Assembly: GCA_964559135.1 (NCBI GenBank)
Contig: CAZLGG010000003.1
Location: forward strand, 2,231 to 66,230
From: an uncultured Planctomycetia bacterium
Lineage (GTDB): Bacteria > Planctomycetota > GCA-002687715 > DRQF01
DNA length: 64,000 nt
Reading direction: 5' to 3'
Of this stretch, positions 1 to 64,000 are shown piece after piece (position 1 is the first letter of the stretch; every line of letters starts with the position of its first letter). Position numbers and translations under genes: made by a program. The notes below the pieces were generated by a model. It was not told where the DNA came from. It worked only from the letters and a program-made list of their open reading frames with translations, and did no database searches.

Positions 1-646
1 AGAAGGTGGAGTGCCATTGGATGACCAGACGCAAGAAGCCCGCGACGAGTAAGGCCCCCAAGGCGTCACCCCAAAGGGAGCCGAGGGCGAAGGGAAGCAC
101 GGCGCCCATGGTCGCTGCCAACGGAACGTAATACCGGTGCTGGAATTGCACCAGCGGGTCCGCGGAGAGGTCCTTCACTCCGGAGTAGTCCGTCCCGCGT
201 CCGTCGCGAAACAGGACCCAGCCGATGTGCGCCCACCAAAAGCCCTTGCTGATGTTGTAGGGGTCTTCGTCCTGATCGGTCTTGGAATGATGCACGCGGT
301 GGTCGGCCGACCACTTGAGCGCCGAATTCTGGAGCGACGCGGCACCGAAGAGGAGATAGAAGAGGCGCAGGAGTTTTCCGGTCTTGTACGCCTTGTGAGA
401 AAAGTGGCGGTGGTATCCCGCGGTGATGGAGAGACTGCAACACGCCGCCCAAAGAGTTCCGAGCCCCATGGTCCACCAGGAGAATCGAACGAAGATGAGG
501 TAGATGACGGCGGCGAGGGCGAGAACATGTGCGACCGTGATGAAGGAACTATTGATCCAATCGATGCGGCGGCGGTTTGAAGTGCGATTCACGGGAACCT
601 TCCAGACGAACGAGACATTTCCAGACTTGGGGGGCGTGGGGATCAT
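1..646 (-). CDS. Fatty-acid delta-9 desaturase family, partial; C-terminus runs off the window start. The frame is not in the ORF track because it is open at the edge.
   Basis: Manual translation of the minus frame (codon high-end coordinate = 1 mod 3) gives MIPTPPKSGNVSFSWKVPVNRTSNRRRIDWINSSFITVAHVLALAAVIYLIFVRFSWWTMGLGTLWAAC...HRVHHSKTDQDEDPYNISKGFWWAHIGW...QWHSTF. The HRxHH histidine box followed by DxDPYN and GFWW.HIGW matches desaturases. ATG at 646 on the minus strand. Confidence 0.65.
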   Translation of the reverse strand, partial: MIPTPPKSGNVSFVWKVPVNRTSNRRRIDWINSSFITVAHVLALAAVIYLIFVRFSWWTMGLGTLWAACCSLSITAGYHRHFSHKAYKTGKLLRLFYLLFGAASLQNSALKWSADHRVHHSKTDQDEDPYNISKGFWWAHIGWVLFRDGRGTDYSGVKDLSADPLVQFQHRYYVPLAATMGAVLPFALGSLWGDALGALLVAGFLRLVIQWHSTF

Positions 647-802
647 AGCTTCGAGGGGGGGGAAGTCAATCGTGCCGTTGTCGCACACGGGGAAACCGTG
701 ACCCGGTGCGGAGTTGTGAATCCTTGTGGACGCGTCGTGCGTCGGGGAATAGGCTCAGAGCCTACCGTTCGAGCATCAGGAACGAAAAGAGGCGACGTCA
801 CA

Positions 803-2119
803 ATGTTGAAATTCATCATGCGGATGACTCTGGGTCTTTTCCTTATCGCCCATCTGGGTGCCCAAACTCAGGGAGAAATCATTCAGGAGGCGTCGGTGCG
901 CGCCACGCTCACCCACTTGGCCTCGGACGCCCTGATGGGGCGCGACACCCCCAGCCCGGGCCTGAACGCGGCTGCGGCCTGGATCGAGAACCAGTTCAGG
1001 GAGGCGGGTCTGAAATCCCTCCCCGGGCTTCATGGATACAGGCATCACTACAAGAAACCGGGATGGGTCGTGAAGGGGGACGACCTCCAACTCACCGTTC
1101 GGGCCGGGAAGAAGTCCGTCACGCTGAAACCAGGCCAGGACGTGCGGGTCTATTCGAACACCAGGGCGGTGGATGTGAAGGACGCCCCTCTCGCTCGCAA
1201 GCGGCGCCGCCGGGGAAAACCTCGACCCGCGGCGCGGATCATCGAGGTCACGACGGATTCCCCCCTGTGGAAGACGGCCGAGGGCGAGCGCAGGGTCTTG
1301 AAGTCGCGATGGGGGGGCGGCGGAACCGTGCTCCTGGTCCGCCGGGGTCTTCTCCCCGCGGGAGATCTCGTGGGGGACTTGCATCTCCCGGCTCCGTCTT
1401 CCGTCGAGTTGGACCTCACGAACGTCGTCGGCTGGCTTCCGGGGCGAACGCAAAAAGACAAGTACGTGATGCTTTCGGCTCACTACGATCACATCGGACT
1501 GAAGGCTGGTTCCGGAGACGATGTCATTGCGAACGGTGCGGACGACGACGCCTCCGGGACGACGGCCGTGGTCGAGCTGGCGAAGAGTCTAGGGGGTCGG
1601 AAGAGAGCGCCCGCGCGCAGCCTGCTCTTCGTTTGCTTTTCGGGGGAGGAGAAAGGGCTTCTCGGGTCGGTCGCGTTCGCGAAAACGCCGCCCGTGCCCC
1701 TCGACGACATCATCGCCGACATCAACATCGAAATGATCGGTCGTCCCCAAGAGGGGAAACGGATGGCCGCATGGCTGACCGGCGAGGACTTCTCCGACTT
1801 CAAGGACTTCGCGGCGCGGGCCTTCAAGCGCACGGGTGTGGACCTCATCTCGTTCGGCATGGCCCGTCAGTTGTTCGGTCAGAGCGACAATTGGCCGTTG
1901 GCCGTGAAGGGCATCGTCGCCCATTCCGTCAGCGCCGGTTCGCTCCACAAGGACTACCACCAGGTCACCGACGAAGTGGAAAAGATCGACATCGAACACA
2001 TGACCCGCATCATTGGGGGCCTCCGTGAGCTGGCCCTGGAGCTGGCGAACGCGGAGAACGCGCCCCGGTACAACGAGAAGGGAAAAGCGGTGTTGGACCG
2101 GCGAACCCGACGGCGGTGA
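803..2119 (+). CDS. M28 family zinc aminopeptidase, secreted, with a PA-like insert
   Basis: ORF 698..2119 trimmed to the ATG at 803 (MLKFIMRMTLGLFLIAHLGAQ signal peptide; AAGAGG about 12 nt upstream). Motifs NVVGWLPG, HYDHIG, DDDASGTAVVLELA and FSGEEKGLLGS are typical of M28 peptidases. Confidence 0.75.
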   Translation: MLKFIMRMTLGLFLIAHLGAQTQGEIIQEASVRATLTHLASDALMGRDTPSPGLNAAAAWIENQFREAGLKSLPGLHGYRHHYKKPGWVVKGDDLQLTVRAGKKSVTLKPGQDVRVYSNTRAVDVKDAPLARKRRRRGKPRPAARIIEVTTDSPLWKTAEGERRVLKSRWGGGGTVLLVRRGLLPAGDLVGDLHLPAPSSVELDLTNVVGWLPGRTQKDKYVMLSAHYDHIGLKAGSGDDVIANGADDDASGTTAVVELAKSLGGRKRAPARSLLFVCFSGEEKGLLGSVAFAKTPPVPLDDIIADINIEMIGRPQEGKRMAAWLTGEDFSDFKDFAARAFKRTGVDLISFGMARQLFGQSDNWPLAVKGIVAHSVSAGSLHKDYHQVTDEVEKIDIEHMTRIIGGLRELALELANAENAPRYNEKGKAVLDRRTRRR

Positions 2120-2124
2120 CCGTC

Positions 2125-3765
2125 TTATCGGGTGAAGCGAAGCTCCAAGCCCTGGGATGTGGCGTAGCCGACGGGCAGGGATGGGTCGTAGAGAAATCCC
2201 TGGAGGAACGAACTGGCCCCGGCGATCGCCGGCTGCTGAAGGAGAGATGGCCACGTGAGCTGCCCCGTGGCGTCGGTGACGCCCATGACGGGAAACCAAA
2301 GCCCTGGAAAGGTGTCCACGAGGATGGTCTGTCCCGAGACGAGGAGTTGAGCCGGAGCCGTGCTCACGATCAATCCTCCGGCGGTGAAGGGAACAGGGCC
2401 CTCGAGAACGAGCGTTCCGGAGGCGGGGAATGGAGAGGCGCCGGGAACCCAGGTCAGGTCGAGAGTTTGTCCGAGGGCGGAGGCGGGCCCGTACTTGCGG
2501 CGTCCCGCGACACTGAGTTCGAAAAACGCCTGCGTGCCGCGGGCGAGGCATTCCGAAAACCCGTCTCCTTGCGCGTCTCCGGGGAGAGACACCGGGCTTC
2601 GCAGGGGCGCGCCGACGTCGTCAGCGGTGACGATGAGAAGTGGAGCGAAGTCCGCACCGGAGATGACGTCGACCGCACCCGGAAAACTCACGCCGGGGCG
2701 GGCCGATGCGATCACGAGGTCGGAGATACCATCCCCGTTGAAGTCGGCATCGCCGGCGAGGCCCCGTCCGTAGGCTTCCCCGGTTTGAGTGCCTGTGAAG
2801 GTGAGCAAGGTGTTGCCGGAGGCGCCTGAGAGAACCATCGTCCGCCCTTGCCCCAGCATCGTCCCGCTGAAACCGGGGACACCGACAGCGATATCGAGGC
2901 ATCCGTCCTGGTCCCAATCTCCCGCGATGGCCACGGATTGTCCCAAGAAGTCGAGGGGCATCGCCCCCGGGAGGTTCCACAGCTCCGTCATCGTCTTGCC
3001 CGAAATGACCCGAAGGACGCCCTGTCCGAGATTGCCCCCGGGGGCGCCGATGGCGATTTCGGGGAGCCCGTCCCCATCCAGATCCCCCGGCGCGGCGATC
3101 GCGAATCCGAAATCGCGATCCTGTGGTTGTCCGGAGAGGGTGGCGATGAGGCTGAGATCGGATCCGGAAAACACCTGGACGTAGCCCAAGGCCGGGCTCT
3201 GAAGGACCGTGGTCTGAGGCGCGCTGACCGCGAAATCAGGGACGCCGTCCCCGTTGCAGTCACCCAGACTGAGGAGGTCCCAGCCGAAGCGGTCTCCTGG
3301 ATTTTGTCCCTGAAGTTGACCCAGAGGCAGACCCGTGGCGCCGGAATAAACACGAACGTAGCCCGTCCCTCCGATGCCTATGAGTGGGTCCTGGGGCGCG
3401 CCGACGCCGAGATCATCGACTCCGTCGCCGTCCAGGTCACCGAGAGTGGCCACCGAGGCACCGAGCCGATCCAGGGGCTGGGCGGCGAGGGCATACCACA
3501 GAACCGTCCCCGTGCGTCCCGAGATCACTCGCAGCAGACCGCCTCCGGTCGATTCCGAGTCACCCAAACCGAGATCGTTCACCCCGTCGCCGTCCAGGTC
3601 ACCCAGATAGGCCGCCTGATGGGGGTAGGGACCGGAAGGCGCTGGAGCGGCCGCGAAAACCTGGAGAACCGGAAATTGGGCAGAAACCCCGGGAGCCAGC
3701 GCGCCCACCGTCACAACGGCCGAGATGACGAGCCTGAGAATTCTTCGCTGGTATCGACCCGGCAT
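2125..3765 (-). CDS. Secreted FG-GAP/VCBS repeat protein (integrin-alpha-like beta-propeller)
   Basis: Signal peptide MPGRYQRRILRLVISAVVTVGALAPGVSAQ; more than 7 tandem copies of GDxDGDGxxDLxxGAP (FG-GAP) repeats. Confidence 0.75.
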   Translation of the reverse strand: MPGRYQRRILRLVISAVVTVGALAPGVSAQFPVLQVFAAAPAPSGPYPHQAAYLGDLDGDGVNDLGLGDSESTGGGLLRVISGRTGTVLWYALAAQPLDRLGASVATLGDLDGDGVDDLGVGAPQDPLIGIGGTGYVRVYSGATGLPLGQLQGQNPGDRFGWDLLSLGDCNGDGVPDFAVSAPQTTVLQSPALGYVQVFSGSDLSLIATLSGQPQDRDFGFAIAAPGDLDGDGLPEIAIGAPGGNLGQGVLRVISGKTMTELWNLPGAMPLDFLGQSVAIAGDWDQDGCLDIAVGVPGFSGTMLGQGRTMVLSGASGNTLLTFTGTQTGEAYGRGLAGDADFNGDGISDLVIASARPGVSFPGAVDVISGADFAPLLIVTADDVGAPLRSPVSLPGDAQGDGFSECLARGTQAFFELSVAGRRKYGPASALGQTLDLTWVPGASPFPASGTLVLEGPVPFTAGGLIVSTAPAQLLVSGQTILVDTFPGLWFPVMGVTDATGQLTWPSLLQQPAIAGASSFLQGFLYDPSLPVGYATSQGLELRFTR

Positions 3766-3842
3766 GCTGACTCCTCGAGGGGGTGGGGTATCTGCCCTAT
3801 ACTATGTCGTCGGGGTGACCCGGGAGCGATGAGGAAGTTCGG

Positions 3843-5279
3843 ATGAAGAATCACCCTCGGGGCATCCTCCCAAAGAGTTTGGTAAGACGTAGCATGGCAT
3901 CCATCAGCGAAGACAACATCGCGCTTCTGGACCGATGGGACATCCCGGGCCCTCGGTACACATCCTACCCGACGGCCCTTTGTTTTCACGACGGGTTCCG
4001 GGAGACGGAGTATCGCGCCGAAGCCGCGAAGCGGCGCGCCGAGGCCGCTGAAGAACCCCTATCCCTCTATGTTCACTTGCCGTTCTGCGAAAAGCTCTGC
4101 TTTTTTTGTGGTTGCAACAAGTGGATCACGCTGAACCGTGAGAAGATCGATCGCTACGTGGATGATCTTTTGCTCGAGATCGCCATGGAGCGGGAAATCC
4201 ACGGCCCCCGGCCGGTGGAGCAGCTCCATTGGGGCGGGGGGACGCCGACGTGGTTGGATGCCGATCAACGCAAACGGTTGATGGAGGCCCTGAAGGCCGC
4301 GTTCCCTTTCCTTCCCGATGGGGACTCGGAGATCTCCATCGAGGCCGACCCACGGAATCTCCAAGAAGGAACGGTGGCGGGTCTGCGGGACATCGGCTTC
4401 AACCGGTTGAGCCTGGGGGTTCAGGATTTCGATCTCGCCGTTCAAGAAGCGGTCAACCGGGTGCAGCCGGCGGAACTCTCCTTGCGCGCGATCGCGGAAG
4501 CGCGGGCCTGCGGATTCCACGGTGTCAGCGTCGATCTCATCTACGGGCTGCCGAAGCAGACGGAGGATTCGTTCCGCCGAACCGTGGAGGGGGTCGCGGC
4601 CGCCGCGCCCGACCGCATCTCGATCTTCAGCTACTTCCATCGGCCCGAGATGTTCTCTCCGCAGAAATGCATCGAGGACGGCGATTTGCCCACGCCCGAG
4701 GTCAAACGCACTCTGTTTGCCGCCGCCGTGGATGTCCTCACCTCGAACGGATACACCCCCCTGGGAATGGATCACTTCGTCCGAGAGGGAGACGACCTTT
4801 TGAAGGCGTCCCTCGCCGGGACCATGCATCGAAATTTTCAGGGGTACTCGACGCGGGCGAACAGAGACCTCGTGGCCCTCGGCGTCACGGCCATTGGGCG
4901 GACCGATGGTGCGTTTTGGCAAAAGTCGAAGGATCTCAACGAGTGGGCCGAAAGCGTTCGGGCCGGCCGACTTCCCATCGCGAGAGGTCTACGGCTCACC
5001 GATGAAGACAAGCTCCGCAGGGAGATCATCGCGTCGGTCATGTGTCGTTTGGAACTCGTCTTCGACGAATTCGCGGATCGCGCGCCGGATTTCACGAAGA
5101 GGTTCGAGAAGGAATTGGCTCTTCTGAAGCCGATGGTGGACGACAACCTTCTCGAGATCGACGACAAGGGATTGCGCGTGAATCCTCTCGGACGGTTCGT
5201 CGTGAAGATCATCGCCGGTGCCTTCGACGAGCACACGCCGCCCGGTCTCGCCAAGATCAGCGGGTGTCCGGCAACCTGA
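3843..5279 (+). CDS. hemN: Oxygen-independent coproporphyrinogen III oxidase (radical SAM)
   Basis: PRYTSYPTA motif, radical-SAM CEKLCFFCGC (CxxxCxxC), length about 478 aa. GAGGAAG RBS 7 nt before the ATG at 3843; the ATG at 3894 is an alternative start. Confidence 0.85.
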   Translation: MKNHPRGILPKSLVRRSMASISEDNIALLDRWDIPGPRYTSYPTALCFHDGFRETEYRAEAAKRRAEAAEEPLSLYVHLPFCEKLCFFCGCNKWITLNREKIDRYVDDLLLEIAMEREIHGPRPVEQLHWGGGTPTWLDADQRKRLMEALKAAFPFLPDGDSEISIEADPRNLQEGTVAGLRDIGFNRLSLGVQDFDLAVQEAVNRVQPAELSLRAIAEARACGFHGVSVDLIYGLPKQTEDSFRRTVEGVAAAAPDRISIFSYFHRPEMFSPQKCIEDGDLPTPEVKRTLFAAAVDVLTSNGYTPLGMDHFVREGDDLLKASLAGTMHRNFQGYSTRANRDLVALGVTAIGRTDGAFWQKSKDLNEWAESVRAGRLPIARGLRLTDEDKLRREIIASVMCRLELVFDEFADRAPDFTKRFEKELALLKPMVDDNLLEIDDKGLRVNPLGRFVVKIIAGAFDEHTPPGLAKISGCPAT

Positions 5280-5997
5280 AGACTTCGACCCACATCAACG
5301 TCGCCCCCGCGACACCCGCCGGAACCACGAAGAGGTTGAGGACGGGGACCGTCGACACCAAGGCGGCCATCGCGCCGAAACCAAGAGCGAGAAGCCTCCG
5401 GCTCTTCAGGCGAGCACGCATCTCCCGAAACAACAGCTCGTTGTTGTCCATGGGGTAGTCGCTGAATTCCACGGCAAACATCCAGGCTGTGAAGAGAAAC
5501 CAGAGAAACGGTGCGGCCGGAATCGTGACGGGGATCACGAAGAGAATCAGGAAAGGGACGGCCCACGCGACGTAATAGAGGACCTTTTTGGTCTCTTCCC
5601 AGAGGATTCGGGGCGTGCGCAGCAAAAAGCGCCCCCACGAGAGTTCAGGCGGACGGTGTCCAGAGACGATGTGCTCCACCGCTTCGGCGAGGGGGCCGTT
5701 GAAGGGACTGGCCAGGAGACTCGACAGGACCACGAAGCCGAATCCGAAGAGCAGAAGAAAGGACGCGGCGAAGAGAATCCAAAGCAGATAGGTGGCCGCG
5801 GAGAGCCAGGTCGGAAGCCAGTCTTCGGCCCGATCCACGAGGGGCTCGAGGGAGACGATCCCCGCCCAGACGCCCAGCCCATAGACGAGCAGAGTGAGCA
5901 GGATCGGCAGAGCGGCCCAGGCTCGAATCCCTTTCTTGCGGATGAGGAGGAGGCCCCTCCAAAAATAAAAAGCCCCCTTGACAAGGTCGGTCGGCAT
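5257..5997 (-). CDS. CysZ/EI24 family integral membrane protein (putative sulfate transporter-like)
   Basis: 246 aa with 4-6 predicted TM helices and a CysZ/EI24-like pattern (…FVVLSSLLASPFNGPLAEAVEHI…). Its ATG shares one nt with the TGA of the upstream DUF1501 gene (TGATG on the minus strand). Its 3' end overlaps the hemN 3' end by 23 nt (convergent). Confidence 0.55.
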   Translation of the reverse strand: MPTDLVKGAFYFWRGLLLIRKKGIRAWAALPILLTLLVYGLGVWAGIVSLEPLVDRAEDWLPTWLSAATYLLWILFAASFLLLFGFGFVVLSSLLASPFNGPLAEAVEHIVSGHRPPELSWGRFLLRTPRILWEETKKVLYYVAWAVPFLILFVIPVTIPAAPFLWFLFTAWMFAVEFSDYPMDNNELLFREMRARLKSRRLLALGFGAMAALVSTVPVLNLFVVPAGVAGATLMWVEVFRLPDTR

Positions 5998-7181
5998 CAG
6001 CCAAGGATAGACTGAGCGAGCCTCCGTTCCGAGGGGTCCTCGAGGTTTTTCAAGGAAAGGACCTCGGTCATGAGGTGGTGTTGAACGGAGCGGTAGTCGA
6101 TGTCCATCACCAGATCCCCCTCGTCGAGGTGCTCGAGGTCGTAGGGGTGGCCGATGACACCACCCCGGATGCGCCCGCCGGCCAGGAACATGGGGCCTGC
6201 CTTTCCGTGGTCGGTTCCTCGGGAGGCGTTCTCCTGAGCCCGCCGCCCGAAGTCCGAGAAGACGGCGATGCAGGTCGAGTCGAAACGGTTCTTCGCGCGC
6301 AGGTCCGCCAGGAATCCGGCGATGGAATGGGCGAAGGATCGCAAGAGAACGGGGTGGGCGACATCCTGGGATGCGTGGGTGTCGAAACCACCCTGCTCGA
6401 CGAAGTAGACGGCTGGCTGTTCAGCGGTCGCGATGAGGGAGGCTATGACGGCGAGGCGCCGCGCCAGCGGAAACGCGGGATACCGGGACGCACGCGTCGC
6501 CTTCTTGGCGCGCTCCAGGCGTGCATTCATCGCTCGGGCCTGGGTTTGGGCGGCCTCCAGTCGTCGGAGAAGATCGCTCTTTGCACCCTCGTTGCGGCGA
6601 CTCCTCGGACCGCGGGGCGGAGGGGTTCGGAGGATGAGGTCGTCCAAACTGTTCAAGCTCACGACGGGGCGGGGCGCGCCACGAAACATGAGCGGGCTCG
6701 GGCCTTCGCCCACGTGAAAAAGATCGATATGGGTCTCCTTGGACTCCCGGAGAGCCCTTCCGACGAATCCCTCATTCGGGTGCTCGAGATCGACTCGCCC
6801 AGCGTGCCAATTGTCCAGGGAACGAAAATGGGAAAGATTGGGCCGCGGCGAGCCCACCGCGGGAAGGACCGCCAGATGTCCCTGCTCGAAGTGGCTCATG
6901 AGCGGTGAAAGCTCGGGATGGAAACCCAACTCCTCTGTGAGGGAAAGGACCGTCGGTCCGGCGACTCCCAAGTCCTTGCGAAGGTGCCGGTAGAGAGGGT
7001 CCTTGCGGGGGATGACCGTGTTCAAGGCGTCATTGCCTCCCGTGAGCTGGAGGAAGATCAGCTGAGGCGGGTGGTCCAAGTCCCCCGTCCCCGCGAAGAG
7101 GCGCGCGGGGTCGAAGGCGAGGCCGAGGGCGCCGGTTCCGAGGAGTCCGAGGAAGCTCCGGCGATGAATCTTGGTGGGCAT
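5997..7181 (-). CDS. DUF1501 family protein (sulfatase-like fold, Tat signal)
   Basis: ORF 5997..7742 trimmed to MPTKIHRRSFLGLLGTGALGLAFDP (twin-arginine motif). GGAGA lies 7 nt upstream. Start is 15 nt after the stop of the DUF1800 gene. Body matches DUF1501 (FSDFGRR…GTDHG). Confidence 0.8.
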   Translation of the reverse strand: MPTKIHRRSFLGLLGTGALGLAFDPARLFAGTGDLDHPPQLIFLQLTGGNDALNTVIPRKDPLYRHLRKDLGVAGPTVLSLTEELGFHPELSPLMSHFEQGHLAVLPAVGSPRPNLSHFRSLDNWHAGRVDLEHPNEGFVGRALRESKETHIDLFHVGEGPSPLMFRGAPRPVVSLNSLDDLILRTPPPRGPRSRRNEGAKSDLLRRLEAAQTQARAMNARLERAKKATRASRYPAFPLARRLAVIASLIATAEQPAVYFVEQGGFDTHASQDVAHPVLLRSFAHSIAGFLADLRAKNRFDSTCIAVFSDFGRRAQENASRGTDHGKAGPMFLAGGRIRGGVIGHPYDLEHLDEGDLVMDIDYRSVQHHLMTEVLSLKNLEDPSERRLAQSILG

Positions 7182-7195
7182 GGGTGCGTCTCCGT

Positions 7196-8485
7196 TCAAA
7201 GTGTCCATTGCTCGGGGCTGCCGACGAGCCTTCCGGCGGCCTGGAAGATCTGGTCGTTGTCGGCGAGGTGTTTGTCCTCGGTGGCGGGACGCCCCGTGAC
7301 GGCCAAGGTCAGTGCGCCGAGGGCCAGCGGTTTTTCCGCGCGTTTCAGGCTCAAAGGACCCTCGCCGCCTTGCGCGAGCTCCCCGGCGAAGTTCTCCCGG
7401 GCCACCGCGGTGGCGCTGGTGATCCATTCCAAACCGGATGGCCATCCTGCGACGCTGGGCGGGTTGAAGGGCTCCTGGCCCAGGCGTTTCAGATGATGGA
7501 CGACCCGACTGCCGGCGGCGCGCGCGCCCACCCCGCGCAGGGCGCCGAGGGTGAATTCCATCGGCCCGCTCACGCGGGGGTTCGCCAGGAAAAACCCCCT
7601 CGAGGAGACGATACGGCGAAGGAACGATCCGACGTTGCGCTTGTTGGCATCGAAGAGCGAACCCAGTTCCTGTTCCAGGCGCGGATCTTCGATGGGGCCC
7701 ACGAAGGTGGTCCAGAGTTTGCCGGCGATGAAGCGCGCGCATTGGGGGTGTCGAGCCAGGATGCGGAGGACATCCTCGCCCTCCAGACGCCCCGACTCCC
7801 CAAGGACGGTTTTTTCGCCCTCGTCATGCTGGGTGGGGTCGAAGTGAAACCGCCCTCGCTTGAGGCGCCACCCGGTGAAGGCCCGCGCGCACTCCTTAAC
7901 GTCATCCTCGGTGTAGTGACCGATGCCCAAGGAGAAGAGTTCGAAGAGCTCCCGGGCGAAGTTCTCGTTCGGATGAGCCTTCGAACTGGTCACCCCGTCC
8001 AGCCAGATCAGCATGGCGGGATCGCGAGCGACGGCGCCGAGAAGATCCGGGAATGCTCCCAGGCCGGCTGTGAGGAAGAGGCGATTCTGGCGCTGCATCG
8101 CTGGAAGATCCGTCACCTTGGAAGCGGCGGTGGCGAAATGGTCGTGCCAGAAGAGACTGACGCGCTCGGCGATCGGAAACGGTGTCGTCAAACTTCGCGC
8201 GACCCACGCGGACTGCATGCCCTCGAGATCGCCTCGTCGCGCGGCCCGGTCTCCGTGGGTCAACATGCGGTGGTAAGCCTTCCAGCGGGGATGGTTGGAC
8301 GGGGGCGGTTGGAAGATCGCATCCAAGGTCTGGGGGAGGCCCCTGGCGGCGACTTCGAGGATGCGATCGGGGGGTGCGCCGAACGTGAGGCGGCGGAAGA
8401 GCCTGGCGGCCTGCTCGGGACCGAAGGGGCCGTCCGAGCCGGGGCGATACGCGCGCAAGGAAGGGTGAGTCGGGGCGTGGATCAT
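7196..8485 (-). CDS. DUF1800 family protein
   Basis: 429 aa with DUF1800-like motifs (FWHDHFAT, NENFARELFELFSLGIGHYTEDDV). Its ATG overlaps the stop of the upstream gene by 4 nt (ATGA). Confidence 0.8.
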   Translation of the reverse strand: MIHAPTHPSLRAYRPGSDGPFGPEQAARLFRRLTFGAPPDRILEVAARGLPQTLDAIFQPPPSNHPRWKAYHRMLTHGDRAARRGDLEGMQSAWVARSLTTPFPIAERVSLFWHDHFATAASKVTDLPAMQRQNRLFLTAGLGAFPDLLGAVARDPAMLIWLDGVTSSKAHPNENFARELFELFSLGIGHYTEDDVKECARAFTGWRLKRGRFHFDPTQHDEGEKTVLGESGRLEGEDVLRILARHPQCARFIAGKLWTTFVGPIEDPRLEQELGSLFDANKRNVGSFLRRIVSSRGFFLANPRVSGPMEFTLGALRGVGARAAGSRVVHHLKRLGQEPFNPPSVAGWPSGLEWITSATAVARENFAGELAQGGEGPLSLKRAEKPLALGALTLAVTGRPATEDKHLADNDQIFQAAGRLVGSPEQWTL

Positions 8486-10098
8486 GGCTTCGCGGGCTCC
8501 AGTGAGAGGGTCAGGACCCTCCGATGCTCATGGTCGAACGACCGGAGTCGGAGTCCCCGAAAGGCCCTCGCCAAGCCGATGATACGATCGGCGAATCGTC
8601 GCGCTTCGTCTTCCTCGGCGCCGCGCTCGACGAGGGCCTGCTCTTCCAGCCGTTCCCGATTGAGTCGGAGAATCTCTGCGAGGGCGGCCCCGTCGACGTC
8701 GAGGTCGTCTCCATGCACGGTGCTCTCGATCCCGAGACGGGCGAGGTGCACCGCCAGGTCGGGGCGCGTGGCGATGATCAGGCGGTCTCCGCTTTGTAGA
8801 AGGGTCGGTTCGAAGTTGTACTCGGAACCCTTTCTTCCGTTCACGGGGTCCGAGAGTCTGCGAGCGATGCAAAGCGTCCCGACGGCGGTTTTCTCGTGGC
8901 GGAGGAGGATGGGCTGTTGGGCCTCTTCGGTGGAGTTGGCGTTGGTGACGGCAAGGAAGGTCTGGAATGCGGCTTCGAAGCGACGGCGGAGGTCCGTGTC
9001 GAACCGCGTGCGGAACATCAGGGCGAACGAGGGGAGGAGGAGTTCGGGCCTCGTCTTTGCTTTCCCGGCAATTGGCAGCGACGCCACGAATGCGACGCCG
9101 GGTTTCAGCTCGGACATGAGATCGTCGAAGTCATAGCCGCCTAAGAAGATATTCATCGTGCTGGTGAATTCGGCGAGGGCGGGCTCGGCTCCCTTGGGGA
9201 CCCATTGGTCGCGCTGTCTCCAAAGCGTGGCCAGATCGCGGCCGAGATGAATGTTTAGGAGGGGAGGCCTGCGGAAGGCGAGCTTCCAGTCCTTTTGCGG
9301 GGAGTGGGATTCCGGGCGGTCGATCTCCACGCGCAGAGTCGGTTGGGGGCCCACGACCAGTTCGGCGAAGAGCGACTTGGTGGACGCCAACGCGTTGGTG
9401 ATGCCGCCCAGGAGGAGCGGACTCAAGAACTCGTCGGTGTCCCCGAGATTGAAATTGGATTTGAATTCCTTCAGGAAAAGACCGTCGGGGAGGACGAGAC
9501 GGACGCCCTTCGCGGCGGAGGTCAAGGAGCCGTATGCGTCGGGGACGACGGTGGAGGGATCGGAAAGGCGTCGCAGGGCGCGGCGGACGATTGCGGAGGT
9601 CGCGCCGAGAACGAGATGAGACTTCGAGCGACCGACGGTCACTCCGGGGCCGGCGTCCGCCACCCGTCCGCCCGGAACCCGGTTGACCTCACCGAGCTCG
9701 AGGTCCAGGTCGAGCAGATCACCGAGCTTGGCCGCGGCCGCTTCGAGCCCCAGCTTCGACGTGTTGCGGGCGATCGCCAACCATCGGAAGTGGTTGCCTT
9801 GGCCCCGCGCGGCGACAACGATCTTTTGTTCGAGCAGATCGCTGTATCGCGCGAGGGTCGCGAAGAAGTTTCCTATGTCCTTCGGCGCCGACGGGTTCTC
9901 CAGGGCAAAAAGTTGGAGGAGGGCGTCGTACCAGGGGGCTTGCTGGAGGGCCTTGGAGCCTTCCATGGGATGATCCCAGGCGAGGACGGCATCCATGTCG
10001 GGAGGGATTCCCGCAAGAGCGTCCTGCGCTGGAAGGAACGCAGAGGTGCCGAGAACCAGGACCAAGGCCAGCGGGAGCAGTCGTTTGGAATTGGGCAT
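8482..10098 (-). CDS. Secreted hypothetical protein (538 aa); first gene of the DUF1800/DUF1501 operon
   Basis: N-terminal signal peptide MPNSKRLLPLALVLVLGTSAFLPAQDA. No recognisable catalytic motifs. Translationally coupled to DUF1800. Confidence 0.5.
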   Translation of the reverse strand: MPNSKRLLPLALVLVLGTSAFLPAQDALAGIPPDMDAVLAWDHPMEGSKALQQAPWYDALLQLFALENPSAPKDIGNFFATLARYSDLLEQKIVVAARGQGNHFRWLAIARNTSKLGLEAAAAKLGDLLDLDLELGEVNRVPGGRVADAGPGVTVGRSKSHLVLGATSAIVRRALRRLSDPSTVVPDAYGSLTSAAKGVRLVLPDGLFLKEFKSNFNLGDTDEFLSPLLLGGITNALASTKSLFAELVVGPQPTLRVEIDRPESHSPQKDWKLAFRRPPLLNIHLGRDLATLWRQRDQWVPKGAEPALAEFTSTMNIFLGGYDFDDLMSELKPGVAFVASLPIAGKAKTRPELLLPSFALMFRTRFDTDLRRRFEAAFQTFLAVTNANSTEEAQQPILLRHEKTAVGTLCIARRLSDPVNGRKGSEYNFEPTLLQSGDRLIIATRPDLAVHLARLGIESTVHGDDLDVDGAALAEILRLNRERLEEQALVERGAEEDEARRFADRIIGLARAFRGLRLRSFDHEHRRVLTLSLEPAKP

Positions 10099-10186
10099 GG
10101 AGAGAGATTCGCAGCTCTCCTTTTATATTTCCAGCATGGCGTCGGGATGACGGGCGTGCTTTCGGCAAGACGTCTACGCGCCGCGT

Positions 10187-10654
10187 TCAGCCGCGCCTTC
10201 CACCCTCCGAGGGGAGCCAAACGTCGCCGCCCGGGTCCACGGCAAAGCGTTCCAGGAAGTCGTCGGGGATGGGGGCGGATGCGCCGTCGCGAGAGAAACA
10301 CATGACCACCTTGGCGCGGGCCATGGGTCGGCCCGTCGTCCCGTGGAAGACGCATTGCCGGAAGAGGACGGAACTCGTGCCGAGGCGCGCGAGGCGCGTC
10401 GTGATGCGTAGGACGTCCCCGGAGACCGCCGCCTCGAGGTAATCGCAGGCCAGATGAGCCACCACGAACCAAAGATCCATGGTGCGTGGGTACCATTTGT
10501 AATCCCTCCCCTGCGCCCGCAGGAAATGCTCCCTCTCGTCCTCGAACCAGCTCAGGTAGGCGCCGTTGTTGACGTGGTCATAGGGGTCCAATTCGTAGGA
10601 GCGAACCCGCAGAGTTGCCTCGACGGCGTGAGTTTTCGAAGGTGTGTCCTGCAT
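10187..10654 (-). CDS. Hotdog-fold acyl-CoA thioesterase (4HBT/YbgC-like)
   Basis: 155 aa with the YELDPYDHVNNGAYLSWFEDEREHFL pattern typical of 4HBT thioesterases. Confidence 0.7.
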   Translation of the reverse strand: MQDTPSKTHAVEATLRVRSYELDPYDHVNNGAYLSWFEDEREHFLRAQGRDYKWYPRTMDLWFVVAHLACDYLEAAVSGDVLRITTRLARLGTSSVLFRQCVFHGTTGRPMARAKVVMCFSRDGASAPIPDDFLERFAVDPGGDVWLPSEGGRRG

Positions 10655-10773
10655 GGTCCGAGGCCCGCCTGTCGCGTTTGTCCAACTTGTCCCCCTGGAA
10701 ACGCAGGATGCCGAATACCCGATGGGGCGCCAAGCCGATCCACCGAGCCCCCGCAGGGGGCGGTTTTTTTGAG

Positions 10774-10801
10774 TTGACGTCGCGTATCGGGGGTGTAGGA
10801 T
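10774..10801 (+). promoter_or_regulatory. Candidate sigma70 promoter for nrdJ (TTGACG-N16-TAGGAT). A T7 run and GC hairpin sit immediately upstream (UP element or terminator).
   Basis: TTGACG at 10774-10779 and TAGGAT at 10796-10801 with a 16-nt spacer. Hairpin GCCCCC-GCA-GGGGGC at 10747-10761 plus TTTTTTT at 10764-10770. Confidence 0.4.
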
Positions 10802-11027
10802 CGGCGTCGACCACTACATCTTGGGGTTAGGTTCGATGGCCCCCTCGAGACGCCGTGGACTGTTCGATCTCGCTGGCCGGGGAAATCACCGAAGACGCGA
10901 CCGGAAAAGTGTGAGTCCGGGAGACGGTTTTTTTCGAGGCCCACAGGGCCGATTGCGGGGGCATTCGGCGGACATGTTGAGCGGGAACCAGGCAGGGGGT
11001 TTGGTTCCATGGGAAGAGGGAGCAACG

Positions 11028-14000
11028 ATGACGACGAAGAAGACCAGGGCGAAGGGCGGGGCTGCGACGAAGAAGACGGCAAGGCGTCCCCAGGCCGGTC
11101 CGGGCGCCAGAGCTGGGAAGGAGTGGGAAGCCTTGAACTTTGAACGCGTTTGGACCCGAGTCGGCTCCGACCCCTTCGATCTCGTGGAATGGACCCGCAG
11201 GTCCAGTTCGATCCGGAATCCCGACGGCTCCGTGGTGTTCGAGATGGATGCGGTGGAAGTGCCTGCCGAATGGTCCCAACTCGCCACCGACATCGTCGTC
11301 TCCAAGTACTTTCGCAAGGCGGGAGTTCCGGAAACCGGCCACGAGGTCAGCGTGAGGCAGGTGGTCCGTCGGGTCGCACGCACCATTCGCCAAGCTGGTG
11401 AAACCCTCGGTTCCTATTTCAAGGACGAGCAGGAGGCGAACGCCTTCGAGGACGAACTCACCTACATGCTCGTCACCCAGCGGGGCGCCTTCAATTCCCC
11501 GGTCTGGTTCAATTGCGGCCTCAAGCACATGCACGGGATTGCAGGCAAGCCCGTGGGGAACTGGTACTGGAACGAGAAGAACAAGCGGGTCGAGCAGACG
11601 CCGGACGCGTATAGTTACCCCCAGCTCTCCGCGTGTTTCATCCAGAGTGTCGAGGACGACCTCTTGGACATCGCCGATGCCGTCAAGCGCGAGATGCGCC
11701 TCTTCAAGTTCGGCTCCGGGACGGGGACCAATTTCTCGACGATCCGCGGAGAGGGTGAACGCTTGGCCGGTGGCGGCACGTCTTCCGGGTTGATGTCGTT
11801 TCTGGAAGTCCTGGACAAGGCCGCGGGCGCCACGAAGTCCGGCGGGACGACCCGTCGGGCCGCCAAGATGGTCATCTTGGACATGGATCATCCGGAGATC
11901 GAGAAGTTCATCACCTGGAAGGCCAGGGAGGAGGACAAGGTCCGCGCCCTCATCGAGGCGGGATACGATGCCGATTTCAACGGCGAGGCGTATCGCACCG
12001 TCTCGGGTCAGAATTCCAACAACTCCGTGCGCATGACGGACGAGTTCATCGAGGCGGTCCTCAACGATGAAACGTGGAAGACGTATTACCGCACCACGGG
12101 CGAAGTGAAGACCGAGCGTCCCGCGCGTGATCTCATGCAACTCATCGCGTCGTCGGCGTGGCGATGCGCCGATCCGGGTGTTCAGTTCGACTCCACGATC
12201 AATCGTTGGCATACGTGCCCTCAAACCGACCGCATCAACGCCTCGAATCCGTGTTCCGAATACATGTTCCTCGATGACTCGGCCTGCAACCTGGCTTCGA
12301 TCAATCTTCTCAAGTTCATCCAGAAGGACGGGAGTTTCGACGTTTCGGGCTATCGACATGCATGTCGGACGTTCTTCCTGGCCCAGGAGATCATCGTCGA
12401 TCTGGCCAGCTACCCCACGAAGCAGATCGCCGAGAACTCGCATGACTATCGCCCCTTGGGGCTGGGATACGCGAATCTGGGCACTCTGCTCATGGTGTCG
12501 GGCATCCCCTACGACAGCGAAAAGGGGCGCGCGATTTGCGGCGCCATCACCGCGATCATGAACGGGACGGCCTACGCCACGTCGGCTGAAATCGCCGCGC
12601 GGAAGGGGCCTTTCGCCGGTTTCGCCAAGAATCGGGACGACATGCTGCGGGTGATGGAAATGCACCGCAAGGCCGTGGATGACATCAGCGAGGAGGCCTG
12701 TCCGCGCTCCCTCCTCGAGGCGGCCAGAGAGGACTGGGACCGCGCGGTGGAGCTGGGGCGCGTCCACGGCTATCGGAACGCTCAGGCGACCGTCTTGGCT
12801 CCGACGGGCACGATCGGTCTGCTCATGGACTGCGACACCACCGGTATCGAACCCGACTACTCTCTGGTGAAATTCAAGAAGCTCGCCGGCGGCGGTTACT
12901 TCAAGATCATGAATCAATCCGTCCCCGCCGCACTCAAGCGATTGGGTTACGACGACGAGCAGATCCGCGACATCAGCGACTACATCCTGGGGACGCAGAG
13001 TTTCGACGATGCTCCCCATGTGAGTCGCGCGGCGCTCATCGCTCGCGGCCTGCATCAGGAGGAGATCGACGCGGCGGAACAGGCCCTCGAGGGCGCGTTC
13101 GATCTGCAGTCTGCCTTTGCTCCCTGGGTCGTGGGCGACGCGGTGTACGAGCGATTCGGCATCGACGAAGCTCGCCGCAACAAGCCCGGTTTCTCCTTCC
13201 TCCGAGAGATCGGATTCACGGACGAGGAGGTGGCTGAAGCCAGCGACGTGATCTGCGGATCGATGACCATCGAAGGGGCGCCCCATGTGAGGGAGCAGGA
13301 CCTGGCCGTCTTCGATTGTGCGAATCGATGCGGCACCAAGGGCACCCGCTTCATTCACTACATGGGCCACATCCGCATGATGGCGGCCGCTCAGCCTTTC
13401 ATCTCGGGCGCCATTTCCAAGACGATCAACATGCCGAGCGAGGTTTCGGAGCAAGATATCGAGGACGCCTATCTCGAGAGCTGGCGCCTGGGATTGAAGG
13501 CCGTGGCCCTCTACCGTGACGGCTGCAAGGCCAGCCAACCTCTCTCCTCGACATCCGCCGGGACCAAGGAGACGGACGGCGACCTGGATGCGGAACTCCT
13601 GGCGGCTCGGGAAGTCATCCAAAGGCTCGAGCGGGAGCTGGAGGCGGCCAAGCGAGGAGCTCCTCTCCGAAAGCGACGGCGCCTGCCGAAGAAGCGTCGG
13701 GGGTGGACTCAGGAAGCCGGTATCAGCGGACAGAAGGTCTATCTGCGGACCGGTGAGTACGATGACGGGACGCTGGGGGAGATCTTCATCGACATGCACA
13801 AGGAGGGCGCCGCTCTCCGCAGCATGATGAACTGTTTTGCCATCGCTGTCTCGCTGGGGCTGCAACACGGAGTGCCTCTCGAGGAGTTCGTCAATGTATT
13901 CACCTTCACGCGCTTCGAGCCCCAAGGGCCGGTGAATCATCCCAACATCAAGTTCGCAACCAGCGTCGTCGACTACATCTTCCGCGTTCTCGGCATGGAG

Positions 14001-14339
14001 TACCTGGGGCGCACTGACTTCGTCCACGTGAAGCCCGCCGATGGTTTCGAAGAGGGACTGCTGGAAGTGGACGAGGCGGAGAAGAATCGCAAGCTCCGGA
14101 TGGAGAAGAAGGCCCAGAGCCTCGGACTGAACGAGGACGGACCGGCCGCGCCCGTCGTTGCCGAATCAGGGGACGACGCTTCGGCGCAATCCCATCGCAT
14201 GTCGGGTGCGCCTCTGGACGAGTTCCTCGGCAACATGATGGGGGATGCCCCCTTCTGCGACGTCTGCGGTCACATCACCGTGCGCAACGGTTCCTGCTAC
14301 AAATGCATCTCTTGCGGCAATTCGATGGGTTGTTCCTGA
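11028..14339 (+). CDS. nrdJ: Class II (adenosylcobalamin-dependent) ribonucleotide reductase, long monomeric form
   Basis: ORF 10821..14339 trimmed to the ATG at 11028 (GAAGAGGGA RBS). N-terminus [25 protein letters not shown]…VSKYFRKAG and a C-terminal Cys zinc-finger tail ([26 protein letters not shown]) are typical of NrdJ. Confidence 0.9.
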
Positions 14340-14351
14340 GAGGATAGGACG

Positions 14352-15485
14352 ATGGCGGCGGAGTTCGGATCGCTCGATCGCGGCGTCTTGACAACGTCCC
14401 ATCTGATGAAACTCGCTAACGATGGGGCGCTCCAGGGAGAGCGCCCCATTCGTGCCGACCAGTTCCAACCGGCCAGTCTGGACCTCACGCTGAGCCGCGA
14501 GGCCTACAAGCTGCCGGGCTCGGTGTTGCCGCTGCGGGGCGAGTCCGTGCGCTCCCTCATCGACTCTTTCCACGCCAGGCCCCTCGACCTCGCGGAGCCG
14601 TCCTACCTGGACCGGGGACAGGTCTATCTCATCCGGCTGAACGAGTCTTTCCGTCTGCCGCACTCCCTCTCGGCCTATACCAACAACCGGAGCAGCATCG
14701 GCCGCATCGATGTTCAGACGAGAACACTGGCCGACGGTCATCCAAGATACGACAAGGTTCCCGCCGGGTACGGCGGGGAGCTCTGGATCGAACTGATCTC
14801 CAAATCGTTCGACCTGCGGGTACGAGCGGGCATATCCTTCAATCAGGCCATCCTCTATCAGCGCAGGGCTTGGCTCGGGGAGGAAGAGTTGCGCGCACGA
14901 TTTCAAAGGCAACCGTTACTGTGGGATGCGCGGGGGAAAGCGATCGATCCCGCCACGTGCATCCAGGACGAGGGCTTGCTGATGAGCGTGGACCTCCAAG
15001 AGGAGGTCGTGGGATGGGCGGCCAGGCGCTCGCCCGAGCCCGTCGTGCTGGACGAACCTCGAGTCCACGAGGCTCTCGAGTTTTTCGAACCCCTTCGGAC
15101 CTCGCGTCGCGGAGTCCTCCTGCTGGCCCGCGGTCGGTTCCACATCCTCTCGACGGCGGAGCGCATTCTCGTCCCCCGTGACCTGGCCGTGGAGATGCTC
15201 CCCTACGACGCGATGGCCGGCGAGTTTCGCGCCCACTACGCGGGCTTTTTCGATCCTGGTTTCGGGGAGTTCCCGGGGCGAGAGCAGCAGGGAACGGCCG
15301 CGGTCTTGGAGCTTCGCTCCTACGACGACGACCTCATGCTCCGACCGGGACAACCGATCTGCAAGATGGCCTATGAACACCTGGCCACGCCGACGGAACG
15401 ACCCTACGGCGCGGACGAGGCTTCGAGCCACTACGCGCGGCAGCGAGGTCCTCGCCTGGCGCGCTTTTTCCGCATGCCCGACTGA
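14352..15485 (+). CDS. Long-form 2'-deoxycytidine 5'-triphosphate deaminase family protein (tandem dUTPase-like domains)
   Basis: 377 aa with PASLDLTL and GYGGELWIEL-like motifs matching the long DCD family. Lies 13 nt downstream of nrdJ; GAGGATAGGA RBS. Confidence 0.55.
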   Translation: MAAEFGSLDRGVLTTSHLMKLANDGALQGERPIRADQFQPASLDLTLSREAYKLPGSVLPLRGESVRSLIDSFHARPLDLAEPSYLDRGQVYLIRLNESFRLPHSLSAYTNNRSSIGRIDVQTRTLADGHPRYDKVPAGYGGELWIELISKSFDLRVRAGISFNQAILYQRRAWLGEEELRARFQRQPLLWDARGKAIDPATCIQDEGLLMSVDLQEEVVGWAARRSPEPVVLDEPRVHEALEFFEPLRTSRRGVLLLARGRFHILSTAERILVPRDLAVEMLPYDAMAGEFRAHYAGFFDPGFGEFPGREQQGTAAVLELRSYDDDLMLRPGQPICKMAYEHLATPTERPYGADEASSHYARQRGPRLARFFRMPD

Positions 15486-15486
15486 T

Positions 15487-16557
15487 TCAGTGGGGCGTCG
15501 CCAACCAGAACCGATGGGGAACGAAGGGCAGGGAAACGACCTCGGCCTCCCAGGGGCCCCCTTCGCCGAGAGCGAGAACCCTCGTTCCCGGTTCCCAGCA
15601 GGTCTTGCGAATGAAGGCGAGAGCGATCGGGGATTCCAGGTGGGGTGAGAGGCACGACGAGGTCACTTCGCCCGCGTCACCCCCGTCCATGGTTTCGAGC
15701 GGACTTCCCTCCGGGATCAACGAGGCGGCACGCAAACCCATCAGGCAGCGATTGACCTTCCCGTAGGTGCGAACCCTCGCCACGATTTCCTGTCCGACGT
15801 AGCAACCCTTCGTGGTGCTGACGGCCCAGGGAAGATTGCATTCCGGAACGAGTCGCGTGTCGTCGAGGTCGCGATCCCATTCCGGCCAGCCCGCCTCCAT
15901 GGTAAGGATGCGCCAGGACTCCGACCCGGCCAGTCGTGTCCCGGCTTCCTCGAGGATTCGGGACGCGACCGCCGCGGCTGCGTCGGTGGGGACGAGGAGG
16001 CGCCAACCCTTCTCACCTGTTTCCGGCCCCGGCGAGATTCTCACCTCGACGCCGGCACATCGAACGACCTGATGGTGATGAGGGGGAAGCTCTGGCGTGA
16101 AGTCCCCCTCGACTGAGGCCGCGATGACTTCGTCGGACGTCGGCCCCGAGAGGTGGAGGAGGAGTGTCGACGGTGTCACATCGACCAACTCACAGTCATC
16201 GAGCATCGCGAAGGGGGCAAAGGTTCGGCATGTGGGGTCCAAACGGGCGAGGGGGAGTTCCACCAGCATGCGGTCCGACGTGAGGCGGCGAATGACCATC
16301 GGGGCCTGGAGGCGTGCCTTCCGATTCAGCTGCAGCGAGAAGGCCCCCGCTCCATCATCGAGTGCGAGAACGTCCTGGGTCGTCTGACCGTGCAAGAGTT
16401 TGGGGGCGCCGGCCCCACGGATCTCGATGAGCCCACGGTCGTCGAGAAAGTGAAGGATGGCGCCGCGGCGCCCTTCGAGGGCCTCCTCCGCGGGGTCGAA
16501 GGGATCCGCCGGAGACAGGGCTCGAACTGCCTTCGAGGCTTCATCGCGGGTCGTCAT
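15487..16557 (-). CDS. ygfZ: YgfZ/CAF17 folate-binding Fe-S cluster repair protein (GcvT-like fold)
   Basis: KGCYVGQE signature motif; 356 aa. AGGAGG RBS. Divergent from iscS. Confidence 0.75.
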   Translation of the reverse strand: MTTRDEASKAVRALSPADPFDPAEEALEGRRGAILHFLDDRGLIEIRGAGAPKLLHGQTTQDVLALDDGAGAFSLQLNRKARLQAPMVIRRLTSDRMLVELPLARLDPTCRTFAPFAMLDDCELVDVTPSTLLLHLSGPTSDEVIAASVEGDFTPELPPHHHQVVRCAGVEVRISPGPETGEKGWRLLVPTDAAAAVASRILEEAGTRLAGSESWRILTMEAGWPEWDRDLDDTRLVPECNLPWAVSTTKGCYVGQEIVARVRTYGKVNRCLMGLRAASLIPEGSPLETMDGGDAGEVTSSCLSPHLESPIALAFIRKTCWEPGTRVLALGEGGPWEAEVVSLPFVPHRFWLATPH

Positions 16558-16617
16558 CGTGATTGTGGCCTCCTATGTCTTTCCCATGGGCATGGGGGAG
16601 GATATCATGGCCGCATC

Positions 16618-17778
16618 ATGAGCGGTAACCCGACCCTCTATCTCGACAACTGCGCAACGACCCCCGTGGACCCGCGCGTGCTCGAGGCCATGCTGCCGTA
16701 TCTGCAAGAGCAGTTCGGGAACCCATCGAGCAAACACGCCTACGGATTCGAAGCCGCGGACGCCGTCGAGGAGGCCCGCGATGACGCAGCCCGCCTCATT
16801 CATTGTCGCGGGGACGAGATCGTGTGGACGAGCGGGGCCACGGAATCCACGAATCTGGCCCTCAAGGGACTCTTTGCGGCGGGTGATGGTAAGCGAAACG
16901 GTCTCGTGACGGTGGCCACCGAGCACAAGGCGACGCTGGACGTGGCGAAATGGTTGGCGCGACAGGGAGCCGATGTGACGGTCCTTCCGGTGGACGAGGA
17001 GGGTTTGCTGGATCTGGACCGGCTCGCCGAAGCCGTGACTGAGAAGACTCTTGTCGTCTCGGTGATGGGCGTCAACAACGAGACCGGCGTCATCCAGGAT
17101 TTGGAATCGATCGGTCGAATCGCTTCCGAAAAAGGGGCCTATTTCCACTGCGATGCGGCTCAGGCGTTCGGCAAGATGACCCTGGACGTGGAGGACTGCA
17201 GGATCGACCTCATGAGCGTTTCGGGACACAAAATCTATGCCCCGAAAGGCGTGGGGTTTCTCTACGTCCGCGGACGTGGGAAGAAGACCGTTGTCGCGGA
17301 GCTGATCCACGGCGGTGGGCATGAGAACGGACGACGGTCCGGAACCCTCAACGTCCCGGGGATCGTGGCCCTCGGCAAGGCAGCCCAGTTGGCGCGTGAC
17401 GAACTCAAGGAGGAACAGGTGCGCCTCCGTCACATGAGGGACGCGCTCCATGCACGCCTCGAGGACGAACTGGAAGGCATTTTTCTGAATGGTTCGCCGA
17501 CCCGAAGGGTCGCCGGAACCTTGAACGTTTCCCTCCGAGGCGCCGACGCTCAGACCATCATGATGGCGTGTCCGCAATTGGCCATTTCGGCGGGGAGCGC
17601 TTGCAACGCGCAGAGCGTCGAGCCCAGCTACGTGTTGAAGGCGATGGGGTGCTCGACATCGAGGGCCCTTTCCGCCCTGCGTTTCGGTTTTGGACGATTC
17701 AATACCGATGAGGATGTAGAGCGAGCAGCGACTTGGGTGGTGGAGGCCGCCCGGGCGACGCGCGCTGGACGGCGATGA
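16618..17778 (+). CDS. iscS: Cysteine desulfurase (class V aminotransferase, IscS/NifS type)
   Basis: ORF 16153..17778 trimmed to the ATG at 16618 (MSGNPTLYLDNCATTPVDPRVLEAM…). PLP lysine motif SVSGHKIYAPKGVGFLY. Active-site Cys loop ISAGSACNAQS. Confidence 0.85.
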   Translation: MSGNPTLYLDNCATTPVDPRVLEAMLPYLQEQFGNPSSKHAYGFEAADAVEEARDDAARLIHCRGDEIVWTSGATESTNLALKGLFAAGDGKRNGLVTVATEHKATLDVAKWLARQGADVTVLPVDEEGLLDLDRLAEAVTEKTLVVSVMGVNNETGVIQDLESIGRIASEKGAYFHCDAAQAFGKMTLDVEDCRIDLMSVSGHKIYAPKGVGFLYVRGRGKKTVVAELIHGGGHENGRRSGTLNVPGIVALGKAAQLARDELKEEQVRLRHMRDALHARLEDELEGIFLNGSPTRRVAGTLNVSLRGADAQTIMMACPQLAISAGSACNAQSVEPSYVLKAMGCSTSRALSALRFGFGRFNTDEDVERAATWVVEAARATRAGRR

Positions 17779-17811
17779 ACTCGCAGACTCGGTGAACGGA
17801 GCGAAGATCCC

Positions 17812-18135
17812 ATGATGATCGTGACGGACAAGGCGGCGGAGAAGATCCAGGCCCTTTTGAATGCGGAGGGCAAGGATACGACCCATGGACTCCGTATCGG
17901 TGTGAGGAGTGGCGGATGTTCGGGTTTCCAATATGAGATGGTGTTCGACGCGCCCAAGGAGGCCGACGAGGTCTTTTCCAACGGCGAGGCGAAGGTCCTC
18001 GTGGACAAGAAGAGTCTGTTGTTCGTGGACGGCTCGGTCCTCGATTACAACGAGGGGCTCACCAACGCCGGATTCGTGATTCGAAACCCCCAGGCCACGG
18101 ACACCTGTGGCTGCGGGCAGTCGTTCTCGGTCTGA
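17812..18135 (+). CDS. iscA: IscA/HesB-family Fe-S cluster insertion protein
   Basis: 107 aa with GGCSGFQY and C-terminal CGCGQSF cysteine motifs. Confidence 0.85.
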   Translation: MMIVTDKAAEKIQALLNAEGKDTTHGLRIGVRSGGCSGFQYEMVFDAPKEADEVFSNGEAKVLVDKKSLLFVDGSVLDYNEGLTNAGFVIRNPQATDTCGCGQSFSV

Positions 18136-18160
18136 CGGGGCGGTTTCCCGGATTCGCCCC

Positions 18161-18189
18161 TTGAAACCGGCGCTTCCGGTCATAATATC
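18161..18189 (+). promoter_or_regulatory. Sigma70-like promoter for tRNA-Gly(GCC): TTGAAA-N17-TAATAT
   Basis: TTGAAA at 18161-18166 and TAATAT at 18184-18189; the tRNA starts 11 nt downstream. A GGGGCG/CGCCCC hairpin (18137-18160) just after the iscA stop overlaps the -35. Confidence 0.5.
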
Positions 18190-18200
18190 CACAACGACTT

Positions 18201-18272
18201 GCGGGTGTAGCTCAGTGGTAGAGCACTGCCTTGCCAAGGCAGTTGTCGTGAGTTCAAATCTCATCACCCGCT
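18201..18272 (+). tRNA. tRNA-Gly (anticodon GCC)
   Basis: Cloverleaf folded by hand: acceptor GCGGGTG/CACCCGC, D-arm GCTCAGTGGTAGAGC, anticodon stem CTGCC/GGCAG with loop TTGCCAA, T-arm GTGAG-TTCAAAT-CTCAT, discriminator U. CCA is not encoded. Confidence 0.9.
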
Positions 18273-18278
18273 CTCGAG

Positions 18279-18309
18279 CCCTCGGATTCCACCGATCCGA
18301 GGGTTTTTT
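18279..18309 (+). terminator. Rho-independent terminator after tRNA-Gly(GCC)
   Basis: 9-bp stem CCCTCGGAT/ATCCGAGGG with a 7-nt loop, followed by TTTTTT. Confidence 0.6.
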
Positions 18310-18392
18310 CATGGCCGGGCTCTCCACGGCGAGCCTCCTCCGACTGTCCCCCGGATTTCGCAAAGTGATTCGGTTGTCCGGAGATCACAGCC

Positions 18393-19568
18393 ATGCCCTT
18401 CTCGAGACAGCGCGCCCATGTCGGCCTATTCTTGCTCATCGGCGTCCTGGGATGCGCCGAGATCCCTCGTCGCGATTCCGCGACGGCCGCGCTGCGTTTG
18501 GCACGAGGGGAGATGCAGGCCGGTCGCTATCATCGTGCCGAGGCCGTCCTCGAGTCGTTGAGCCGATCTCGATCCGTGCCGCCGGAGGCCGAGCTGCTTC
18601 TCGGGCGATGCTTTCTCGAGACGGGAGAGGATGCCGCCGCGATGGAGTGCTTCTATCGGGCTGAAGAGGGAGCCGAGCGAAGCGGTGAACGGCCTGTCGC
18701 GTTCGCGGCGGCCCGGGCTCTCGGCATGATGGCCGAGAAGGAAGGACGGCGGCGCCTGGCTCTCGAGCACTTCAACAGGGCGTTTCCCGGGGCCGGGTCG
18801 GAGTCGGCAAGGGATGATCTCGCCGTTCGAATGAGCCGTCTCGAGTGGGAGTTGGGCCGACCCCGCGAGGCGCGGGCCTACCTTTCCCGAGTGCGCGGCA
18901 GGAAGGGAGCGGCGTATCGAGAACTGTCTGCGCGGATGCAACGTGATGCGGCCCCTCCCAGGGTCACCCCGCCACCTCCCCGACGGGCTCCCGCGCAGCC
19001 GAAGTCTCACGCGCCCGAGATTCTCCCTCGTCGTCTTTGGCGCGCCGCCCCCGTTCTTGCAAGCGGCGACCCCACGGCCATGACACCCATTCATCGCATC
19101 ACTGTTCACCACGCCGCGGACGGTGATTCTCCTCCAACGACGATGGCACGTGCTGCCGCGAGACTGAGAAGCTATCAGGCCGACCATCAAGGTCGCAGAG
19201 GATGGGCCGACATCGGGTATCACTTCGTCATCGACGGGGCGGGACGCATCTGGGAGGGACGCCCCCTCCGCTGGCAGGGTGCGCATGCAGGGAACGCGGA
19301 CCTGAACCGCGGAAATATCGGAATCTGTCTCATGGGCAATTTCGACCGGATCGAAGTGAGGGACGCTCAAGCGAAAAGCTTGGCGCGTCTTCTGGACTGG
19401 CTCCTTGGAACCTACGAGATCTCACCCCGCAATGTTCGCGGACATGGGGAACTCCTCCAGGACGTTCCCGGGCGGGGGACGGCTTGCCCGGGCGAGAATC
19501 TGATGAGATTCCTCTCCCGCTGGCGGAAGGAGAGGGACATGGTCGTCAGCGCTCGGAAAAGGGGATGA
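18393..19568 (+). CDS. Lipoprotein with C-terminal N-acetylmuramoyl-L-alanine amidase (Amidase_2/PGRP) domain and N-terminal TPR-like region
   Basis: Lipobox LIGVLGC. C-terminal ITVHHAA…GWADIGYHFVIDGAGRIWEGRP…GAHAG…CPG pattern of zinc amidases. Confidence 0.7.
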   Translation: MPFSRQRAHVGLFLLIGVLGCAEIPRRDSATAALRLARGEMQAGRYHRAEAVLESLSRSRSVPPEAELLLGRCFLETGEDAAAMECFYRAEEGAERSGERPVAFAAARALGMMAEKEGRRRLALEHFNRAFPGAGSESARDDLAVRMSRLEWELGRPREARAYLSRVRGRKGAAYRELSARMQRDAAPPRVTPPPPRRAPAQPKSHAPEILPRRLWRAAPVLASGDPTAMTPIHRITVHHAADGDSPPTTMARAAARLRSYQADHQGRRGWADIGYHFVIDGAGRIWEGRPLRWQGAHAGNADLNRGNIGICLMGNFDRIEVRDAQAKSLARLLDWLLGTYEISPRNVRGHGELLQDVPGRGTACPGENLMRFLSRWRKERDMVVSARKRG

Positions 19569-19965
19569 CCAACTTCGTTCCCGAGGAAAGGAATCCTCCC
19601 GGGACGAGATCCGGATTCGCCCGAAACAGAAGCGGTTTCTTGGACGAGTCGCCGAAGAACTTGCGTGCCAGATCGTCCAGAGTGTCTCCGGGCTTCACCT
19701 CGTAGACGTAGTCGACGCCGTCGTTCTGCGCTCGCCGCTCCTCCGGAGTGAGGAGGTCCTTGTCGTCCACGTTGATGTCGAGGAGCTTGGCGATATCCGG
19801 ATCGACGGCGTTGTCGTCCTCCGGCAGCTCTCGTCGGATGTTGTTGTGTCGCCTCTGCTCGATCTCACCCTCGGTGCGGGAGCGGGACGACGTCATGAGG
19901 TCGACGGCGAATCCCGCGATCACGAGGATGGCTGCGACGATGAAGCCGAGTCCCAGTTTCTGCAT
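19546..19965 (-). CDS. LysM domain membrane-anchored protein
   Basis: N-terminal TM helix; C-terminal LysM (YEVKPGDTLDDLARKFFG…LVIP). Likely cotranscribed downstream of secDF (27-nt gap). Confidence 0.6.
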   Translation of the reverse strand: MQKLGLGFIVAAILVIAGFAVDLMTSSRSRTEGEIEQRRHNNIRRELPEDDNAVDPDIAKLLDINVDDKDLLTPEERRAQNDGVDYVYEVKPGDTLDDLARKFFGDSSKKPLLFRANPDLVPGGFLSSGTKLVIPFSER

Positions 19966-19991
19966 GGCGCACGTGACGCCGGCCCCTCCGC

Positions 19992-22802
19992 TCAGCCGGC
20001 GGTCGGGGCGGTGTCGCCTTTCTTGGTGATCCTCTTTTTTGACCCGGAGTCGCCCTTGCCCTTCGCCTCAAATTGCGTGAGCCAGACCAAAATGGGGCTG
20101 GCCACGAAGATCGAGGAGTAGGTGCCGACCACAACACCGATCATGAGGGTGAAGGCGAGGCCTTCCAGCGGGCTCTCGAGGCCGAGACTCGCGAAGAAGA
20201 TCACCGCCACCACGATGAACGTCGTCAAGGACGTGAGGACGGTCCTCGACAAGGTCTGATTGATGCTTCGGTTGATGATGTCGCGGAACGATCCCTTGAC
20301 GTTGCCGAGATTCTCTCGGATGCGGTCGAACACGACGATGGTGTCGTTCAGCGAGTAACCGATGATCGTCAAGAACCCGGCGATCACGTTGAGGGTGATG
20401 GGGACCGTCACGAGGTCGAACTCGTTGACGAAGATGACCACCCCCAAGGCGATCAGCACGTCATGAACGAGGGCGATCGTCGCCGCAAAGCCGTATTTGA
20501 GTTCTTTGAAGCGGAACCAGATGTAGGCCAGGATGAAGATCAAGGACATCAGCATGGCCTGAATGGCGGATTTCTTGAGATCGGCCACGACGTTCGGGCC
20601 GAGGAAGCGGAGCTTCGGGAAGGGCGTGCTGGCGGTGATGTTCTTGTTCTCCGCCAGTTTTGCGAGGAGCGTGCTGCGTACCGCTTCCTCGCCGGTATCC
20701 ACACCGCCCTGAATCCGCCACGCCAAACCCTTCTCGTCGACCGATTGGGCGTCTGGGGAACGGAACCCGGCGTCCGCCATCACACCGAGCAAGATCTGCT
20801 TGTCGGCAAGCGGCTTGGCGAGATGGACGGTCGCGGACCAGGTGCGATTCTGGGCGTCATATTGGACGTCCGTGAGCGGGTTGGGAACCAACTTGTCACC
20901 GAAGAGTCGTGTGAGTTCTTCCTGGATGGGTTGGTAGGGGTCATAGCCCTCGTCGGAGTCCTTGGGAGGCGGGGCGGCTTCCCAGTCGAGCTTGAGATCG
21001 ACGAGCAAGGCACGGTCGCCTTCCGGATCGACGAGCGAGGCCTGGATATCCTTGAAGCGAGGCTTCCCGTTCTCGTCCTTCACGCCAAGAATCGGCTTTT
21101 CGATCTCGCCGACCTGGACGGGCGTGGTGAAGGCAAGACGCACGGACGTGCCGCCGTTGAAATCGAGCCCGTACTTCTCGCGCCCCGTGATGACGAACAT
21201 CACCACGCCGAAGAGCATGAGGAGCGCCGAACCCGTGACGTAGACCTTCGCTTTTTTGAAGAAGTCGAAATTGGGCTTCTTGAACAGGCGCATCATGCGC
21301 AGTTCCTTCACCCATCCCTTGGCGATGGCCGTCCCGAGGAGCGTTCGGGACACATAAAGGCCGGCGAACATGGTGCAGATGATGCCCGTCATCATCGTGT
21401 ACCCGAAACCCTTCACGGGGCCGGTGCCGTAGCGCACCAGGAAGGCCGCGACGATGAAGGTCGTCAGGTTGGCGTCGAAGATGGTGACGAACGCGCGATC
21501 GAAGCCGTTCTTCGCCGCGTGGACCAGCTTCTTACCCTTGTCGAGCTCTTCCCGGATGCGTTCGAAGATGAGGATGTTCGCATCCACGGCCATACCCACG
21601 GTGAGGACGAGGCCCGCGATGCCGGGGAGCGTGAGCGAGGCTTGAAGCAACATCAGGATCGCGAAGATCATGACGAAGTTCACGACCATGGCCAGGATGG
21701 CCACGACGCCCGCCGCCCGGTAGTAGATGAGCATGAAGAGAATGACGAGCAACGAACCGACAATGAACGCCATTTCACCGCGTCCGACGGCCTTGGCGCC
21801 CAGGGTGGCCCCCACTTCATCCTGCGACTCCAAGATCGGCCGCAGCTTCAGTGACCCGGCCTGAAGGCAATTCAAGAGCCAGTCCTGCTCCGTCTTCGTG
21901 TAGCCGCCGCCGCCACGCGAGATCTGGACGTTGTCCGAGAGTCTCTGGCGAATCGTGGCGGAACTCCAGAGTTCTCCGTTCAGAATGAGCGCCATCTGTC
22001 TGCCGACATAGTTGCCGGTATAGATCGAGAAGGGCGTTTGGCGGGCGGTCTTGATCTTGAAACTGACGGCTCGGCCGCCGTGTTCGTCGACGCTGCGCGA
22101 GGCGTCGAAGATGTCGCGGCCGGTGAATCCCGGGTTCTCGGGGTCGTAGCAGTATTCCGGATCCCAGTATTCCGGTGCGAAATACATCCACTCGCCGGGA
22201 ACCTCCCAGAGCTTTTCCTTCTTGAGCTGTTCGTATTCCTGAACCCGCTTTTGGTAACTGGCGTCCGATTCCTTGTCGCGACGCTCCGGCCGTTTCGGGA
22301 ACCAGCGGAAACCATGCGGAGGGGTGTAGGGTTTCCCCTCCTTGAGCGCGGTCGTGCGTTCCTGGTCCAACTGCGTCTGGTTGAAGACGACAGTCTTCTT
22401 CTCACCGTTCTCGTCGACGTATTCGACTTTGTCGCCCGCTTCGGCCTTGATCGCCAAGAGGAGCTCGCCCACTTGCGTCATCCGGCGACGGATTTCGTCG
22501 GCCTGCTCCTTGGTGAAGTTCGGAAGCGTGATGACGATGCGATCTTCGCCCTCGCGTCGGACGTTGATGTCCTTGACGCCTTCCTTGTTGATGCGCTGGG
22601 AGATGACCGCGATGGTGTCGTCGACATCCTCCGCCGTAAAGGACTCCTTGGAGGAGCCCTCGACCGGCTGCACCTTGTAGGTGAGGATGGTGCCACCGCG
22701 AAGGTCGATGCCGAAGTTGATGTCGTTGGTGGAGATGATCACACCCGCCAGGGCGAGCACGACGAAGATCACCGCGTAGCGCGAAACCAGGTTGGAGGTC
22801 AC
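19992..22802 (-). CDS. secDF: Protein translocase subunit SecDF (fused SecD-SecF)
   Basis: 936 aa. Periplasmic domain plus 12 TM; SecD and SecF halves are each recognisable. GTG start with AAGGAG 8 nt upstream. Confidence 0.85.
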   Translation of the reverse strand: MTSNLVSRYAVIFVVLALAGVIISTNDINFGIDLRGGTILTYKVQPVEGSSKESFTAEDVDDTIAVISQRINKEGVKDINVRREGEDRIVITLPNFTKEQADEIRRRMTQVGELLLAIKAEAGDKVEYVDENGEKKTVVFNQTQLDQERTTALKEGKPYTPPHGFRWFPKRPERRDKESDASYQKRVQEYEQLKKEKLWEVPGEWMYFAPEYWDPEYCYDPENPGFTGRDIFDASRSVDEHGGRAVSFKIKTARQTPFSIYTGNYVGRQMALILNGELWSSATIRQRLSDNVQISRGGGGYTKTEQDWLLNCLQAGSLKLRPILESQDEVGATLGAKAVGRGEMAFIVGSLLVILFMLIYYRAAGVVAILAMVVNFVMIFAILMLLQASLTLPGIAGLVLTVGMAVDANILIFERIREELDKGKKLVHAAKNGFDRAFVTIFDANLTTFIVAAFLVRYGTGPVKGFGYTMMTGIICTMFAGLYVSRTLLGTAIAKGWVKELRMMRLFKKPNFDFFKKAKVYVTGSALLMLFGVVMFVITGREKYGLDFNGGTSVRLAFTTPVQVGEIEKPILGVKDENGKPRFKDIQASLVDPEGDRALLVDLKLDWEAAPPPKDSDEGYDPYQPIQEELTRLFGDKLVPNPLTDVQYDAQNRTWSATVHLAKPLADKQILLGVMADAGFRSPDAQSVDEKGLAWRIQGGVDTGEEAVRSTLLAKLAENKNITASTPFPKLRFLGPNVVADLKKSAIQAMLMSLIFILAYIWFRFKELKYGFAATIALVHDVLIALGVVIFVNEFDLVTVPITLNVIAGFLTIIGYSLNDTIVVFDRIRENLGNVKGSFRDIINRSINQTLSRTVLTSLTTFIVVAVIFFASLGLESPLEGLAFTLMIGVVVGTYSSIFVASPILVWLTQFEAKGKGDSGSKKRITKKGDTAPTAG

Positions 22803-22890
22803 GATGGGGCTCCTTGAAGCCTAGGGTCCGGGACGATTGTGGGTGCGACGAGGCGCATTGCCTCGTCTCCAGTTTGGTGGCGGGACGTTC

Positions 22891-23256
22891 TCAGGCCTTG
22901 CGACCGCCCTTGGTATCCAGCTTTTCCTTCACACGGGTGGCCCGACCCACGCGATCCCTCAAGTAGTAGAGTTTGGCGCGATTGACATCGCCTCGCCTCA
23001 CCACCGTGATGTCGTCGATGGTGGGCGCGTGCAGAGGGAAGACGCGCTCCACACCCTCGCCTTGGACGATCCGTCGCACGATGATGCTCTCGGCGGGGCC
23101 GCGGCCGCGGCGAGAGATGACGGTGCCTTGAAAGACCTGGATGCGTTCCTTGCCGCCTTCCCGGATCTTCACCTTCACGTCCACCGTGTCCCCGATGGAA
23201 AACTCGGGGATTTTCGGCTTGAGCCACTGCTGTTCGAGGTCGCTGAAGTTGTCCAT
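22891..23256 (-). CDS. rplS: 50S ribosomal protein L19
   Basis: ORF 22891..23322 trimmed to MDNFSDLEQQ…IPEFSIGDTVDVKVKIREGGKERIQVFQGTVI…RAKLYYLRDRVG, matching the L19 alignment. 121 aa. Confidence 0.85.
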   Translation of the reverse strand: MDNFSDLEQQWLKPKIPEFSIGDTVDVKVKIREGGKERIQVFQGTVISRRGRGPAESIIVRRIVQGEGVERVFPLHAPTIDDITVVRRGDVNRAKLYYLRDRVGRATRVKEKLDTKGGRKA

Positions 23257-23318
23257 GTCTCTGTCATTCCTAGACGCCTCGGGGCCGCCGAATTCGGCAT
23301 CGGCCACCTCGAGGAGGT

Positions 23319-24032
23319 TCATCCCATGTCATCCTCGCAATCCGGACTTCCGGATGCGTCGAGGTCCGGTCGGCGTTCACCCGTTCTCTTTTGCGCCTCG
23401 TGCCGCCGCCAAGCGGCAATGGCCGCGTGGTCGCCGGAGCGAAGAACCTCGGGAACGGACATTCCTCTAAACTCCTCTGGCCGCGTGTAATGCGGGTGAT
23501 CGAGAAGCCCGTCGAGAAACGACTCCCGCAGTGCGGATTCCGCATCTCCGAGAACGCCGGGCAGGAGTCTAACGATGGAATCCACCAGGACCAACGCCGG
23601 AAGTTCGCCTCCCGTCAAGACATAGTCACCCAGGGAGATCTCCCGGATCGGCAGTCCCCGACGCACCCTCTCGTCGAAGCCTTCGTAGTGGCCCGCGAGC
23701 AATACGAGATGAGGACAAACACTCAAACTCTTGGCTAGGGCTTGGGAATAGGGTTTCCCCTGGGGCGACAGCATGATCAGGGGGGGCCAGGTCGATGGCT
23801 CGGAACCGAGAAGATCTTCAAGGCACCGAAAGATGGGCTCGGGTTTCAGGACCATCCCGGGACCGCCGCCGAACGGCCGGTCGTCCACCTTGCGGTGGAA
23901 GCCCTCCGCGTGGTCTCTCCAGTTGTGGAGGTGGTAGCTGGCCAGCCCTTTTCTGCGGGCGAGCCCGAGCATGCTGGTCCCGAGAAAGCCCTCGAACATC
24001 TCGGGGAAAAGGGTCAGGATGTCGAAGCGCAT
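23319..24032 (-). CDS. trmD: tRNA (guanine37-N1)-methyltransferase
   Basis: MRFDILTLFPEMF N-terminus and the GGGPGMV and LLAGHYEGFDERV motifs. Confidence 0.9.
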   Translation of the reverse strand: MRFDILTLFPEMFEGFLGTSMLGLARRKGLASYHLHNWRDHAEGFHRKVDDRPFGGGPGMVLKPEPIFRCLEDLLGSEPSTWPPLIMLSPQGKPYSQALAKSLSVCPHLVLLAGHYEGFDERVRRGLPIREISLGDYVLTGGELPALVLVDSIVRLLPGVLGDAESALRESFLDGLLDHPHYTRPEEFRGMSVPEVLRSGDHAAIAAWRRHEAQKRTGERRPDLDASGSPDCEDDMG

Positions 24033-24214
24033 GGGGTTCCTCGGTCCCGGCCCCTCCGGACCGGCGCGGGGCGAAAAGACGCCGGGTGACAGGGCGCCGA
24101 ATAGGGCCCGGGACCTACCCGGGGTTTCGAGCCTCGTTTCTGATAAAGATCCCCTGCCGAGGGCGCAAGGAAAAAGTGGAGTTCAGCGCGGCGCTGTCTC
24201 CCGGGAGAATGGAC

Positions 24215-24847
24215 ATGTTCACGGGTATCGTGGAGGGCCTGCGCCCCGTCGTCGCGGCCGACTTCGGGGAAGAGGGGCTGAGTTTGACTGTCGATCTGGG
24301 CGAGCTGGCCGACGGTGTCCATGTGGGGGACAGCATCGCCGTGGACGGTTGCTGTCTCACCGTGACTGAGCTTTCCGGCGTCCGGGCCTCGTTTCATGCG
24401 GCCCGCGAGACCCTTGGGCTCACGACTCTGGCGACCATGAAGGCGGATGCCCGTGTCAATATCGAACGGGCCGTTGCCCTGGGAGATCGTCTGGGGGGGC
24501 ACTTGGTTTCGGGCCATGTCGACGGGATGGGAGAGGTGGTGGAGGTCCGGCCGGAGTCGAGCCAAACCTGGATGACGTTTCGGTTGGCGGATCGGCTTTT
24601 TGCCCAGACCCTCCTCAAGGGTTCGGTGGCGTTGGATGGGGTCAGCCTCACCATCACGGACAAACGTGAAGCATGCATCTCGGTGGCTCTCATTCCCCAT
24701 ACGCTGGAAGTGACGACACTCGGTTCGAAGAAGAAAGGGGATCTCGTGAACGTCGAGACGGACATGATGGGCAAGTGGATCTTGGAGCGCCTGGGACCCA
24801 TGCTCGAGGACCTGGAGACGCGCATCCATGGGCGCAACGAATCATGA
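24215..24847 (+). CDS. ribE: Riboflavin synthase alpha subunit
   Basis: ORF 23795..24847 trimmed to MFTGIVEG (GGGAGA RBS). Two lumazine-binding repeats. Stop overlaps the trpS start (ATGA). Confidence 0.85.
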   Translation: MFTGIVEGLRPVVAADFGEEGLSLTVDLGELADGVHVGDSIAVDGCCLTVTELSGVRASFHAARETLGLTTLATMKADARVNIERAVALGDRLGGHLVSGHVDGMGEVVEVRPESSQTWMTFRLADRLFAQTLLKGSVALDGVSLTITDKREACISVALIPHTLEVTTLGSKKKGDLVNVETDMMGKWILERLGPMLEDLETRIHGRNES

Positions 24848-25830
24848 CGGATTCCGACCGGAAACTCGTCGCCCTGACCGGCATCAAGCCGACCGGCGCC
24901 CCCCATATCGGAAACCTCTTGGGCGCTATCCTTCCGGCGCTCGCTCTGACGCGCACCTATCAGGGCATCTACTTCATCGCGGACTACCACGCCCTGACGA
25001 CGGAGCACGACGGAGAGGCCTTGAGGGAGAGCACCCGTCAGGTGGCAGCCACATGGCTCGCCATGGGACTGGACACGGAGAAGAACATCTTTTTCCGGCA
25101 GTCCGACATTCCCGAGGTGTGCGAGCTGGCCTGGGTGTTGTCCTGCTTCGTCGGAGTAGGCCAGTTGCAGCGCGCCCATGCCTACAAGGATGCCGTGGCG
25201 AAGGGGAAAGAGGCCACCCATGGCCTGTTCTCGTACCCGGTCCTCATGGCCGCGGACATCCTGCTCTACGAGTCGAACGTGGTGCCCGTCGGCAAGGATC
25301 AAAAACAACACGTCGAGATGTGTCGGCAGATGGCTCACCGGGTCAACGAGACCTACGGGGCCGAGACCCTGGTCGTGCCCGAACCTCTCATCAGGGAAGA
25401 GGTGGCGACGGTGCCCGGGCTGGATGGGCAGAAGATGAGCAAGAGCTACGGGAACACGGTGGAGATCTTCCTTCCGCCCAAGAAGCTCCGGAAGAAACTC
25501 ATGAAGATCGTCACCGGATCGGAGGCCCTCGAAGATCCCAAGGATCCCGACACCTGCAACGTCGTCAAGCTGTTTCGCCTCTTCGCGGAGGAGGCCGACG
25601 TCGCGGATTTGGAGCGGTGCTACCGCGCGGGGGGATTTGGCTACGGCGAGGCGAAGCAGCGGCTCTTCGAGGTCTACGATGCCTTCATCGCGCCGCACAG
25701 AGAGCGGTATGAGGACCTCCTCGCCCACCCCGAAGTGATCGAGGACGAGTTGATCAAGGGGGCGGAAAAAGCGCGTTCCGTCGCCGGGCGGGTGATGGAA
25801 CGTCTGAGAACACGGGCCGGATTGCGGTGA
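24844..25830 (+). CDS. trpS: Tryptophan--tRNA ligase
   Basis: ORF 24673..25830 trimmed to MTDSDRKLVALTGIKPTGAPHIGN (HIGH motif) and KMSKS (GQKMSKSYGN). 328 aa. Confidence 0.85.
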   Translation: MTDSDRKLVALTGIKPTGAPHIGNLLGAILPALALTRTYQGIYFIADYHALTTEHDGEALRESTRQVAATWLAMGLDTEKNIFFRQSDIPEVCELAWVLSCFVGVGQLQRAHAYKDAVAKGKEATHGLFSYPVLMAADILLYESNVVPVGKDQKQHVEMCRQMAHRVNETYGAETLVVPEPLIREEVATVPGLDGQKMSKSYGNTVEIFLPPKKLRKKLMKIVTGSEALEDPKDPDTCNVVKLFRLFAEEADVADLERCYRAGGFGYGEAKQRLFEVYDAFIAPHRERYEDLLAHPEVIEDELIKGAEKARSVAGRVMERLRTRAGLR

Positions 25831-25910
25831 AAATAACTGAATGAATACCCAAGTTCGTCCCCCTTTGCTGCCGATAGGTCGGGTAGAAACCCTGAAGGGA
25901 GAATCCGACC

Positions 25911-26489
25911 ATGCGCATCATCGTTTCCGTCCTCGCCGTCGTCCTCGTGGCGCTTCCCGCTTGCTCCAGCTCCCAAGGAGGCGGCAAGAGCCGCCAAGTT
26001 CGGGAGACGGAGGAATTGGGAGATCTGACCCCCAGGTCCGAGGACATTCCTCAGGAGATCAAGAAAATCGAGACCTTCGTGGAATCTCCGTCCGTCATTC
26101 TGGCGGACGAAGGCGAGATCTACGTCTCCAAGAATTACCAGCTCGAAGTCAGTCTCACGGGCGACACCGTGACGCCGGACATCGATCCTGGAGGCATCAA
26201 CGAGCGGATCGCGACGGGCAACGCCCAGGCGGTGTTCCGCAACCTCAAGATCAAGTGCGATCGCAAGCTGCGGCTGAGGATCGGAGATTTCGGCACCCAG
26301 CCTTTCATCCGCATGGCCTTCAAGGGCCATTGCTCCCACATCATTTTGGGATCGGGAGGCGGCAAGCATGACGTGCGAAGAACGGACGGGATCCTGGTTC
26401 AAAACGCCGCCTTGCGGTACGTCGACAATCCGACGCTCTCGATGCCCGACATCGAACCGGCGGCGATTCGCACGATTCGCAAGCCTTAG
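25911..26489 (+). CDS. Hypothetical lipoprotein
   Basis: Signal peptide plus lipobox MRIIVSVLAVVLVALPACSS. GAAGGGAGAAT RBS. 192 aa. Confidence 0.5.
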   Translation: MRIIVSVLAVVLVALPACSSSQGGGKSRQVRETEELGDLTPRSEDIPQEIKKIETFVESPSVILADEGEIYVSKNYQLEVSLTGDTVTPDIDPGGINERIATGNAQAVFRNLKIKCDRKLRLRIGDFGTQPFIRMAFKGHCSHIILGSGGGKHDVRRTDGILVQNAALRYVDNPTLSMPDIEPAAIRTIRKP

Positions 26490-27474
26490 TCAGGCGCTCC
26501 TTCTCCCCCTGGCCGCGGCCATCACGGTCGCGGCCTGTGCGGACACGGGGCCGACTCTTCCGGAACCCGATGGCATCTGGTCGCGGATGACGCAGGAGTC
26601 CCTCTTCGATCAGGCCCGGGGTCTTTCGGCCGAGAATCGAACGGATGAAGCGAAGAAGGTTCTCCGTCAGCTGATCGCGAGGAATCCGGAACATTGGCCT
26701 GCTCAGTGGGAACTCGCCCGCCTCGTCGAGTCACCCCGGGAGAAGGAGGAGCTGAGAGGTTCTCTTGCGCATCTGGCCGATTCTCCCAAATCCGAGGAGG
26801 TCCGGGCCAACGCCTTGGCGATCCTCTCCATCCTCGAGGACAACGCGGAGGCGAAAGACGCGCTTCTCGAGAAGGCCCTGGAGATTGACGAGGATTCCTC
26901 CCTCGCCCACACCCTCAGAGGCGCTCTCGAGGAGGAACGCGGGCGCTCCGATCGGGCCTTGGATGACTACATGGCCGCTCTGGAAGCCGGCGGCGCCCCG
27001 AACGAGGCGTGGTTTGGCTTGGCCCGGGCGGCCATCGCCGAGCACCGATTGAAGCTGGCCGAGAAGGCCCTTGTCGTGAGCGAGCGCCTGGCCCCGCGAG
27101 ATCCCCGTTGGTCCTACGACCTGGGGACTCTTTTGCTCAGCGAAGGAAAACGACCTGCCCGAGCGGTGCGCGCTTTGGAACGTGCGCGGAAACTCCAGCC
27201 CCGGGACGTGGACACTCTGCTGAATCTCGGCGCCGCGTACCTCGCGTGCGGCAAGGAGCAACGGGCGCTGGAGACCCTCGAGGAGGCCGGCCGGGCCGAT
27301 CCCGACGATCCGGATACCCTTTACAATCTCGCCGTGTTCTACGCCGACCACGCGGGCGATCCCGAAACAGCGGTGCGTCTGTTCAAGAAGTACCTCGAAA
27401 AAACGGACTCCAATCGCCTGCGCGTGGAGAAATGGATTCGAGAACTCGAGGCAAAAGTGCGAGACGGAGGCTGA
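26368..27474 (+). CDS. TPR-repeat protein. Start uncertain: the ORF-track ATG overlaps the upstream gene by 122 nt, and a lipoprotein-like signal (LLLPLAAAITVAAC) follows with no in-frame ATG/GTG/TTG.
   Basis: Multiple TPR-like helices (AWFGLARAAIAEHRL…, LYNLAVFYADHAGD…). Confidence 0.45.
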   Translation: MTCEERTGSWFKTPPCGTSTIRRSRCPTSNRRRFARFASLSQALLLPLAAAITVAACADTGPTLPEPDGIWSRMTQESLFDQARGLSAENRTDEAKKVLRQLIARNPEHWPAQWELARLVESPREKEELRGSLAHLADSPKSEEVRANALAILSILEDNAEAKDALLEKALEIDEDSSLAHTLRGALEEERGRSDRALDDYMAALEAGGAPNEAWFGLARAAIAEHRLKLAEKALVVSERLAPRDPRWSYDLGTLLLSEGKRPARAVRALERARKLQPRDVDTLLNLGAAYLACGKEQRALETLEEAGRADPDDPDTLYNLAVFYADHAGDPETAVRLFKKYLEKTDSNRLRVEKWIRELEAKVRDGG

Positions 27475-27476
27475 TC

Positions 27477-27890
27477 ATGGGGGATCCCACGCTGGACTAC
27501 GCGCGGACTCGCTGTGTCACGTTGGCGGAACGCGCCGGTTACGTCCTCGGCGAGGAGACGCTCCACTGGGAAGACGGCTGGCGAGGTGATTTCGAGCATG
27601 ACACGTCCGATCTCTTTTTTTCGCTCCACAAGCCGATGGGGGCGCCCTTCGTGTCGATGTCCTTCCGTCTCCGCCTGGCCCGGGCGAGGACGGATGACGT
27701 GGCGCACCTGGCGGAGTTGATCTCGGATTTCGAGGTCGCGTTCTGGTTGGAGCGGGATGATCGGGGGGCGCTGTGGATCTCCGATCGCCTGTTCGTGGGA
27801 GCGCTTTTCCAAGAGGCATTCGATTTCACCCTGGCGAATCTGTTGGCCGCCCGCTCGGCCGTCACCGAGGACGGAGCCGCGTCTCCATGA
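27477..27890 (+). CDS. Hypothetical protein (about 138 aa, possibly YbjN-like)
   Basis: ORF 27009..27890 trimmed to the ATG at 27477 ([25 protein letters not shown]…). Stop overlaps the dtd start by 4 nt. Confidence 0.4.
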
Positions 27891-28324
27891 GGGTCGTACT
27901 TCAACGCGTGGCCAGGGCCTCCGTCAAGGTCGAGGGTCGGGTGACGGGCGCGATCGGGCCGGGGTTCCTATTGCTCGTGGGCTTGACGCACGCGGATGGG
28001 GATGAGCAGATCACGTGGATGGCGAAAAAGATCGTGTCCCTGCGTCTGTTCCGCGACGACGAGGGACGCATGAATCGTTCGCTGAAGGAAGTGGGGGGGA
28101 GGGTTTTGGCCGTCAGTCAATTCACCCTCTATGGCGACGCCGTGAAGGGCCGGCGGCCCAGTTTCGTGGGCGCTGCTCCACCCGAAAAGGCGGCCCCCCT
28201 GTTCGATCGATTCGTCGAAGCCCTCATCCGTGAGGGCGCCTCGGTCGCCACCGGCGTCTTCGGCGCCATGATGGAAGTCGAACTCGTCAACGACGGCCCC
28301 GTGACGTTGATCCTCGAGCGCTGA
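27887..28324 (+). CDS. dtd: D-aminoacyl-tRNA deacylase
   Basis: [21 protein letters not shown]…SQFTLYGD…GRRPSF, typical of Dtd. 145 aa. Confidence 0.9.
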
Positions 28325-28835
28325 CCAGCAGGAAGTTCCAGTCCATGGCGAGGGTGTAGGCGAGGGCCAGGGCGTCCGATGCGTCGAGGGGCTTGGGCGG
28401 TCTTTCGAGTCCGAGAAGGCGCTGGAGCATGAAGTTCACCTGCGACTTGTCGGCGCGTCCCGACCCGACGACCGCTTTTTTGACGCTGGCCGTCGGATAT
28501 TCGTGGACCTGCACGTTCATCCGCCCGCAGACGGCGAGAATGGCGCCCCGCGCCTCGCCGAGCCGGAGGGCGGATTGGATATTGCGTCCCACGAAGGCCT
28601 GCTCGAGGGCCAAGGCGTCGGGGCGATGCTCCCGGATGCATGCGGCGAGTTTTTCGGTGAGCCATGCGAGCCTGGGCGCGATGGCGAGGCTTCGGGGTGG
28701 ACGCCACGCCCCAGACCCCTTCGAGCCGAGCCGGTTTCCGTTCTTGTGAACGAGGCCCCAGCCCGTCACCGAAAGGCCCGGATCGATGCCGAGGACAAGG
28801 AGGCCGTGAGGTGGAGGCGGTGTCATGCCCGCCAC
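28287..28835 (-). CDS. ruvC: Holliday junction resolvase RuvC
   Basis: [18 protein letters not shown]-terminus (catalytic Asp). GTG at 28835 or ATG at 28826. 3' end overlaps dtd by 38 nt (convergent). Confidence 0.85.
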
Positions 28836-28884
28836 TCTAACGACGTCGAGGGACCGCCTTGCGCGTGCCGGGGCGCTGCAAGAT

Positions 28885-30720
28885 TCAGTCGATCTCGATG
28901 TTCAAAACGTAGGGTCCGGACGAGAGGAAGAGCCAACCTCTGAGGGTCACCCCATAAGTATTCGTGGCGGGGGCCGTCCATGCGGGATGAAGCGAGCCTC
29001 CGATCTCCGCCGCCGTCGCCGGTCCGGAATGGGTATCCGAAACGTAATACCCCTGTCCTCCTTGTCCCCCGATGACGACCTCCGGGTCGAGAAGACCGGA
29101 TTGGAAGACGTAGCCCTTGACCAACCTTTGAGTTTGAAGATCGAAAGGAAAGGCGCGCACCGAAAGTTTCTGGCCGACATCCACGTCCACGTTGATCACG
29201 TGGGACTGGAAGGGGGGAAGAGAATCGACGATCGTCGTGGACTCGGAGATGCTTCCCACGGTGGCGGGACCGGACGAGCCCGTCTGGATGAGAATGTAGG
29301 AACCGAAAGTATCGGCCATGAAGGTCGAGGAACGTCCCTCGGAGTCGGTGACGCGAAGGTGGCCGCTTCGCGCCCCGGCGGGGACGTTCGCCACGATCCG
29401 CCCCCAGGTGTCGAAGTAGGGGGACGAAGACAACCAACTGCCGTCCGGTCCCGGGAACTCCACATTGGAAGCGGCGAGGTTGGACGGGTCGAGACCGTTG
29501 CTGACGATGCGCACCGGAAGCCCCACCTGCGCGAAGTTGGGATCGACGGCGTAGACGATGGGGCCGTCGTCGGGATTCGGAGGTGTGGTCCAGATGCCCA
29601 GATAGTAGTCTCCGACGGCCATGCTGTTGACGCCCTTGACGCGAATCACGTAGTCGCCCAAGGAGGGGGCGAGGAACCGTGGGCCCGTGTGCCAGCCCAC
29701 CGCGGCCGAGAAGCCGGGGCCGCTGTTGTTGTCTTCGAGCAGGGTACCCACGTTCAGCAGTGGATCGACGATCTCGATCTTCGTGTCCAGGCCGCCGGTG
29801 TACGGGGTGTAGGGTGCGATTTCGAGAGTGGCGTAGCTGAAGTTGAAAACCTCGACGCGCAGTTCCTCACCCCGTACGAGATGAACCGTGTATTCGTCCA
29901 CCTCTCCGGGTTGAGAGATGGAGCCCAGAACCGTCACGGCTTCCGTGATCGTGCCATTGGCGAGGCTCGACTCTCCGAGTGCCAGTCCGAAGATGGAGAG
30001 ATAGTGGGCATGATCATCGTAGAGAAGGGGCCCCGAGCCGCCGGTGGTGGTGACCTCGACGTAGCCGGACCTCGCGTTGGCCGGGACGACGACCTGAATG
30101 GCGTTTTCATCCGCGGTGAGGACCGTCATGGGTTGGCCCTCCAGCGTCACGCTGGGAAGGACGCCTCCAGTCCAAATTCCACCCAGGTAGTTCCCGGCGA
30201 TGGTCACGGTCTGCCCCGGGCTCGCGCTGTGGGGAGTGATGGCGCTCAACATGGGTGTCGGCGGAACCGCGACCCCCCCCACGAGCGGGGTGAGAGCGAC
30301 GCCAAACGGGGACGTCGCGTCGGCGACGAGGGCTTGGAAATACACCTTGCTGCCGCCCGGCCATCCGAGGGGGAACGGGGTGAAGCCCAACTGCGTGGCA
30401 CCGGTCCCGTCCAAGAATGCGCTGGAGAAGTTCGCGCTGTTCGGATCGAAGCCGTCGATGGCGACGAAGAAGGTGGGATCGAAGACGTCGACCTCCACCA
30501 CACCCAGGGACGTCACCCAGACGTCGCGCGCCTGGGCGCCGATGAGGGAGAAATTGGCGAGTGGAGATCCTTGCACAGTGAGCGTCGATGTGTCTCCCAA
30601 GACAATGGGCTGGGCATCGGCCACGACGCCGTCCAATAGGAGCTGGGCCGTCTGTGCTTGCAGAGAAGCGGTGAAAATGATTGCGATGATGGCGCTTCCG
30701 AGGATTCTCCAAACTTTCAT
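28885..30720 (-). CDS. Secreted repeat protein (IPT/TIG-like beta-sandwich repeats), hypothetical
   Basis: ORF trimmed to MKVWRILGSAIIAIIFTASLQAQ (AAGGGGG RBS 7 nt upstream). Repeated motifs such as ARSGYVEVTT and ARSGHLRVTD. Confidence 0.5.
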   Translation of the reverse strand: MKVWRILGSAIIAIIFTASLQAQTAQLLLDGVVADAQPIVLGDTSTLTVQGSPLANFSLIGAQARDVWVTSLGVVEVDVFDPTFFVAIDGFDPNSANFSSAFLDGTGATQLGFTPFPLGWPGGSKVYFQALVADATSPFGVALTPLVGGVAVPPTPMLSAITPHSASPGQTVTIAGNYLGGIWTGGVLPSVTLEGQPMTVLTADENAIQVVVPANARSGYVEVTTTGGSGPLLYDDHAHYLSIFGLALGESSLANGTITEAVTVLGSISQPGEVDEYTVHLVRGEELRVEVFNFSYATLEIAPYTPYTGGLDTKIEIVDPLLNVGTLLEDNNSGPGFSAAVGWHTGPRFLAPSLGDYVIRVKGVNSMAVGDYYLGIWTTPPNPDDGPIVYAVDPNFAQVGLPVRIVSNGLDPSNLAASNVEFPGPDGSWLSSSPYFDTWGRIVANVPAGARSGHLRVTDSEGRSSTFMADTFGSYILIQTGSSGPATVGSISESTTIVDSLPPFQSHVINVDVDVGQKLSVRAFPFDLQTQRLVKGYVFQSGLLDPEVVIGGQGGQGYYVSDTHSGPATAAEIGGSLHPAWTAPATNTYGVTLRGWLFLSSGPYVLNIEID

Positions 30721-30906
30721 AGTTTTCCCCCTTGTGATTCCGGGAGTCACCCGTTAGCTGCTCCCCCTCATCGTTCCTTTCGGTCACTCGGTGAAGGTGA
30801 GATAAGGAAAAGTGGCCGGCCACTGGGGAGGCCTGCCCGGGATGGAGCGGGGCTGTTACCCTGGGCGCCGGATGATCCACACCTGGAACTGGAGGGATAA
30901 TGCCCC

Positions 30907-31617
30907 GTGAAATACGGACTTGTGCTCGTTGCCGCGGGACGCGGGGAGCGACTGGGGGCCCCCTGCAACAAAGCCCTCGTGCCGCTTGGAAAAAAGCCTC
31001 TCCTCCTTCACGCCATGGACCGTTTGAGCCGGGTTCCGGGGCTCGAGGAGACCGTCGTGGTCCTCCATCCCGACGATTTGGAGACCGTGAAGGAGGGGGA
31101 ATTGGGAGGCTATCTTTATGCCGTCGGCGTGTCTCGCATGATCGCCGGAGGGGCAAGGAGGCAGGACTCGGTCCTCCTGGGGTTGCAGGCGCTCTCGCCC
31201 GATGTGGGAGGGGTCTTGATCCACGACGCCGCCCGCCCGTTCCCGGACGTCGGCGTGGCGGAACGGCTCCTCGCCGCTCTCGAGGAGCATGGGGGGGCGG
31301 TGCCCGTCGTCCCGGCAACGAGTACGGTGAAACGTGTCGATGCTCGAGGCCGGGTCTTGGACACTCCCGATCGTTCCGCGCTACGCCTGGCACAGACGCC
31401 GCAAGCGGGACGAAGGGCGCTCCTCATACGCGCTCTTGAAGACGCGAACGCCGCTGAGGTCGACGTGACCGACGACGTGCAGGCCTTGGAACGCATGGGC
31501 GAAAGCGTCATCGCCGTCGAGGACAGCCGCTGGAATTTCAAGGTCACCACTCCGGAGGATTTGGCACTGGCGCAGTGCGTCCTCGAACGGGGCCTTGCCG
31601 AAGGAGAATCGCCATGA
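30907..31617 (+). CDS. ispD: 2-C-methyl-D-erythritol 4-phosphate cytidylyltransferase
   Basis: GTG start with GGAGGG 11 nt upstream. VLVAAGRGERLG P-loop-like motif; 236 aa. Confidence 0.85.
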   Translation: MKYGLVLVAAGRGERLGAPCNKALVPLGKKPLLLHAMDRLSRVPGLEETVVVLHPDDLETVKEGELGGYLYAVGVSRMIAGGARRQDSVLLGLQALSPDVGGVLIHDAARPFPDVGVAERLLAALEEHGGAVPVVPATSTVKRVDARGRVLDTPDRSALRLAQTPQAGRRALLIRALEDANAAEVDVTDDVQALERMGESVIAVEDSRWNFKVTTPEDLALAQCVLERGLAEGESP

Positions 31618-32096
31618 GTTATCGCGTCGGAATGGGGTACGACATTCATCGGCTGGTCGACGGCCGGCCCTTGATTCTCGGAGGCGTGTCGATCCCCTTC
31701 TCGCGAGGACTCCTCGGCCACTCGGACGGTGACGCTCTGCTTCATGCGGTCACCGATGCGGTCCTCGGTGGTGCGGCCTTGCCCGACATCGGCGAACTGT
31801 TTCCCGATGACGATCCGAACTGGAAGGGAGCGGACAGCCGTCGACTCTTGGCACTGGCGATGGAGAAGGTGGCGGAGGCGGGCTATCGCGTCCGCAACGT
31901 GGACGTCAATATCCTCGCGGAGCGCCCGAAACTTTCTCCCTTCAAGGCGGCCATGCGTGAGGGGGTCGCGGAGATTCTCAAGATCCCGCCGGTGGATGTC
32001 AGCATCAAGGCAAAAACCCGCGAGCGACTGGATGCCGTCGGTCATGGGGAGGCCATCGAGGTGCACTGTGTCGTTCTTCTGATGGAGGAGCCGTGA
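31614..32096 (+). CDS. ispF: 2-C-methyl-D-erythritol 2,4-cyclodiphosphate synthase
   Basis: ORF trimmed to MSYRVGMGYDIHRL…SDGD (zinc-binding D-H…H). ATGA overlap with ispD. Confidence 0.9.
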   Translation: MSYRVGMGYDIHRLVDGRPLILGGVSIPFSRGLLGHSDGDALLHAVTDAVLGGAALPDIGELFPDDDPNWKGADSRRLLALAMEKVAEAGYRVRNVDVNILAERPKLSPFKAAMREGVAEILKIPPVDVSIKAKTRERLDAVGHGEAIEVHCVVLLMEEP

Positions 32097-33358
32097 TCAT
32101 GAGGATCGAAGTGGCTGCCGTTCTTCTCATGCTCTGCGTCCCTCCGTGGGCCCTCGGGCAGGAAGAGAAGATCGCGAGGGACGTGGCGCGATTGGAAACC
32201 TGCCTCGTGCAGACGCGGGAGTTGGGGGAGACGGCCGCGCGGGCTCTCGGCAGGGCGCGCCGTTCCCACCGCGAGGGCGCGTGGGTCTATGGGGCACTTC
32301 GGCGCACCCTCGAAGGGGCGAAACCCGTGGTCGGTCTCGGGAAAAAGGACGTGGCGGCTCGGGTGCAGCGTCTCACCAAGGCGCTCCGTTCCGTGATCGA
32401 TGATGGAATGGAGGCGGTTTTGCCCCTGAGAACCCGCATCGGGGAGTTGAAGAATGAAGGGGCGGTCGAAGCGGGCGAGCCGAAGAACTCCACGGTTGCT
32501 TTCCTCGTCGCGATCCTCGGGAGGGTGGAGGATTCCGTCGTCGCCGCGGCGGCGCGCAAGGCCCTCGGTACGAAGGGCGGGGGCGTCTACTTGGGGATGT
32601 GGGAGAAGGAGCGCGCTTGGCGTGCGAATTACCTCGAGGGATTTCGGCTGATCCTCGAGGACATCGTTGCCGCCGAGGATCAGCGCGTTCTCGCCGCCGA
32701 CGCCATCGGGCAACTCACGCTCACCGAGGACGCCTCGGAGCGCGCGCGAATGATCGGGATCTGCCGCGGGGTGCTCACGTCGAAGGCCCCCGTTCCGCCT
32801 GCGGGCGTGAGGGACGCTGTCATCTTCGCTCTCGCCCGACTGGGTGAACGGGAACCTTTTCTCTCCCGCGTGCGTCCGATCATGAAGCAGTTGAAGGACC
32901 TCTCCCGCCAGGAGCCTCCGGACGCCAACAGGATTCTCGGTCTGCAACTCGAGTTGGCGGCGCTCTACATGGGCGCCTATGACTACGAGAACGCGACGAG
33001 GGCCTACGCCTCCGCCTTGGGGATCCTCTATCAGAACGTCACCTTCGACCGCACGAGCCCACAGGGGCGAGCGGAGATCGCGAACGCCCTCTACAACCTC
33101 GCGTGCACGCTGGCGCGCTCGGGTCGGTCCAACAAGGCCCTCGCGATCCTCGATCAGGCCTTCGCGTGGGGCTTGCGCTCCTTTTCCTGGTGTCGGAAAG
33201 ACGGGGACCTGAAATCCTTGCGCGCCCAGCCGCGATTCGATCCCCTCCTTGACGCCTGGGAGAAGGGCCGGAAAAAACCTGGAGACGGCATCCTTCCCGG
33301 CTCCGACTTCCTGAAACTCATGGCGGCGTTTTTGCCGAGCACGAATCCGTCGAAGTAA
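32093..33358 (+). CDS. Secreted hypothetical protein (421 aa, TPR-like C-terminus)
   Basis: Signal peptide MIMRIEVAAVLLMLCVPPWALGQ. ATG overlaps the ispF stop (ATGA). Confidence 0.5.
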   Translation: MIMRIEVAAVLLMLCVPPWALGQEEKIARDVARLETCLVQTRELGETAARALGRARRSHREGAWVYGALRRTLEGAKPVVGLGKKDVAARVQRLTKALRSVIDDGMEAVLPLRTRIGELKNEGAVEAGEPKNSTVAFLVAILGRVEDSVVAAAARKALGTKGGGVYLGMWEKERAWRANYLEGFRLILEDIVAAEDQRVLAADAIGQLTLTEDASERARMIGICRGVLTSKAPVPPAGVRDAVIFALARLGEREPFLSRVRPIMKQLKDLSRQEPPDANRILGLQLELAALYMGAYDYENATRAYASALGILYQNVTFDRTSPQGRAEIANALYNLACTLARSGRSNKALAILDQAFAWGLRSFSWCRKDGDLKSLRAQPRFDPLLDAWEKGRKKPGDGILPGSDFLKLMAAFLPSTNPSK

Positions 33359-33442
33359 CGGCGATTTCAAAAAAATCGAACCCTGCTTCGAGCCGTGCGT
33401 CCATGAGGGGCGGAACGCAGTCCTTTGAAACGGAGCAAGAAC

Positions 33443-34369
33443 ATGGATCGACGCGGATTCGTTCGCGGCCTCATCGCGGCGCCGATGGTTTTCGGGCTCG
33501 GGAAGCTGGGCGTCGGGAGCGAGCTTGGCGGCCAGGACGCGGAGGGCCTCGTCAAGATCGGACTGAAGCGCATGAAGGAGTTGGGGCTTCCGGGATTGGT
33601 GATCGTTCCCCCGAAAGACGAGAATCGCCGCATGGAACTCGGGCGAGGTCTCTTTCGACTCGTGAAGGGCATCTCGTCCCCCGAGGCAGACGATTTTGTT
33701 GGTCCCAAGTTTCAAGCGGTGGCGCGACGGGGCAAGGCTGTCACTTGGACCTGCGTCATCATCTGTCTCGAGGAGGAGGAGGCGTGGAAAGAATTCGGTG
33801 AGACGTCGCCGCGCATGGTCATCGACGAGAGGGGCAAGGTCCTGAGGAGAATGGATGATCCCCCGGAGTCCGTGGAGCAGAATCTGGCGAAGAGGCTCAT
33901 CGATCTCGTCCATGGCGCGAAGATCGAGCATCTCGAGGAACGGGTCGCCCGACTGAAGAAGACACTGCCGAAGGAGCTGGCCGGCAGCTACGAGGCCTTC
34001 CTGCGGGACATGGCCGAAAGGGAGGCTCCACTCTTCTCGGTACCGAGAACCGCTGAGTACAAGAAACTCGTGGAACGGGCCAAGGCGTACCTCGAGAGGG
34101 AGCCCAGGCTCTCGGGCTGGTTCGGCCTGGCCCTCCTGCGAATCACGTCACGAAAGAACACCTATCTCGATGCTCTGTTCGACTCACTGCGAAAGGACCG
34201 CCTACCCTTGGGGACGTCCATGCCCCGATTCGTGCCGATGGGCTGCCTGTCCTACACGGAGGTCAAGCCGGGCATGGCGAAACCCAAGGGCGAGGTGATC
34301 GCTTGCGGCATGCCGAGTCTCTCCTCGACAGGGGGGCGGTTTTTGCGTTTCGTGGCGAAAGTGAAGTAG
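33443..34369 (+). CDS. Hypothetical Tat-signal protein (309 aa)
   Basis: ORF 33425..34369 trimmed to MDRRGFVRGLIAAPMVFGLGKLG (twin-arginine motif; GGAGCAAG RBS). Four Cys (TWTCVIIC, MGC, IAC). Stop lies 4 nt before the start of the DUF692 gene. Confidence 0.5.
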   Translation: MDRRGFVRGLIAAPMVFGLGKLGVGSELGGQDAEGLVKIGLKRMKELGLPGLVIVPPKDENRRMELGRGLFRLVKGISSPEADDFVGPKFQAVARRGKAVTWTCVIICLEEEEAWKEFGETSPRMVIDERGKVLRRMDDPPESVEQNLAKRLIDLVHGAKIEHLEERVARLKKTLPKELAGSYEAFLRDMAEREAPLFSVPRTAEYKKLVERAKAYLEREPRLSGWFGLALLRITSRKNTYLDALFDSLRKDRLPLGTSMPRFVPMGCLSYTEVKPGMAKPKGEVIACGMPSLSSTGGRFLRFVAKVK

Positions 34370-34372
34370 TTC

Positions 34373-35629
34373 ATGGGGCCTCTGGGCGTCGGTTTTTCCT
34401 TGCACGCCGACGCCGATTTCTTGGAAGTGACCCGTCCGCTCATCGAGGAGGAGGCGGACTACTTCGAGGTGGCGCCGGAAATGCTTTGGCGACCGGGGGG
34501 CGACCCCTTGGAACCGAATGACTTCTTCGATCTGTTCTTGAACTTGAAGCGTCGTTCGGGACGACCGTTCACGGCTCACGGTTTGGCCTTTTCCCTCGGC
34601 TCCGATCCCTCGGAACGCTGTGAGCAAGTCCGGTTCGATCGCTGGTTGCGCGGCCTGGACCTCTGCCACGCGGCGTTCGATTTTCGATGGTTCTCGGACC
34701 ATCTGGGGTGGGTGTTTGCCGAGGGGCTGAATCCCGTCTTCCCGCTTCCGCTCCCGATGACCGCGGAGGCGGTGGAGAGGGTGGTCGCCCGTCTCGATCG
34801 GATCGCCGAGATCGTCCCCGTCGTGGCTTTCGAAAACGGCGCGGACGCATTTCGTTTGGGCCCGCCCGGCCTCGAGGCCCCGTTCTGGAACGCCATCACG
34901 GGGCATGCGGGCGCGCAAATGCTCCTCGATCTGCACAACCTTTACACGGAGTCGGTCAATCTCGGCTTCGATCCCGAGGAGGTGCTCCGGCAGCTCGACC
35001 TCTCTCGGGTCATCCAGATCCATTTGAGCGGGGGCAGTCTGAGCGATGGGGACTGGATGCACTCCGGCCGCCAATTCCGCTTGGACAGTCACGACAACGC
35101 CGTGCCCGAGGACGTTTGGCGGCTCTATGAATCGGTGCTTCCCCACTGCCACGGTTTGAGGGGCGTGGTGGTGGAGCGCCTCAATGGGACGGTCCATTCC
35201 GCCGAGGACGTGGACGAACTCCGGCAGGAGATGGGGAGGGCCCGGGCTCTTCTGCAGGCGCGCGACCTTGCGGCTCCCCGTTCGCTCGGTCCTTCCTCGC
35301 CTCTCCCCGCGGGCGGGAGCCTCTCGGGGCTCCAACGGCACCTCGTCCGGCACATCGCGGACAGCGATTCCTTCCCCAACCTCGACCTCCGGGCCTATCC
35401 CGAGCTTCGTCACGTCGACCCCGAGGGCTACCGCCTGACGACCCTCATCGTGCGCAAGCTTCGCTTCGAGCGGCTCTGCCTGGCGCATGGAGACGTGGCC
35501 AGAGCCTTCGAGACCGAACCGGCGGCGCTCCTCGATCTCTACGAGCGCTTCGCCCACGATGTGCCGCCCCATGCCGTCTTCCCCTCCGACGACGCCCGAG
35601 CCTGGCAGGACTGGCGCGCGTCCCCTTGA
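34373..35629 (+). CDS. DUF692/UPF0276 (MNIO, MbnB/TglH-like TIM-barrel) enzyme fused to a C-terminal DUF2063/MbnC-like partner domain
   Basis: N-terminal about 280 aa carry DUF692 hallmarks GVGFSLH, YFEVAPE, HGLAFSLGS, WFSDHLGW, LPLPMTAEAV, AFENGADAF. An extra C-terminal extension of about 130 aa (…YRLTTLIVRKLRFERLCLAHGDVARAF…LYERFAHDVPP) is partner-like. Confidence 0.65.
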   Translation: MGPLGVGFSLHADADFLEVTRPLIEEEADYFEVAPEMLWRPGGDPLEPNDFFDLFLNLKRRSGRPFTAHGLAFSLGSDPSERCEQVRFDRWLRGLDLCHAAFDFRWFSDHLGWVFAEGLNPVFPLPLPMTAEAVERVVARLDRIAEIVPVVAFENGADAFRLGPPGLEAPFWNAITGHAGAQMLLDLHNLYTESVNLGFDPEEVLRQLDLSRVIQIHLSGGSLSDGDWMHSGRQFRLDSHDNAVPEDVWRLYESVLPHCHGLRGVVVERLNGTVHSAEDVDELRQEMGRARALLQARDLAAPRSLGPSSPLPAGGSLSGLQRHLVRHIADSDSFPNLDLRAYPELRHVDPEGYRLTTLIVRKLRFERLCLAHGDVARAFETEPAALLDLYERFAHDVPPHAVFPSDDARAWQDWRASP

Positions 35630-35670
35630 CTTCGCTCCCCGAAGCCGTCACTATTCCGGCACGTAACCCA

Positions 35671-35742
<72 letters not shown>

Positions 35743-35916
35743 CTCGAATCGTCAGCCCCCCCACCGGCTCTCATCTCTGGAGCGGTTTCGTGTCCACCTG
35801 AGAGGGATCGGCATGTGCAGAAACCGCTCCGGTCGTCCACCCCGCGCCCGTCGTCCTTCCTGATTTCTAAACCTGGTATGCTGGGAGGACGGGGGAAATT
35901 CCGAATGAGGATGGAG

Positions 35917-36801
35917 ATGCCCATGTTCAATGCGAAGAGTGTCATTCTTCTCTTCATCGTCGGGGCGGTCATCGGTGCGGCGTCCTGCCGTGAAATGCTC
36001 GATCAGTTTCATTTCGGTTCGGTGCAGACACGCCCCAGCCCGATCGGTGTGCAAGGAGGGCAGGTGTCCTCCGATCAGGGGCTCTTGACGATCGATTTTC
36101 CCGCCGGGGCCTTCTCGACGACCACTCTGATCGGTGTCTCCCGTCTCTCGGCCGCTCAACTGTCCGGACCGGTCGAAACTCTGAATCCTGTGGCCGGCTG
36201 GGACGTTGCGCCCACGGGGGCTCAGCTCAATCTTCCCGCGACCGTCACCATACATCTCGATCTTCCGTCCGGGAGTTCGACGGGGAACCTGTCGGTGGAA
36301 TTGCCTCGCGTCGTGGTCTTGCGGAACGGAACGATCGAATTTGCGAGCATGACGACTGTCGAGGCCCACATCGCTCAAGGATCGATGACCGTGACGACGG
36401 AGATCTTGCAATTGGGGCGGATCGTCGTGGTCAATCCCGGTGCCGGAGGTGTCCAGATCGGTTTCCAATACCCCACGACGATCTCCGCGTTCGGGCCGGT
36501 CCCGATCGACGCAACATTCCACCACGTGGGGGGAATCACGGATGTGGTGTGGTCGGCCTCGTCCACGGGGAATCTCGAGATCTCTCCCTTCGACGGGATG
36601 TTCGGTCCTCCCGGTATCATCTTCGATCCCCTGGGCGGCGCCCAGCTGGTTGAAGATTCCTTCGACATGGACTGTGGACCGAACGGTGGAGGTGGCTCGT
36701 TTTCCGTGACGCTGAGCATGAGCCATGCACACCCTCAGAACGGGACTCCTCAGGGAATCACTGTGTTTCGTCTCCTGGATTCCCTTTCCTGCTCGGAATG
36801 A
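35917..36801 (+). CDS. Secreted hypothetical protein (possible lipoprotein)
   Basis: ORF 35815..36801 trimmed to MPMFNAKSVILLFIVGAVIGAASC (GAGGA RBS). Beta-rich; no catalytic motifs. Confidence 0.45.
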   Translation: MPMFNAKSVILLFIVGAVIGAASCREMLDQFHFGSVQTRPSPIGVQGGQVSSDQGLLTIDFPAGAFSTTTLIGVSRLSAAQLSGPVETLNPVAGWDVAPTGAQLNLPATVTIHLDLPSGSSTGNLSVELPRVVVLRNGTIEFASMTTVEAHIAQGSMTVTTEILQLGRIVVVNPGAGGVQIGFQYPTTISAFGPVPIDATFHHVGGITDVVWSASSTGNLEISPFDGMFGPPGIIFDPLGGAQLVEDSFDMDCGPNGGGGSFSVTLSMSHAHPQNGTPQGITVFRLLDSLSCSE

Positions 36802-37021
36802 TCGCATCCACCAATCCAGCACGGACTCGAGGCCGCGCTTGGCGCCGTGATTCTCAATTCGCTCTGGCGTTTTTCCTTTATGCCCGGGCCATGAGGTCGC
36901 GCGGCATTCTCCGCTGAAGAGCTGAGGATGGTCTCGGAGTCCTGGAGCGCACTCTGGATTTCTTGCTCCCACCGGGGCCCTTGGGGAGTGTAGAATGACC
37001 GGGTTCATGGAGACGCCCGTC

Positions 37022-38845
37022 ATGCTGAAATCCCCGATTCTGATTCTTCTCACAGCCCTCCCCCTTCTCGCTCAGAACGGGACATCGGTCGGTCTCGGCG
37101 GCGGGGGGGCGCTGCCGGCGACGCCCGGTCCGTGTCTGAGTCCCATCGACCATGCACGGGTCACGGCGAATCTGGCCTCCTACCAGGCGGCGCAGCCGGA
37201 AATCGCCGGGACCGCCACGTTGCCTCAGGCGCTCAGCTACTATCCCCTCGCGGCCATTTTCCGTGAGGACATGGCGATCTCCAACTACGTCGATCTGGAT
37301 GGGGACGTCGGCAGCATTCTCGACTACGACTGTGGCACGAAGACCTTCGATGGACACGACGCATCGGATGCGCTCATTCGCACCTTCGATGAGCAGGTCA
37401 TCGGGGTGCCGGTGTTTGCCGTCGCCGACGGGGTCGTGGTGGGAACCCACGACGGCGAGCCGGACATGAATACGCAGGCGCTCGGGCAGGCGGCGAATTT
37501 CGTGATGATCGACCACGGGGGGCGAGTGGCCTTCTATTGGCACCTAAAGATGGGGAGCGTTCTCGTCACTCCCGGTCAGCAGGTGCTCGAGGGACAGGAG
37601 ATCGGTCGTTGTGGCGCCAGCGGGAACACCTTTGTTCCGGCCCTCCATTTTGCCTTCACGGAGAACGGCGTTCCCATCGAGCCCTTCAAGGGGAGTTGCA
37701 ACACCCAGCCCAGTTTTTGGATGCAGCAACCACCGGTCCCGACGCAGACCGTCCTCTACGATGTTGCCGTCAGCCGCACGGTGCCCAATCCGGGCGTTCC
37801 CTTCTCACTTCCCCGGGACGGAGAGATCGCCCTGTCTGATCCGGTGGTCTACATCTGGATGCATCTGGCTGATCTTCCCGCCAACACCACATGGCGCTTT
37901 CTCTTCGATCAACCCAATGGCACCCTCGACTTCGACTCCGGTGTCGGGAATTTCAACAACCCGCAGTGGGGCTCGGCATGGTTTTGGTTCAACTGGAACG
38001 TGCCGAACATGCATGTCATCACGGGGACTTGGACCGTACGTGTGGAGATCAACGGTGTGCAGGTCGCGGCCTTGCCGTTCGAGGTCGTGACCACGCCCAC
38101 GCCGGGACTCAACCATCCACCGGAAGCCGTCACGGTGACGATGGAACCCGGCGAGCCAAGCGTGAATGACACGCTGAGATGCCGCGTCACGTCGTCGAAC
38201 CTCCTGGACGACCTCGATTTCGATGTGGTGTCCCATCGTTTCCTGTGGCGTGTCAACGGGGTCGTCGTTCGGGACGAGACCGTTGCGGCGCGGGCCGATC
38301 TGTTGCCCCGAAGCCTCTTCGGTGTCGGCGATGTGGTCACCTGCGTCGTGACGCCCAGTGACGGGACGGCGACAGGGGCACCCGATACCGCGTCGGTCAC
38401 CATTTCGGCGGGTTTCCCGGGAAGCGGCGACGATTTGGAACTGCGGTCCGGGGTGGACGCATTGCCGTCTCTGAGACCCCATGTGGTGGATCTGCAGACG
38501 AGTGACCCTCTCCTCCTGCGGATCTTTTCTCCCCAGGGACAGCAGGTCGGGCGCCCCCCTGTCCTGCTCGGACAGCTCTTTGCGACCGGGTCCCCACCGA
38601 CCTCGCCCACCGGATTTCCCGAGTTCCACCTTTCACCGTTCCAACCCCTCTTCGTGCTTTTCGACGGCAACGTGGCGACACCCATCGGCCCCATCCTGCT
38701 GCCCTCGGGGGGACTGGATCTCCTCTTCAGTATCCCCCCTGGTCTGGCAGGAAACAGCCTCATGATTCAGGCGCTGACGGTCACCAACACGGCAAACAAT
38801 GGTTTCTTTGCCGCCAGCAACGCCAAGGAGCTCCGGTTCCTCTGA
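37022..38845 (+). CDS. Secreted M23 (LytM-type) metallopeptidase domain protein with a large C-terminal extension
   Basis: ORF trimmed to MLKSPILILLTALPLLAQ (GGAGACG RBS). M23 motifs HGGRVAFYWHL and GASGNTFVPALHFA. Confidence 0.7.
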   Translation: MLKSPILILLTALPLLAQNGTSVGLGGGGALPATPGPCLSPIDHARVTANLASYQAAQPEIAGTATLPQALSYYPLAAIFREDMAISNYVDLDGDVGSILDYDCGTKTFDGHDASDALIRTFDEQVIGVPVFAVADGVVVGTHDGEPDMNTQALGQAANFVMIDHGGRVAFYWHLKMGSVLVTPGQQVLEGQEIGRCGASGNTFVPALHFAFTENGVPIEPFKGSCNTQPSFWMQQPPVPTQTVLYDVAVSRTVPNPGVPFSLPRDGEIALSDPVVYIWMHLADLPANTTWRFLFDQPNGTLDFDSGVGNFNNPQWGSAWFWFNWNVPNMHVITGTWTVRVEINGVQVAALPFEVVTTPTPGLNHPPEAVTVTMEPGEPSVNDTLRCRVTSSNLLDDLDFDVVSHRFLWRVNGVVVRDETVAARADLLPRSLFGVGDVVTCVVTPSDGTATGAPDTASVTISAGFPGSGDDLELRSGVDALPSLRPHVVDLQTSDPLLLRIFSPQGQQVGRPPVLLGQLFATGSPPTSPTGFPEFHLSPFQPLFVLFDGNVATPIGPILLPSGGLDLLFSIPPGLAGNSLMIQALTVTNTANNGFFAASNAKELRFL

Positions 38846-38980
38846 AGGGCCGCGCGCGGTTTCGTGTGCGTCGAAGAGTCCATGAGGAACACGTTTGAGA
38901 GGAACGACCGCGCGGGACACAATGCGTCGTGCCGTCGTCCTCGGCACGACGACCCCGGCTCTGAACCACGGAGGAACCTC

Positions 38981-39541
38981 ATGCAGTGCATTCGAATCGG
39001 ACTCGTTTTGGCCGTTGCAATTCTCGTTGGATCGTGCGGAGGCAAGTCGGAGAACGGGAAGGAGGACTTGGCGGTCAAGTCGGTCGATCTCCCCGGTGTG
39101 CAGAGGGCCCATGAGGCCGAGGGCTTCCTGCTGACCGCTCAGCCGGACACGGTGGGCTTCCAGGAGGCGAAGAAGAAGTACGGCGTGAAAACCGTCATCA
39201 ACCTTCGCATGCCCGAGGAGACGCCCAAGTTCAAGGAACCCGAGCTCGTCAAGGGGTTGGGTCTCGACTACGTTGCGATTCCGTTCAAGGGACCGGATAC
39301 CCTCAAGGACGAGGTTTTCGATCGGGCGCGCCAAGTGTTGAAAGACGCGGGAAAACGCCCGGTTTTGATGCACTGCAAATCCGGCAACCGCGTGGGCGCC
39401 ATCTGGTATGCCTACCGGGTGTTGGACGAAGGCATCGAGCCGGACGTCGCCATGAAGGAAGCGAAGGCCGTGGGGCTGCGTAAGGCCGGCCACATCCAGA
39501 AGGCGGAAGAATACGTCAAGAAGATGTCCATGAAAAAGTGA
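38981..39541 (+). CDS. Lipoprotein with DUF442/dual-specificity phosphatase-like domain (HCxxGxxR P-loop)
   Basis: ORF trimmed to MQCIRIGLVLAVAILVGSCGG (lipobox; GGAGGA RBS). LMHCKSGNRVG matches the Cys-X5-Arg phosphatase signature. Confidence 0.6.
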   Translation: MQCIRIGLVLAVAILVGSCGGKSENGKEDLAVKSVDLPGVQRAHEAEGFLLTAQPDTVGFQEAKKKYGVKTVINLRMPEETPKFKEPELVKGLGLDYVAIPFKGPDTLKDEVFDRARQVLKDAGKRPVLMHCKSGNRVGAIWYAYRVLDEGIEPDVAMKEAKAVGLRKAGHIQKAEEYVKKMSMKK

Positions 39542-39635
39542 GGTGGACGCCATGTCCGCCCTCGTGGCGGGCAGACGCGGCGACGCAGGAGGCACCTTCG
39601 TGGTAGGCTCACGCCGATCACGGAGGAACGCCGAC

Positions 39636-41378
39636 ATGGACTCGACCCTCACTGCATGCCCCTCGGCGCTTGACGCGCCCACGGGAAGTGCCGCACCTTG
39701 GCGAGGCGCGGTCGTCCGAGTGTTGCTTTTTCTCCTGTTGGGCGTGATCCCGGCCGTGGGACAGGTGCGCAAGGATGGGACCGTCGACTGGAACCGTTAC
39801 TACTCCAGCGGAGAGTCCCGGGCCATCATGGCCACGTGGTGCGAAGCGAAACCCGATCTGGCGCGGCTCGTGAGCATCGGGAAGAGCTATCTGGGCTGTG
39901 ATCTTTGGGTGATCGAGATCACGGATCGGCGAACGGGGCGCGCCGAGGAGAAACCGGCCCTCTACGTGGACGGGAACATCCACTCCGGGGAGCTGACCAG
40001 CGGCGCCTTGGCCCTGTATTTCGCGGGGTACCTCATCCATTCCCACGGCCGCGATCCGCGGGTGACGAAGCTCCTCCAAACCCACACCTTCTACGTCCGG
40101 CCCAAGTTCAACCCGGATGGGGCCGACGCGACCTTGCTGCGGAACATCGCCTTGCGAAGCTCCGTGCGCCCGGTCGACAACGACGGGGACGGCATCGCGG
40201 ACGAGGATCCGGCGGAGGACATAGACGGCGACGGCTTCATCAGTCTCATGCGGATCGCTGATCCGAAGGGGGATCGGGTAGCCAGCCCCGAAGACCCCCG
40301 CATCCTCGTGCGTCGGAAGAAGACCGATAAGGAGGGGCCCTTCTACCGTGTCTTTCGGGAGGGGATCGACAACGACGGCGACGGCAGGCTGAACGAGGAC
40401 GGCCTGGGTGGGCTCGATCTGAACAGGAATTTTCCGCGCAACTGGGCTTTGCCTTTCCGCCAACCGGGCGCGGGGCCCTTTCCGCTGTCGGAACCCGAAA
40501 CCCACGCCACGGTGCGGTTCATCGTCGACCATCCCAACATCACGGGAATCGTGCACAACCACACTTCCGGAGGATTCGTCTTTCGCCTTCCCTCTGCCAG
40601 TGACCCGGCGGCCTTCGACAAGGAGGACCTGGGCACCATCGCGACGTTCGCGAAGAAGTTCACCGCGTTGACGGGCCGGCCCGTGCGACCGAGTTCGACG
40701 CATCCGACCCGGCATCGCTACGGAACCCTCATCAGTTGGGCCTACTGGGACAGGGGGATCATCGGTTGGGTGCCGGAGCTGTGGCCCGGCATCGGCAAGA
40801 GCCGGTTGGACGCCCTGCGGTACCAGGACGAGCATCTGGCGGGCAGAGACTTCACACCCTGGAAGCCCTTCGATCATCCAACGCTCGGAAGGGTCGAGAT
40901 TGGGGGGCTTCGCACCCGTTTCCTCGTGCAAAACCCACCCCCCGAACTCCTCGAGAAGGAATGCGCCGTGCACGTTCCGTGGCTGCTCTATCTCGCCGAG
41001 CAGGCACCGAGGCTGAAACTCGAGGACGTACGGAGCGCGCGTCGAGAGGATGGGGCGATCATCCTCACCGCAACCGTGCGCAACACCGGGTTTTTGCCCA
41101 CGCATCTGACGCGGCGGGGATTTCTCTCGAAGGTCCAACGGCCCGTGGCGGGGAGGATCGAGATGGAGGGGGCCGATCTCATCGAGGGATCACGACGTCA
41201 GGACCTCGGACACCTGGCCGGCCAAAGAGCGCTCGAAGGCATGCCGAAGGAAAGAGCGAAAATGTTGCGCTGGGTGGTGCGACCCACCCCTGCGGGAGGG
41301 ACGGCCACGATCGTCGTATCCTCCGACACGGGAGGAACGGTGCGTTCGAAGCCCATCGCTCTGGCCCACGACGATTGA
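39636..41378 (+). CDS. Secreted M14 family zinc carboxypeptidase
   Basis: ORF trimmed to the ATG at 39636 (GGAGGA 9 nt upstream). Motifs YVDGNIHSGE (zinc ligands H-x-x-E), LNRNFPRNW and a D/G-rich calcium-like loop. Confidence 0.7.
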   Translation: MDSTLTACPSALDAPTGSAAPWRGAVVRVLLFLLLGVIPAVGQVRKDGTVDWNRYYSSGESRAIMATWCEAKPDLARLVSIGKSYLGCDLWVIEITDRRTGRAEEKPALYVDGNIHSGELTSGALALYFAGYLIHSHGRDPRVTKLLQTHTFYVRPKFNPDGADATLLRNIALRSSVRPVDNDGDGIADEDPAEDIDGDGFISLMRIADPKGDRVASPEDPRILVRRKKTDKEGPFYRVFREGIDNDGDGRLNEDGLGGLDLNRNFPRNWALPFRQPGAGPFPLSEPETHATVRFIVDHPNITGIVHNHTSGGFVFRLPSASDPAAFDKEDLGTIATFAKKFTALTGRPVRPSSTHPTRHRYGTLISWAYWDRGIIGWVPELWPGIGKSRLDALRYQDEHLAGRDFTPWKPFDHPTLGRVEIGGLRTRFLVQNPPPELLEKECAVHVPWLLYLAEQAPRLKLEDVRSARREDGAIILTATVRNTGFLPTHLTRRGFLSKVQRPVAGRIEMEGADLIEGSRRQDLGHLAGQRALEGMPKERAKMLRWVVRPTPAGGTATIVVSSDTGGTVRSKPIALAHDD

Positions 41379-41454
41379 GCCCGCGGACCCCTGCGGCGGT
41401 CCTGTGGGCGGGCCCTGCTAAGCTTTCCTCGTTCCGAGGAGAGACCTGTCCAGG

Positions 41455-42540
41455 ATGTCCAGCGATGCGACGCGACACCGGGTTCTTCACGGCCATGCGG
41501 CCGCCATGGACGGCGTCGCTGACGTCTCGATCGATCTCGTCGTCACATCGCCGCCCTATCCGATGGTGCAGATGTGGGACGACGTGTTTCGGGAAGAGGA
41601 CTCCGGAATCGGGGCGGCCCTCGATCGCGGCGAGGGAGCGCAAGCTTTCGAGGGTATGCACCGCGTTTTGGACGGGGTTTGGGCGGAGTGCCATCGCGTC
41701 CTGAAGCCGGGTGGAATCCTCTGCCTCAACGTCGGGGATGCGACCCGCAAGGTGGGGGAGGAGTTTCGGCTGTATTCGAACCACGCCCGCATCCTCCAGA
41801 CCATGCAGGGCCTGGGTTTCTCGGTCCTCCCGGACATCCTTTGGCGCAAGCCCAACAACGCCCCCAACAAGTTCATGGGTTCCGGGATGCTCCCTGGCGG
41901 CGCCTACGTCACCTATGAACACGAATACATCCTGATCCTCCGAAAGGGAGGTCTGCGAGCTTTTCGAACTCCACAGGAGAAAGCCCGGCGACGTCGCAGC
42001 GCCTATTTTTGGGAGGAACGCAACGTGTGGTTCTCCGATCTTTGGGAGGGCCTCACCGGTGTCGGACAGGGACTGGGGGACAAATCCGTGCGTGCGAGGA
42101 GCGCCGCTTTCCCCTTTGAACTGGCCTACCGTTTGATTCAGATGTATTCGGTGCTGGGCGACGTGGTCCTCGACCCATTCTTGGGAACGGGCACGACCAT
42201 GGCGGCGGCCATCGCCGGCGGGAGAAAGAGCGTGGGCGTCGAAAAGGAGGTTGGTCTGATGGCGACCATCGCATCGACCCTGACGTCCTCGGTCGCGTTG
42301 GGGCGCGAGAGAGCGCAGCGGCGACTCTTGGATCACCTGAGTTTCGTCGAGCAATGGTTGGCGCGGGGCAAGGCGTTGCGCCATGTCAATGAGGTCTATG
42401 GGTTCCCCGTCATGACCAGGCAGGAGGTCCAACTGGACATCGTCGCGCCCGTCGCCATCCACTGCGAGAGGGAGGGGGACTACACCGTGACCCATGAACG
42501 AGCGATGTGCGCGGGCCGGCAGGCGACGTTCGAGGCCTGA
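41455..42540 (+). CDS. Beta-class N4-cytosine/N6-adenine DNA methyltransferase, apparently orphan, with a C-terminal extension of about 90 aa
   Basis: Motif IV DLVVTSPPYPM precedes motif I DPFLGTGTT (beta-class order). No nuclease gene on either side. Confidence 0.75.
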   Translation: MSSDATRHRVLHGHAAAMDGVADVSIDLVVTSPPYPMVQMWDDVFREEDSGIGAALDRGEGAQAFEGMHRVLDGVWAECHRVLKPGGILCLNVGDATRKVGEEFRLYSNHARILQTMQGLGFSVLPDILWRKPNNAPNKFMGSGMLPGGAYVTYEHEYILILRKGGLRAFRTPQEKARRRRSAYFWEERNVWFSDLWEGLTGVGQGLGDKSVRARSAAFPFELAYRLIQMYSVLGDVVLDPFLGTGTTMAAAIAGGRKSVGVEKEVGLMATIASTLTSSVALGRERAQRRLLDHLSFVEQWLARGKALRHVNEVYGFPVMTRQEVQLDIVAPVAIHCEREGDYTVTHERAMCAGRQATFEA

Positions 42541-42555
42541 GCCGATTCGTCCCGA

Positions 42556-44511
42556 TCAGTGAAGGTTGCGGAGCAGAACCGTGAGGTTGCGCGCCGGGCG
42601 CGGATCGTTCGGGTTGAGAGCCAGCGCCTTGCGGAAGAGGAACTCGGCTTCACCGAGTCGCCCCGAATCCATGAGAAGAAGACCCAGGTTGTTCAGCGCG
42701 TCACCGTCGGCCGGTGCAAGAGCGAGAGCGCGCCGATAGGCTTGAATGGCCGCCAGCTTCTTTCCTCGAGCCTCAAGGAGAACCCCCCGATTGTAGTGGG
42801 CGGGCGCCAGATCGGGATGGCGGCTGACAAGGACGTCGAGACGGTGAAGCGCCTCCTCGAGCCGTCCCTTCTCCGCATCGATCTGGGAGATAGCCAGCTC
42901 CACGGAGGGTCGACCCGGTGCTTCGTCGGCGACGCGCCGTAGATCGGCCTCGGCCCCGTCCAGATGTCCCTGTCTCAAGCGCGCGTCGGCCCGCAATTCG
43001 AGCGTCGACCAGAGCTCCTCGCCATGAGGCGCCTTGCGGTCGTCCAGAGTTTCGAGGATACGGTCGGCCCAGCTCTCCGCCCTGGCCGGTCGCCCGGCGA
43101 GCAACCACGCGCGCGCGCCGTCGAACGCAAGGGCGGGGTTCGCGGCCTGACCCCCGAGCCGCTTCTCGATGAGCTTCGCGGCTTCGGCATGGCGACCCAG
43201 ACGTCGGAGGGCGTCCGTCAAAGAAACATCGATGTCGGGAGGATGGACCCAACCCCAGCGATCCCGAGCCTCGAGATGACCCACGAGAGCGAGGAGAGCC
43301 GCCCGAGCGACGGGCCCTTCCTGGGTCCGGATGTGCTCCACGAGGCGGTCGCCCATGAACTCGTGCCAGCGCACGGGCGCGTGGTAGGCGAGAAGACCGA
43401 CAGCCAGGGCAGCGGCGAGGACCCGTCCACGATTCTTTCGGAGTTCTCGGGCCCGCCAGCTCCTGTGAGCGAGAATCACCGCGGCGGCCGTGGACGCACC
43501 GAGGGCCAAAGTGAGGAAGAAGGGAACGACGCGATAGAGGCCTCGGTAGACGGCGAGGGAGAGGAGCACGAAGACCAGCGCCAAGACCTCCTCGCGGAGG
43601 GTGAGATCCCATGGGATGCGGCTGCGGCCCTTGCGCCAGCCCTGGAAGAATGCGGGCTTGGTGAATCTCCACTCGAGGACGCGACCGGAGCAGACGTCCA
43701 CGCAGTCCATGTCCTTCAGACACCGAGGATCGACGACGCGGCCGAACGTGTTGACTTCTTCGCGGACCTGAATGCCGGAGCTACAGGTCCGTGTACAGGC
43801 ATCGCAACCCAGACAGTCGCCCTTGATCGCAATGCGTCCCGGCGAGAGGCCGTCCGCGACTCGAAAGAGCACGCCGTAGGGACAGACGTTCCCGCAGAAA
43901 GAGCGCGAGCCCAGGAGCCAGACGATGACGAAGCCGGCGACGAGAAAGGTGATGACGGCGATGACCGGGCCGGGAAGGTTCCGCGCGTATTCCGTGGTGA
44001 CGAAGGACGCCCAACCCTCGCCGTCGGCGAGCACACGCAGTTGGAAGTCGGGGCGCTGTCCGAGAACGGATTCCGTGGAAGGATAGGCATGCACGAGGAA
44101 CCGGGCCACGGTCGGCCAGACGAACATGTAGAGGGCGGTGAGCGGGGCGATGGCCAAGAGAAGTCTGGAACGTATGGGTTTCGGCCTCAAACCCACCCTC
44201 CGAAGCAGCGCCGCGCAGAGATCCTGCAGAGCCAGGATGTGGCAGCCCCAACCGCAGAAGAACCGCCCGAAGACGAGTGTCGCCAAGAACGCGGCGGACA
44301 TGAACAGGAATCCGGCGGTGATCACGCCGAGCTCGATCGTGTGCATGACCTCGTTCAACTCGAGAGGCGCCAAGGTCTTCCCCGCGAGCCGCCAGTGTAC
44401 GTAGTGAGCGACCATGAGAAGCTGAACAGTGATCAAGATGCCCGCCCGCCAACGGGTGCGACGGGTGTGGGCGGCGCTCTTCAGCTTCCCATGACGACTC
44501 CCGGGTTCCAT
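42556..44511 (-). CDS. NapH/MauN/CcoG-like membrane polyferredoxin (4Fe-4S) fused to C-terminal TPR repeats
   Basis: ORF 42556..44628 trimmed to MEPGSRHGK (GAAGGGAGA RBS), because the longer call overlaps the upstream cytochrome gene by 101 nt. Motifs FCGWGCH, FCGNVCPYG and CLGCDACTRTC, multiple TM helices, then TPR (YNRGVLLEARG…). Confidence 0.6.
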   Translation of the reverse strand: MEPGSRHGKLKSAAHTRRTRWRAGILITVQLLMVAHYVHWRLAGKTLAPLELNEVMHTIELGVITAGFLFMSAAFLATLVFGRFFCGWGCHILALQDLCAALLRRVGLRPKPIRSRLLLAIAPLTALYMFVWPTVARFLVHAYPSTESVLGQRPDFQLRVLADGEGWASFVTTEYARNLPGPVIAVITFLVAGFVIVWLLGSRSFCGNVCPYGVLFRVADGLSPGRIAIKGDCLGCDACTRTCSSGIQVREEVNTFGRVVDPRCLKDMDCVDVCSGRVLEWRFTKPAFFQGWRKGRSRIPWDLTLREEVLALVFVLLSLAVYRGLYRVVPFFLTLALGASTAAAVILAHRSWRARELRKNRGRVLAAALAVGLLAYHAPVRWHEFMGDRLVEHIRTQEGPVARAALLALVGHLEARDRWGWVHPPDIDVSLTDALRRLGRHAEAAKLIEKRLGGQAANPALAFDGARAWLLAGRPARAESWADRILETLDDRKAPHGEELWSTLELRADARLRQGHLDGAEADLRRVADEAPGRPSVELAISQIDAEKGRLEEALHRLDVLVSRHPDLAPAHYNRGVLLEARGKKLAAIQAYRRALALAPADGDALNNLGLLLMDSGRLGEAEFLFRKALALNPNDPRPARNLTVLLRNLH

Positions 44512-44527
44512 GAGGCACAGTCTCCCT

Positions 44528-46573
44528 TCAAGGTTCCGAGGTGATGGACAGTCCGTTGGAGAACGACCAGCCGATGGAACTCGCGGTGTCCGAGGCGAGC
44601 CACTGGGCATAGAACGTCGTTCCGGCAAAGGCTGGAATGAACGGCACCGTGAAATCCAAGGACGCCTGCCCGAAGCCGTCCGCCCCGAGGACGTAGGACA
44701 TATCTGGAGACACGAGCAGAGCGCAGCCCGGGGCGCCGACGGCCGTCAGGTCCAGGGGCAGTCCGATGGCGCCCCATTGCGTGTTGCTGTTCCCAAGCAG
44801 AAGAATGGCGGTGGCGCTCGGCTGCGCCCCGCTCAGGGTCACCTGGAAGTTGGACGATCCGATGGTGGGCTCTCCCGACCACGATGCCGAAAGACCGTTG
44901 CATCCGCTTCCGAACGTCGAGACCGCCTGCGCGCCGGGGCTTGCCCACGTCGTCTCTTCCATGAGATGTCCGAAATACGGCGCCTGGATGTCCTCGAGGG
45001 GATCGCCGTGGCCATCGACCGTCCAATTCTTCGCGTCGGTGAGGAATCGGAACGAGCGGCGGTAGATCAACCGGGCCCTGACCTTGAAGGTGCCGCCGCC
45101 GGGGGGCAACTGGAAGGTGTAGTTGGTAGTGTCGGTCGCGAGGGCGGGGATGCGGTTGTCGAAGAGGATGGAGGTCGCATCCGTGAAAAAAGTTGGGCCG
45201 TTGCCGTTCGCATCGAGGTTGTGCTTCGCGAAGAGCTTGCCCGGAAGTCCGGCATAGTAGCCCTGGGCGGGATCGCCGACGCCTCCGAGGGGATGGATGG
45301 TCTGTGTTCCCGTATCGACGAGCTTTTGACCATCCTCCACCCGCCAGGCTTCGACGAGAAGGATCATGTTGCGGATCGTGACGCCCGTCGGGAGCGCGTG
45401 ACCTGCGTGGGAGTTGGTCACGTCGACCGTCACCTGGAGTTCCGTCGATGTGGGCTGAACACTGACGGTGAGATCCGCAGCATTCTCGAGAAACGCGGGC
45501 GATGTGCCTTCCACGTCGTGAGTGCGGACCTGGGAGGGATCCCGCTGGACGGGCTGCACGACACAGACGGTCGTCTGACCGTTCGGGGGCATATGGCAAT
45601 CCACGCACGTGGCGTAGTTCGGGTCCGCGGGGTTGCCGTAGGGACTGGAGAGCCACTCGTCCCACGTGGGTTCGGAGACGATGCCATTCGGCTCCGCGAA
45701 GTTCCCGTTGCCGTCCGGATCGTTCTTGTCTTGGTGGCACGCGGCGCAGACTGCGGCCTCCAACTGCGGTTGATACGACGGGCGCATGAGCCCGGGGGCC
45801 TCGTAGTCGGCGTCGGGGTAGGTCCCGTATTCCACCTGGTGGGTCAGAAGCGGTTGAGTCGGACGCGTGAACGTCACGGAACTGGGATGGATGCCGGGAA
45901 AGTCGGTCTTCGCGAGGTCGATGTCGGCGACCTTGTGACAGATTTCGCACGAGACGCCGTTGAGTGCCCCCTGGCTGAGCGCACCGATGGGCTCGAGCGC
46001 CGTGAAGGGCTGGGCGATCCAGGGCTCGGGCTGATGGCAGGACTTGCATTCCGACGCCGGGTTGGCTGCCGCGTGAACGGAGCCGGTCGTGTAGACGAAT
46101 CCGCCCATTCCCCCGGTCGTGCCGGTGCCGTCGTAGATGTCGTAGACCCAGAGGTTTTGGCCGGCGTGCGCCATTCTCGAGCCCGTCCATTCGGCGAGCG
46201 CTTGGGGGTGGCAGCCGCCACAGACGTTCGGGTCGAGGAGACCGTAGCTGGGATCGTTGCTTGCGGGGACCGACTCGAGAGTGACGAGGACACCGAAAGC
46301 CGGAGCCGTCACGGTCAATCCCTCGTTGAAGTAACCCTTTTTTCCCGCAACGATGCGAAGGTTCGGTCCGGCGAGACCCGGGAGAGTGAACGTGCCGTTG
46401 GAAGCCGTCGTCGTCTGCGTGGAGGTGGCCTTGAGAGTGACGAGTGCATCAGCGACGGGCGCGCCTGCTGTGTCCAGCACAATGCCGGTGACCTGAGCGG
46501 AAACCGGGGCCAAGAGCAGGCTCAGCGCCATGATGACCGTCGAGAGCCTGGGGCGAATCGAAAAGTGCTGCAT
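44528..46573 (-). CDS. Secreted pentaheme c-type cytochrome (paralog A) with an N-terminal carboxypeptidase-regulatory-like beta domain
   Basis: Five CxxCH motifs (CGGCH, CKSCH, CEICH, CAACH, CVDCH). Signal peptide. Start is 36 nt downstream of norZ and the stop is 16 nt before the polyferredoxin gene. Confidence 0.7.
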   Translation of the reverse strand: MQHFSIRPRLSTVIMALSLLLAPVSAQVTGIVLDTAGAPVADALVTLKATSTQTTTASNGTFTLPGLAGPNLRIVAGKKGYFNEGLTVTAPAFGVLVTLESVPASNDPSYGLLDPNVCGGCHPQALAEWTGSRMAHAGQNLWVYDIYDGTGTTGGMGGFVYTTGSVHAAANPASECKSCHQPEPWIAQPFTALEPIGALSQGALNGVSCEICHKVADIDLAKTDFPGIHPSSVTFTRPTQPLLTHQVEYGTYPDADYEAPGLMRPSYQPQLEAAVCAACHQDKNDPDGNGNFAEPNGIVSEPTWDEWLSSPYGNPADPNYATCVDCHMPPNGQTTVCVVQPVQRDPSQVRTHDVEGTSPAFLENAADLTVSVQPTSTELQVTVDVTNSHAGHALPTGVTIRNMILLVEAWRVEDGQKLVDTGTQTIHPLGGVGDPAQGYYAGLPGKLFAKHNLDANGNGPTFFTDATSILFDNRIPALATDTTNYTFQLPPGGGTFKVRARLIYRRSFRFLTDAKNWTVDGHGDPLEDIQAPYFGHLMEETTWASPGAQAVSTFGSGCNGLSASWSGEPTIGSSNFQVTLSGAQPSATAILLLGNSNTQWGAIGLPLDLTAVGAPGCALLVSPDMSYVLGADGFGQASLDFTVPFIPAFAGTTFYAQWLASDTASSIGWSFSNGLSITSEP

Positions 46574-46609
46574 GTCTGGGAACTCCTTTGTCTGGAATGC
46601 GAGGACGAC

Positions 46610-48949
46610 TCAGCGCACCGGAACCTCGATCTCGGGATGAGATCGGGAGGCCTCGATGGGGTCTTCGGTCTGGGAATCCGGGGCGTCCGGGACGTCTTTC
46701 ATGCGCTGGAGCCCACGGAGGATGAAGACCGTGAGGGGGACCACTCCGCCGAGGAGGAAGATCGCGCCGCCGAGCATCCGCATCCACGTGAAGGTCTGAA
46801 ACGTCGATCCAGCGATGAAGTCGAGGGAGCGCGCCTGCCAAAGGCCCGAGGAAAGAACGACGTTCAGCTGGACCAGCCCCACGGGGAAGGTGTCCAAGAG
46901 GACCATGGCCATGAGCCCGATGTTGATGGACCAGAAGGAGACCCGGATCCATCGAGCATTCCAGGCCGAGGGGGCGAGAATGTACCGGGCGCAGAACAGC
47001 ACCGCGGCGATGGAGAGGTTTCCATAGACGCCCATCAACGCGGCGTGGCCGTGGTTGACCGTCAGATAGGTGCCGTGCTCGTAGTAGTTCACGATGGGAA
47101 GGTTGATGATGAAGCCAAAGACGCCCGCGCCGAGGAAGTTCCAGAAGCTGACCGCCATGAGAAACATGAAGGCTTCCTGGAGTCCGAACCGGCCCTTGCC
47201 GTCTCTCCGACCGTTGTTCTCGCGGCGACGTTCGGCGGGAAGTCTGCGGAAGTGCCAGGCGTCCAGCATCAGCAGGATGAGAGGCACGACCTGCAGCGTC
47301 GAGAACACGCTTCCCACCGCCATGGTCGCCGTCGGTTTGGCGTTCCAATAGAAGTTGTGGGCGATCCCGAGAAACCCGGAGCCCAGGAAGAGAATCACCG
47401 CCAGATAGACGGTCCGCTCCGCGGAGGCGCGGGTCACGAGACCCATGGACACCAAGAACCAGGCGACGATCACCGTCGTGAAGACTTCGAAGAAGCATTC
47501 CGCCCACATGTGAATCACCATCCAGCGCCAGAAGTCCGCGATGACGAAGTTCGTCCGGGGAGACGCCACGAAACTCGAGAGGAAGAGAACCGAAATCCCG
47601 ATCGTCGTGTAGAGGAGCCAGTGGGGAATGGTGAACCAGGATTTTCGATCCAAGGCCGGCTTGACGCCGCGGAAGACGATGACACTCCACAGGACCAGCG
47701 AAGCGAAGAGGATGATCTGGAAGGCCCTCCCGAGTTCGACGAATTCCCAACCCTGGTTGCCGAACCATCTCCATCCGGCGCCGAGGAGCCCTTTCGGTCC
47801 CAAGAGCACGCCGAGCAGGGTGCCGGCCACCACGGTGGCCAGCATGCCGAAGAGGATGTTGACGAGGAGGAGCTGGCGACGGGGCTCCGAGCCCGCGATC
47901 CGGGGTAACGCAAAGATCGATGCGGCAATCCAACAGGTGGCAATCCACAGGACCGAAACCTGGATGTGCCAACTGCGCGTGATGGTCAGCGGGAGCAGGG
48001 CCTGAATGTCGAAACCGAAAAAACGCGTCAACCCCACGAAGTCGTGGATCGTCAGGACTCCGGCCAAGACTTGCAACAGGAACAGGCTGATGGCGACGGC
48101 GAAGAACTTGTAGGTGGCGCGTTGAGTGGGGGTGGGAAGCCGGGCGTCGATGTCTTCGGTCGTCGTGAGGGGCGTATCCGGTCCGGATTCCTTGGCGGTG
48201 AGCGTCTTGAATTTTCCCTGGAGGTACAGGACGAGTCCCAAACCGAGAATGAGGCCCATGGAGCCGACGACGCTCCAGAGGAGGATGGAGCGGCCGGGGC
48301 GATTCCCAGCATCCGGGTCAAAGGGCCAGTCATGAGTGTAGCTCGCCTCTTCGCCGGGGCGTTCCGCGGCGCAGACCCAAGCACCCCAGTAGAAGAACGA
48401 GGCGAGATCGTTCAGCTCCCGGTCATCGCGGATGTAGCGAAGCGGGCGGAAGCCCCGGGGACCGTCACCTCGGAAACTCTCGCGCACCCAGGCGCGTACC
48501 GATTCCAGGCCGGCCTCTCCGGCGGCCGTGAGGGGGAGTGTTTTCGTCTTCTCATCGAAGCGGTTCTCATGAAGCTCCCGACGCACCCCGATCTGAACCA
48601 CTTCCAGCTCATCAGACGTGAGCGCGCGACCCAATCGCGAACGCAGTGCGGCCGTTTCATGGGCCGCCATGCCGAGATAGGCCACGTGAAGAGCCGTGGC
48701 GGTGAAGTCCGGCCCCCGGCCGCCCCCGTCCCCGAACATGCTGCCGTACTGCATGAGCGCGTACTTCTGGAAGACAGCCTGGCCGGCCAGAATGGCGTGC
48801 TCATCGATGAGAACGTCACCGTTCTTCGCTGTGAATCGGGGAAGAGGAGGCGCGTCCTGGTAGGTGCGAATACCCATCCAGAGAACGCCGGACCCTCCGG
48901 CCAGAAGAACGATGAGGAGGGGTATCCAGAGTCTGGGTGAGTTGGTCAT
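46610..48949 (-). CDS. norZ: Quinol-dependent nitric oxide reductase (qNOR), large single subunit
   Basis: 779 aa. N-terminal qNOR extension (…YGSMFGDGGGRGPDFTATALH…) plus a heme-copper oxidase core with conserved His (HMWAECFFE, HNFYWNAKP). GAGAGA RBS. Confidence 0.85.
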   Translation of the reverse strand: MTNSPRLWIPLLIVLLAGGSGVLWMGIRTYQDAPPLPRFTAKNGDVLIDEHAILAGQAVFQKYALMQYGSMFGDGGGRGPDFTATALHVAYLGMAAHETAALRSRLGRALTSDELEVVQIGVRRELHENRFDEKTKTLPLTAAGEAGLESVRAWVRESFRGDGPRGFRPLRYIRDDRELNDLASFFYWGAWVCAAERPGEEASYTHDWPFDPDAGNRPGRSILLWSVVGSMGLILGLGLVLYLQGKFKTLTAKESGPDTPLTTTEDIDARLPTPTQRATYKFFAVAISLFLLQVLAGVLTIHDFVGLTRFFGFDIQALLPLTITRSWHIQVSVLWIATCWIAASIFALPRIAGSEPRRQLLLVNILFGMLATVVAGTLLGVLLGPKGLLGAGWRWFGNQGWEFVELGRAFQIILFASLVLWSVIVFRGVKPALDRKSWFTIPHWLLYTTIGISVLFLSSFVASPRTNFVIADFWRWMVIHMWAECFFEVFTTVIVAWFLVSMGLVTRASAERTVYLAVILFLGSGFLGIAHNFYWNAKPTATMAVGSVFSTLQVVPLILLMLDAWHFRRLPAERRRENNGRRDGKGRFGLQEAFMFLMAVSFWNFLGAGVFGFIINLPIVNYYEHGTYLTVNHGHAALMGVYGNLSIAAVLFCARYILAPSAWNARWIRVSFWSINIGLMAMVLLDTFPVGLVQLNVVLSSGLWQARSLDFIAGSTFQTFTWMRMLGGAIFLLGGVVPLTVFILRGLQRMKDVPDAPDSQTEDPIEASRSHPEIEVPVR

Positions 48950-49121
48950 GTTTCGTCTCTCGGAACGGCGGGATCACTGCTTGTGTGCGGATTCTCGCCG
49001 TCTGTGTCCTATGTGACAAAGAAAAAACAGACGCTTTGTACGATTATGTGTGAAATGGTAATATCTGCCCGCGAATGGAAAGTGATTTCACCGAAATCGG
49101 TCCCCCACCCAGGAGCCTGAC

Positions 49122-49556
49122 ATGAGTTTGGGAAACGCGATTCTACGGGCGAGGCAGCAAAGGAAGTTGACGCAGGGGGACGTGGGGCGCAAGGCCGGTC
49201 TCCAGACCTCCTATATCTCCCGCATCGAGAACGGACGGGTTCAGCCCACCATGGGAACGGTCGGGCGGATCGCTGAAGCGCTTGACGTCTCCCTTTCGGA
49301 TCTCTTTCGACTCGCCGAACACGCGAAGGAGACGAAATTGCATCGCTGTCCGGTCAGCCAGACGGGCGACTGCATCGGCGAGTTGATTCGCAACGCCACC
49401 GGGCGTCCGCCGGACGGAGGAAAGGCCCACTACGGGCCGGAGGAACTCCACATCCTACGGATGGCCGACTACCTCGTCGTCCACGGCACGACGGACGATC
49501 GCCGCGCTCTCGCCATCGTCCTCGAAGGTTTCCTCGCACGAAAAACCCGTTCCTGA
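49122..49556 (+). CDS. XRE-family HTH transcriptional regulator with a C-terminal Cys-containing domain
   Basis: N-terminal HTH LTQGDVGRKAGLQTSYISRIENGRVQP. C-terminal CPVSQTGDC. Divergent from norZ across an AT-rich 172-bp gap. Confidence 0.7.
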   Translation: MSLGNAILRARQQRKLTQGDVGRKAGLQTSYISRIENGRVQPTMGTVGRIAEALDVSLSDLFRLAEHAKETKLHRCPVSQTGDCIGELIRNATGRPPDGGKAHYGPEELHILRMADYLVVHGTTDDRRALAIVLEGFLARKTRS

Positions 49557-49584
49557 GACGTGGCTCACTCGCCGCGCGCCGAAC

Positions 49585-51702
49585 TCAGGGCTCCGCCGTG
49601 ACGGAGAGTCCGTTCGAGAAGGCCCAACCGAGCGGAATGGATGGATCCGCGGCCAGCCATTGAGCGTGAAGGGTGAAGCCGGCCAACGCGGGGACGAAGG
49701 GGATCATCGACACGAGGCTGGCGTTGCCGAAACCATCGGTTGCCGTGAAGAACGAGAGGTCCGGCGACACGAGGAGAGAGCAACCGGGCGCTCCGACCGA
49801 CGTGAGGTCGAGAGGCAGGGGAGTGAGGCCCCATTGCGTCGTGCTATTCCCCACGATGAGAATCGCTGTCGCCCCCGGCTGAGCTCCACCGAGGGTCAAC
49901 GTGAAGTCGCTCGTTCCGATACTGGGTTCCCCCGTCCACGAGGCCACGAGCCCGTTGCATCCCGTCCCGAAAGACGTCACGGCTTGCGCGCCGGGCGTCG
50001 ACCACGTGGCTTCTTCCATCAGATGACCGAAGTAGGGCGCTTGGAGATCCTCGAGGGGTTCTCCGTGCCCCGTCGTCGTCCACCCCTTGGCGTCCACGAG
50101 ATCGCGATAAGCGCGTCGGTAGATCAGTCGCGCACGCACTTTGTAACTGCCGCCTCCGGGAAGGAGCTGAAAGGAATAGTTGGTCGTGTCCGTGGCTAGG
50201 GCCGGCAGACGGGTGTCGTACTGAACCGAGGCCGCTTCGGTGAAGAAGCTCGGCCCGTTGCCGTTGGCATCCAAGGTGACCTTGGCGAAGGTCTTGCCGG
50301 GAAGACCGGCGAAGTAACCCTGTGCCGGGCTCCCCACGCCCCCGATGGCGTCGATCTGTTGCGATCCCGTGTCGATGAGTTTCTGGCCGTCCTCGATACG
50401 CCATGCCTCGACCAGGAGGATCATGTTGCGGATGGGGACTCCGGTGGGCACATGATGTCCGGCGTGATTGTTCGTGGCGTCGACGGTGACCTGCAACTCC
50501 GACGACGTCTGCTGAACCGTGAGACTCAGATCGACGGCGTTCTCCAGATACTCCGGCGAGGTCCCCAGTATGTCGTGGGTGCGCACTTCGGAGGGATCCC
50601 TTTGGACCGGTGCAAGGGCACACAGGTTCGTCTGCCCGTTCGGAGGCATATGGCAGTCCGTGCATGTTTCGTAGAGGGGGTTGGTCGGATCGGAGTAGGG
50701 GCTCGCCAACCATTCGTTCCACGTGGGCTCGGCTACGATTCCGTTCGGCTCGTCGTAGATGCCGTTCTCGTCCGGATCATTCTTGTCCTGATGGCAGGTC
50801 GCGCACATCTCCGCTTTGAGCTGAGGCTGGTAGGAAGGGCGCATGAGGCCCGGGATGCTGAAGTCGGCATCGGGAAGCGTTCCGTATTGCACCTGATGGG
50901 ACGTGATCGGCGAGGCGGGTCGGTTGAACGTGACAGCCGTCGCATGCACGCCCGGGTAGTCGAGCTTCGTTGTGTCGACATCCGCGATCTTGTGGCAGAC
51001 CTCGCACGATACACCGTTCGCCGCGGCTTGACTGAGAGCGTTCAGGGGGTCCATCGGACTGAACGCTTGAGCAATCCAGATCTGAGGCTGGTGGCAGGCG
51101 GCGCATTCGCCCCCCGGCAGGGCTGTCGCATGGACGGAGTCGGTGGTGTAGACGAAGCCGCCATTGCCCCCCGGAGTGCCTGAGCCGTCGAAGACGTCAT
51201 AGACCCAGAGGTTTTGCCCCGTATGCGCCATGCGCGAGCCGGTCCATTCCACCTCCTGCTGGGGGTGGCATCCTCCGCACACGGGGGGATCGAGGAACGT
51301 GTATCCCGGGTCGTTGCCCACGACGACCATCTCCAGGTTGAGGATGATGCCCATCGCGGGGGCGGTGACGATGACGGACGCGTTGTAATAGCCCTTCTTG
51401 CCGGCGACGATCTTCAAGTTGGACCCCGACAGCGATGGCAAGGAAAACGATCCGTCCGCTGCCGTCGTCGTGCGATTGAGGTCGCCCTGCAGAGAAACAG
51501 TGGCGTCGGCGAGTGGCGACCCCGCAGTGTCCATCACGAAGCCCGAGACCTGACCGATGAGATCGGCGGAAAGGAGGAAAGCCACCAGAACTGCGAGGGG
51601 AGTGAATTTCGACTTCATTGCAAATGGGCCCTTGGAAACGGATCGGCGCATCCCCAACGGAGGACGCGGGGGTATTCTCCCGAAATCGGTCAGCCGCGGC
51701 AA
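49585..51702 (-). CDS. Secreted pentaheme c-type cytochrome (paralog B of 44528..46573)
   Basis: Five CxxCH motifs (CGGCH, CAACH, CEVCH, CATCH, CTDCH). Collinear with paralog A at high amino-acid similarity across the whole length. Confidence 0.7.
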   Translation of the reverse strand: MPRLTDFGRIPPRPPLGMRRSVSKGPFAMKSKFTPLAVLVAFLLSADLIGQVSGFVMDTAGSPLADATVSLQGDLNRTTTAADGSFSLPSLSGSNLKIVAGKKGYYNASVIVTAPAMGIILNLEMVVVGNDPGYTFLDPPVCGGCHPQQEVEWTGSRMAHTGQNLWVYDVFDGSGTPGGNGGFVYTTDSVHATALPGGECAACHQPQIWIAQAFSPMDPLNALSQAAANGVSCEVCHKIADVDTTKLDYPGVHATAVTFNRPASPITSHQVQYGTLPDADFSIPGLMRPSYQPQLKAEMCATCHQDKNDPDENGIYDEPNGIVAEPTWNEWLASPYSDPTNPLYETCTDCHMPPNGQTNLCALAPVQRDPSEVRTHDILGTSPEYLENAVDLSLTVQQTSSELQVTVDATNNHAGHHVPTGVPIRNMILLVEAWRIEDGQKLIDTGSQQIDAIGGVGSPAQGYFAGLPGKTFAKVTLDANGNGPSFFTEAASVQYDTRLPALATDTTNYSFQLLPGGGSYKVRARLIYRRAYRDLVDAKGWTTTGHGEPLEDLQAPYFGHLMEEATWSTPGAQAVTSFGTGCNGLVASWTGEPSIGTSDFTLTLGGAQPGATAILIVGNSTTQWGLTPLPLDLTSVGAPGCSLLVSPDLSFFTATDGFGNASLVSMIPFVPALAGFTLHAQWLAADPSIPLGWAFSNGLSVTAEP

Positions 51703-51818
51703 AAGAAAAACGTCTGCGCCCCCATGATTTCGGCGCGCACCTTGGCGGGTATCAAGGGAAAGCCCTTTCCCCGTGTGACTTCTACCGGGCGAGGGGGATT
51801 CTTGTCATCGTGGGAGGG

Positions 51819-54800
51819 ATGAATCCGCTCCGCAAAGAAAGCCCGCCAAGTCTCTTCGCGTCGGCTCTTTGGGCCGGCCTTCTCGCCGGTTCGGCTTTGG
51901 CGGCGAGGGATGTCGCCGGGCTTTGGGACCCGAGCGAGGAAGGCGCTTTCTCTGCGGGGGCGATTCTGCTCGCCCGCGTGTTGATCCTCGGAGCCGGGGC
52001 GGGCTTGGTCTTGGCCGCCGTCGTGCTGGCGCATCGCGGAGCCTTCCGGCTCATCCGACGCTGGGAGTCCCTGGCTCGCTGGGTACCGGCCCTCCTTTTC
52101 GCCGCCTTGCTCATGACTCTTTGGCGTGACCTCTCGACGCGAGTTCTTTCCGGGCCCGCGGTATCGAAGAGCGCCTGGGCGGACCCCATGAGTCGCGCCC
52201 TGCCGTGGCTCCTGATGGGAATGTTCGCAGCCACCCTGCGCATCGTCGCGGCCCATGTGCGGGCCTGTTCCCGCTGGAGCCTTTGGAGAACCCTCGCCCT
52301 GGGGATGGGCTACATCGGCGTGGGATTCCTTCTCGACGCCGCCGATCGCAGATTCTACCCAGGTCTCTACCTCTACCTCCACGACGTGCTCGCTGCCACG
52401 GCGCTCATCTCCGTCGCGGTGGGCATAGGGGTGGTGGTCGATCGTTGGGGTGGAACCCGTCGAGCGACATGGGCAGCCCTGCTCATCGTTTTCGGAGCCA
52501 TCCTGGCCGATCGCATCGTGACGATCGGTCCCCGTGAACGGTTCCTTCTCCACGCTCGAACCCTCGAGGGGCGCCGAGTCTTGGAGCTCTGGAGGGCGCT
52601 CGGCCTCGACAAAACGAGCAGCCCAGCAGGAACTCTTCCGGTGGAGGATTTCCGCGAGGCGCGAAGAAGGAGTCTGGAGCGATCCGCGGCCGTGGGGCGG
52701 CAGCGTTCCTCGTCCGTCCGAAACGTCGTCTGGCTGACCGTCGACACGCTGAGACGGGATCACTTGGGGTGCTATGGCTATCAGCGGCACGCGACGTCCC
52801 CGAATTTGGATCGGTTCGCCAAAAAGGCCGCGGTGTTCGAGTCGGCGCACGCTCAGTTTCCAATCACGAGTCTCTCCTTTCAGTCGATGTTCTACGGCCG
52901 TTTCCCGTCCGCCACCCCCTTGTTCCAGGCGATGCAGGGACACCAACTCGACCCGCCCTTGCTCACCCTGGCGGAGACTCTTCGCGCGGGCGGCCTGCGC
53001 ACGGCGGGTGTTCCCGCCATCGCCGGTGATGACCTGAAGCACCCGGCCTACCGTGTCCTGGGCAAGGGTTTCGACTTGCTCCCCTCCGCTCGCGAAAGAC
53101 GCGACATCAGCGAGCCCGCCCAGGCCGGACGGGCGATCGAATACCTCTCCTCCCTCGCCGCCGATCGATTCTTCCTTTGGGTGCACCTCATGGGGCCCCA
53201 CCACCCCTACGTCGTGCGCAGTCACGACTTCGGCACGAGCGACGTGGACCGCTACGATTCCGAGATCGCGGAGACCGATCGTTGGATCGGGCGTATTCTG
53301 GGCGCACTCGCTGACCTGGGACTCGAAGACGACACGGTCGTCGTCATCAATGCCGACCACGGCGAGGCCTTCGGCGAACACGCATCCCGCTACCACGGCA
53401 CCACGCTCTACGAGGAGCAAATCGCGGTTCCGCTCCTGATCCACGTGCCGGGACTGCCCGCCCGACGGCTGCGACAGGCGGTGGGTAACGTGGACATCAT
53501 GCCCACTGTCTTGGCGCTCATGGATGTCCCGCCTGCCCACGCCCAGCAAGGCCGCAACCTCTTGGGACTGCTGAGGGACGGGGCGAACAGCGCCGCCGCG
53601 CCGATGTCCATCACGTTCGCGGAGATTCCTCCGGCGATTCCCGCCATGTCACCGGCGAACACCGACCGTTTCGCGGCGATTGGGGAGCGGTGGAAGTTCA
53701 TTCGGAATGAACGGGCCGGCTTCAACGAGCTCTACGACCTCGTCACCGATCCGGAGGAGACCAAGAACCGGGCGGGGGAGGGGTTGGATCAGGAGGCCTG
53801 GCTCGACGCCGCCGTTTCGGTCTTCAGGGAGGAGTCGGCGACGCTCGTCCGAAACAAAGCGGAAGAAACGGTCGAAGAAAAGCTGCACCGGGCTCGGTCG
53901 GCGCTCGCGGTGAAATCCATCCCTGCCCGATGTGATGCCCTTCTCCGCCTCCTCCGGGAGAAGGACCCGGACCTGAACCCCTTTTTCAAAGAGGTCTGGG
54001 ACGATCCCGGGCGGCACTACCTGTTGAAGAACCTCATCGTGTTGATGGCCCCCGAAGTCCTCGGCGACGACTTTCCCCAGGCGGCCCAAGCGATTCTGAA
54101 GAACCCCGTCTCGGCAGGCACGCTCGTGGCCCTCCTGGAGGTCATCGACCGGAACGTGAAGGCGGACCCGCCCCAGTCGTTGATTGACGCGCTGGCAGGG
54201 CGACTCTCCGCTCCCCACGCCGTCGCCCGCCGCGCCGCAGAGGTTTTGGCCCGCTGGGGGGATTCACGGGGGCGTGCCGTCCTCGAGGCGGATCTCAGCA
54301 GTGACGATCCCCTCCTCGCTCGCCGCGCCGCCGTGGGGCTCGCTCGGTTGGACTCCCGAGCGGGGGAGAACATTCTCGCCGCGTCCATCCTGCGTGACCT
54401 CGCCGACACCGACGCGGTGACGGCGGTGGTGAATTCCTTGACTCGACTTCGAAGCAAGACCGTGCTTCGGACCCTCTTGGAAGTGGCGCAGAATCGCTAT
54501 CTGCATTATGAGATCAAACGGGCCATCCTGAGATATTTCGAGAGCTTGGACCGTCTGGATGAGGGGGAGTTCGGGTTGGTGGGTCTTCTCGCGGGATGGG
54601 ACCCCGAGGTAGGACGTCTCGTGGGGGAGACCGTCACGAAAAGGCTGGGCAAGGAGCGCCTCATGGGGCTGCGGGACGCGGCGCGGCGCGCCGACTCGGC
54701 GAAGGAGTTGGGCAAGCAGGGGCGCGCGCTGGACGCCGCGGGAGCCTTTCTCGACGCGGCGGCAGACATGAGAACGCCCCAGGGACGAGGCCGTTTTCTG

Positions 54801-55790
54801 CTGGAAGCCGGTCGCCAGGCTTGGTTGGCCGGCACGGCCGGGCAGGCGACACTGAAGAACGTCCTGCAACGATTGGGAGAGGCGTTCTCCCGCGCCGAGG
54901 GCGCTCCCGTCACCGCGTTGAGCCGGGAGATCGAAGACCTTCGACGTCGAACGGAGGATGTCGGGGCACCGCCGAAGGAAGGGCATCTGCGTGTCATGCA
55001 GGTGCTTCCGCTGTGTCGTCGCCCGCTTTGGTCGGGTCAGGAGATCCGTTTCGAGGTGACGGTCCAGAACACGGGCACGACGTTCCTTTCCGGCGGCGAC
55101 TGGCCGGGGGCGGTGCGCTTGGCCGTGGTGTGGCCGAAGGATGCCAAGGCTCCCCCTTCGCCGGCCATGCCCGTGCCGTTCGGGGGCATCGCCCCCGGCG
55201 AATCGGTCCGCGTCTATCTGGATGCCCGGGCGCCTGCCCGTGCGGGGGTGTTCTCCGCCACGGTCCGGGTCCAGCCGGGGAGGAAAGGGGCATGGGCCGC
55301 TCAGGTGAAGGGGGCGCGCTGTCACCGGGTGAGCGTCGTCGGGGCCGATCCGGCCGGGATAGAGCCGCGAGGACTGACCCTATCCGGCCGCGATCTTTTG
55401 ACCCTTTCCTGGAGGAGCCCGGCCCTCATCGGCGGCGTCGTGAACAACCGGGAGGAGGTGGAGTTGGAAGCCGTCCTCGTGGATCCGATACTCACCTTGC
55501 CGCCGCTGAAGAGTGTGAACGGCCCGTTGACTCTTCGCGTCGAACTGGCTCTCGACAGTCTGGGCCTTTTGGCGAAGGACGAGATCGAGTGCTATGCGTC
55601 TTGGAATGCGGAGGGGCGATTTCGAGATGCCTGGCGCCGTGTGCGGGCCATCCGCCCGGACGGAACGGTCCGTAGGCTCGAGTTCCATATTCCCCCGAAT
55701 GACCGGGGGATGAGCCCGCGGTTTTTGCGAATCGATCCAGGAACCTTCCCCCATCTCGTCACGATCAAGAGCGTGAGGATTCTCCCGTGA
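51819..55790 (+). CDS. Large multidomain membrane protein: N-terminal TM region, sulfatase-like (alkaline-phosphatase superfamily) transferase/hydrolase domain, HEAT/PBS-lyase-like repeats and a C-terminal beta domain
   Basis: ORF 51618..55790 (TTG) trimmed to MNPLRKE (GGGAGGG just upstream); start uncertain. Motif VVWLTVDTLRRDHLGCYGYQRHATSPNLDRFA; HEAT-like ARRAAEVLARWGDSRGRAVL…. Confidence 0.5.
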   Translation: MNPLRKESPPSLFASALWAGLLAGSALAARDVAGLWDPSEEGAFSAGAILLARVLILGAGAGLVLAAVVLAHRGAFRLIRRWESLARWVPALLFAALLMTLWRDLSTRVLSGPAVSKSAWADPMSRALPWLLMGMFAATLRIVAAHVRACSRWSLWRTLALGMGYIGVGFLLDAADRRFYPGLYLYLHDVLAATALISVAVGIGVVVDRWGGTRRATWAALLIVFGAILADRIVTIGPRERFLLHARTLEGRRVLELWRALGLDKTSSPAGTLPVEDFREARRRSLERSAAVGRQRSSSVRNVVWLTVDTLRRDHLGCYGYQRHATSPNLDRFAKKAAVFESAHAQFPITSLSFQSMFYGRFPSATPLFQAMQGHQLDPPLLTLAETLRAGGLRTAGVPAIAGDDLKHPAYRVLGKGFDLLPSARERRDISEPAQAGRAIEYLSSLAADRFFLWVHLMGPHHPYVVRSHDFGTSDVDRYDSEIAETDRWIGRILGALADLGLEDDTVVVINADHGEAFGEHASRYHGTTLYEEQIAVPLLIHVPGLPARRLRQAVGNVDIMPTVLALMDVPPAHAQQGRNLLGLLRDGANSAAAPMSITFAEIPPAIPAMSPANTDRFAAIGERWKFIRNERAGFNELYDLVTDPEETKNRAGEGLDQEAWLDAAVSVFREESATLVRNKAEETVEEKLHRARSALAVKSIPARCDALLRLLREKDPDLNPFFKEVWDDPGRHYLLKNLIVLMAPEVLGDDFPQAAQAILKNPVSAGTLVALLEVIDRNVKADPPQSLIDALAGRLSAPHAVARRAAEVLARWGDSRGRAVLEADLSSDDPLLARRAAVGLARLDSRAGENILAASILRDLADTDAVTAVVNSLTRLRSKTVLRTLLEVAQNRYLHYEIKRAILRYFESLDRLDEGEFGLVGLLAGWDPEVGRLVGETVTKRLGKERLMGLRDAARRADSAKELGKQGRALDAAGAFLDAAADMRTPQGRGRFLLEAGRQAWLAGTAGQATLKNVLQRLGEAFSRAEGAPVTALSREIEDLRRRTEDVGAPPKEGHLRVMQVLPLCRRPLWSGQEIRFEVTVQNTGTTFLSGGDWPGAVRLAVVWPKDAKAPPSPAMPVPFGGIAPGESVRVYLDARAPARAGVFSATVRVQPGRKGAWAAQVKGARCHRVSVVGADPAGIEPRGLTLSGRDLLTLSWRSPALIGGVVNNREEVELEAVLVDPILTLPPLKSVNGPLTLRVELALDSLGLLAKDEIECYASWNAEGRFRDAWRRVRAIRPDGTVRRLEFHIPPNDRGMSPRFLRIDPGTFPHLVTIKSVRILP

Positions 55791-56884
55791 CCACGCCCCG
55801 GGTATGGCTGCTCATCGGAAACAAGGCTGGCGACAACACCCAGTTGCGAGCCCTCGCCAAGGCCCTCGGATGGCCGAGCACCGAGAAGCGTTGCCGCTAT
55901 CGTGCGACGGAGCTCCTTACGAACAGACTCCTCGGGACCACGCTGCTGGGAATCCATAGATCGTTGTCGGACCCTCTCGAACCGGAGTGGCCGGATCTCG
56001 TTCTCACGGCCGGGCGAAGGAACGAACCGATTGCTCGGTGGATCGCCAGGGAATCGGGCGGGGCGACCCGCATCGTCCACGTCGGACGCCCCTGGTCTTC
56101 TCCGGATCGATTCGATCTGGTCATCACCACTCCGCAGTACGACCTCCCCGCATCGGAACGCGTGCTCGTTGTCGACATGCCCCTTCATGCGGTGCGTCCG
56201 GAGGCGCTGGCCGAGGCTGCGCAAAGTTGGAGAACGGAGTTCCTCGATCTGCCCAGGCCTCGCATCGCGGTTCTGGTCGGTGGTCCGACGGGGTTCATCG
56301 GTTTCCGAGAACGAACCGTTCTCAGGCTTGCCCGCCAGGCGGAGACCCTCGCCCGGTGGCGGGGTGGGTCGCTCTTGGTGACCACCAGCGCGAGGACGCC
56401 CAGGTTTGCCGCGGCGCTCCTCGAGCGAGAGCTCACCGTCCCCGCGCGGATCTACCCCCATGGTCGGGAGAGGAATCCGTACCTCGCGTTCCTCGCCATC
56501 GCGGACGAGTTCATCGTCACGGGTGAGAGCGCGTCGATGCTGGCGGAGGCTTCGGCGACCGAAAAGCCGATCCACGTCTTCGACCCGACGCGAGAAGACG
56601 GTCCCTGGACCCGCCTGCGTCTCCGCGCTCTGGGGCGCCTGGCAAGAGAAGCCTTGGGGCCCCGCCGAATGAAGCGAGATCCGTTGGGCATTCCACGGGC
56701 CCTGGTGGATCGGGGGCGCGCCTGCTGGTTGGGGAACCCACCGCCGAACGGCGCGCCCCGGGTTTTGGCGACCAGCGATCTCGAGCGCGCCGCGCGTGCC
56801 GTTCGCGACCTGTTTCCCGATGGGGAACGCTCCGGGGATCAGGCTCCTTCGGAGGCGTCCATGACTCCGAAGGAAGGCAGCTGA
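55787..56884 (+). CDS. ELM1/DUF1022-family protein (mitochondrial-fission ELM1-like, predicted glycosyltransferase-like)
   Basis: GTG start overlapping the upstream stop (GTGA). LIGNKAGDNTQ N-terminus and FIVTGESASMLAEA motif typical of the ELM1 family. Confidence 0.55.
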   Translation: MTTPRVWLLIGNKAGDNTQLRALAKALGWPSTEKRCRYRATELLTNRLLGTTLLGIHRSLSDPLEPEWPDLVLTAGRRNEPIARWIARESGGATRIVHVGRPWSSPDRFDLVITTPQYDLPASERVLVVDMPLHAVRPEALAEAAQSWRTEFLDLPRPRIAVLVGGPTGFIGFRERTVLRLARQAETLARWRGGSLLVTTSARTPRFAAALLERELTVPARIYPHGRERNPYLAFLAIADEFIVTGESASMLAEASATEKPIHVFDPTREDGPWTRLRLRALGRLAREALGPRRMKRDPLGIPRALVDRGRACWLGNPPPNGAPRVLATSDLERAARAVRDLFPDGERSGDQAPSEASMTPKEGS

Positions 56885-59529
56885 GCCGACGGGCGGCCGA
56901 GTCCGTCCGCGGTTTCTTTCTTGTCCTTCGACGCCAATCCGAGGATGCGACGGACTTCCCGCGCCACCTGCTTGGCCGTTTCCGAGGGGCGGCCCGATCG
57001 AATCGGAGTTTCGTCTCCGAAGAACCGGGCCAAACCGGCGTCCACGAGATGCCGATGCAATTGTCGGCTGTGTCCGCCCGGGCGTATCCATCCACGGGCG
57101 AGAAGACCGGCGCTGAGTCGTTCCAGTCGCCTCTGAGGACGTTCGAATCCTCGCCGATTGACAGGTCTTCGATAGGCCCGCGCGGCGATGCGGTCGGACA
57201 CCGACCGAGCGACCCACCGTACCCAGGCGGCAGGTGTGCGCAGGCTCTGAGGAAGAGGGTAGATCTCCACCGGGCGGCCGGAGGCGCAGGCCTCGGCGAG
57301 CATCGATGCACTCTCGCCCGTCACGATCAACCGATCCGCGAGAGCGAGGAATCCCATGAAGGGGTTCTCTTCGCTTCCGGCGTCCTCCTGCCAGCGGTGA
57401 AAATACGTACAAACGTCACCGAGAGCGGTCTCAAGGGCGTCGGCACTCGCAGCCGGCGTTCTCCGGCTCGTCGTCACCCAGACTCTTGCGCCCGCGGCAC
57501 GGGCTCTTTCGGCGACGCGCTCACCCATCCTGCGGGCGGTAGCGCTCGAGAAGGAATGCTCAGCATTCGGTCCGCCGATGAGAAGTGCCCATCGAGGGGG
57601 CGTGTCGGCCCCGAGTCGCCCTTCCCAATCCTGACGAGCCTGATCGAGAGCTGTCTCCGTGACGCGCGTGATGGGAAGGTCGACGTCCATGCGACGTTCG
57701 TGGGGGAAAAGTTGCGCATACCGTGGCGCCACCCCCAGATCGAAGGGGTCGTTCGGCATGGTGCCGAGGCGCCCTCCCTGGACGACCTTGGTTTTCCCGA
57801 GAGCGGCGCGGCGAATCCATGCCGCGACGGGTGCCGTCCGTCGGCCGGTGCCGATGAGGAGGTCCGGCCATGGAGCGTGCAGGGCGGCTCTCGACTCGGG
57901 GCGAAGCGCAGCCAAGCCGTGGCGAAGCCATGCATTCGGCAGTTCGGCGAGGGCATTGAATCGGAGCAGCTTGAGCTCGTAGTCCCAGCCCAATTGGTGG
58001 GCGAGCCCGAGAGACTGGGTGCGGTGACCGGGCTTGCCGTCATCGAGAACCCAGACCGCCGGCGTGGCTGACAGGCATCGTCCGCCGGAGCGGATCTCCA
58101 CGTCCTCGGGGCGCCGGGACGGGAAGAGCGCCACCCGCCAATGGAGCCGAGGGTTGCGCTGTGTCGGTCCCTCCATGAGCCAGGACCACCATTCGGGACG
58201 AGACGGGACATGTCCGACAGCGCGGGACGTGTCGCATGGCGCCGCCACGATCGCCACCTTCGTGGCGGACTCCAACAGCTTGTCCGTGATCCAGGGAACG
58301 TCGGCGGAGGACAGCCGGGACAGGTCTTCCGTGACGCAAATGGCGTCCCAGGTCGGCGTGTCGAGTGTCGAGGAATCGAGCTTCAAGAACTCCTCCAAGC
58401 CAAGCTGCGTGACCTTCACCGAGGGAAGATCGATCCCCTCGAGGGCGATGGCGTGTCCGACATGCAGGAGCGTCTTCAAACCGGAAGACGTCGCCACATC
58501 CGCCAAGAGCTCTCCCCACCAGTGGGGCGGGCGGCCCAAAAAGGCCGAATGGCCTTCGCCGAGGCCGTGGTGGCGACTCGGGCGGGAGGCGGTGAAAACC
58601 TGGAAGGCGGCGAGATTGGCCTGCTTTTCGAGGGCATCCCACGGGCCGCGATCGGGATTGTCGAAATAGTAGAATCGCTCGGGGAATGGCTTCCAAGGCT
58701 GCCGTTGGAGCGTCGTGTAGTGCAGGCACCTCGTCCATCCCTCGCGATGCTCGTGATCGCGGGCATTCCATTCGGCCGGGAGAACTCCGTAACAGCCGGG
58801 ATCCCGCAGGGCCTTGCGAATCAGACCATACTTTCGCCGCTTCTGCGCGCCCTCGAGTGTCCAGTGGCGTCCCATCTTCGCACAGTCCATGAGCATCACG
58901 GAGGTGTCGGTCGGGCTGATGGCCAGATATCCATGGGGCCCCAGGTCCATGTCGAAAAGGAGGCCGGGATCGGCGAGATAGATCTGGTCCACATCGTTGT
59001 AGATGGCCTTTCCGGCATAGCCCGCATAGTGTGGAATGGCGAAGCGATAGTTCGTGAAACCCGTGTTCCAGAACCGACTGCGGTATCCAGGCAGGCGACT
59101 CATGAGATGGATTTCATAGACCCGAGCCGGATCCCGCACCTGCTCGATCGACCACAGGAAGACCCGCTCGGGTCGGTACTGTTCCGGTTGCGTTCCCAGG
59201 AAAATCCTCACGGTGGGTTTTCCGTTGGGGCGAACGCCCGGGCGGACTCCGAGAACGATGACCTCCGGAGACTCGGATTGGGCAAAGTCGTGGGACATGA
59301 GACGACGCTCTTTACGGTCCATGGGAGGGCCTTGGTCCCCAGGGACCCGGCCCACGTTGCCAAGCAGTCTACCGTTTCGGCGTGACACCCGCGAGGGAAG
59401 GAAGTTCCTGAACTTGCATGAAAACCCCTGCATGCGGGGACCCCGACTTCGTAGACTCGGAACCTCAACCCGAAGGAGACACGGATCCATGGACACCTTT
59501 GAAGCCATTCGATTGCGACGATCTGTCAA
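56839..59529 (-). CDS. Fusion protein: N-terminal nucleotide-sugar glycosyltransferase-like domain plus C-terminal ELM1-like domain. Start uncertain (candidate Mets at 59322 and 59298).
   Basis: C-terminal LIVTGESASMLAEACASGRPVEIYPL parallels the neighbouring ELM1 protein. N-terminal region has YNDVDQIYL (DxD-like). 3' end overlaps the neighbour by 46 nt (convergent). Confidence 0.45.
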   Translation of the reverse strand: MTDRRNRMASKVSMDPCLLRVEVPSLRSRGPRMQGFSCKFRNFLPSRVSRRNGRLLGNVGRVPGDQGPPMDRKERRLMSHDFAQSESPEVIVLGVRPGVRPNGKPTVRIFLGTQPEQYRPERVFLWSIEQVRDPARVYEIHLMSRLPGYRSRFWNTGFTNYRFAIPHYAGYAGKAIYNDVDQIYLADPGLLFDMDLGPHGYLAISPTDTSVMLMDCAKMGRHWTLEGAQKRRKYGLIRKALRDPGCYGVLPAEWNARDHEHREGWTRCLHYTTLQRQPWKPFPERFYYFDNPDRGPWDALEKQANLAAFQVFTASRPSRHHGLGEGHSAFLGRPPHWWGELLADVATSSGLKTLLHVGHAIALEGIDLPSVKVTQLGLEEFLKLDSSTLDTPTWDAICVTEDLSRLSSADVPWITDKLLESATKVAIVAAPCDTSRAVGHVPSRPEWWSWLMEGPTQRNPRLHWRVALFPSRRPEDVEIRSGGRCLSATPAVWVLDDGKPGHRTQSLGLAHQLGWDYELKLLRFNALAELPNAWLRHGLAALRPESRAALHAPWPDLLIGTGRRTAPVAAWIRRAALGKTKVVQGGRLGTMPNDPFDLGVAPRYAQLFPHERRMDVDLPITRVTETALDQARQDWEGRLGADTPPRWALLIGGPNAEHSFSSATARRMGERVAERARAAGARVWVTTSRRTPAASADALETALGDVCTYFHRWQEDAGSEENPFMGFLALADRLIVTGESASMLAEACASGRPVEIYPLPQSLRTPAAWVRWVARSVSDRIAARAYRRPVNRRGFERPQRRLERLSAGLLARGWIRPGGHSRQLHRHLVDAGLARFFGDETPIRSGRPSETAKQVAREVRRILGLASKDKKETADGLGRPSAQLPSFGVMDASEGA

Positions 59530-60097
59530 GAAGTACGATCCCGATCACCGACTCACGGAGGAAGAGGTGGACAGGCTCTTCCAAGCCGCCATTCTCTCGC
59601 CCACGTCCTTCAACATGCAGAATTGGCGGTTCCTTCTCGTCGAGGATCCCGCGCTCCGCCAGAAGATCCGCGAGGCCTCGTTCAATCAGGCTCAGGTGAC
59701 CGAGGCCAGTCTCCTCGTCTTCCTGACCGCTGACTTGAATGCCTTCAAGAAGGAGCCGGAGCGTTATTGGCGCAACGCACCGGAGAACGTCGCGAAGATG
59801 ATGGTTGAGTGGATGGTGGGATACTACGACAGCAACGAGCAACTGAAGCGGGATGAAGCCGTCCGTTCGTGTGGGATCGCCGCCCAGACACTCATGTTGG
59901 CCGCGAAGGCGATGGGCTACGATTCCTGCCCCATGATCGGATTCGAACCGGAGAAGGTCGCGGAGCTGATTCACCTGCCCGATGACCACATCCTCGTGCT
60001 CATGCTGGTGGTGGGCAAGGCCAAGGAACCCGCGCGGGAACGCCCGGGGCAGATCCCTCTCGAGGAGGTGCTCTTCCGCGATCGGTTTCCCGACTGA
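59489..60097 (+). CDS. Nitroreductase family protein
   Basis: ORF trimmed to MDTFEAIRLRRSVKKY (AAGGAG RBS). Nitroreductase pattern RRSV.K…PTSFNMQNWRF. Confidence 0.8.
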   Translation: MDTFEAIRLRRSVKKYDPDHRLTEEEVDRLFQAAILSPTSFNMQNWRFLLVEDPALRQKIREASFNQAQVTEASLLVFLTADLNAFKKEPERYWRNAPENVAKMMVEWMVGYYDSNEQLKRDEAVRSCGIAAQTLMLAAKAMGYDSCPMIGFEPEKVAELIHLPDDHILVLMLVVGKAKEPARERPGQIPLEEVLFRDRFPD

Positions 60098-60103
60098 CCG
60101 GCT

Positions 60104-63100
60104 TCAGGTCTCCTCGGCTTCGTCGGCTTCTTCGCCGCCGTCCGCAAGATCGATACCCGCGGAAGGCACCGACCGGATGTGGAGATCTCTTTGAGGGAAG
60201 GGGATCTCGATCCCACTGCGCCTGAAGGCGGCGTCGATGGCGCCATTCAGATCGGAGAGCACCCTCCGCCGAACGGTGATGTCTGGTGTCGTCAACCAGA
60301 CGAGGAGCTCGAAAGCGAGTTCGCTCTCCCCGAATCGTCGGAAGGTGACCTCGGGGCGGGGCGTGGAGAGAACTCGTCGATCCTGTTCGGCCACCTCGAG
60401 AAGAACCTTCTTGGCCAGTCCGACATCGGTGCCGTAAGCCGTTCCCACCGAAACCCGCAGGCGCGTGCGCGGCTCTCCGTGAGACCAATTGATGACGTTC
60501 TCCTCGATGAGGCGGCGATTGGGAATGATGATCGAGATCCCGTCTCGAGTCCTGACGACGGTGGCGCGAATGCTGATCGCCGTCACGTCTCCCTCGACGT
60601 CTCCGACCGTGATGATGTCGCCGACCTTGAGAGGGCGTTCGAGGAAGAGAATCAAACCGGAGACGAAGTTGGAGAGTATCTCGGTCATGCCGAAACCGAT
60701 GGCGACGCCGGCCGGGGCGAGTAGCCAGCCCAGGTCGGACATCGAGATTCCCCAGGCCCTGAGGCCCAACACGAATCCCAGAGCGACGATGGTATAGAAC
60801 GCCAGAGTGGCGCGGGCGTATCGCGTGCCGCGGCGGTTTTCATCCGCCGGTTTTCCCCCGGTGAGAAGGAGGTCGCGGACGACGAACCCACCCACGAGGG
60901 CGACGAGAAAGACGACCGTTCCGCGAAGGAGGTCACCCAGGGTCGTGCTCGGTCCCCCCTTTCTTCCCTCGAGGACGACGAAGCCCAAGAACTTCTTGAC
61001 GGACTCCGGAGAGAGACTGAGAGCCCACCGGAGCGCCAAGAGAGTTCCGAGGAGGATGAGGGCGAAAGCGATGGACATGAGGAGGCGGCGAATCGCACCG
61101 CTTCGACGATCAGCCCACGTCTTCCAGGACGGATCGATCGCCTCGTGCCGCCGTCGATGGCGCGCTGTCCAGCCTTCGGCTCCGGCGGCTATGAACTGAT
61201 AGGTCAGGTTCGACGCCAGGAGCACGGCAAGCACGCCGAGGGATCGAAGCCCTACCAACCGGCTGGCGTTGCGGAACCCGAGGACGTGAAAAACGAGCAG
61301 ACCTGTGGAGACCAGGACCAGGGCGGGCCATGCGAACCGAAGAAGAGCTTGGAGAAGACGGGACCACGGTTGATCGGCTTGAGCGGGGACCAGGAATCGC
61401 AACAGTTCGGCACGGCGGCCGAACCAGACCACGATGGCCACGGACCAGAGAAACAAGGCGGCCCAAAGGAGGTCGGACAGATGGGAGTACCCGGCGCGGT
61501 CGCACCACCCGATGAGAGGGACCATGGTGAGCAGACCCAGGGCGATGACGGCTCGCAAGGCCCTCGAGAACCGACGCATGGGATTGGGTGTGGGCTCGAC
61601 GACGTCACCGGATGTGGACCGGGGGCGTCCTTCCAGAAGAGCGGAGAAGAAGCGCAGGAATGCGAAGACGCCGAAAAAGCTGGCCAGGACGAAGAGGGCG
61701 GGTTCGCGGGGCAACGGGGAACCGCCGGAGGTCGCGACGGCGGCATAGAGCAGGACGGCCGGAAGGGCGCGAAGGTGAGCCCAGGCGAGTAGGCGAAGGC
61801 GTCGCGTCAACGGGTCTTCGTCCTCAGTGGGAGATCGCACCCAACGTGCGGGGACGAAAAAGCCCGCGAGGGCCAAAGCCAGGAGAAGGCCGGACCCAAT
61901 GAAGGACTTGGAGGGAAGATCCTTCAGGATGCGGAAGGAGGCAGGGAATCGCTTCACGGCGGATGAGGCCTCGACCGCCATGGCCTCCCGGTTCTCCTTC
62001 GCACCCAACCACGGCTCCCGCAACCAGAAGCTGACGGTGACGAGATGGTCCTCGCGGAGGGTCAACAGTTCGAGAGCCTTCCTCGCGACATGCATCTCCT
62101 CGTCGGCGAGGGACTCGATGTCACCGAGCAGAGCCTTGCGCCGGCGCACAGTCTGAAGGATTTCCTCACGGGTTTGATTCCAGTTCTTCTGGAACGCGAC
62201 GACGCGGGACTCGGTGAAGTATTGCTGGACGCTGGCTTCGCCTTCCTTCCAGGACTTCTGAGCAGCGATCCACTGCGCCGCCAACGGGTCCTTGGGTGAG
62301 CCGTGTTCCGCGGGGGAGAACTGAGCCGTCGTGTCTTCGCCCGAGACGTCGTCGGCGAGCACGTCCAGGACGGCCTCCAAGGCGTCCATGCGCGTCTGAA
62401 CCTTCGCCATGATCGCTCCGTGGCGCTGCTCGATCTCGCGAAACCGCTGTTCGGCGCGCGTGTGTCGACGCGACAATCGCCGCATCTGAGCCACGAGGAA
62501 ATCGCGTCTCCTGGGATCGAGTCGGGCACCGCGGGGCAGTCGATCGACCACCATGCGGTTTCGCTCTTCGATCCGCTCGTTGTCGAGGCTCTCGATCTCG
62601 AGGCGCCGCTCGATGCCTGCCTTGATCGACTGCTCTTCGAATTCGAGCCCGGCCAGTGCTGCCTTGAGCGCTTCGAGTGTCGCCACGGCCTTCGGAGTCG
62701 GATGGCGTTGACGTTCCGCTTCCTTGGACTTCTCCTTGGCCTCGTGTTCCGCCTTGGCCTTCTCCATCTCGAGGGCCCGCCCCCGCGCCTCCCTGGCCGC
62801 CGCGAGCGCGAGACGCGTCGTCTGATCCATGAGGTCGGAGATCTCGGTTTGGATGCGAGCATCCTCGACCCGCTTCTCGTCGATCTGCAGTAAGGTGGGA
62901 TGTTGATCGCGGTGAAGCTCCAGTGTCCTTTGCTTCAACTCATTGGTCAGAAGATCGGCGGTGGCCACCGCACGTTGGCTCGTCGTGGAGGTTTCGTTTG
63001 CGAGAATCGCTTCGAGCGGCTCCCGGGCTTTCTGGAGACTGGAGAGGGAATCCGCGATGCTCTCGAACCGCTTCCGCCTGGCCGCGAGGATCCCTTCCGC

Positions 63101-63556
63101 GGCGCTGAGTTGCTTTCGCCCCTCCTCCACGGCGAGTTTCGCCTTGTCGGAAGCGGCCTGGTAGGCGTGAAGCTCCTTCTCGGTCGCAGACTCGATCTTG
63201 GGCGGCGCCTTGAGTTGGGTCTGCTTCAGAGCCAACTCTTGGCTGTGGCGTTTGATCGCATCCTCGAGCGCACGAATGCGCTGCTGGGAGTCAGAAACCT
63301 CTGCGAGGAGCGAACGCAACGCCTCGATCGCCTTCCTCTGCCGATTGAGAGCCGTGACCAAGGAACGTGTTTGTTCATTCGGAGACTCGGACTTCTCGAG
63401 GTCGGCGATCGACTTGGCCGTCGTCTTCGCCAGTGCATCCAGTTGTGCCGAACCGAACTCTTGCCCCTGCACGGTGACGTGCGTGGGAACGGGGATCTGG
63501 CCCATCGCCGCAAGGCGGAGGGCACCCAAGAGAAAAAGGGGGAGGGCGCGTCGCAT
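60104..63556 (-). CDS. mscK: MscS-family mechanosensitive channel with large N-terminal periplasmic coiled-coil domain (MscK/KefA-like)
   Basis: 1150 aa. Signal peptide, long coiled-coil region, about 11 TM, then the MscS core (…VGDIITVGDVEGDVTAISIRATVVRTRDG…). Confidence 0.75.
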   Translation of the reverse strand: MRRALPLFLLGALRLAAMGQIPVPTHVTVQGQEFGSAQLDALAKTTAKSIADLEKSESPNEQTRSLVTALNRQRKAIEALRSLLAEVSDSQQRIRALEDAIKRHSQELALKQTQLKAPPKIESATEKELHAYQAASDKAKLAVEEGRKQLSAAEGILAARRKRFESIADSLSSLQKAREPLEAILANETSTTSQRAVATADLLTNELKQRTLELHRDQHPTLLQIDEKRVEDARIQTEISDLMDQTTRLALAAAREARGRALEMEKAKAEHEAKEKSKEAERQRHPTPKAVATLEALKAALAGLEFEEQSIKAGIERRLEIESLDNERIEERNRMVVDRLPRGARLDPRRRDFLVAQMRRLSRRHTRAEQRFREIEQRHGAIMAKVQTRMDALEAVLDVLADDVSGEDTTAQFSPAEHGSPKDPLAAQWIAAQKSWKEGEASVQQYFTESRVVAFQKNWNQTREEILQTVRRRKALLGDIESLADEEMHVARKALELLTLREDHLVTVSFWLREPWLGAKENREAMAVEASSAVKRFPASFRILKDLPSKSFIGSGLLLALALAGFFVPARWVRSPTEDEDPLTRRLRLLAWAHLRALPAVLLYAAVATSGGSPLPREPALFVLASFFGVFAFLRFFSALLEGRPRSTSGDVVEPTPNPMRRFSRALRAVIALGLLTMVPLIGWCDRAGYSHLSDLLWAALFLWSVAIVVWFGRRAELLRFLVPAQADQPWSRLLQALLRFAWPALVLVSTGLLVFHVLGFRNASRLVGLRSLGVLAVLLASNLTYQFIAAGAEGWTARHRRRHEAIDPSWKTWADRRSGAIRRLLMSIAFALILLGTLLALRWALSLSPESVKKFLGFVVLEGRKGGPSTTLGDLLRGTVVFLVALVGGFVVRDLLLTGGKPADENRRGTRYARATLAFYTIVALGFVLGLRAWGISMSDLGWLLAPAGVAIGFGMTEILSNFVSGLILFLERPLKVGDIITVGDVEGDVTAISIRATVVRTRDGISIIIPNRRLIEENVINWSHGEPRTRLRVSVGTAYGTDVGLAKKVLLEVAEQDRRVLSTPRPEVTFRRFGESELAFELLVWLTTPDITVRRRVLSDLNGAIDAAFRRSGIEIPFPQRDLHIRSVPSAGIDLADGGEEADEAEET

Positions 63557-63604
63557 GACCCTGATGGTACAGGGACCCTTCGACAGTCGTTCTCCCCCGG
63601 TCGA

Positions 63605-64000
63605 TCACCAGCCCCCCAGGAGTTGATTGACCCTGTCTTGGGTGGCAGGAGGCAAATCTCCCGAAGCGAGCAGGCTCTGGAGTTGCTCTCGGGCGGCCGT
63701 GTTGTGGACACGCCCGTAATAGTCGACCAGCATCCGCGAGAGTTGGGGACTGGTCCTCACGGCGTTCCGTTCGCCCACCAGATTGACCGCCGGCAAGGCG
63801 CTGGCGTTCGACAGCAGAAGGAGGCCTTGGCCGAGTGCCCTCTTCATGGCGCTCGGGGCGTTCTCATCCTTCAGGAAATCGATGGTGGCGTTGATCCCCC
63901 GGGGGGCGTCATGGCGCACGAGGCCGTACATGGCGTTCACCCGGACGCCATCGTGCTTGCTGGAAGTCATCAATTTCGCGAGGGCGGGGACGGCAGCCCT
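63605..64000 (-). CDS. Hypothetical HEAT/PBS-lyase-like repeat protein, probably partial (may extend beyond the window end)
   Basis: ORF 63605..63973 has helical repeats (…AMKRALGQGLLLL…). Lies 48 nt upstream of mscK on the same strand. Confidence 0.3.
   Translation of the reverse strand, partial: RAAVPALAKLMTSSKHDGVRVNAMYGLVRHDAPRGINATIDFLKDENAPSAMKRALGQGLLLLSNASALPAVNLVGERNAVRTSPQLSRMLVDYYGRVHNTAAREQLQSLLASGDLPPATQDRVNQLLGGW

What the first reader, a model, noticed from the sequence alone, without database searches (positions are those of the whole stretch)
42556..48949. Three-gene minus-strand operon: qNOR (norZ), pentaheme cytochrome c, NapH-like polyferredoxin-TPR
Seen in sequence: norZ (46610..48949), a secreted 5xCxxCH cytochrome (44528..46573) and a multi-TM polyferredoxin (FCGWGCH, FCGNVCPYG, CLGCDACTRTC) with a C-terminal TPR array (42556..44511 after start trimming) lie head-to-tail with 36- and 16-nt gaps, each with its own RBS. 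Established knowledge: qNOR is a single-subunit enzyme that takes electrons from quinol and needs no cytochrome partner; NapH/MauN/CcoG-type polyferredoxins are membrane quinol-oxidising or redox-relay proteins. Inference: their tight linkage with norZ suggests an accessory electron-transfer or NO-handling module, for example a periplasmic cytochrome relay or an NO-detoxifying heme protein fed by a quinol-oxidising FeS protein. That is not the standard nor operon layout.
Basis: partly seen in the sequence, partly recalled or inferred. Interest (0 to 1): 0.55.

Follow-up and report, generated by a model that had tools for sequence, protein, structure and literature searches.

The report
NOD-type NO enzyme operon with cytochrome module
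A Planctomycetota genome carries an operon joining a nitric-oxide-dismutase-type relative of quinol NO reductase to an uncharacterised five-heme cytochrome and its membrane iron-sulfur/TPR partner, a gene context that could help test how these unpurified NO-converting enzymes work.

Summary
The three minus-strand genes are real, at the stated coordinates. The gaps are 36 and 16 nt, each with an RBS and no terminator-like site. The gene called "norZ" is not a canonical qNOR. It and all 120 nearest homologues carry the nitric-oxide-dismutase (NOD) signature: FeB ligand His560→Asn, Glu581→Gln, and quinol-site Asp746→Gly and Glu332→Gly. Named relatives include Scalindua sequences that the literature calls "Planctomycetia-type Nod". 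The cytochrome has a transthyretin-like domain, five CxxCH motifs and β-sandwich domains. It is a remote structural homologue of the T. tepidum penta-heme c552. The polyferredoxin is NapH-like, has about 7 TM helices and a probably periplasmic TPR domain. Cytochrome and polyferredoxin form a recurrent two-gene module, adjacent in 16 of 78 genomic loci across several phyla. The full triplet occurs only in very close relatives. A rearranged version, with two DUF genes between, occurs in one other Planctomycetota lineage. Of 80 metagenomic nod-type loci, 78 have neither partner gene nearby. A divergent XRE regulator, a second cytochrome paralogue and shared promoter elements suggest one regulon. 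The verdict is a lineage-specific, plausibly functional coupling. The mechanism is inferred, not shown.

The parts
46610..48949 (-). NOD-type qNOR-like heme-copper-family protein (779 aa). It has a fused heme-less cytochrome-c-like N-domain. Residues in window numbering: H302 (=Gs H328), G306 (=E332), H480/E484 (=H508/E512), H531/N532 (=H559/H560), Q553 (=E581), W722-x-R724, G728 (=D746).
   Evidence: Pfam PF22085+PF00115. Best PDB sequence match is 3AYF, E 7e-169, 40% identity. Signature residues were tabulated in 120 homologues.
44528..46573 (-). Secreted penta-heme c-type cytochrome CYT1 (681 aa). Order of parts: signal peptide, transthyretin-like CarboxypepD_reg domain, 5xCxxCH heme region, beta-sandwich with an invariant G-H-x-x-P-x-G loop, and a C-terminal domain (aa ~545-681) seen only in Planctomycetota loci here.
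   Evidence: AlphaFold model pLDDT 69. Best Foldseek match is 5ZE8, penta-heme c552 (E 1e-12, TM 0.53).
42556..44511 (-). NapH-like membrane polyferredoxin fused to a TPR domain (651 aa). It has two CX3C(P/H) motifs and motifs C-x2-C-x2-C-x3-C plus C-x5-C-x3-C in a basic, probably cytoplasmic loop (aa 202-302). About 7 TM helices are predicted. The TPR array (aa ~381-651) is predicted to be periplasmic.
   Evidence: Pfam and NCBIfam, alignment A3, hydropathy and charge analysis, model pLDDT 85.
49122..49556 (+). Divergently transcribed XRE/HTH_3 regulator (144 aa). Its C-terminal part carries a conserved H-x-C-P-[VI]-S-x-[ST]-G-[DEQ]-C motif. It is a candidate redox or NO sensor.
   Evidence: Pfam. 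Seven orthologues were aligned. The gene lies next to nod or to polyferredoxin-cytochrome in L001, L002, L006-L009 and L087.
49585..51618 (-). Second penta-heme cytochrome paralogue CYT2, 66% identical to CYT1, with the same architecture. The start is taken at the internal ATG, matching the L001 gene call.
48991..49027 (-). Promoter-like element upstream of the nod-type gene: TTTTTTCTTTGTCA-N17-GAGAAT.
51674..51710 (-). Matching promoter-like element upstream of CYT2: TTTTTCTTTTGCCG-N17-GAGAAT.
   Evidence: These are the only two matches in 64 kb, against 0.03 expected.
49091..49102 (-). 12-mer GACCGATTTCGG in the regulator/nod intergenic region.
   Evidence: two exact copies in the window, 0.02 expected. 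The core is conserved at the same places in L006 and L087.
51680..51691 (-). Second copy of GACCGATTTCGG, in the spacer of the CYT2 promoter-like element.

Best explanation
This is a lineage-specific, probably co-regulated operon of a Planctomycetota bacterium. Gene 1 encodes a NOD-type enzyme, a qNOR derivative. It keeps both hemes, two FeB histidines, Glu512 and the Trp-x-Arg electron-entry element. It has Asn in place of the third FeB histidine, Gln in place of Glu581, and lacks the qNOR-specific quinol-binding Asp. Genes 2 and 3 are a mobile two-gene extracytoplasmic redox module. One part is a secreted c552-like penta-heme cytochrome. The other is a NapH-like polyferredoxin whose periplasmic TPR domain most likely docks or handles that cytochrome. 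Inferred mechanism: the polyferredoxin connects the membrane quinone pool or cytoplasmic reductant to the penta-heme cytochrome. In this lineage that cytochrome serves the NOD-type enzyme. It would either supply electrons in place of the lost quinol site (working like NorC in cNOR) or process NO-derived species at the periplasmic face. The divergent Cys-motif XRE regulator is proposed to control the operon, itself and the second cytochrome paralogue. Shown here: gene identities, signature residues, fold similarity, synteny statistics and shared cis-elements. Inferred: co-transcription, topology, direction of electron flow, and any physical or functional contact between the cytochrome and the NOD-type enzyme.
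For: The operon layout has RBSs and no terminators. The NOD-type signature is invariant in 120 homologues. The aspartate equivalent to Gs D746 H-bonds the quinol analogue in AxqNOR (Asp724). A Persephonella qNOR lost all activity when its homologous His, Arg and Asp were mutated. Trp-x-Arg is shared with cytochrome-dependent cNOR (PMC13087809) and is retained here. The full cluster is conserved in L001, L006 and L087 at 89-91% identity. In L007 (62-64% identity) the order is HTH|nod-DUF1800-DUF1501-PFD-CYT. L008 keeps the regulator, the nod promoter and the first ~17 nod codons directly in front of PFD-CYT. L009 has HTH|PFD-CYT and L002 has HTH|nod. L150 has a PFD homologue ~670 nt from a 55%-identical nod-type gene. 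PFD is adjacent to CYT in 16/78 loci, and in 13/51 loci with full flanks, mostly co-directional. PFD homologues elsewhere also flank other cytochrome genes: a multiheme one in L084 and large ones with weak or faint cytochrome-c hits in L085. The module recurs beside a canonical qNOR, a hemerythrin with weak similarity to YtfE/RIC/DnrN repair proteins, Rrf2 regulators and type II DMSO-reductase-family molybdoenzyme clusters. The nod operon and CYT2 share promoter-like elements and a 12-mer. Independently, nod-transcribing marine Alphaproteobacteria also transcribe a c552-like penta-heme gene, ptdA (bioRxiv 10.1101/2023.11.21.568154).
Against: Of 80 metagenomic nod-type loci, 78 have no cytochrome or polyferredoxin within reach, and 30 have only an Rrf2 regulator. 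The enzyme family therefore generally works without this module (also L002-L005). L008 shows the module persisting after loss of the linked nod gene. Gene order differs between lineages (CYT-PFD versus PFD-CYT). Many cytochrome homologues carry T9SS, dockerin or FlgD-Ig C-terminal domains. These imply a cell-surface location that fits poorly with a periplasmic relay to an inner-membrane enzyme. The Fe-S clusters of the polyferredoxin are predicted to be cytoplasmic, so the path to a periplasmic cytochrome is undefined. No other denitrification gene lies in the 64 kb window. His328 of the quinol pocket is retained, so residual quinol use is not excluded.
Confidence: 0.45

Rival explanations
1. 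The genes are neighbours but functionally independent. The cytochrome-polyferredoxin pair is a general extracytoplasmic or extracellular electron-transfer module (for example, for an insoluble or periplasmic substrate). It happens to sit behind a self-sufficient NOD-type NO-detoxifying enzyme in this genus.
For: The module occurs without any NOR gene in most loci. The nod-type gene occurs without the module in 78/80 metagenomic loci and in L002-L005. C-terminal domains of cytochrome homologues are variable and secretion- or anchor-type. L008 keeps the module after nod loss. Elbon et al. found no conserved neighbourhood for Planctomycetia-type nod.
Against: The 36- and 16-nt junctions have no promoter or terminator signals. 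A nod...PFD-CYT cluster recurs in a second lineage in a different order (L007). The same regulator family fronts both nod and PFD-CYT. CYT2 shares cis-elements with the nod promoter region. The module repeatedly lies near qNOR, hemerythrin-domain and Rrf2 genes.
Confidence: 0.3
2. The polyferredoxin-TPR protein is a maturation or activation factor rather than a respiratory quinol dehydrogenase. It would be a CcoG/NosR/MauN-like reductase combined with a CcmI/NrfG-like TPR chaperone. Its role would be to keep the partner cytochrome, or a metal centre of the heme-copper-family enzyme, in an assembly-competent reduced state.
For: The Fer4_5 CX3CP architecture is shared with NapH, NosR and MauN. 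CcoG, NosR and MauN are implicated in metal reduction or enzyme maintenance rather than bulk electron flow; this rests on the author's knowledge of those families. A membrane-anchored periplasmic TPR resembles CcmI/NrfG apocytochrome chaperones, and many homologues carry precomputed TPR_CcmH_CycH hits. The partners are diverse cytochrome proteins, some destined for export.
Against: NCBIfam scores to NapH/MauN are far below the cut-offs, and no CcoG or CcmI model is hit. TPR families cross-hit non-specifically. Three quarters of the full-flank cytochrome loci lack an adjacent copy. No biochemical data exist.
Confidence: 0.15
3. This is the first reader's literal reading: a canonical quinol-dependent NorZ that merely has two extra accessory genes.
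For: The overall fold and domain organisation are those of qNOR, with 40% identity to 3AYF. His328, His508, Glu512 and His559 are retained.
Against: His560→Asn, Glu581→Gln, Asp746→Gly and Glu332→Gly in the window protein. The first three changes are invariant across the 120 nearest homologues; Glu332 is Gly in most. A canonical qNOR in L026 shows the full HEFDHEEHHE pattern in the same alignment. Relatives are classed as nod in the literature.
Confidence: 0.05

Closest known systems
Putative nitric oxide dismutase (NOD) of 'Ca. Methylomirabilis oxyfera' / strain HdN1, and 'Planctomycetia-type Nod' (Scalindua)
   Same: It has the qNOR-derived single-subunit fold with a heme-less cytochrome-c-like N-domain. 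One FeB histidine is replaced by Asn. The nearby catalytic Glu is replaced by Gln. The quinol site is degraded. It is 56% identical to the Scalindua japonica protein that Elbon et al. place in Planctomycetia-type Nod.
   Different: It retains His328 and Glu512. The Planctomycetia-type clade is reported as only ~40% identical to Alpha-type Nod, and this protein is 40% identical to G. stearothermophilus qNOR. The published analysis found no functionally related neighbours for Planctomycetia-type nod, whereas this gene sits in an operon with a cytochrome and a polyferredoxin. Dismutase activity has not been shown biochemically for any member.
Quinol-dependent NO reductase (qNOR/NorZ; PDB 3AYF, 6QQ5, 6L3H)
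   Same: The domain architecture and heme ligands match, as do His508, Glu512, Glu516, His559 and the Trp-x-Arg element. E-values to the solved qNORs range from 1e-109 to 1e-169.
   Different: His560→Asn, Glu581→Gln, Asp746→Gly and Glu332→Gly. The defining three-His FeB site and the quinol-binding Asp are therefore absent.
Cytochrome-c-dependent NO reductase (cNOR, NorCB)
   Same: As a works-like analogy only: a c-type cytochrome would deliver electrons at the periplasmic face to heme b, and the Trp-x-Arg element shared by cNOR and qNOR is retained.
   Different: NorC is a membrane-anchored mono-heme subunit that is always encoded with NorB. Here the candidate donor is a secreted 681-aa penta-heme protein linked to the enzyme only in a narrow lineage.
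NapH / NosH-NosR / MauN / CcoG membrane polyferredoxins (Pfam Fer4_5)
   Same: It has two CX3C(P/H) motifs following TM helices plus a cytoplasmic ferredoxin-like Cys-rich domain. The best NCBIfam hits are NapH/MauN.
   Different: The score is 48 bits against a cut-off of 213. It has three extra TM helices and a ~270-aa TPR domain. There is no NapG-type partner. The second Cys motif has only three cysteines.
Penta-heme cytochrome c552 of Thermochromatium tepidum (5ZE8), PtdA, and MccSep/ExtKL polysulfide reductase
   Same: It has five CxxCH motifs in an alpha-helical cap followed by an Ig-like beta-sandwich. There is a Foldseek match to 5ZE8 and a weak NCBIfam hit to ExtKL over residues 114-420.
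   Different: Identity to 5ZE8 is ~19%. It has an added N-terminal transthyretin-like domain and an extra C-terminal domain. There is no invariant heme-ligating Cys and no Sec/Cys. A G-H-x-x-P-x-G loop is invariant instead. No porin or ptd-type neighbours were found.

Membership tests
qNOR (NorZ) | Single polypeptide: heme-copper-oxidase subunit-I fold fused to an N-terminal cytochrome-c-like domain without heme c | tested here: met
   PF22085 (136 bits) plus PF00115 (175 bits). There is no CxxCH in the sequence.
qNOR (NorZ) | FeB site with three His plus Glu (Gs His508, His559, His560, Glu512) | tested here: not met
   His560 is Asn532 in the window protein and in all 120 nearest homologues.
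qNOR (NorZ) | Quinol site His328 / Glu332 / Asp746 (Ax His305 / Asp724) | tested here: not met
   The His is kept. Glu332→Gly and Asp746→Gly. In a Persephonella qNOR, mutating the homologous His, Arg and Asp abolished activity (PMC13087809).
NOD (putative NO dismutase) | One FeB-coordinating His consistently replaced by Asn | tested here: met
   AHNFYW motif. The criterion is from PMC3413370 and PMC10286720.
NOD (putative NO dismutase) | Catalytic-site Glu replaced by Gln | tested here: met
   Glu581→Gln553, invariant in the 120 homologues.
NOD (putative NO dismutase) | No proper quinol-binding site | tested here: inconclusive
   Asp746 and Glu332 are lost, but His328 and Phe336 are retained. 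Published nod sequences usually also replace His328.
NOD (putative NO dismutase) | Phylogenetic placement with M. oxyfera / HdN1 NOD | tested here: inconclusive
   No reference NOD sequence was available. The nearest named relative is the Scalindua japonica 'qNor' (56% identity), which Elbon et al. treat as Planctomycetia-type Nod. Scalindua genes are scored as nod by published HMMs.
NOD (putative NO dismutase) | Dismutation of NO to N2 + O2 | not testable with these tools
   This needs isotope-labelled activity assays.
NapH/MauN family ferredoxin-type protein | Score above the curated cut-off of TIGR02163 / NF007013 | tested here: not met
   48.0 bits against 213.05, and 45.4 against 234. Only the Fer4_5 domain passes its cut-off (46 against 22).
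MccSep/ExtKL penta-heme (seleno)enzyme | Five CxxCH motifs plus a strictly conserved heme-2-ligating Cys and a Sec/Cys in the Ig-domain loop | tested here: not met
   Five CxxCH motifs are present. No non-CxxCH cysteine is invariant in the 24-sequence alignment. NF040886 scores 31 bits against 250. The criteria are from bioRxiv 10.1101/2025.11.18.688581.
c552-type penta-heme cytochrome fold | Alpha-helical five-heme cap plus Ig-like beta-sandwich, superimposable on 5ZE8 | tested here: met
   Foldseek E 1.2e-12, TM (target) 0.53, 472 columns. The model confidence is only moderate (pLDDT 69). The profile also hits 5ZE8 by sequence (E 7e-5).
Operon (single transcription unit) | Co-directional genes, short gaps, no internal terminator or promoter, one transcript | tested here: inconclusive
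   The sequence features are met. The transcript itself cannot be tested here.

The most novel reading that the evidence does not exclude
The c552-like penta-heme cytochrome plus NapH-like/TPR polyferredoxin would be the previously missing electron-entry system for NOD-type enzymes that have lost the qNOR quinol site. At least this branch of 'nitric oxide dismutases' would then be cytochrome-dependent NO reductases, a third electron-input mode beside cNOR and qNOR, rather than donor-independent O2-forming dismutases. The same module would serve as a general quinone-pool coupler for periplasm-facing N-oxide enzymes.
Probability: 0.15. Interest if true: 0.85.

Novelty: new variant of a known kind. 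Interest (0 to 1): 0.58.

Why it matters
According to the papers read here, no nod-type enzyme has been characterised biochemically. Whether these enzymes dismutate NO to N2 and O2, or reduce it with an unknown electron donor, is an open question in the nitrogen cycle, and nod genes are used as markers for 'oxygenic denitrification'. An operon that ties a nod-type gene to a dedicated multiheme cytochrome and a membrane Fe-S protein gives concrete candidate partners to co-express and assay. It also brings into view a widespread, unnamed cytochrome/polyferredoxin-TPR module. The cytochrome has 174 50%-identity clusters at E ≤ 1e-30. The polyferredoxin-TPR fusion has more than 1,100 homologues. 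The module recurs near redox and NO-stress genes in Planctomycetota, Gemmatimonadota, Eisenbacteria and others. If the coupling is only positional, the practical lesson still stands: genes annotated norZ/qNOR in such genomes need residue-level checking.

Tried and rejected
(1) Foldseek of the polyferredoxin model against PDB returned only generic TPR proteins and nothing for the membrane Fe-S part.

(2) Pfam scans of the cytochrome C-terminal domain, its beta-sandwich region and the regulator C-terminal part gave no usable hits.

(3) A MccSep-type His/Cys plus Sec active site was rejected, because no extra cysteine is invariant.

(4) I first labelled the molybdoenzyme clusters beside the cytochrome as Nar. 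NCBIfam supports only 'type II DMSO-reductase family', about 330 bits against a 985 cut-off, so the substrate is unknown and the label was dropped. The adjacent Rrf2 regulators likewise cannot be called NsrR (28 bits against 182).

(5) A small ORF in L008 that clustered with NOR was checked. It is the retained 5' end of nod plus its upstream region, not a second gene.

(6) Literature searches for a described NapH-like/TPR/penta-heme system, and for biochemical characterisation of NOD, found nothing relevant. PMC5288823 is not held.

(7) Rfam and tRNA scans found no RNA element near the locus.

(8) No common operator could be derived across the regulator-adjacent intergenic regions of the distant lineages L002, L007 and L009. 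Only the within-genus elements hold.

(9) I could not obtain an M. oxyfera NOD sequence, so no tree was built. My recollection that true NOD replaces Glu512 was not verified.

Full report
**Observation**

The region holds three co-directional minus-strand ORFs at the coordinates given: 46610..48949 (779 aa), 44528..46573 (681 aa) and 42556..44511 (651 aa, after trimming ORF 42556..44628). GC3-based gene calling picks the same frames.
- The junctions are 36 nt, with AAGGAG eight to nine bases before the ATG, and 16 nt, with AGGGAG.
- Neither junction contains a terminator-like or promoter-like site.
- The single sigma-70-like site in 41000-52500 lies upstream of the first gene, at 49019-48991.
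- The five CxxCH motifs, the signal peptide and the motifs FCGWGCH, FCGNVCPYG and CLGCDACTRTC are all present.
- Composition is uniform with the surroundings.
- Downstream, a convergent DNA methylase gene (41455..42540) ends the unit.

**The first gene is not a canonical norZ**

Pfam finds the NorB cytochrome-c-like domain plus COX1. The best solved relative is G. stearothermophilus qNOR 3AYF (E 7e-169, 40% identity).

Residue by residue, in Gs numbering:
- **Retained:** His328, His508, Glu512, Glu516 and His559.
- **Changed:** His560 is Asn (AHNFYW), Glu581 is Gln (STLQVVPL), Glu332 is Gly and Asp746 is Gly.

In an alignment of the 120 best database homologues, His560→Asn, Glu581→Gln and Asp746→Gly are invariant, and Glu332 is mostly Gly. 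A canonical qNOR found in locus L026 shows the full HEFDHEEHHE pattern in the same kind of alignment, so the method does discriminate.

How this maps onto published work:
- Ettwig et al. defined putative NO dismutases by this combination: one FeB His to Asn, a catalytic Glu to Gln, and no proper quinol site (PMC3413370; also PMC10286720).
- In AxqNOR the quinol analogue H-bonds His305 and Asp724. A Persephonella qNOR lost all activity when the homologous His, Arg and Asp were mutated. The neighbouring Trp-x-Arg element is shared with cytochrome-dependent cNORs (PMC13087809). The window protein keeps Trp722-x-Arg724 but has Gly728 for the Asp.
- Named relatives are Planctomycetes and Scalindua proteins. 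The S. japonica 'qNor' (56% identity) is one of the taxa whose nod gene neighbourhood Elbon et al. illustrate. Scalindua MAG genes score as nod with published HMMs (PMC10359470).
- Murali et al. place NOD inside the qNOR clade (PMC11214002).

I therefore file the gene as NOD-type (Planctomycetia-type Nod-like). Two caveats apply: it keeps His328 and Glu512, and no NOD has been characterised biochemically.

**The cytochrome**

CYT1 has, in order:
- a Sec-type signal peptide;
- a transthyretin-like CarboxypepD_reg domain;
- a five-heme region;
- a beta-sandwich;
- a C-terminal domain found here only in Planctomycetota loci.

A 24-sequence alignment shows a very conserved core (residues ~115-540). 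All ten CxxCH cysteines are invariant. There are several invariant His and Met residues and an invariant G391-H392-x-x-P395-x-G397 loop, but no additional invariant cysteine.

An AlphaFold model (pLDDT 69) matches the T. tepidum penta-heme cytochrome c552 (5ZE8) as the only heme-domain hit (E 1e-12, TM 0.53). The profile also finds 5ZE8 and MccA weakly by sequence. NCBIfam gives a sub-threshold hit to ExtKL.

ExtKL/MccSep is now described as a five-heme plus Ig-like-domain polysulfide reductase. Its defining features are a His/Cys-ligated heme and a Sec or Cys (bioRxiv 10.1101/2025.11.18.688581). They are absent here, so this is a different family on the same fold.

The family is large and unnamed:
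- 929 hits at E ≤ 1e-5 in the 90% database;
- 174 clusters at 50% identity with E ≤ 1e-30, and 960 with E ≤ 1e-10.

Homologues carry variable C-terminal modules, including the T9SS tail, FlgD-Ig and dockerin. This indicates an extracytoplasmic and often cell-surface location.

**The polyferredoxin**

Gene 3 combines a NapH-like core with a TPR array. The core has Fer4_5 x2, and the best NCBIfam hits are NapH/MauN at 48 bits against a 213 cut-off. The fusion is conserved end to end in more than 1,100 proteins, mostly annotated only as 'tetratricopeptide repeat protein'.

The alignment shows these conserved features:
- invariant His36 and His39, and a near-invariant TLAPLELNEVMHTLELG segment;
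- GRFFCxWxCH and SRSFCxxxCPYG;
- one four-Cys ferredoxin motif and one three-Cys motif.

Hydropathy and charge distribution predict about seven TM helices, with the N-terminus inside. The Fe-S domain (aa 202-302) would lie in the cytoplasm, as I recall for NapH. The TPR domain (aa ~381-651) would lie in the periplasm. This is an inference. The model is confident (pLDDT 85), but Foldseek finds only generic TPR proteins.

**Wider locus**

A divergent XRE/HTH_3 regulator (49122..49556) faces the nod-type gene. Beyond it lies a second cytochrome paralogue, CYT2 (49585..51618), 66% identical to CYT1 and with the same architecture. CYT1 is the copy closer to all orthologues.

The regulator family has a conserved C-terminal H-x-C-P-[VI]-S-x-[ST]-G-[DEQ]-C motif. 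That motif is a plausible redox-, metal- or NO-sensing site, but this is an inference.

Two sequence elements occur only upstream of the nod-type gene and upstream of CYT2:
- a TTTTTCTTT-N22-GAGAAT promoter-like pattern (2 matches in 64 kb, 0.03 expected);
- the exact 12-mer GACCGATTTCGG (2 matches, 0.02 expected).

The 12-mer core recurs at the equivalent places in L006 and L087.

The rest of the window is housekeeping, for example SecDF, class II ribonucleotide reductase and aminoacyl-tRNA synthetase. It has no nir, nos or other nor genes.

**Synteny**

The organism is a Planctomycetota MAG lineage. The closest records are HyVt-576 (L006, 91% identity) and GCA_054013915 (L001).

Conservation of the triplet, taking relatives in order of distance:
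- **Close relatives:** the whole arrangement sulfatase|CYT2|HTH|nod-CYT1-PFD|methylase is conserved in L001 and L006. The short contig L087 holds HTH|nod-CYT1. These are 89-91% identical to the window.
- **L007 (62-64% identity, Planctomycetota SJ480):** HTH|nod-DUF1800-DUF1501-PFD-CYT.
- **L009 (same MAG as L007):** HTH|PFD-CYT.
- **L008 (another MAG):** it retains the regulator, the nod promoter region and the first ~17 codons of nod at ~93% DNA identity to L007, then continues into PFD-CYT. This is a deletion relic.
- **L002 (63% identity):** HTH|nod only.
- **L003-L005:** nod-type genes without the module or the regulator. L003 and L004 sit beside DUF1800/DUF1501 pairs.

Across 80 metagenomic nod-type loci at 50-91% identity:
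- only L087 has the cytochrome;
- only L150 has a polyferredoxin homologue nearby (37% identity, opposite strand, at the contig end);
- 30 have an adjacent Rrf2 regulator;
- 8 have DUF1800 and/or DUF1501.

Seen from the cytochrome side, across 78 genomic loci:
- The polyferredoxin is the commonest neighbour. It is adjacent in 16 of 78 loci, and in 13 of 51 with at least 3 kb on both sides. It is mostly co-directional, occurs in either order, and spans Planctomycetota, Phycisphaerae, Gemmatimonadota and Eisenbacteria.
- Polyferredoxin homologues elsewhere flank other cytochrome genes. L084 has a multiheme protein, L085 has large proteins with weak or faint cytochrome-c hits, and L086 has a FlgD-Ig protein.

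Other recurrent neighbours of the cytochrome:
- Rrf2 regulators, in about 9 loci.
- A type II DMSO-reductase-family molybdoenzyme cluster with a cytochrome-c/EB_dh subunit, in 6-7 loci. Its substrate cannot be assigned.
- A hemerythrin-domain gene with weak similarity to YtfE/RIC/DnrN, in L026.
- In L026, a canonical qNOR.

**Interpretation**

Three things are established:
- The 'norZ' is NOD-type.
- The cytochrome and polyferredoxin are a recurrent, independently mobile pair.
- Their fusion into a nod operon is confined to one Planctomycetota group, with a looser version in another.

The following argue that the coupling is more than chance:
- the tight junctions;
- the second-lineage cluster in a different gene order;
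- one regulator family fronting either component;
- the shared promoter elements that tie CYT2 in.

The following argue against an obligatory partnership:
- the rarity of the linkage;
- persistence of the module after nod loss in L008;
- the surface-type anchors of many cytochrome homologues.

My best account (confidence about 0.45) is a co-regulated operon. In it the polyferredoxin/TPR protein couples membrane or cytoplasmic reductant to the penta-heme cytochrome. That cytochrome serves the NOD-type enzyme, most attractively as a substitute electron input for the lost quinol site. Elbon et al. independently report that nod-transcribing marine Alphaproteobacteria also transcribe a c552-like penta-heme gene, ptdA, although it is unlinked there.

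Rivals are positional coincidence with an independent electron-transfer module (~0.3), a maturation or activation role for the polyferredoxin-TPR protein (~0.15), and a plain qNOR (~0.05).

**Novelty and score**

The enzyme family is known, and the window gene is a new member of it. The operon context contradicts the published statement that Planctomycetia-type nod has no functionally related neighbours. I found no description of the cytochrome/polyferredoxin-TPR module. I rate this a new variant of a known kind, interest 0.58. It gives a concrete experimental handle on the unresolved question of how nod-type enzymes obtain, or do without, electrons. The linkage is narrow and every mechanistic step is inferred.

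Noticed in passing
window 49585-51618 (-) and 51619-51830: A second penta-heme cytochrome paralogue (CYT2) is 66% identical to the operon cytochrome. It is transcribed on its own from a promoter-like element that closely resembles the one upstream of the nod-type gene. It is conserved in L001 and L006.
   Followed up: yes
window 49122-49556 (+): An XRE/HTH_3 regulator has a conserved C-terminal H-x-C-P-[VI]-S-x-[ST]-G-[DEQ]-C motif and no Pfam match for that part. It is a possible novel redox or NO sensor domain.
   Followed up: partly
L003, L004, L007, L088-L091, L101, L102, L107, L131 (nod-type gene flanks); also window 7196-8485 (-): DUF1800/DUF1501 gene pairs lie directly beside nod-type genes in many Planctomycetota-like loci, and between nod and the polyferredoxin in L007. 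The window has a DUF1800 gene far from the operon. The reason for the association is unknown.
   Followed up: partly
L026 11754-13304, L021 14918-16294, L004 12870-14258: A tyrosine phenol-lyase gene (in L026, TIGR02618 at 776 bits, above cut-off) sits between or beside the cytochrome/polyferredoxin genes, or next to a nod-type gene. In each case it is next to Rrf2 regulators. This is an unexplained recurrence in three unrelated loci.
   Followed up: partly
L008 8001-8376: This is a deletion relic. The regulator gene, the nod promoter region and the first ~17 nod codons are retained at ~93% identity to L007. Similarity then breaks off, and the polyferredoxin-cytochrome genes follow.
   Followed up: yes
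L085 9113-13200: A polyferredoxin-TPR homologue is followed by a gene with a hydrazine-synthase-alpha-like (HZS_alpha) domain and a beta-propeller/cytochrome c554-like protein. It is preceded by a divergent 893-aa protein with a faint cytochrome-c hit.
   Followed up: no
L014, L026, L035, L053, L074, L079 (flanks of the cytochrome gene): A type II DMSO-reductase-family molybdoenzyme cluster (alpha, beta and chaperone subunits, plus a cytochrome-c/EB_dh subunit) lies directly next to the penta-heme cytochrome in several phyla. The alpha subunit scores far below every curated substrate-specific model.
   Followed up: partly
window 32093-35629 (+): An MbnB/TglH/ChrH-type RiPP-modifying enzyme gene (34373-35629) is preceded by two ORFs without Pfam matches (32093-33358, 33425-34369). 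A tRNA-Gly(CCC) follows at 35671.
   Followed up: no
window 55787-59529: Two adjacent, convergent genes have Elm1-type (Mito_fiss_Elm1) domains. One encodes an 896-aa protein with a long N-terminal extension.
   Followed up: no
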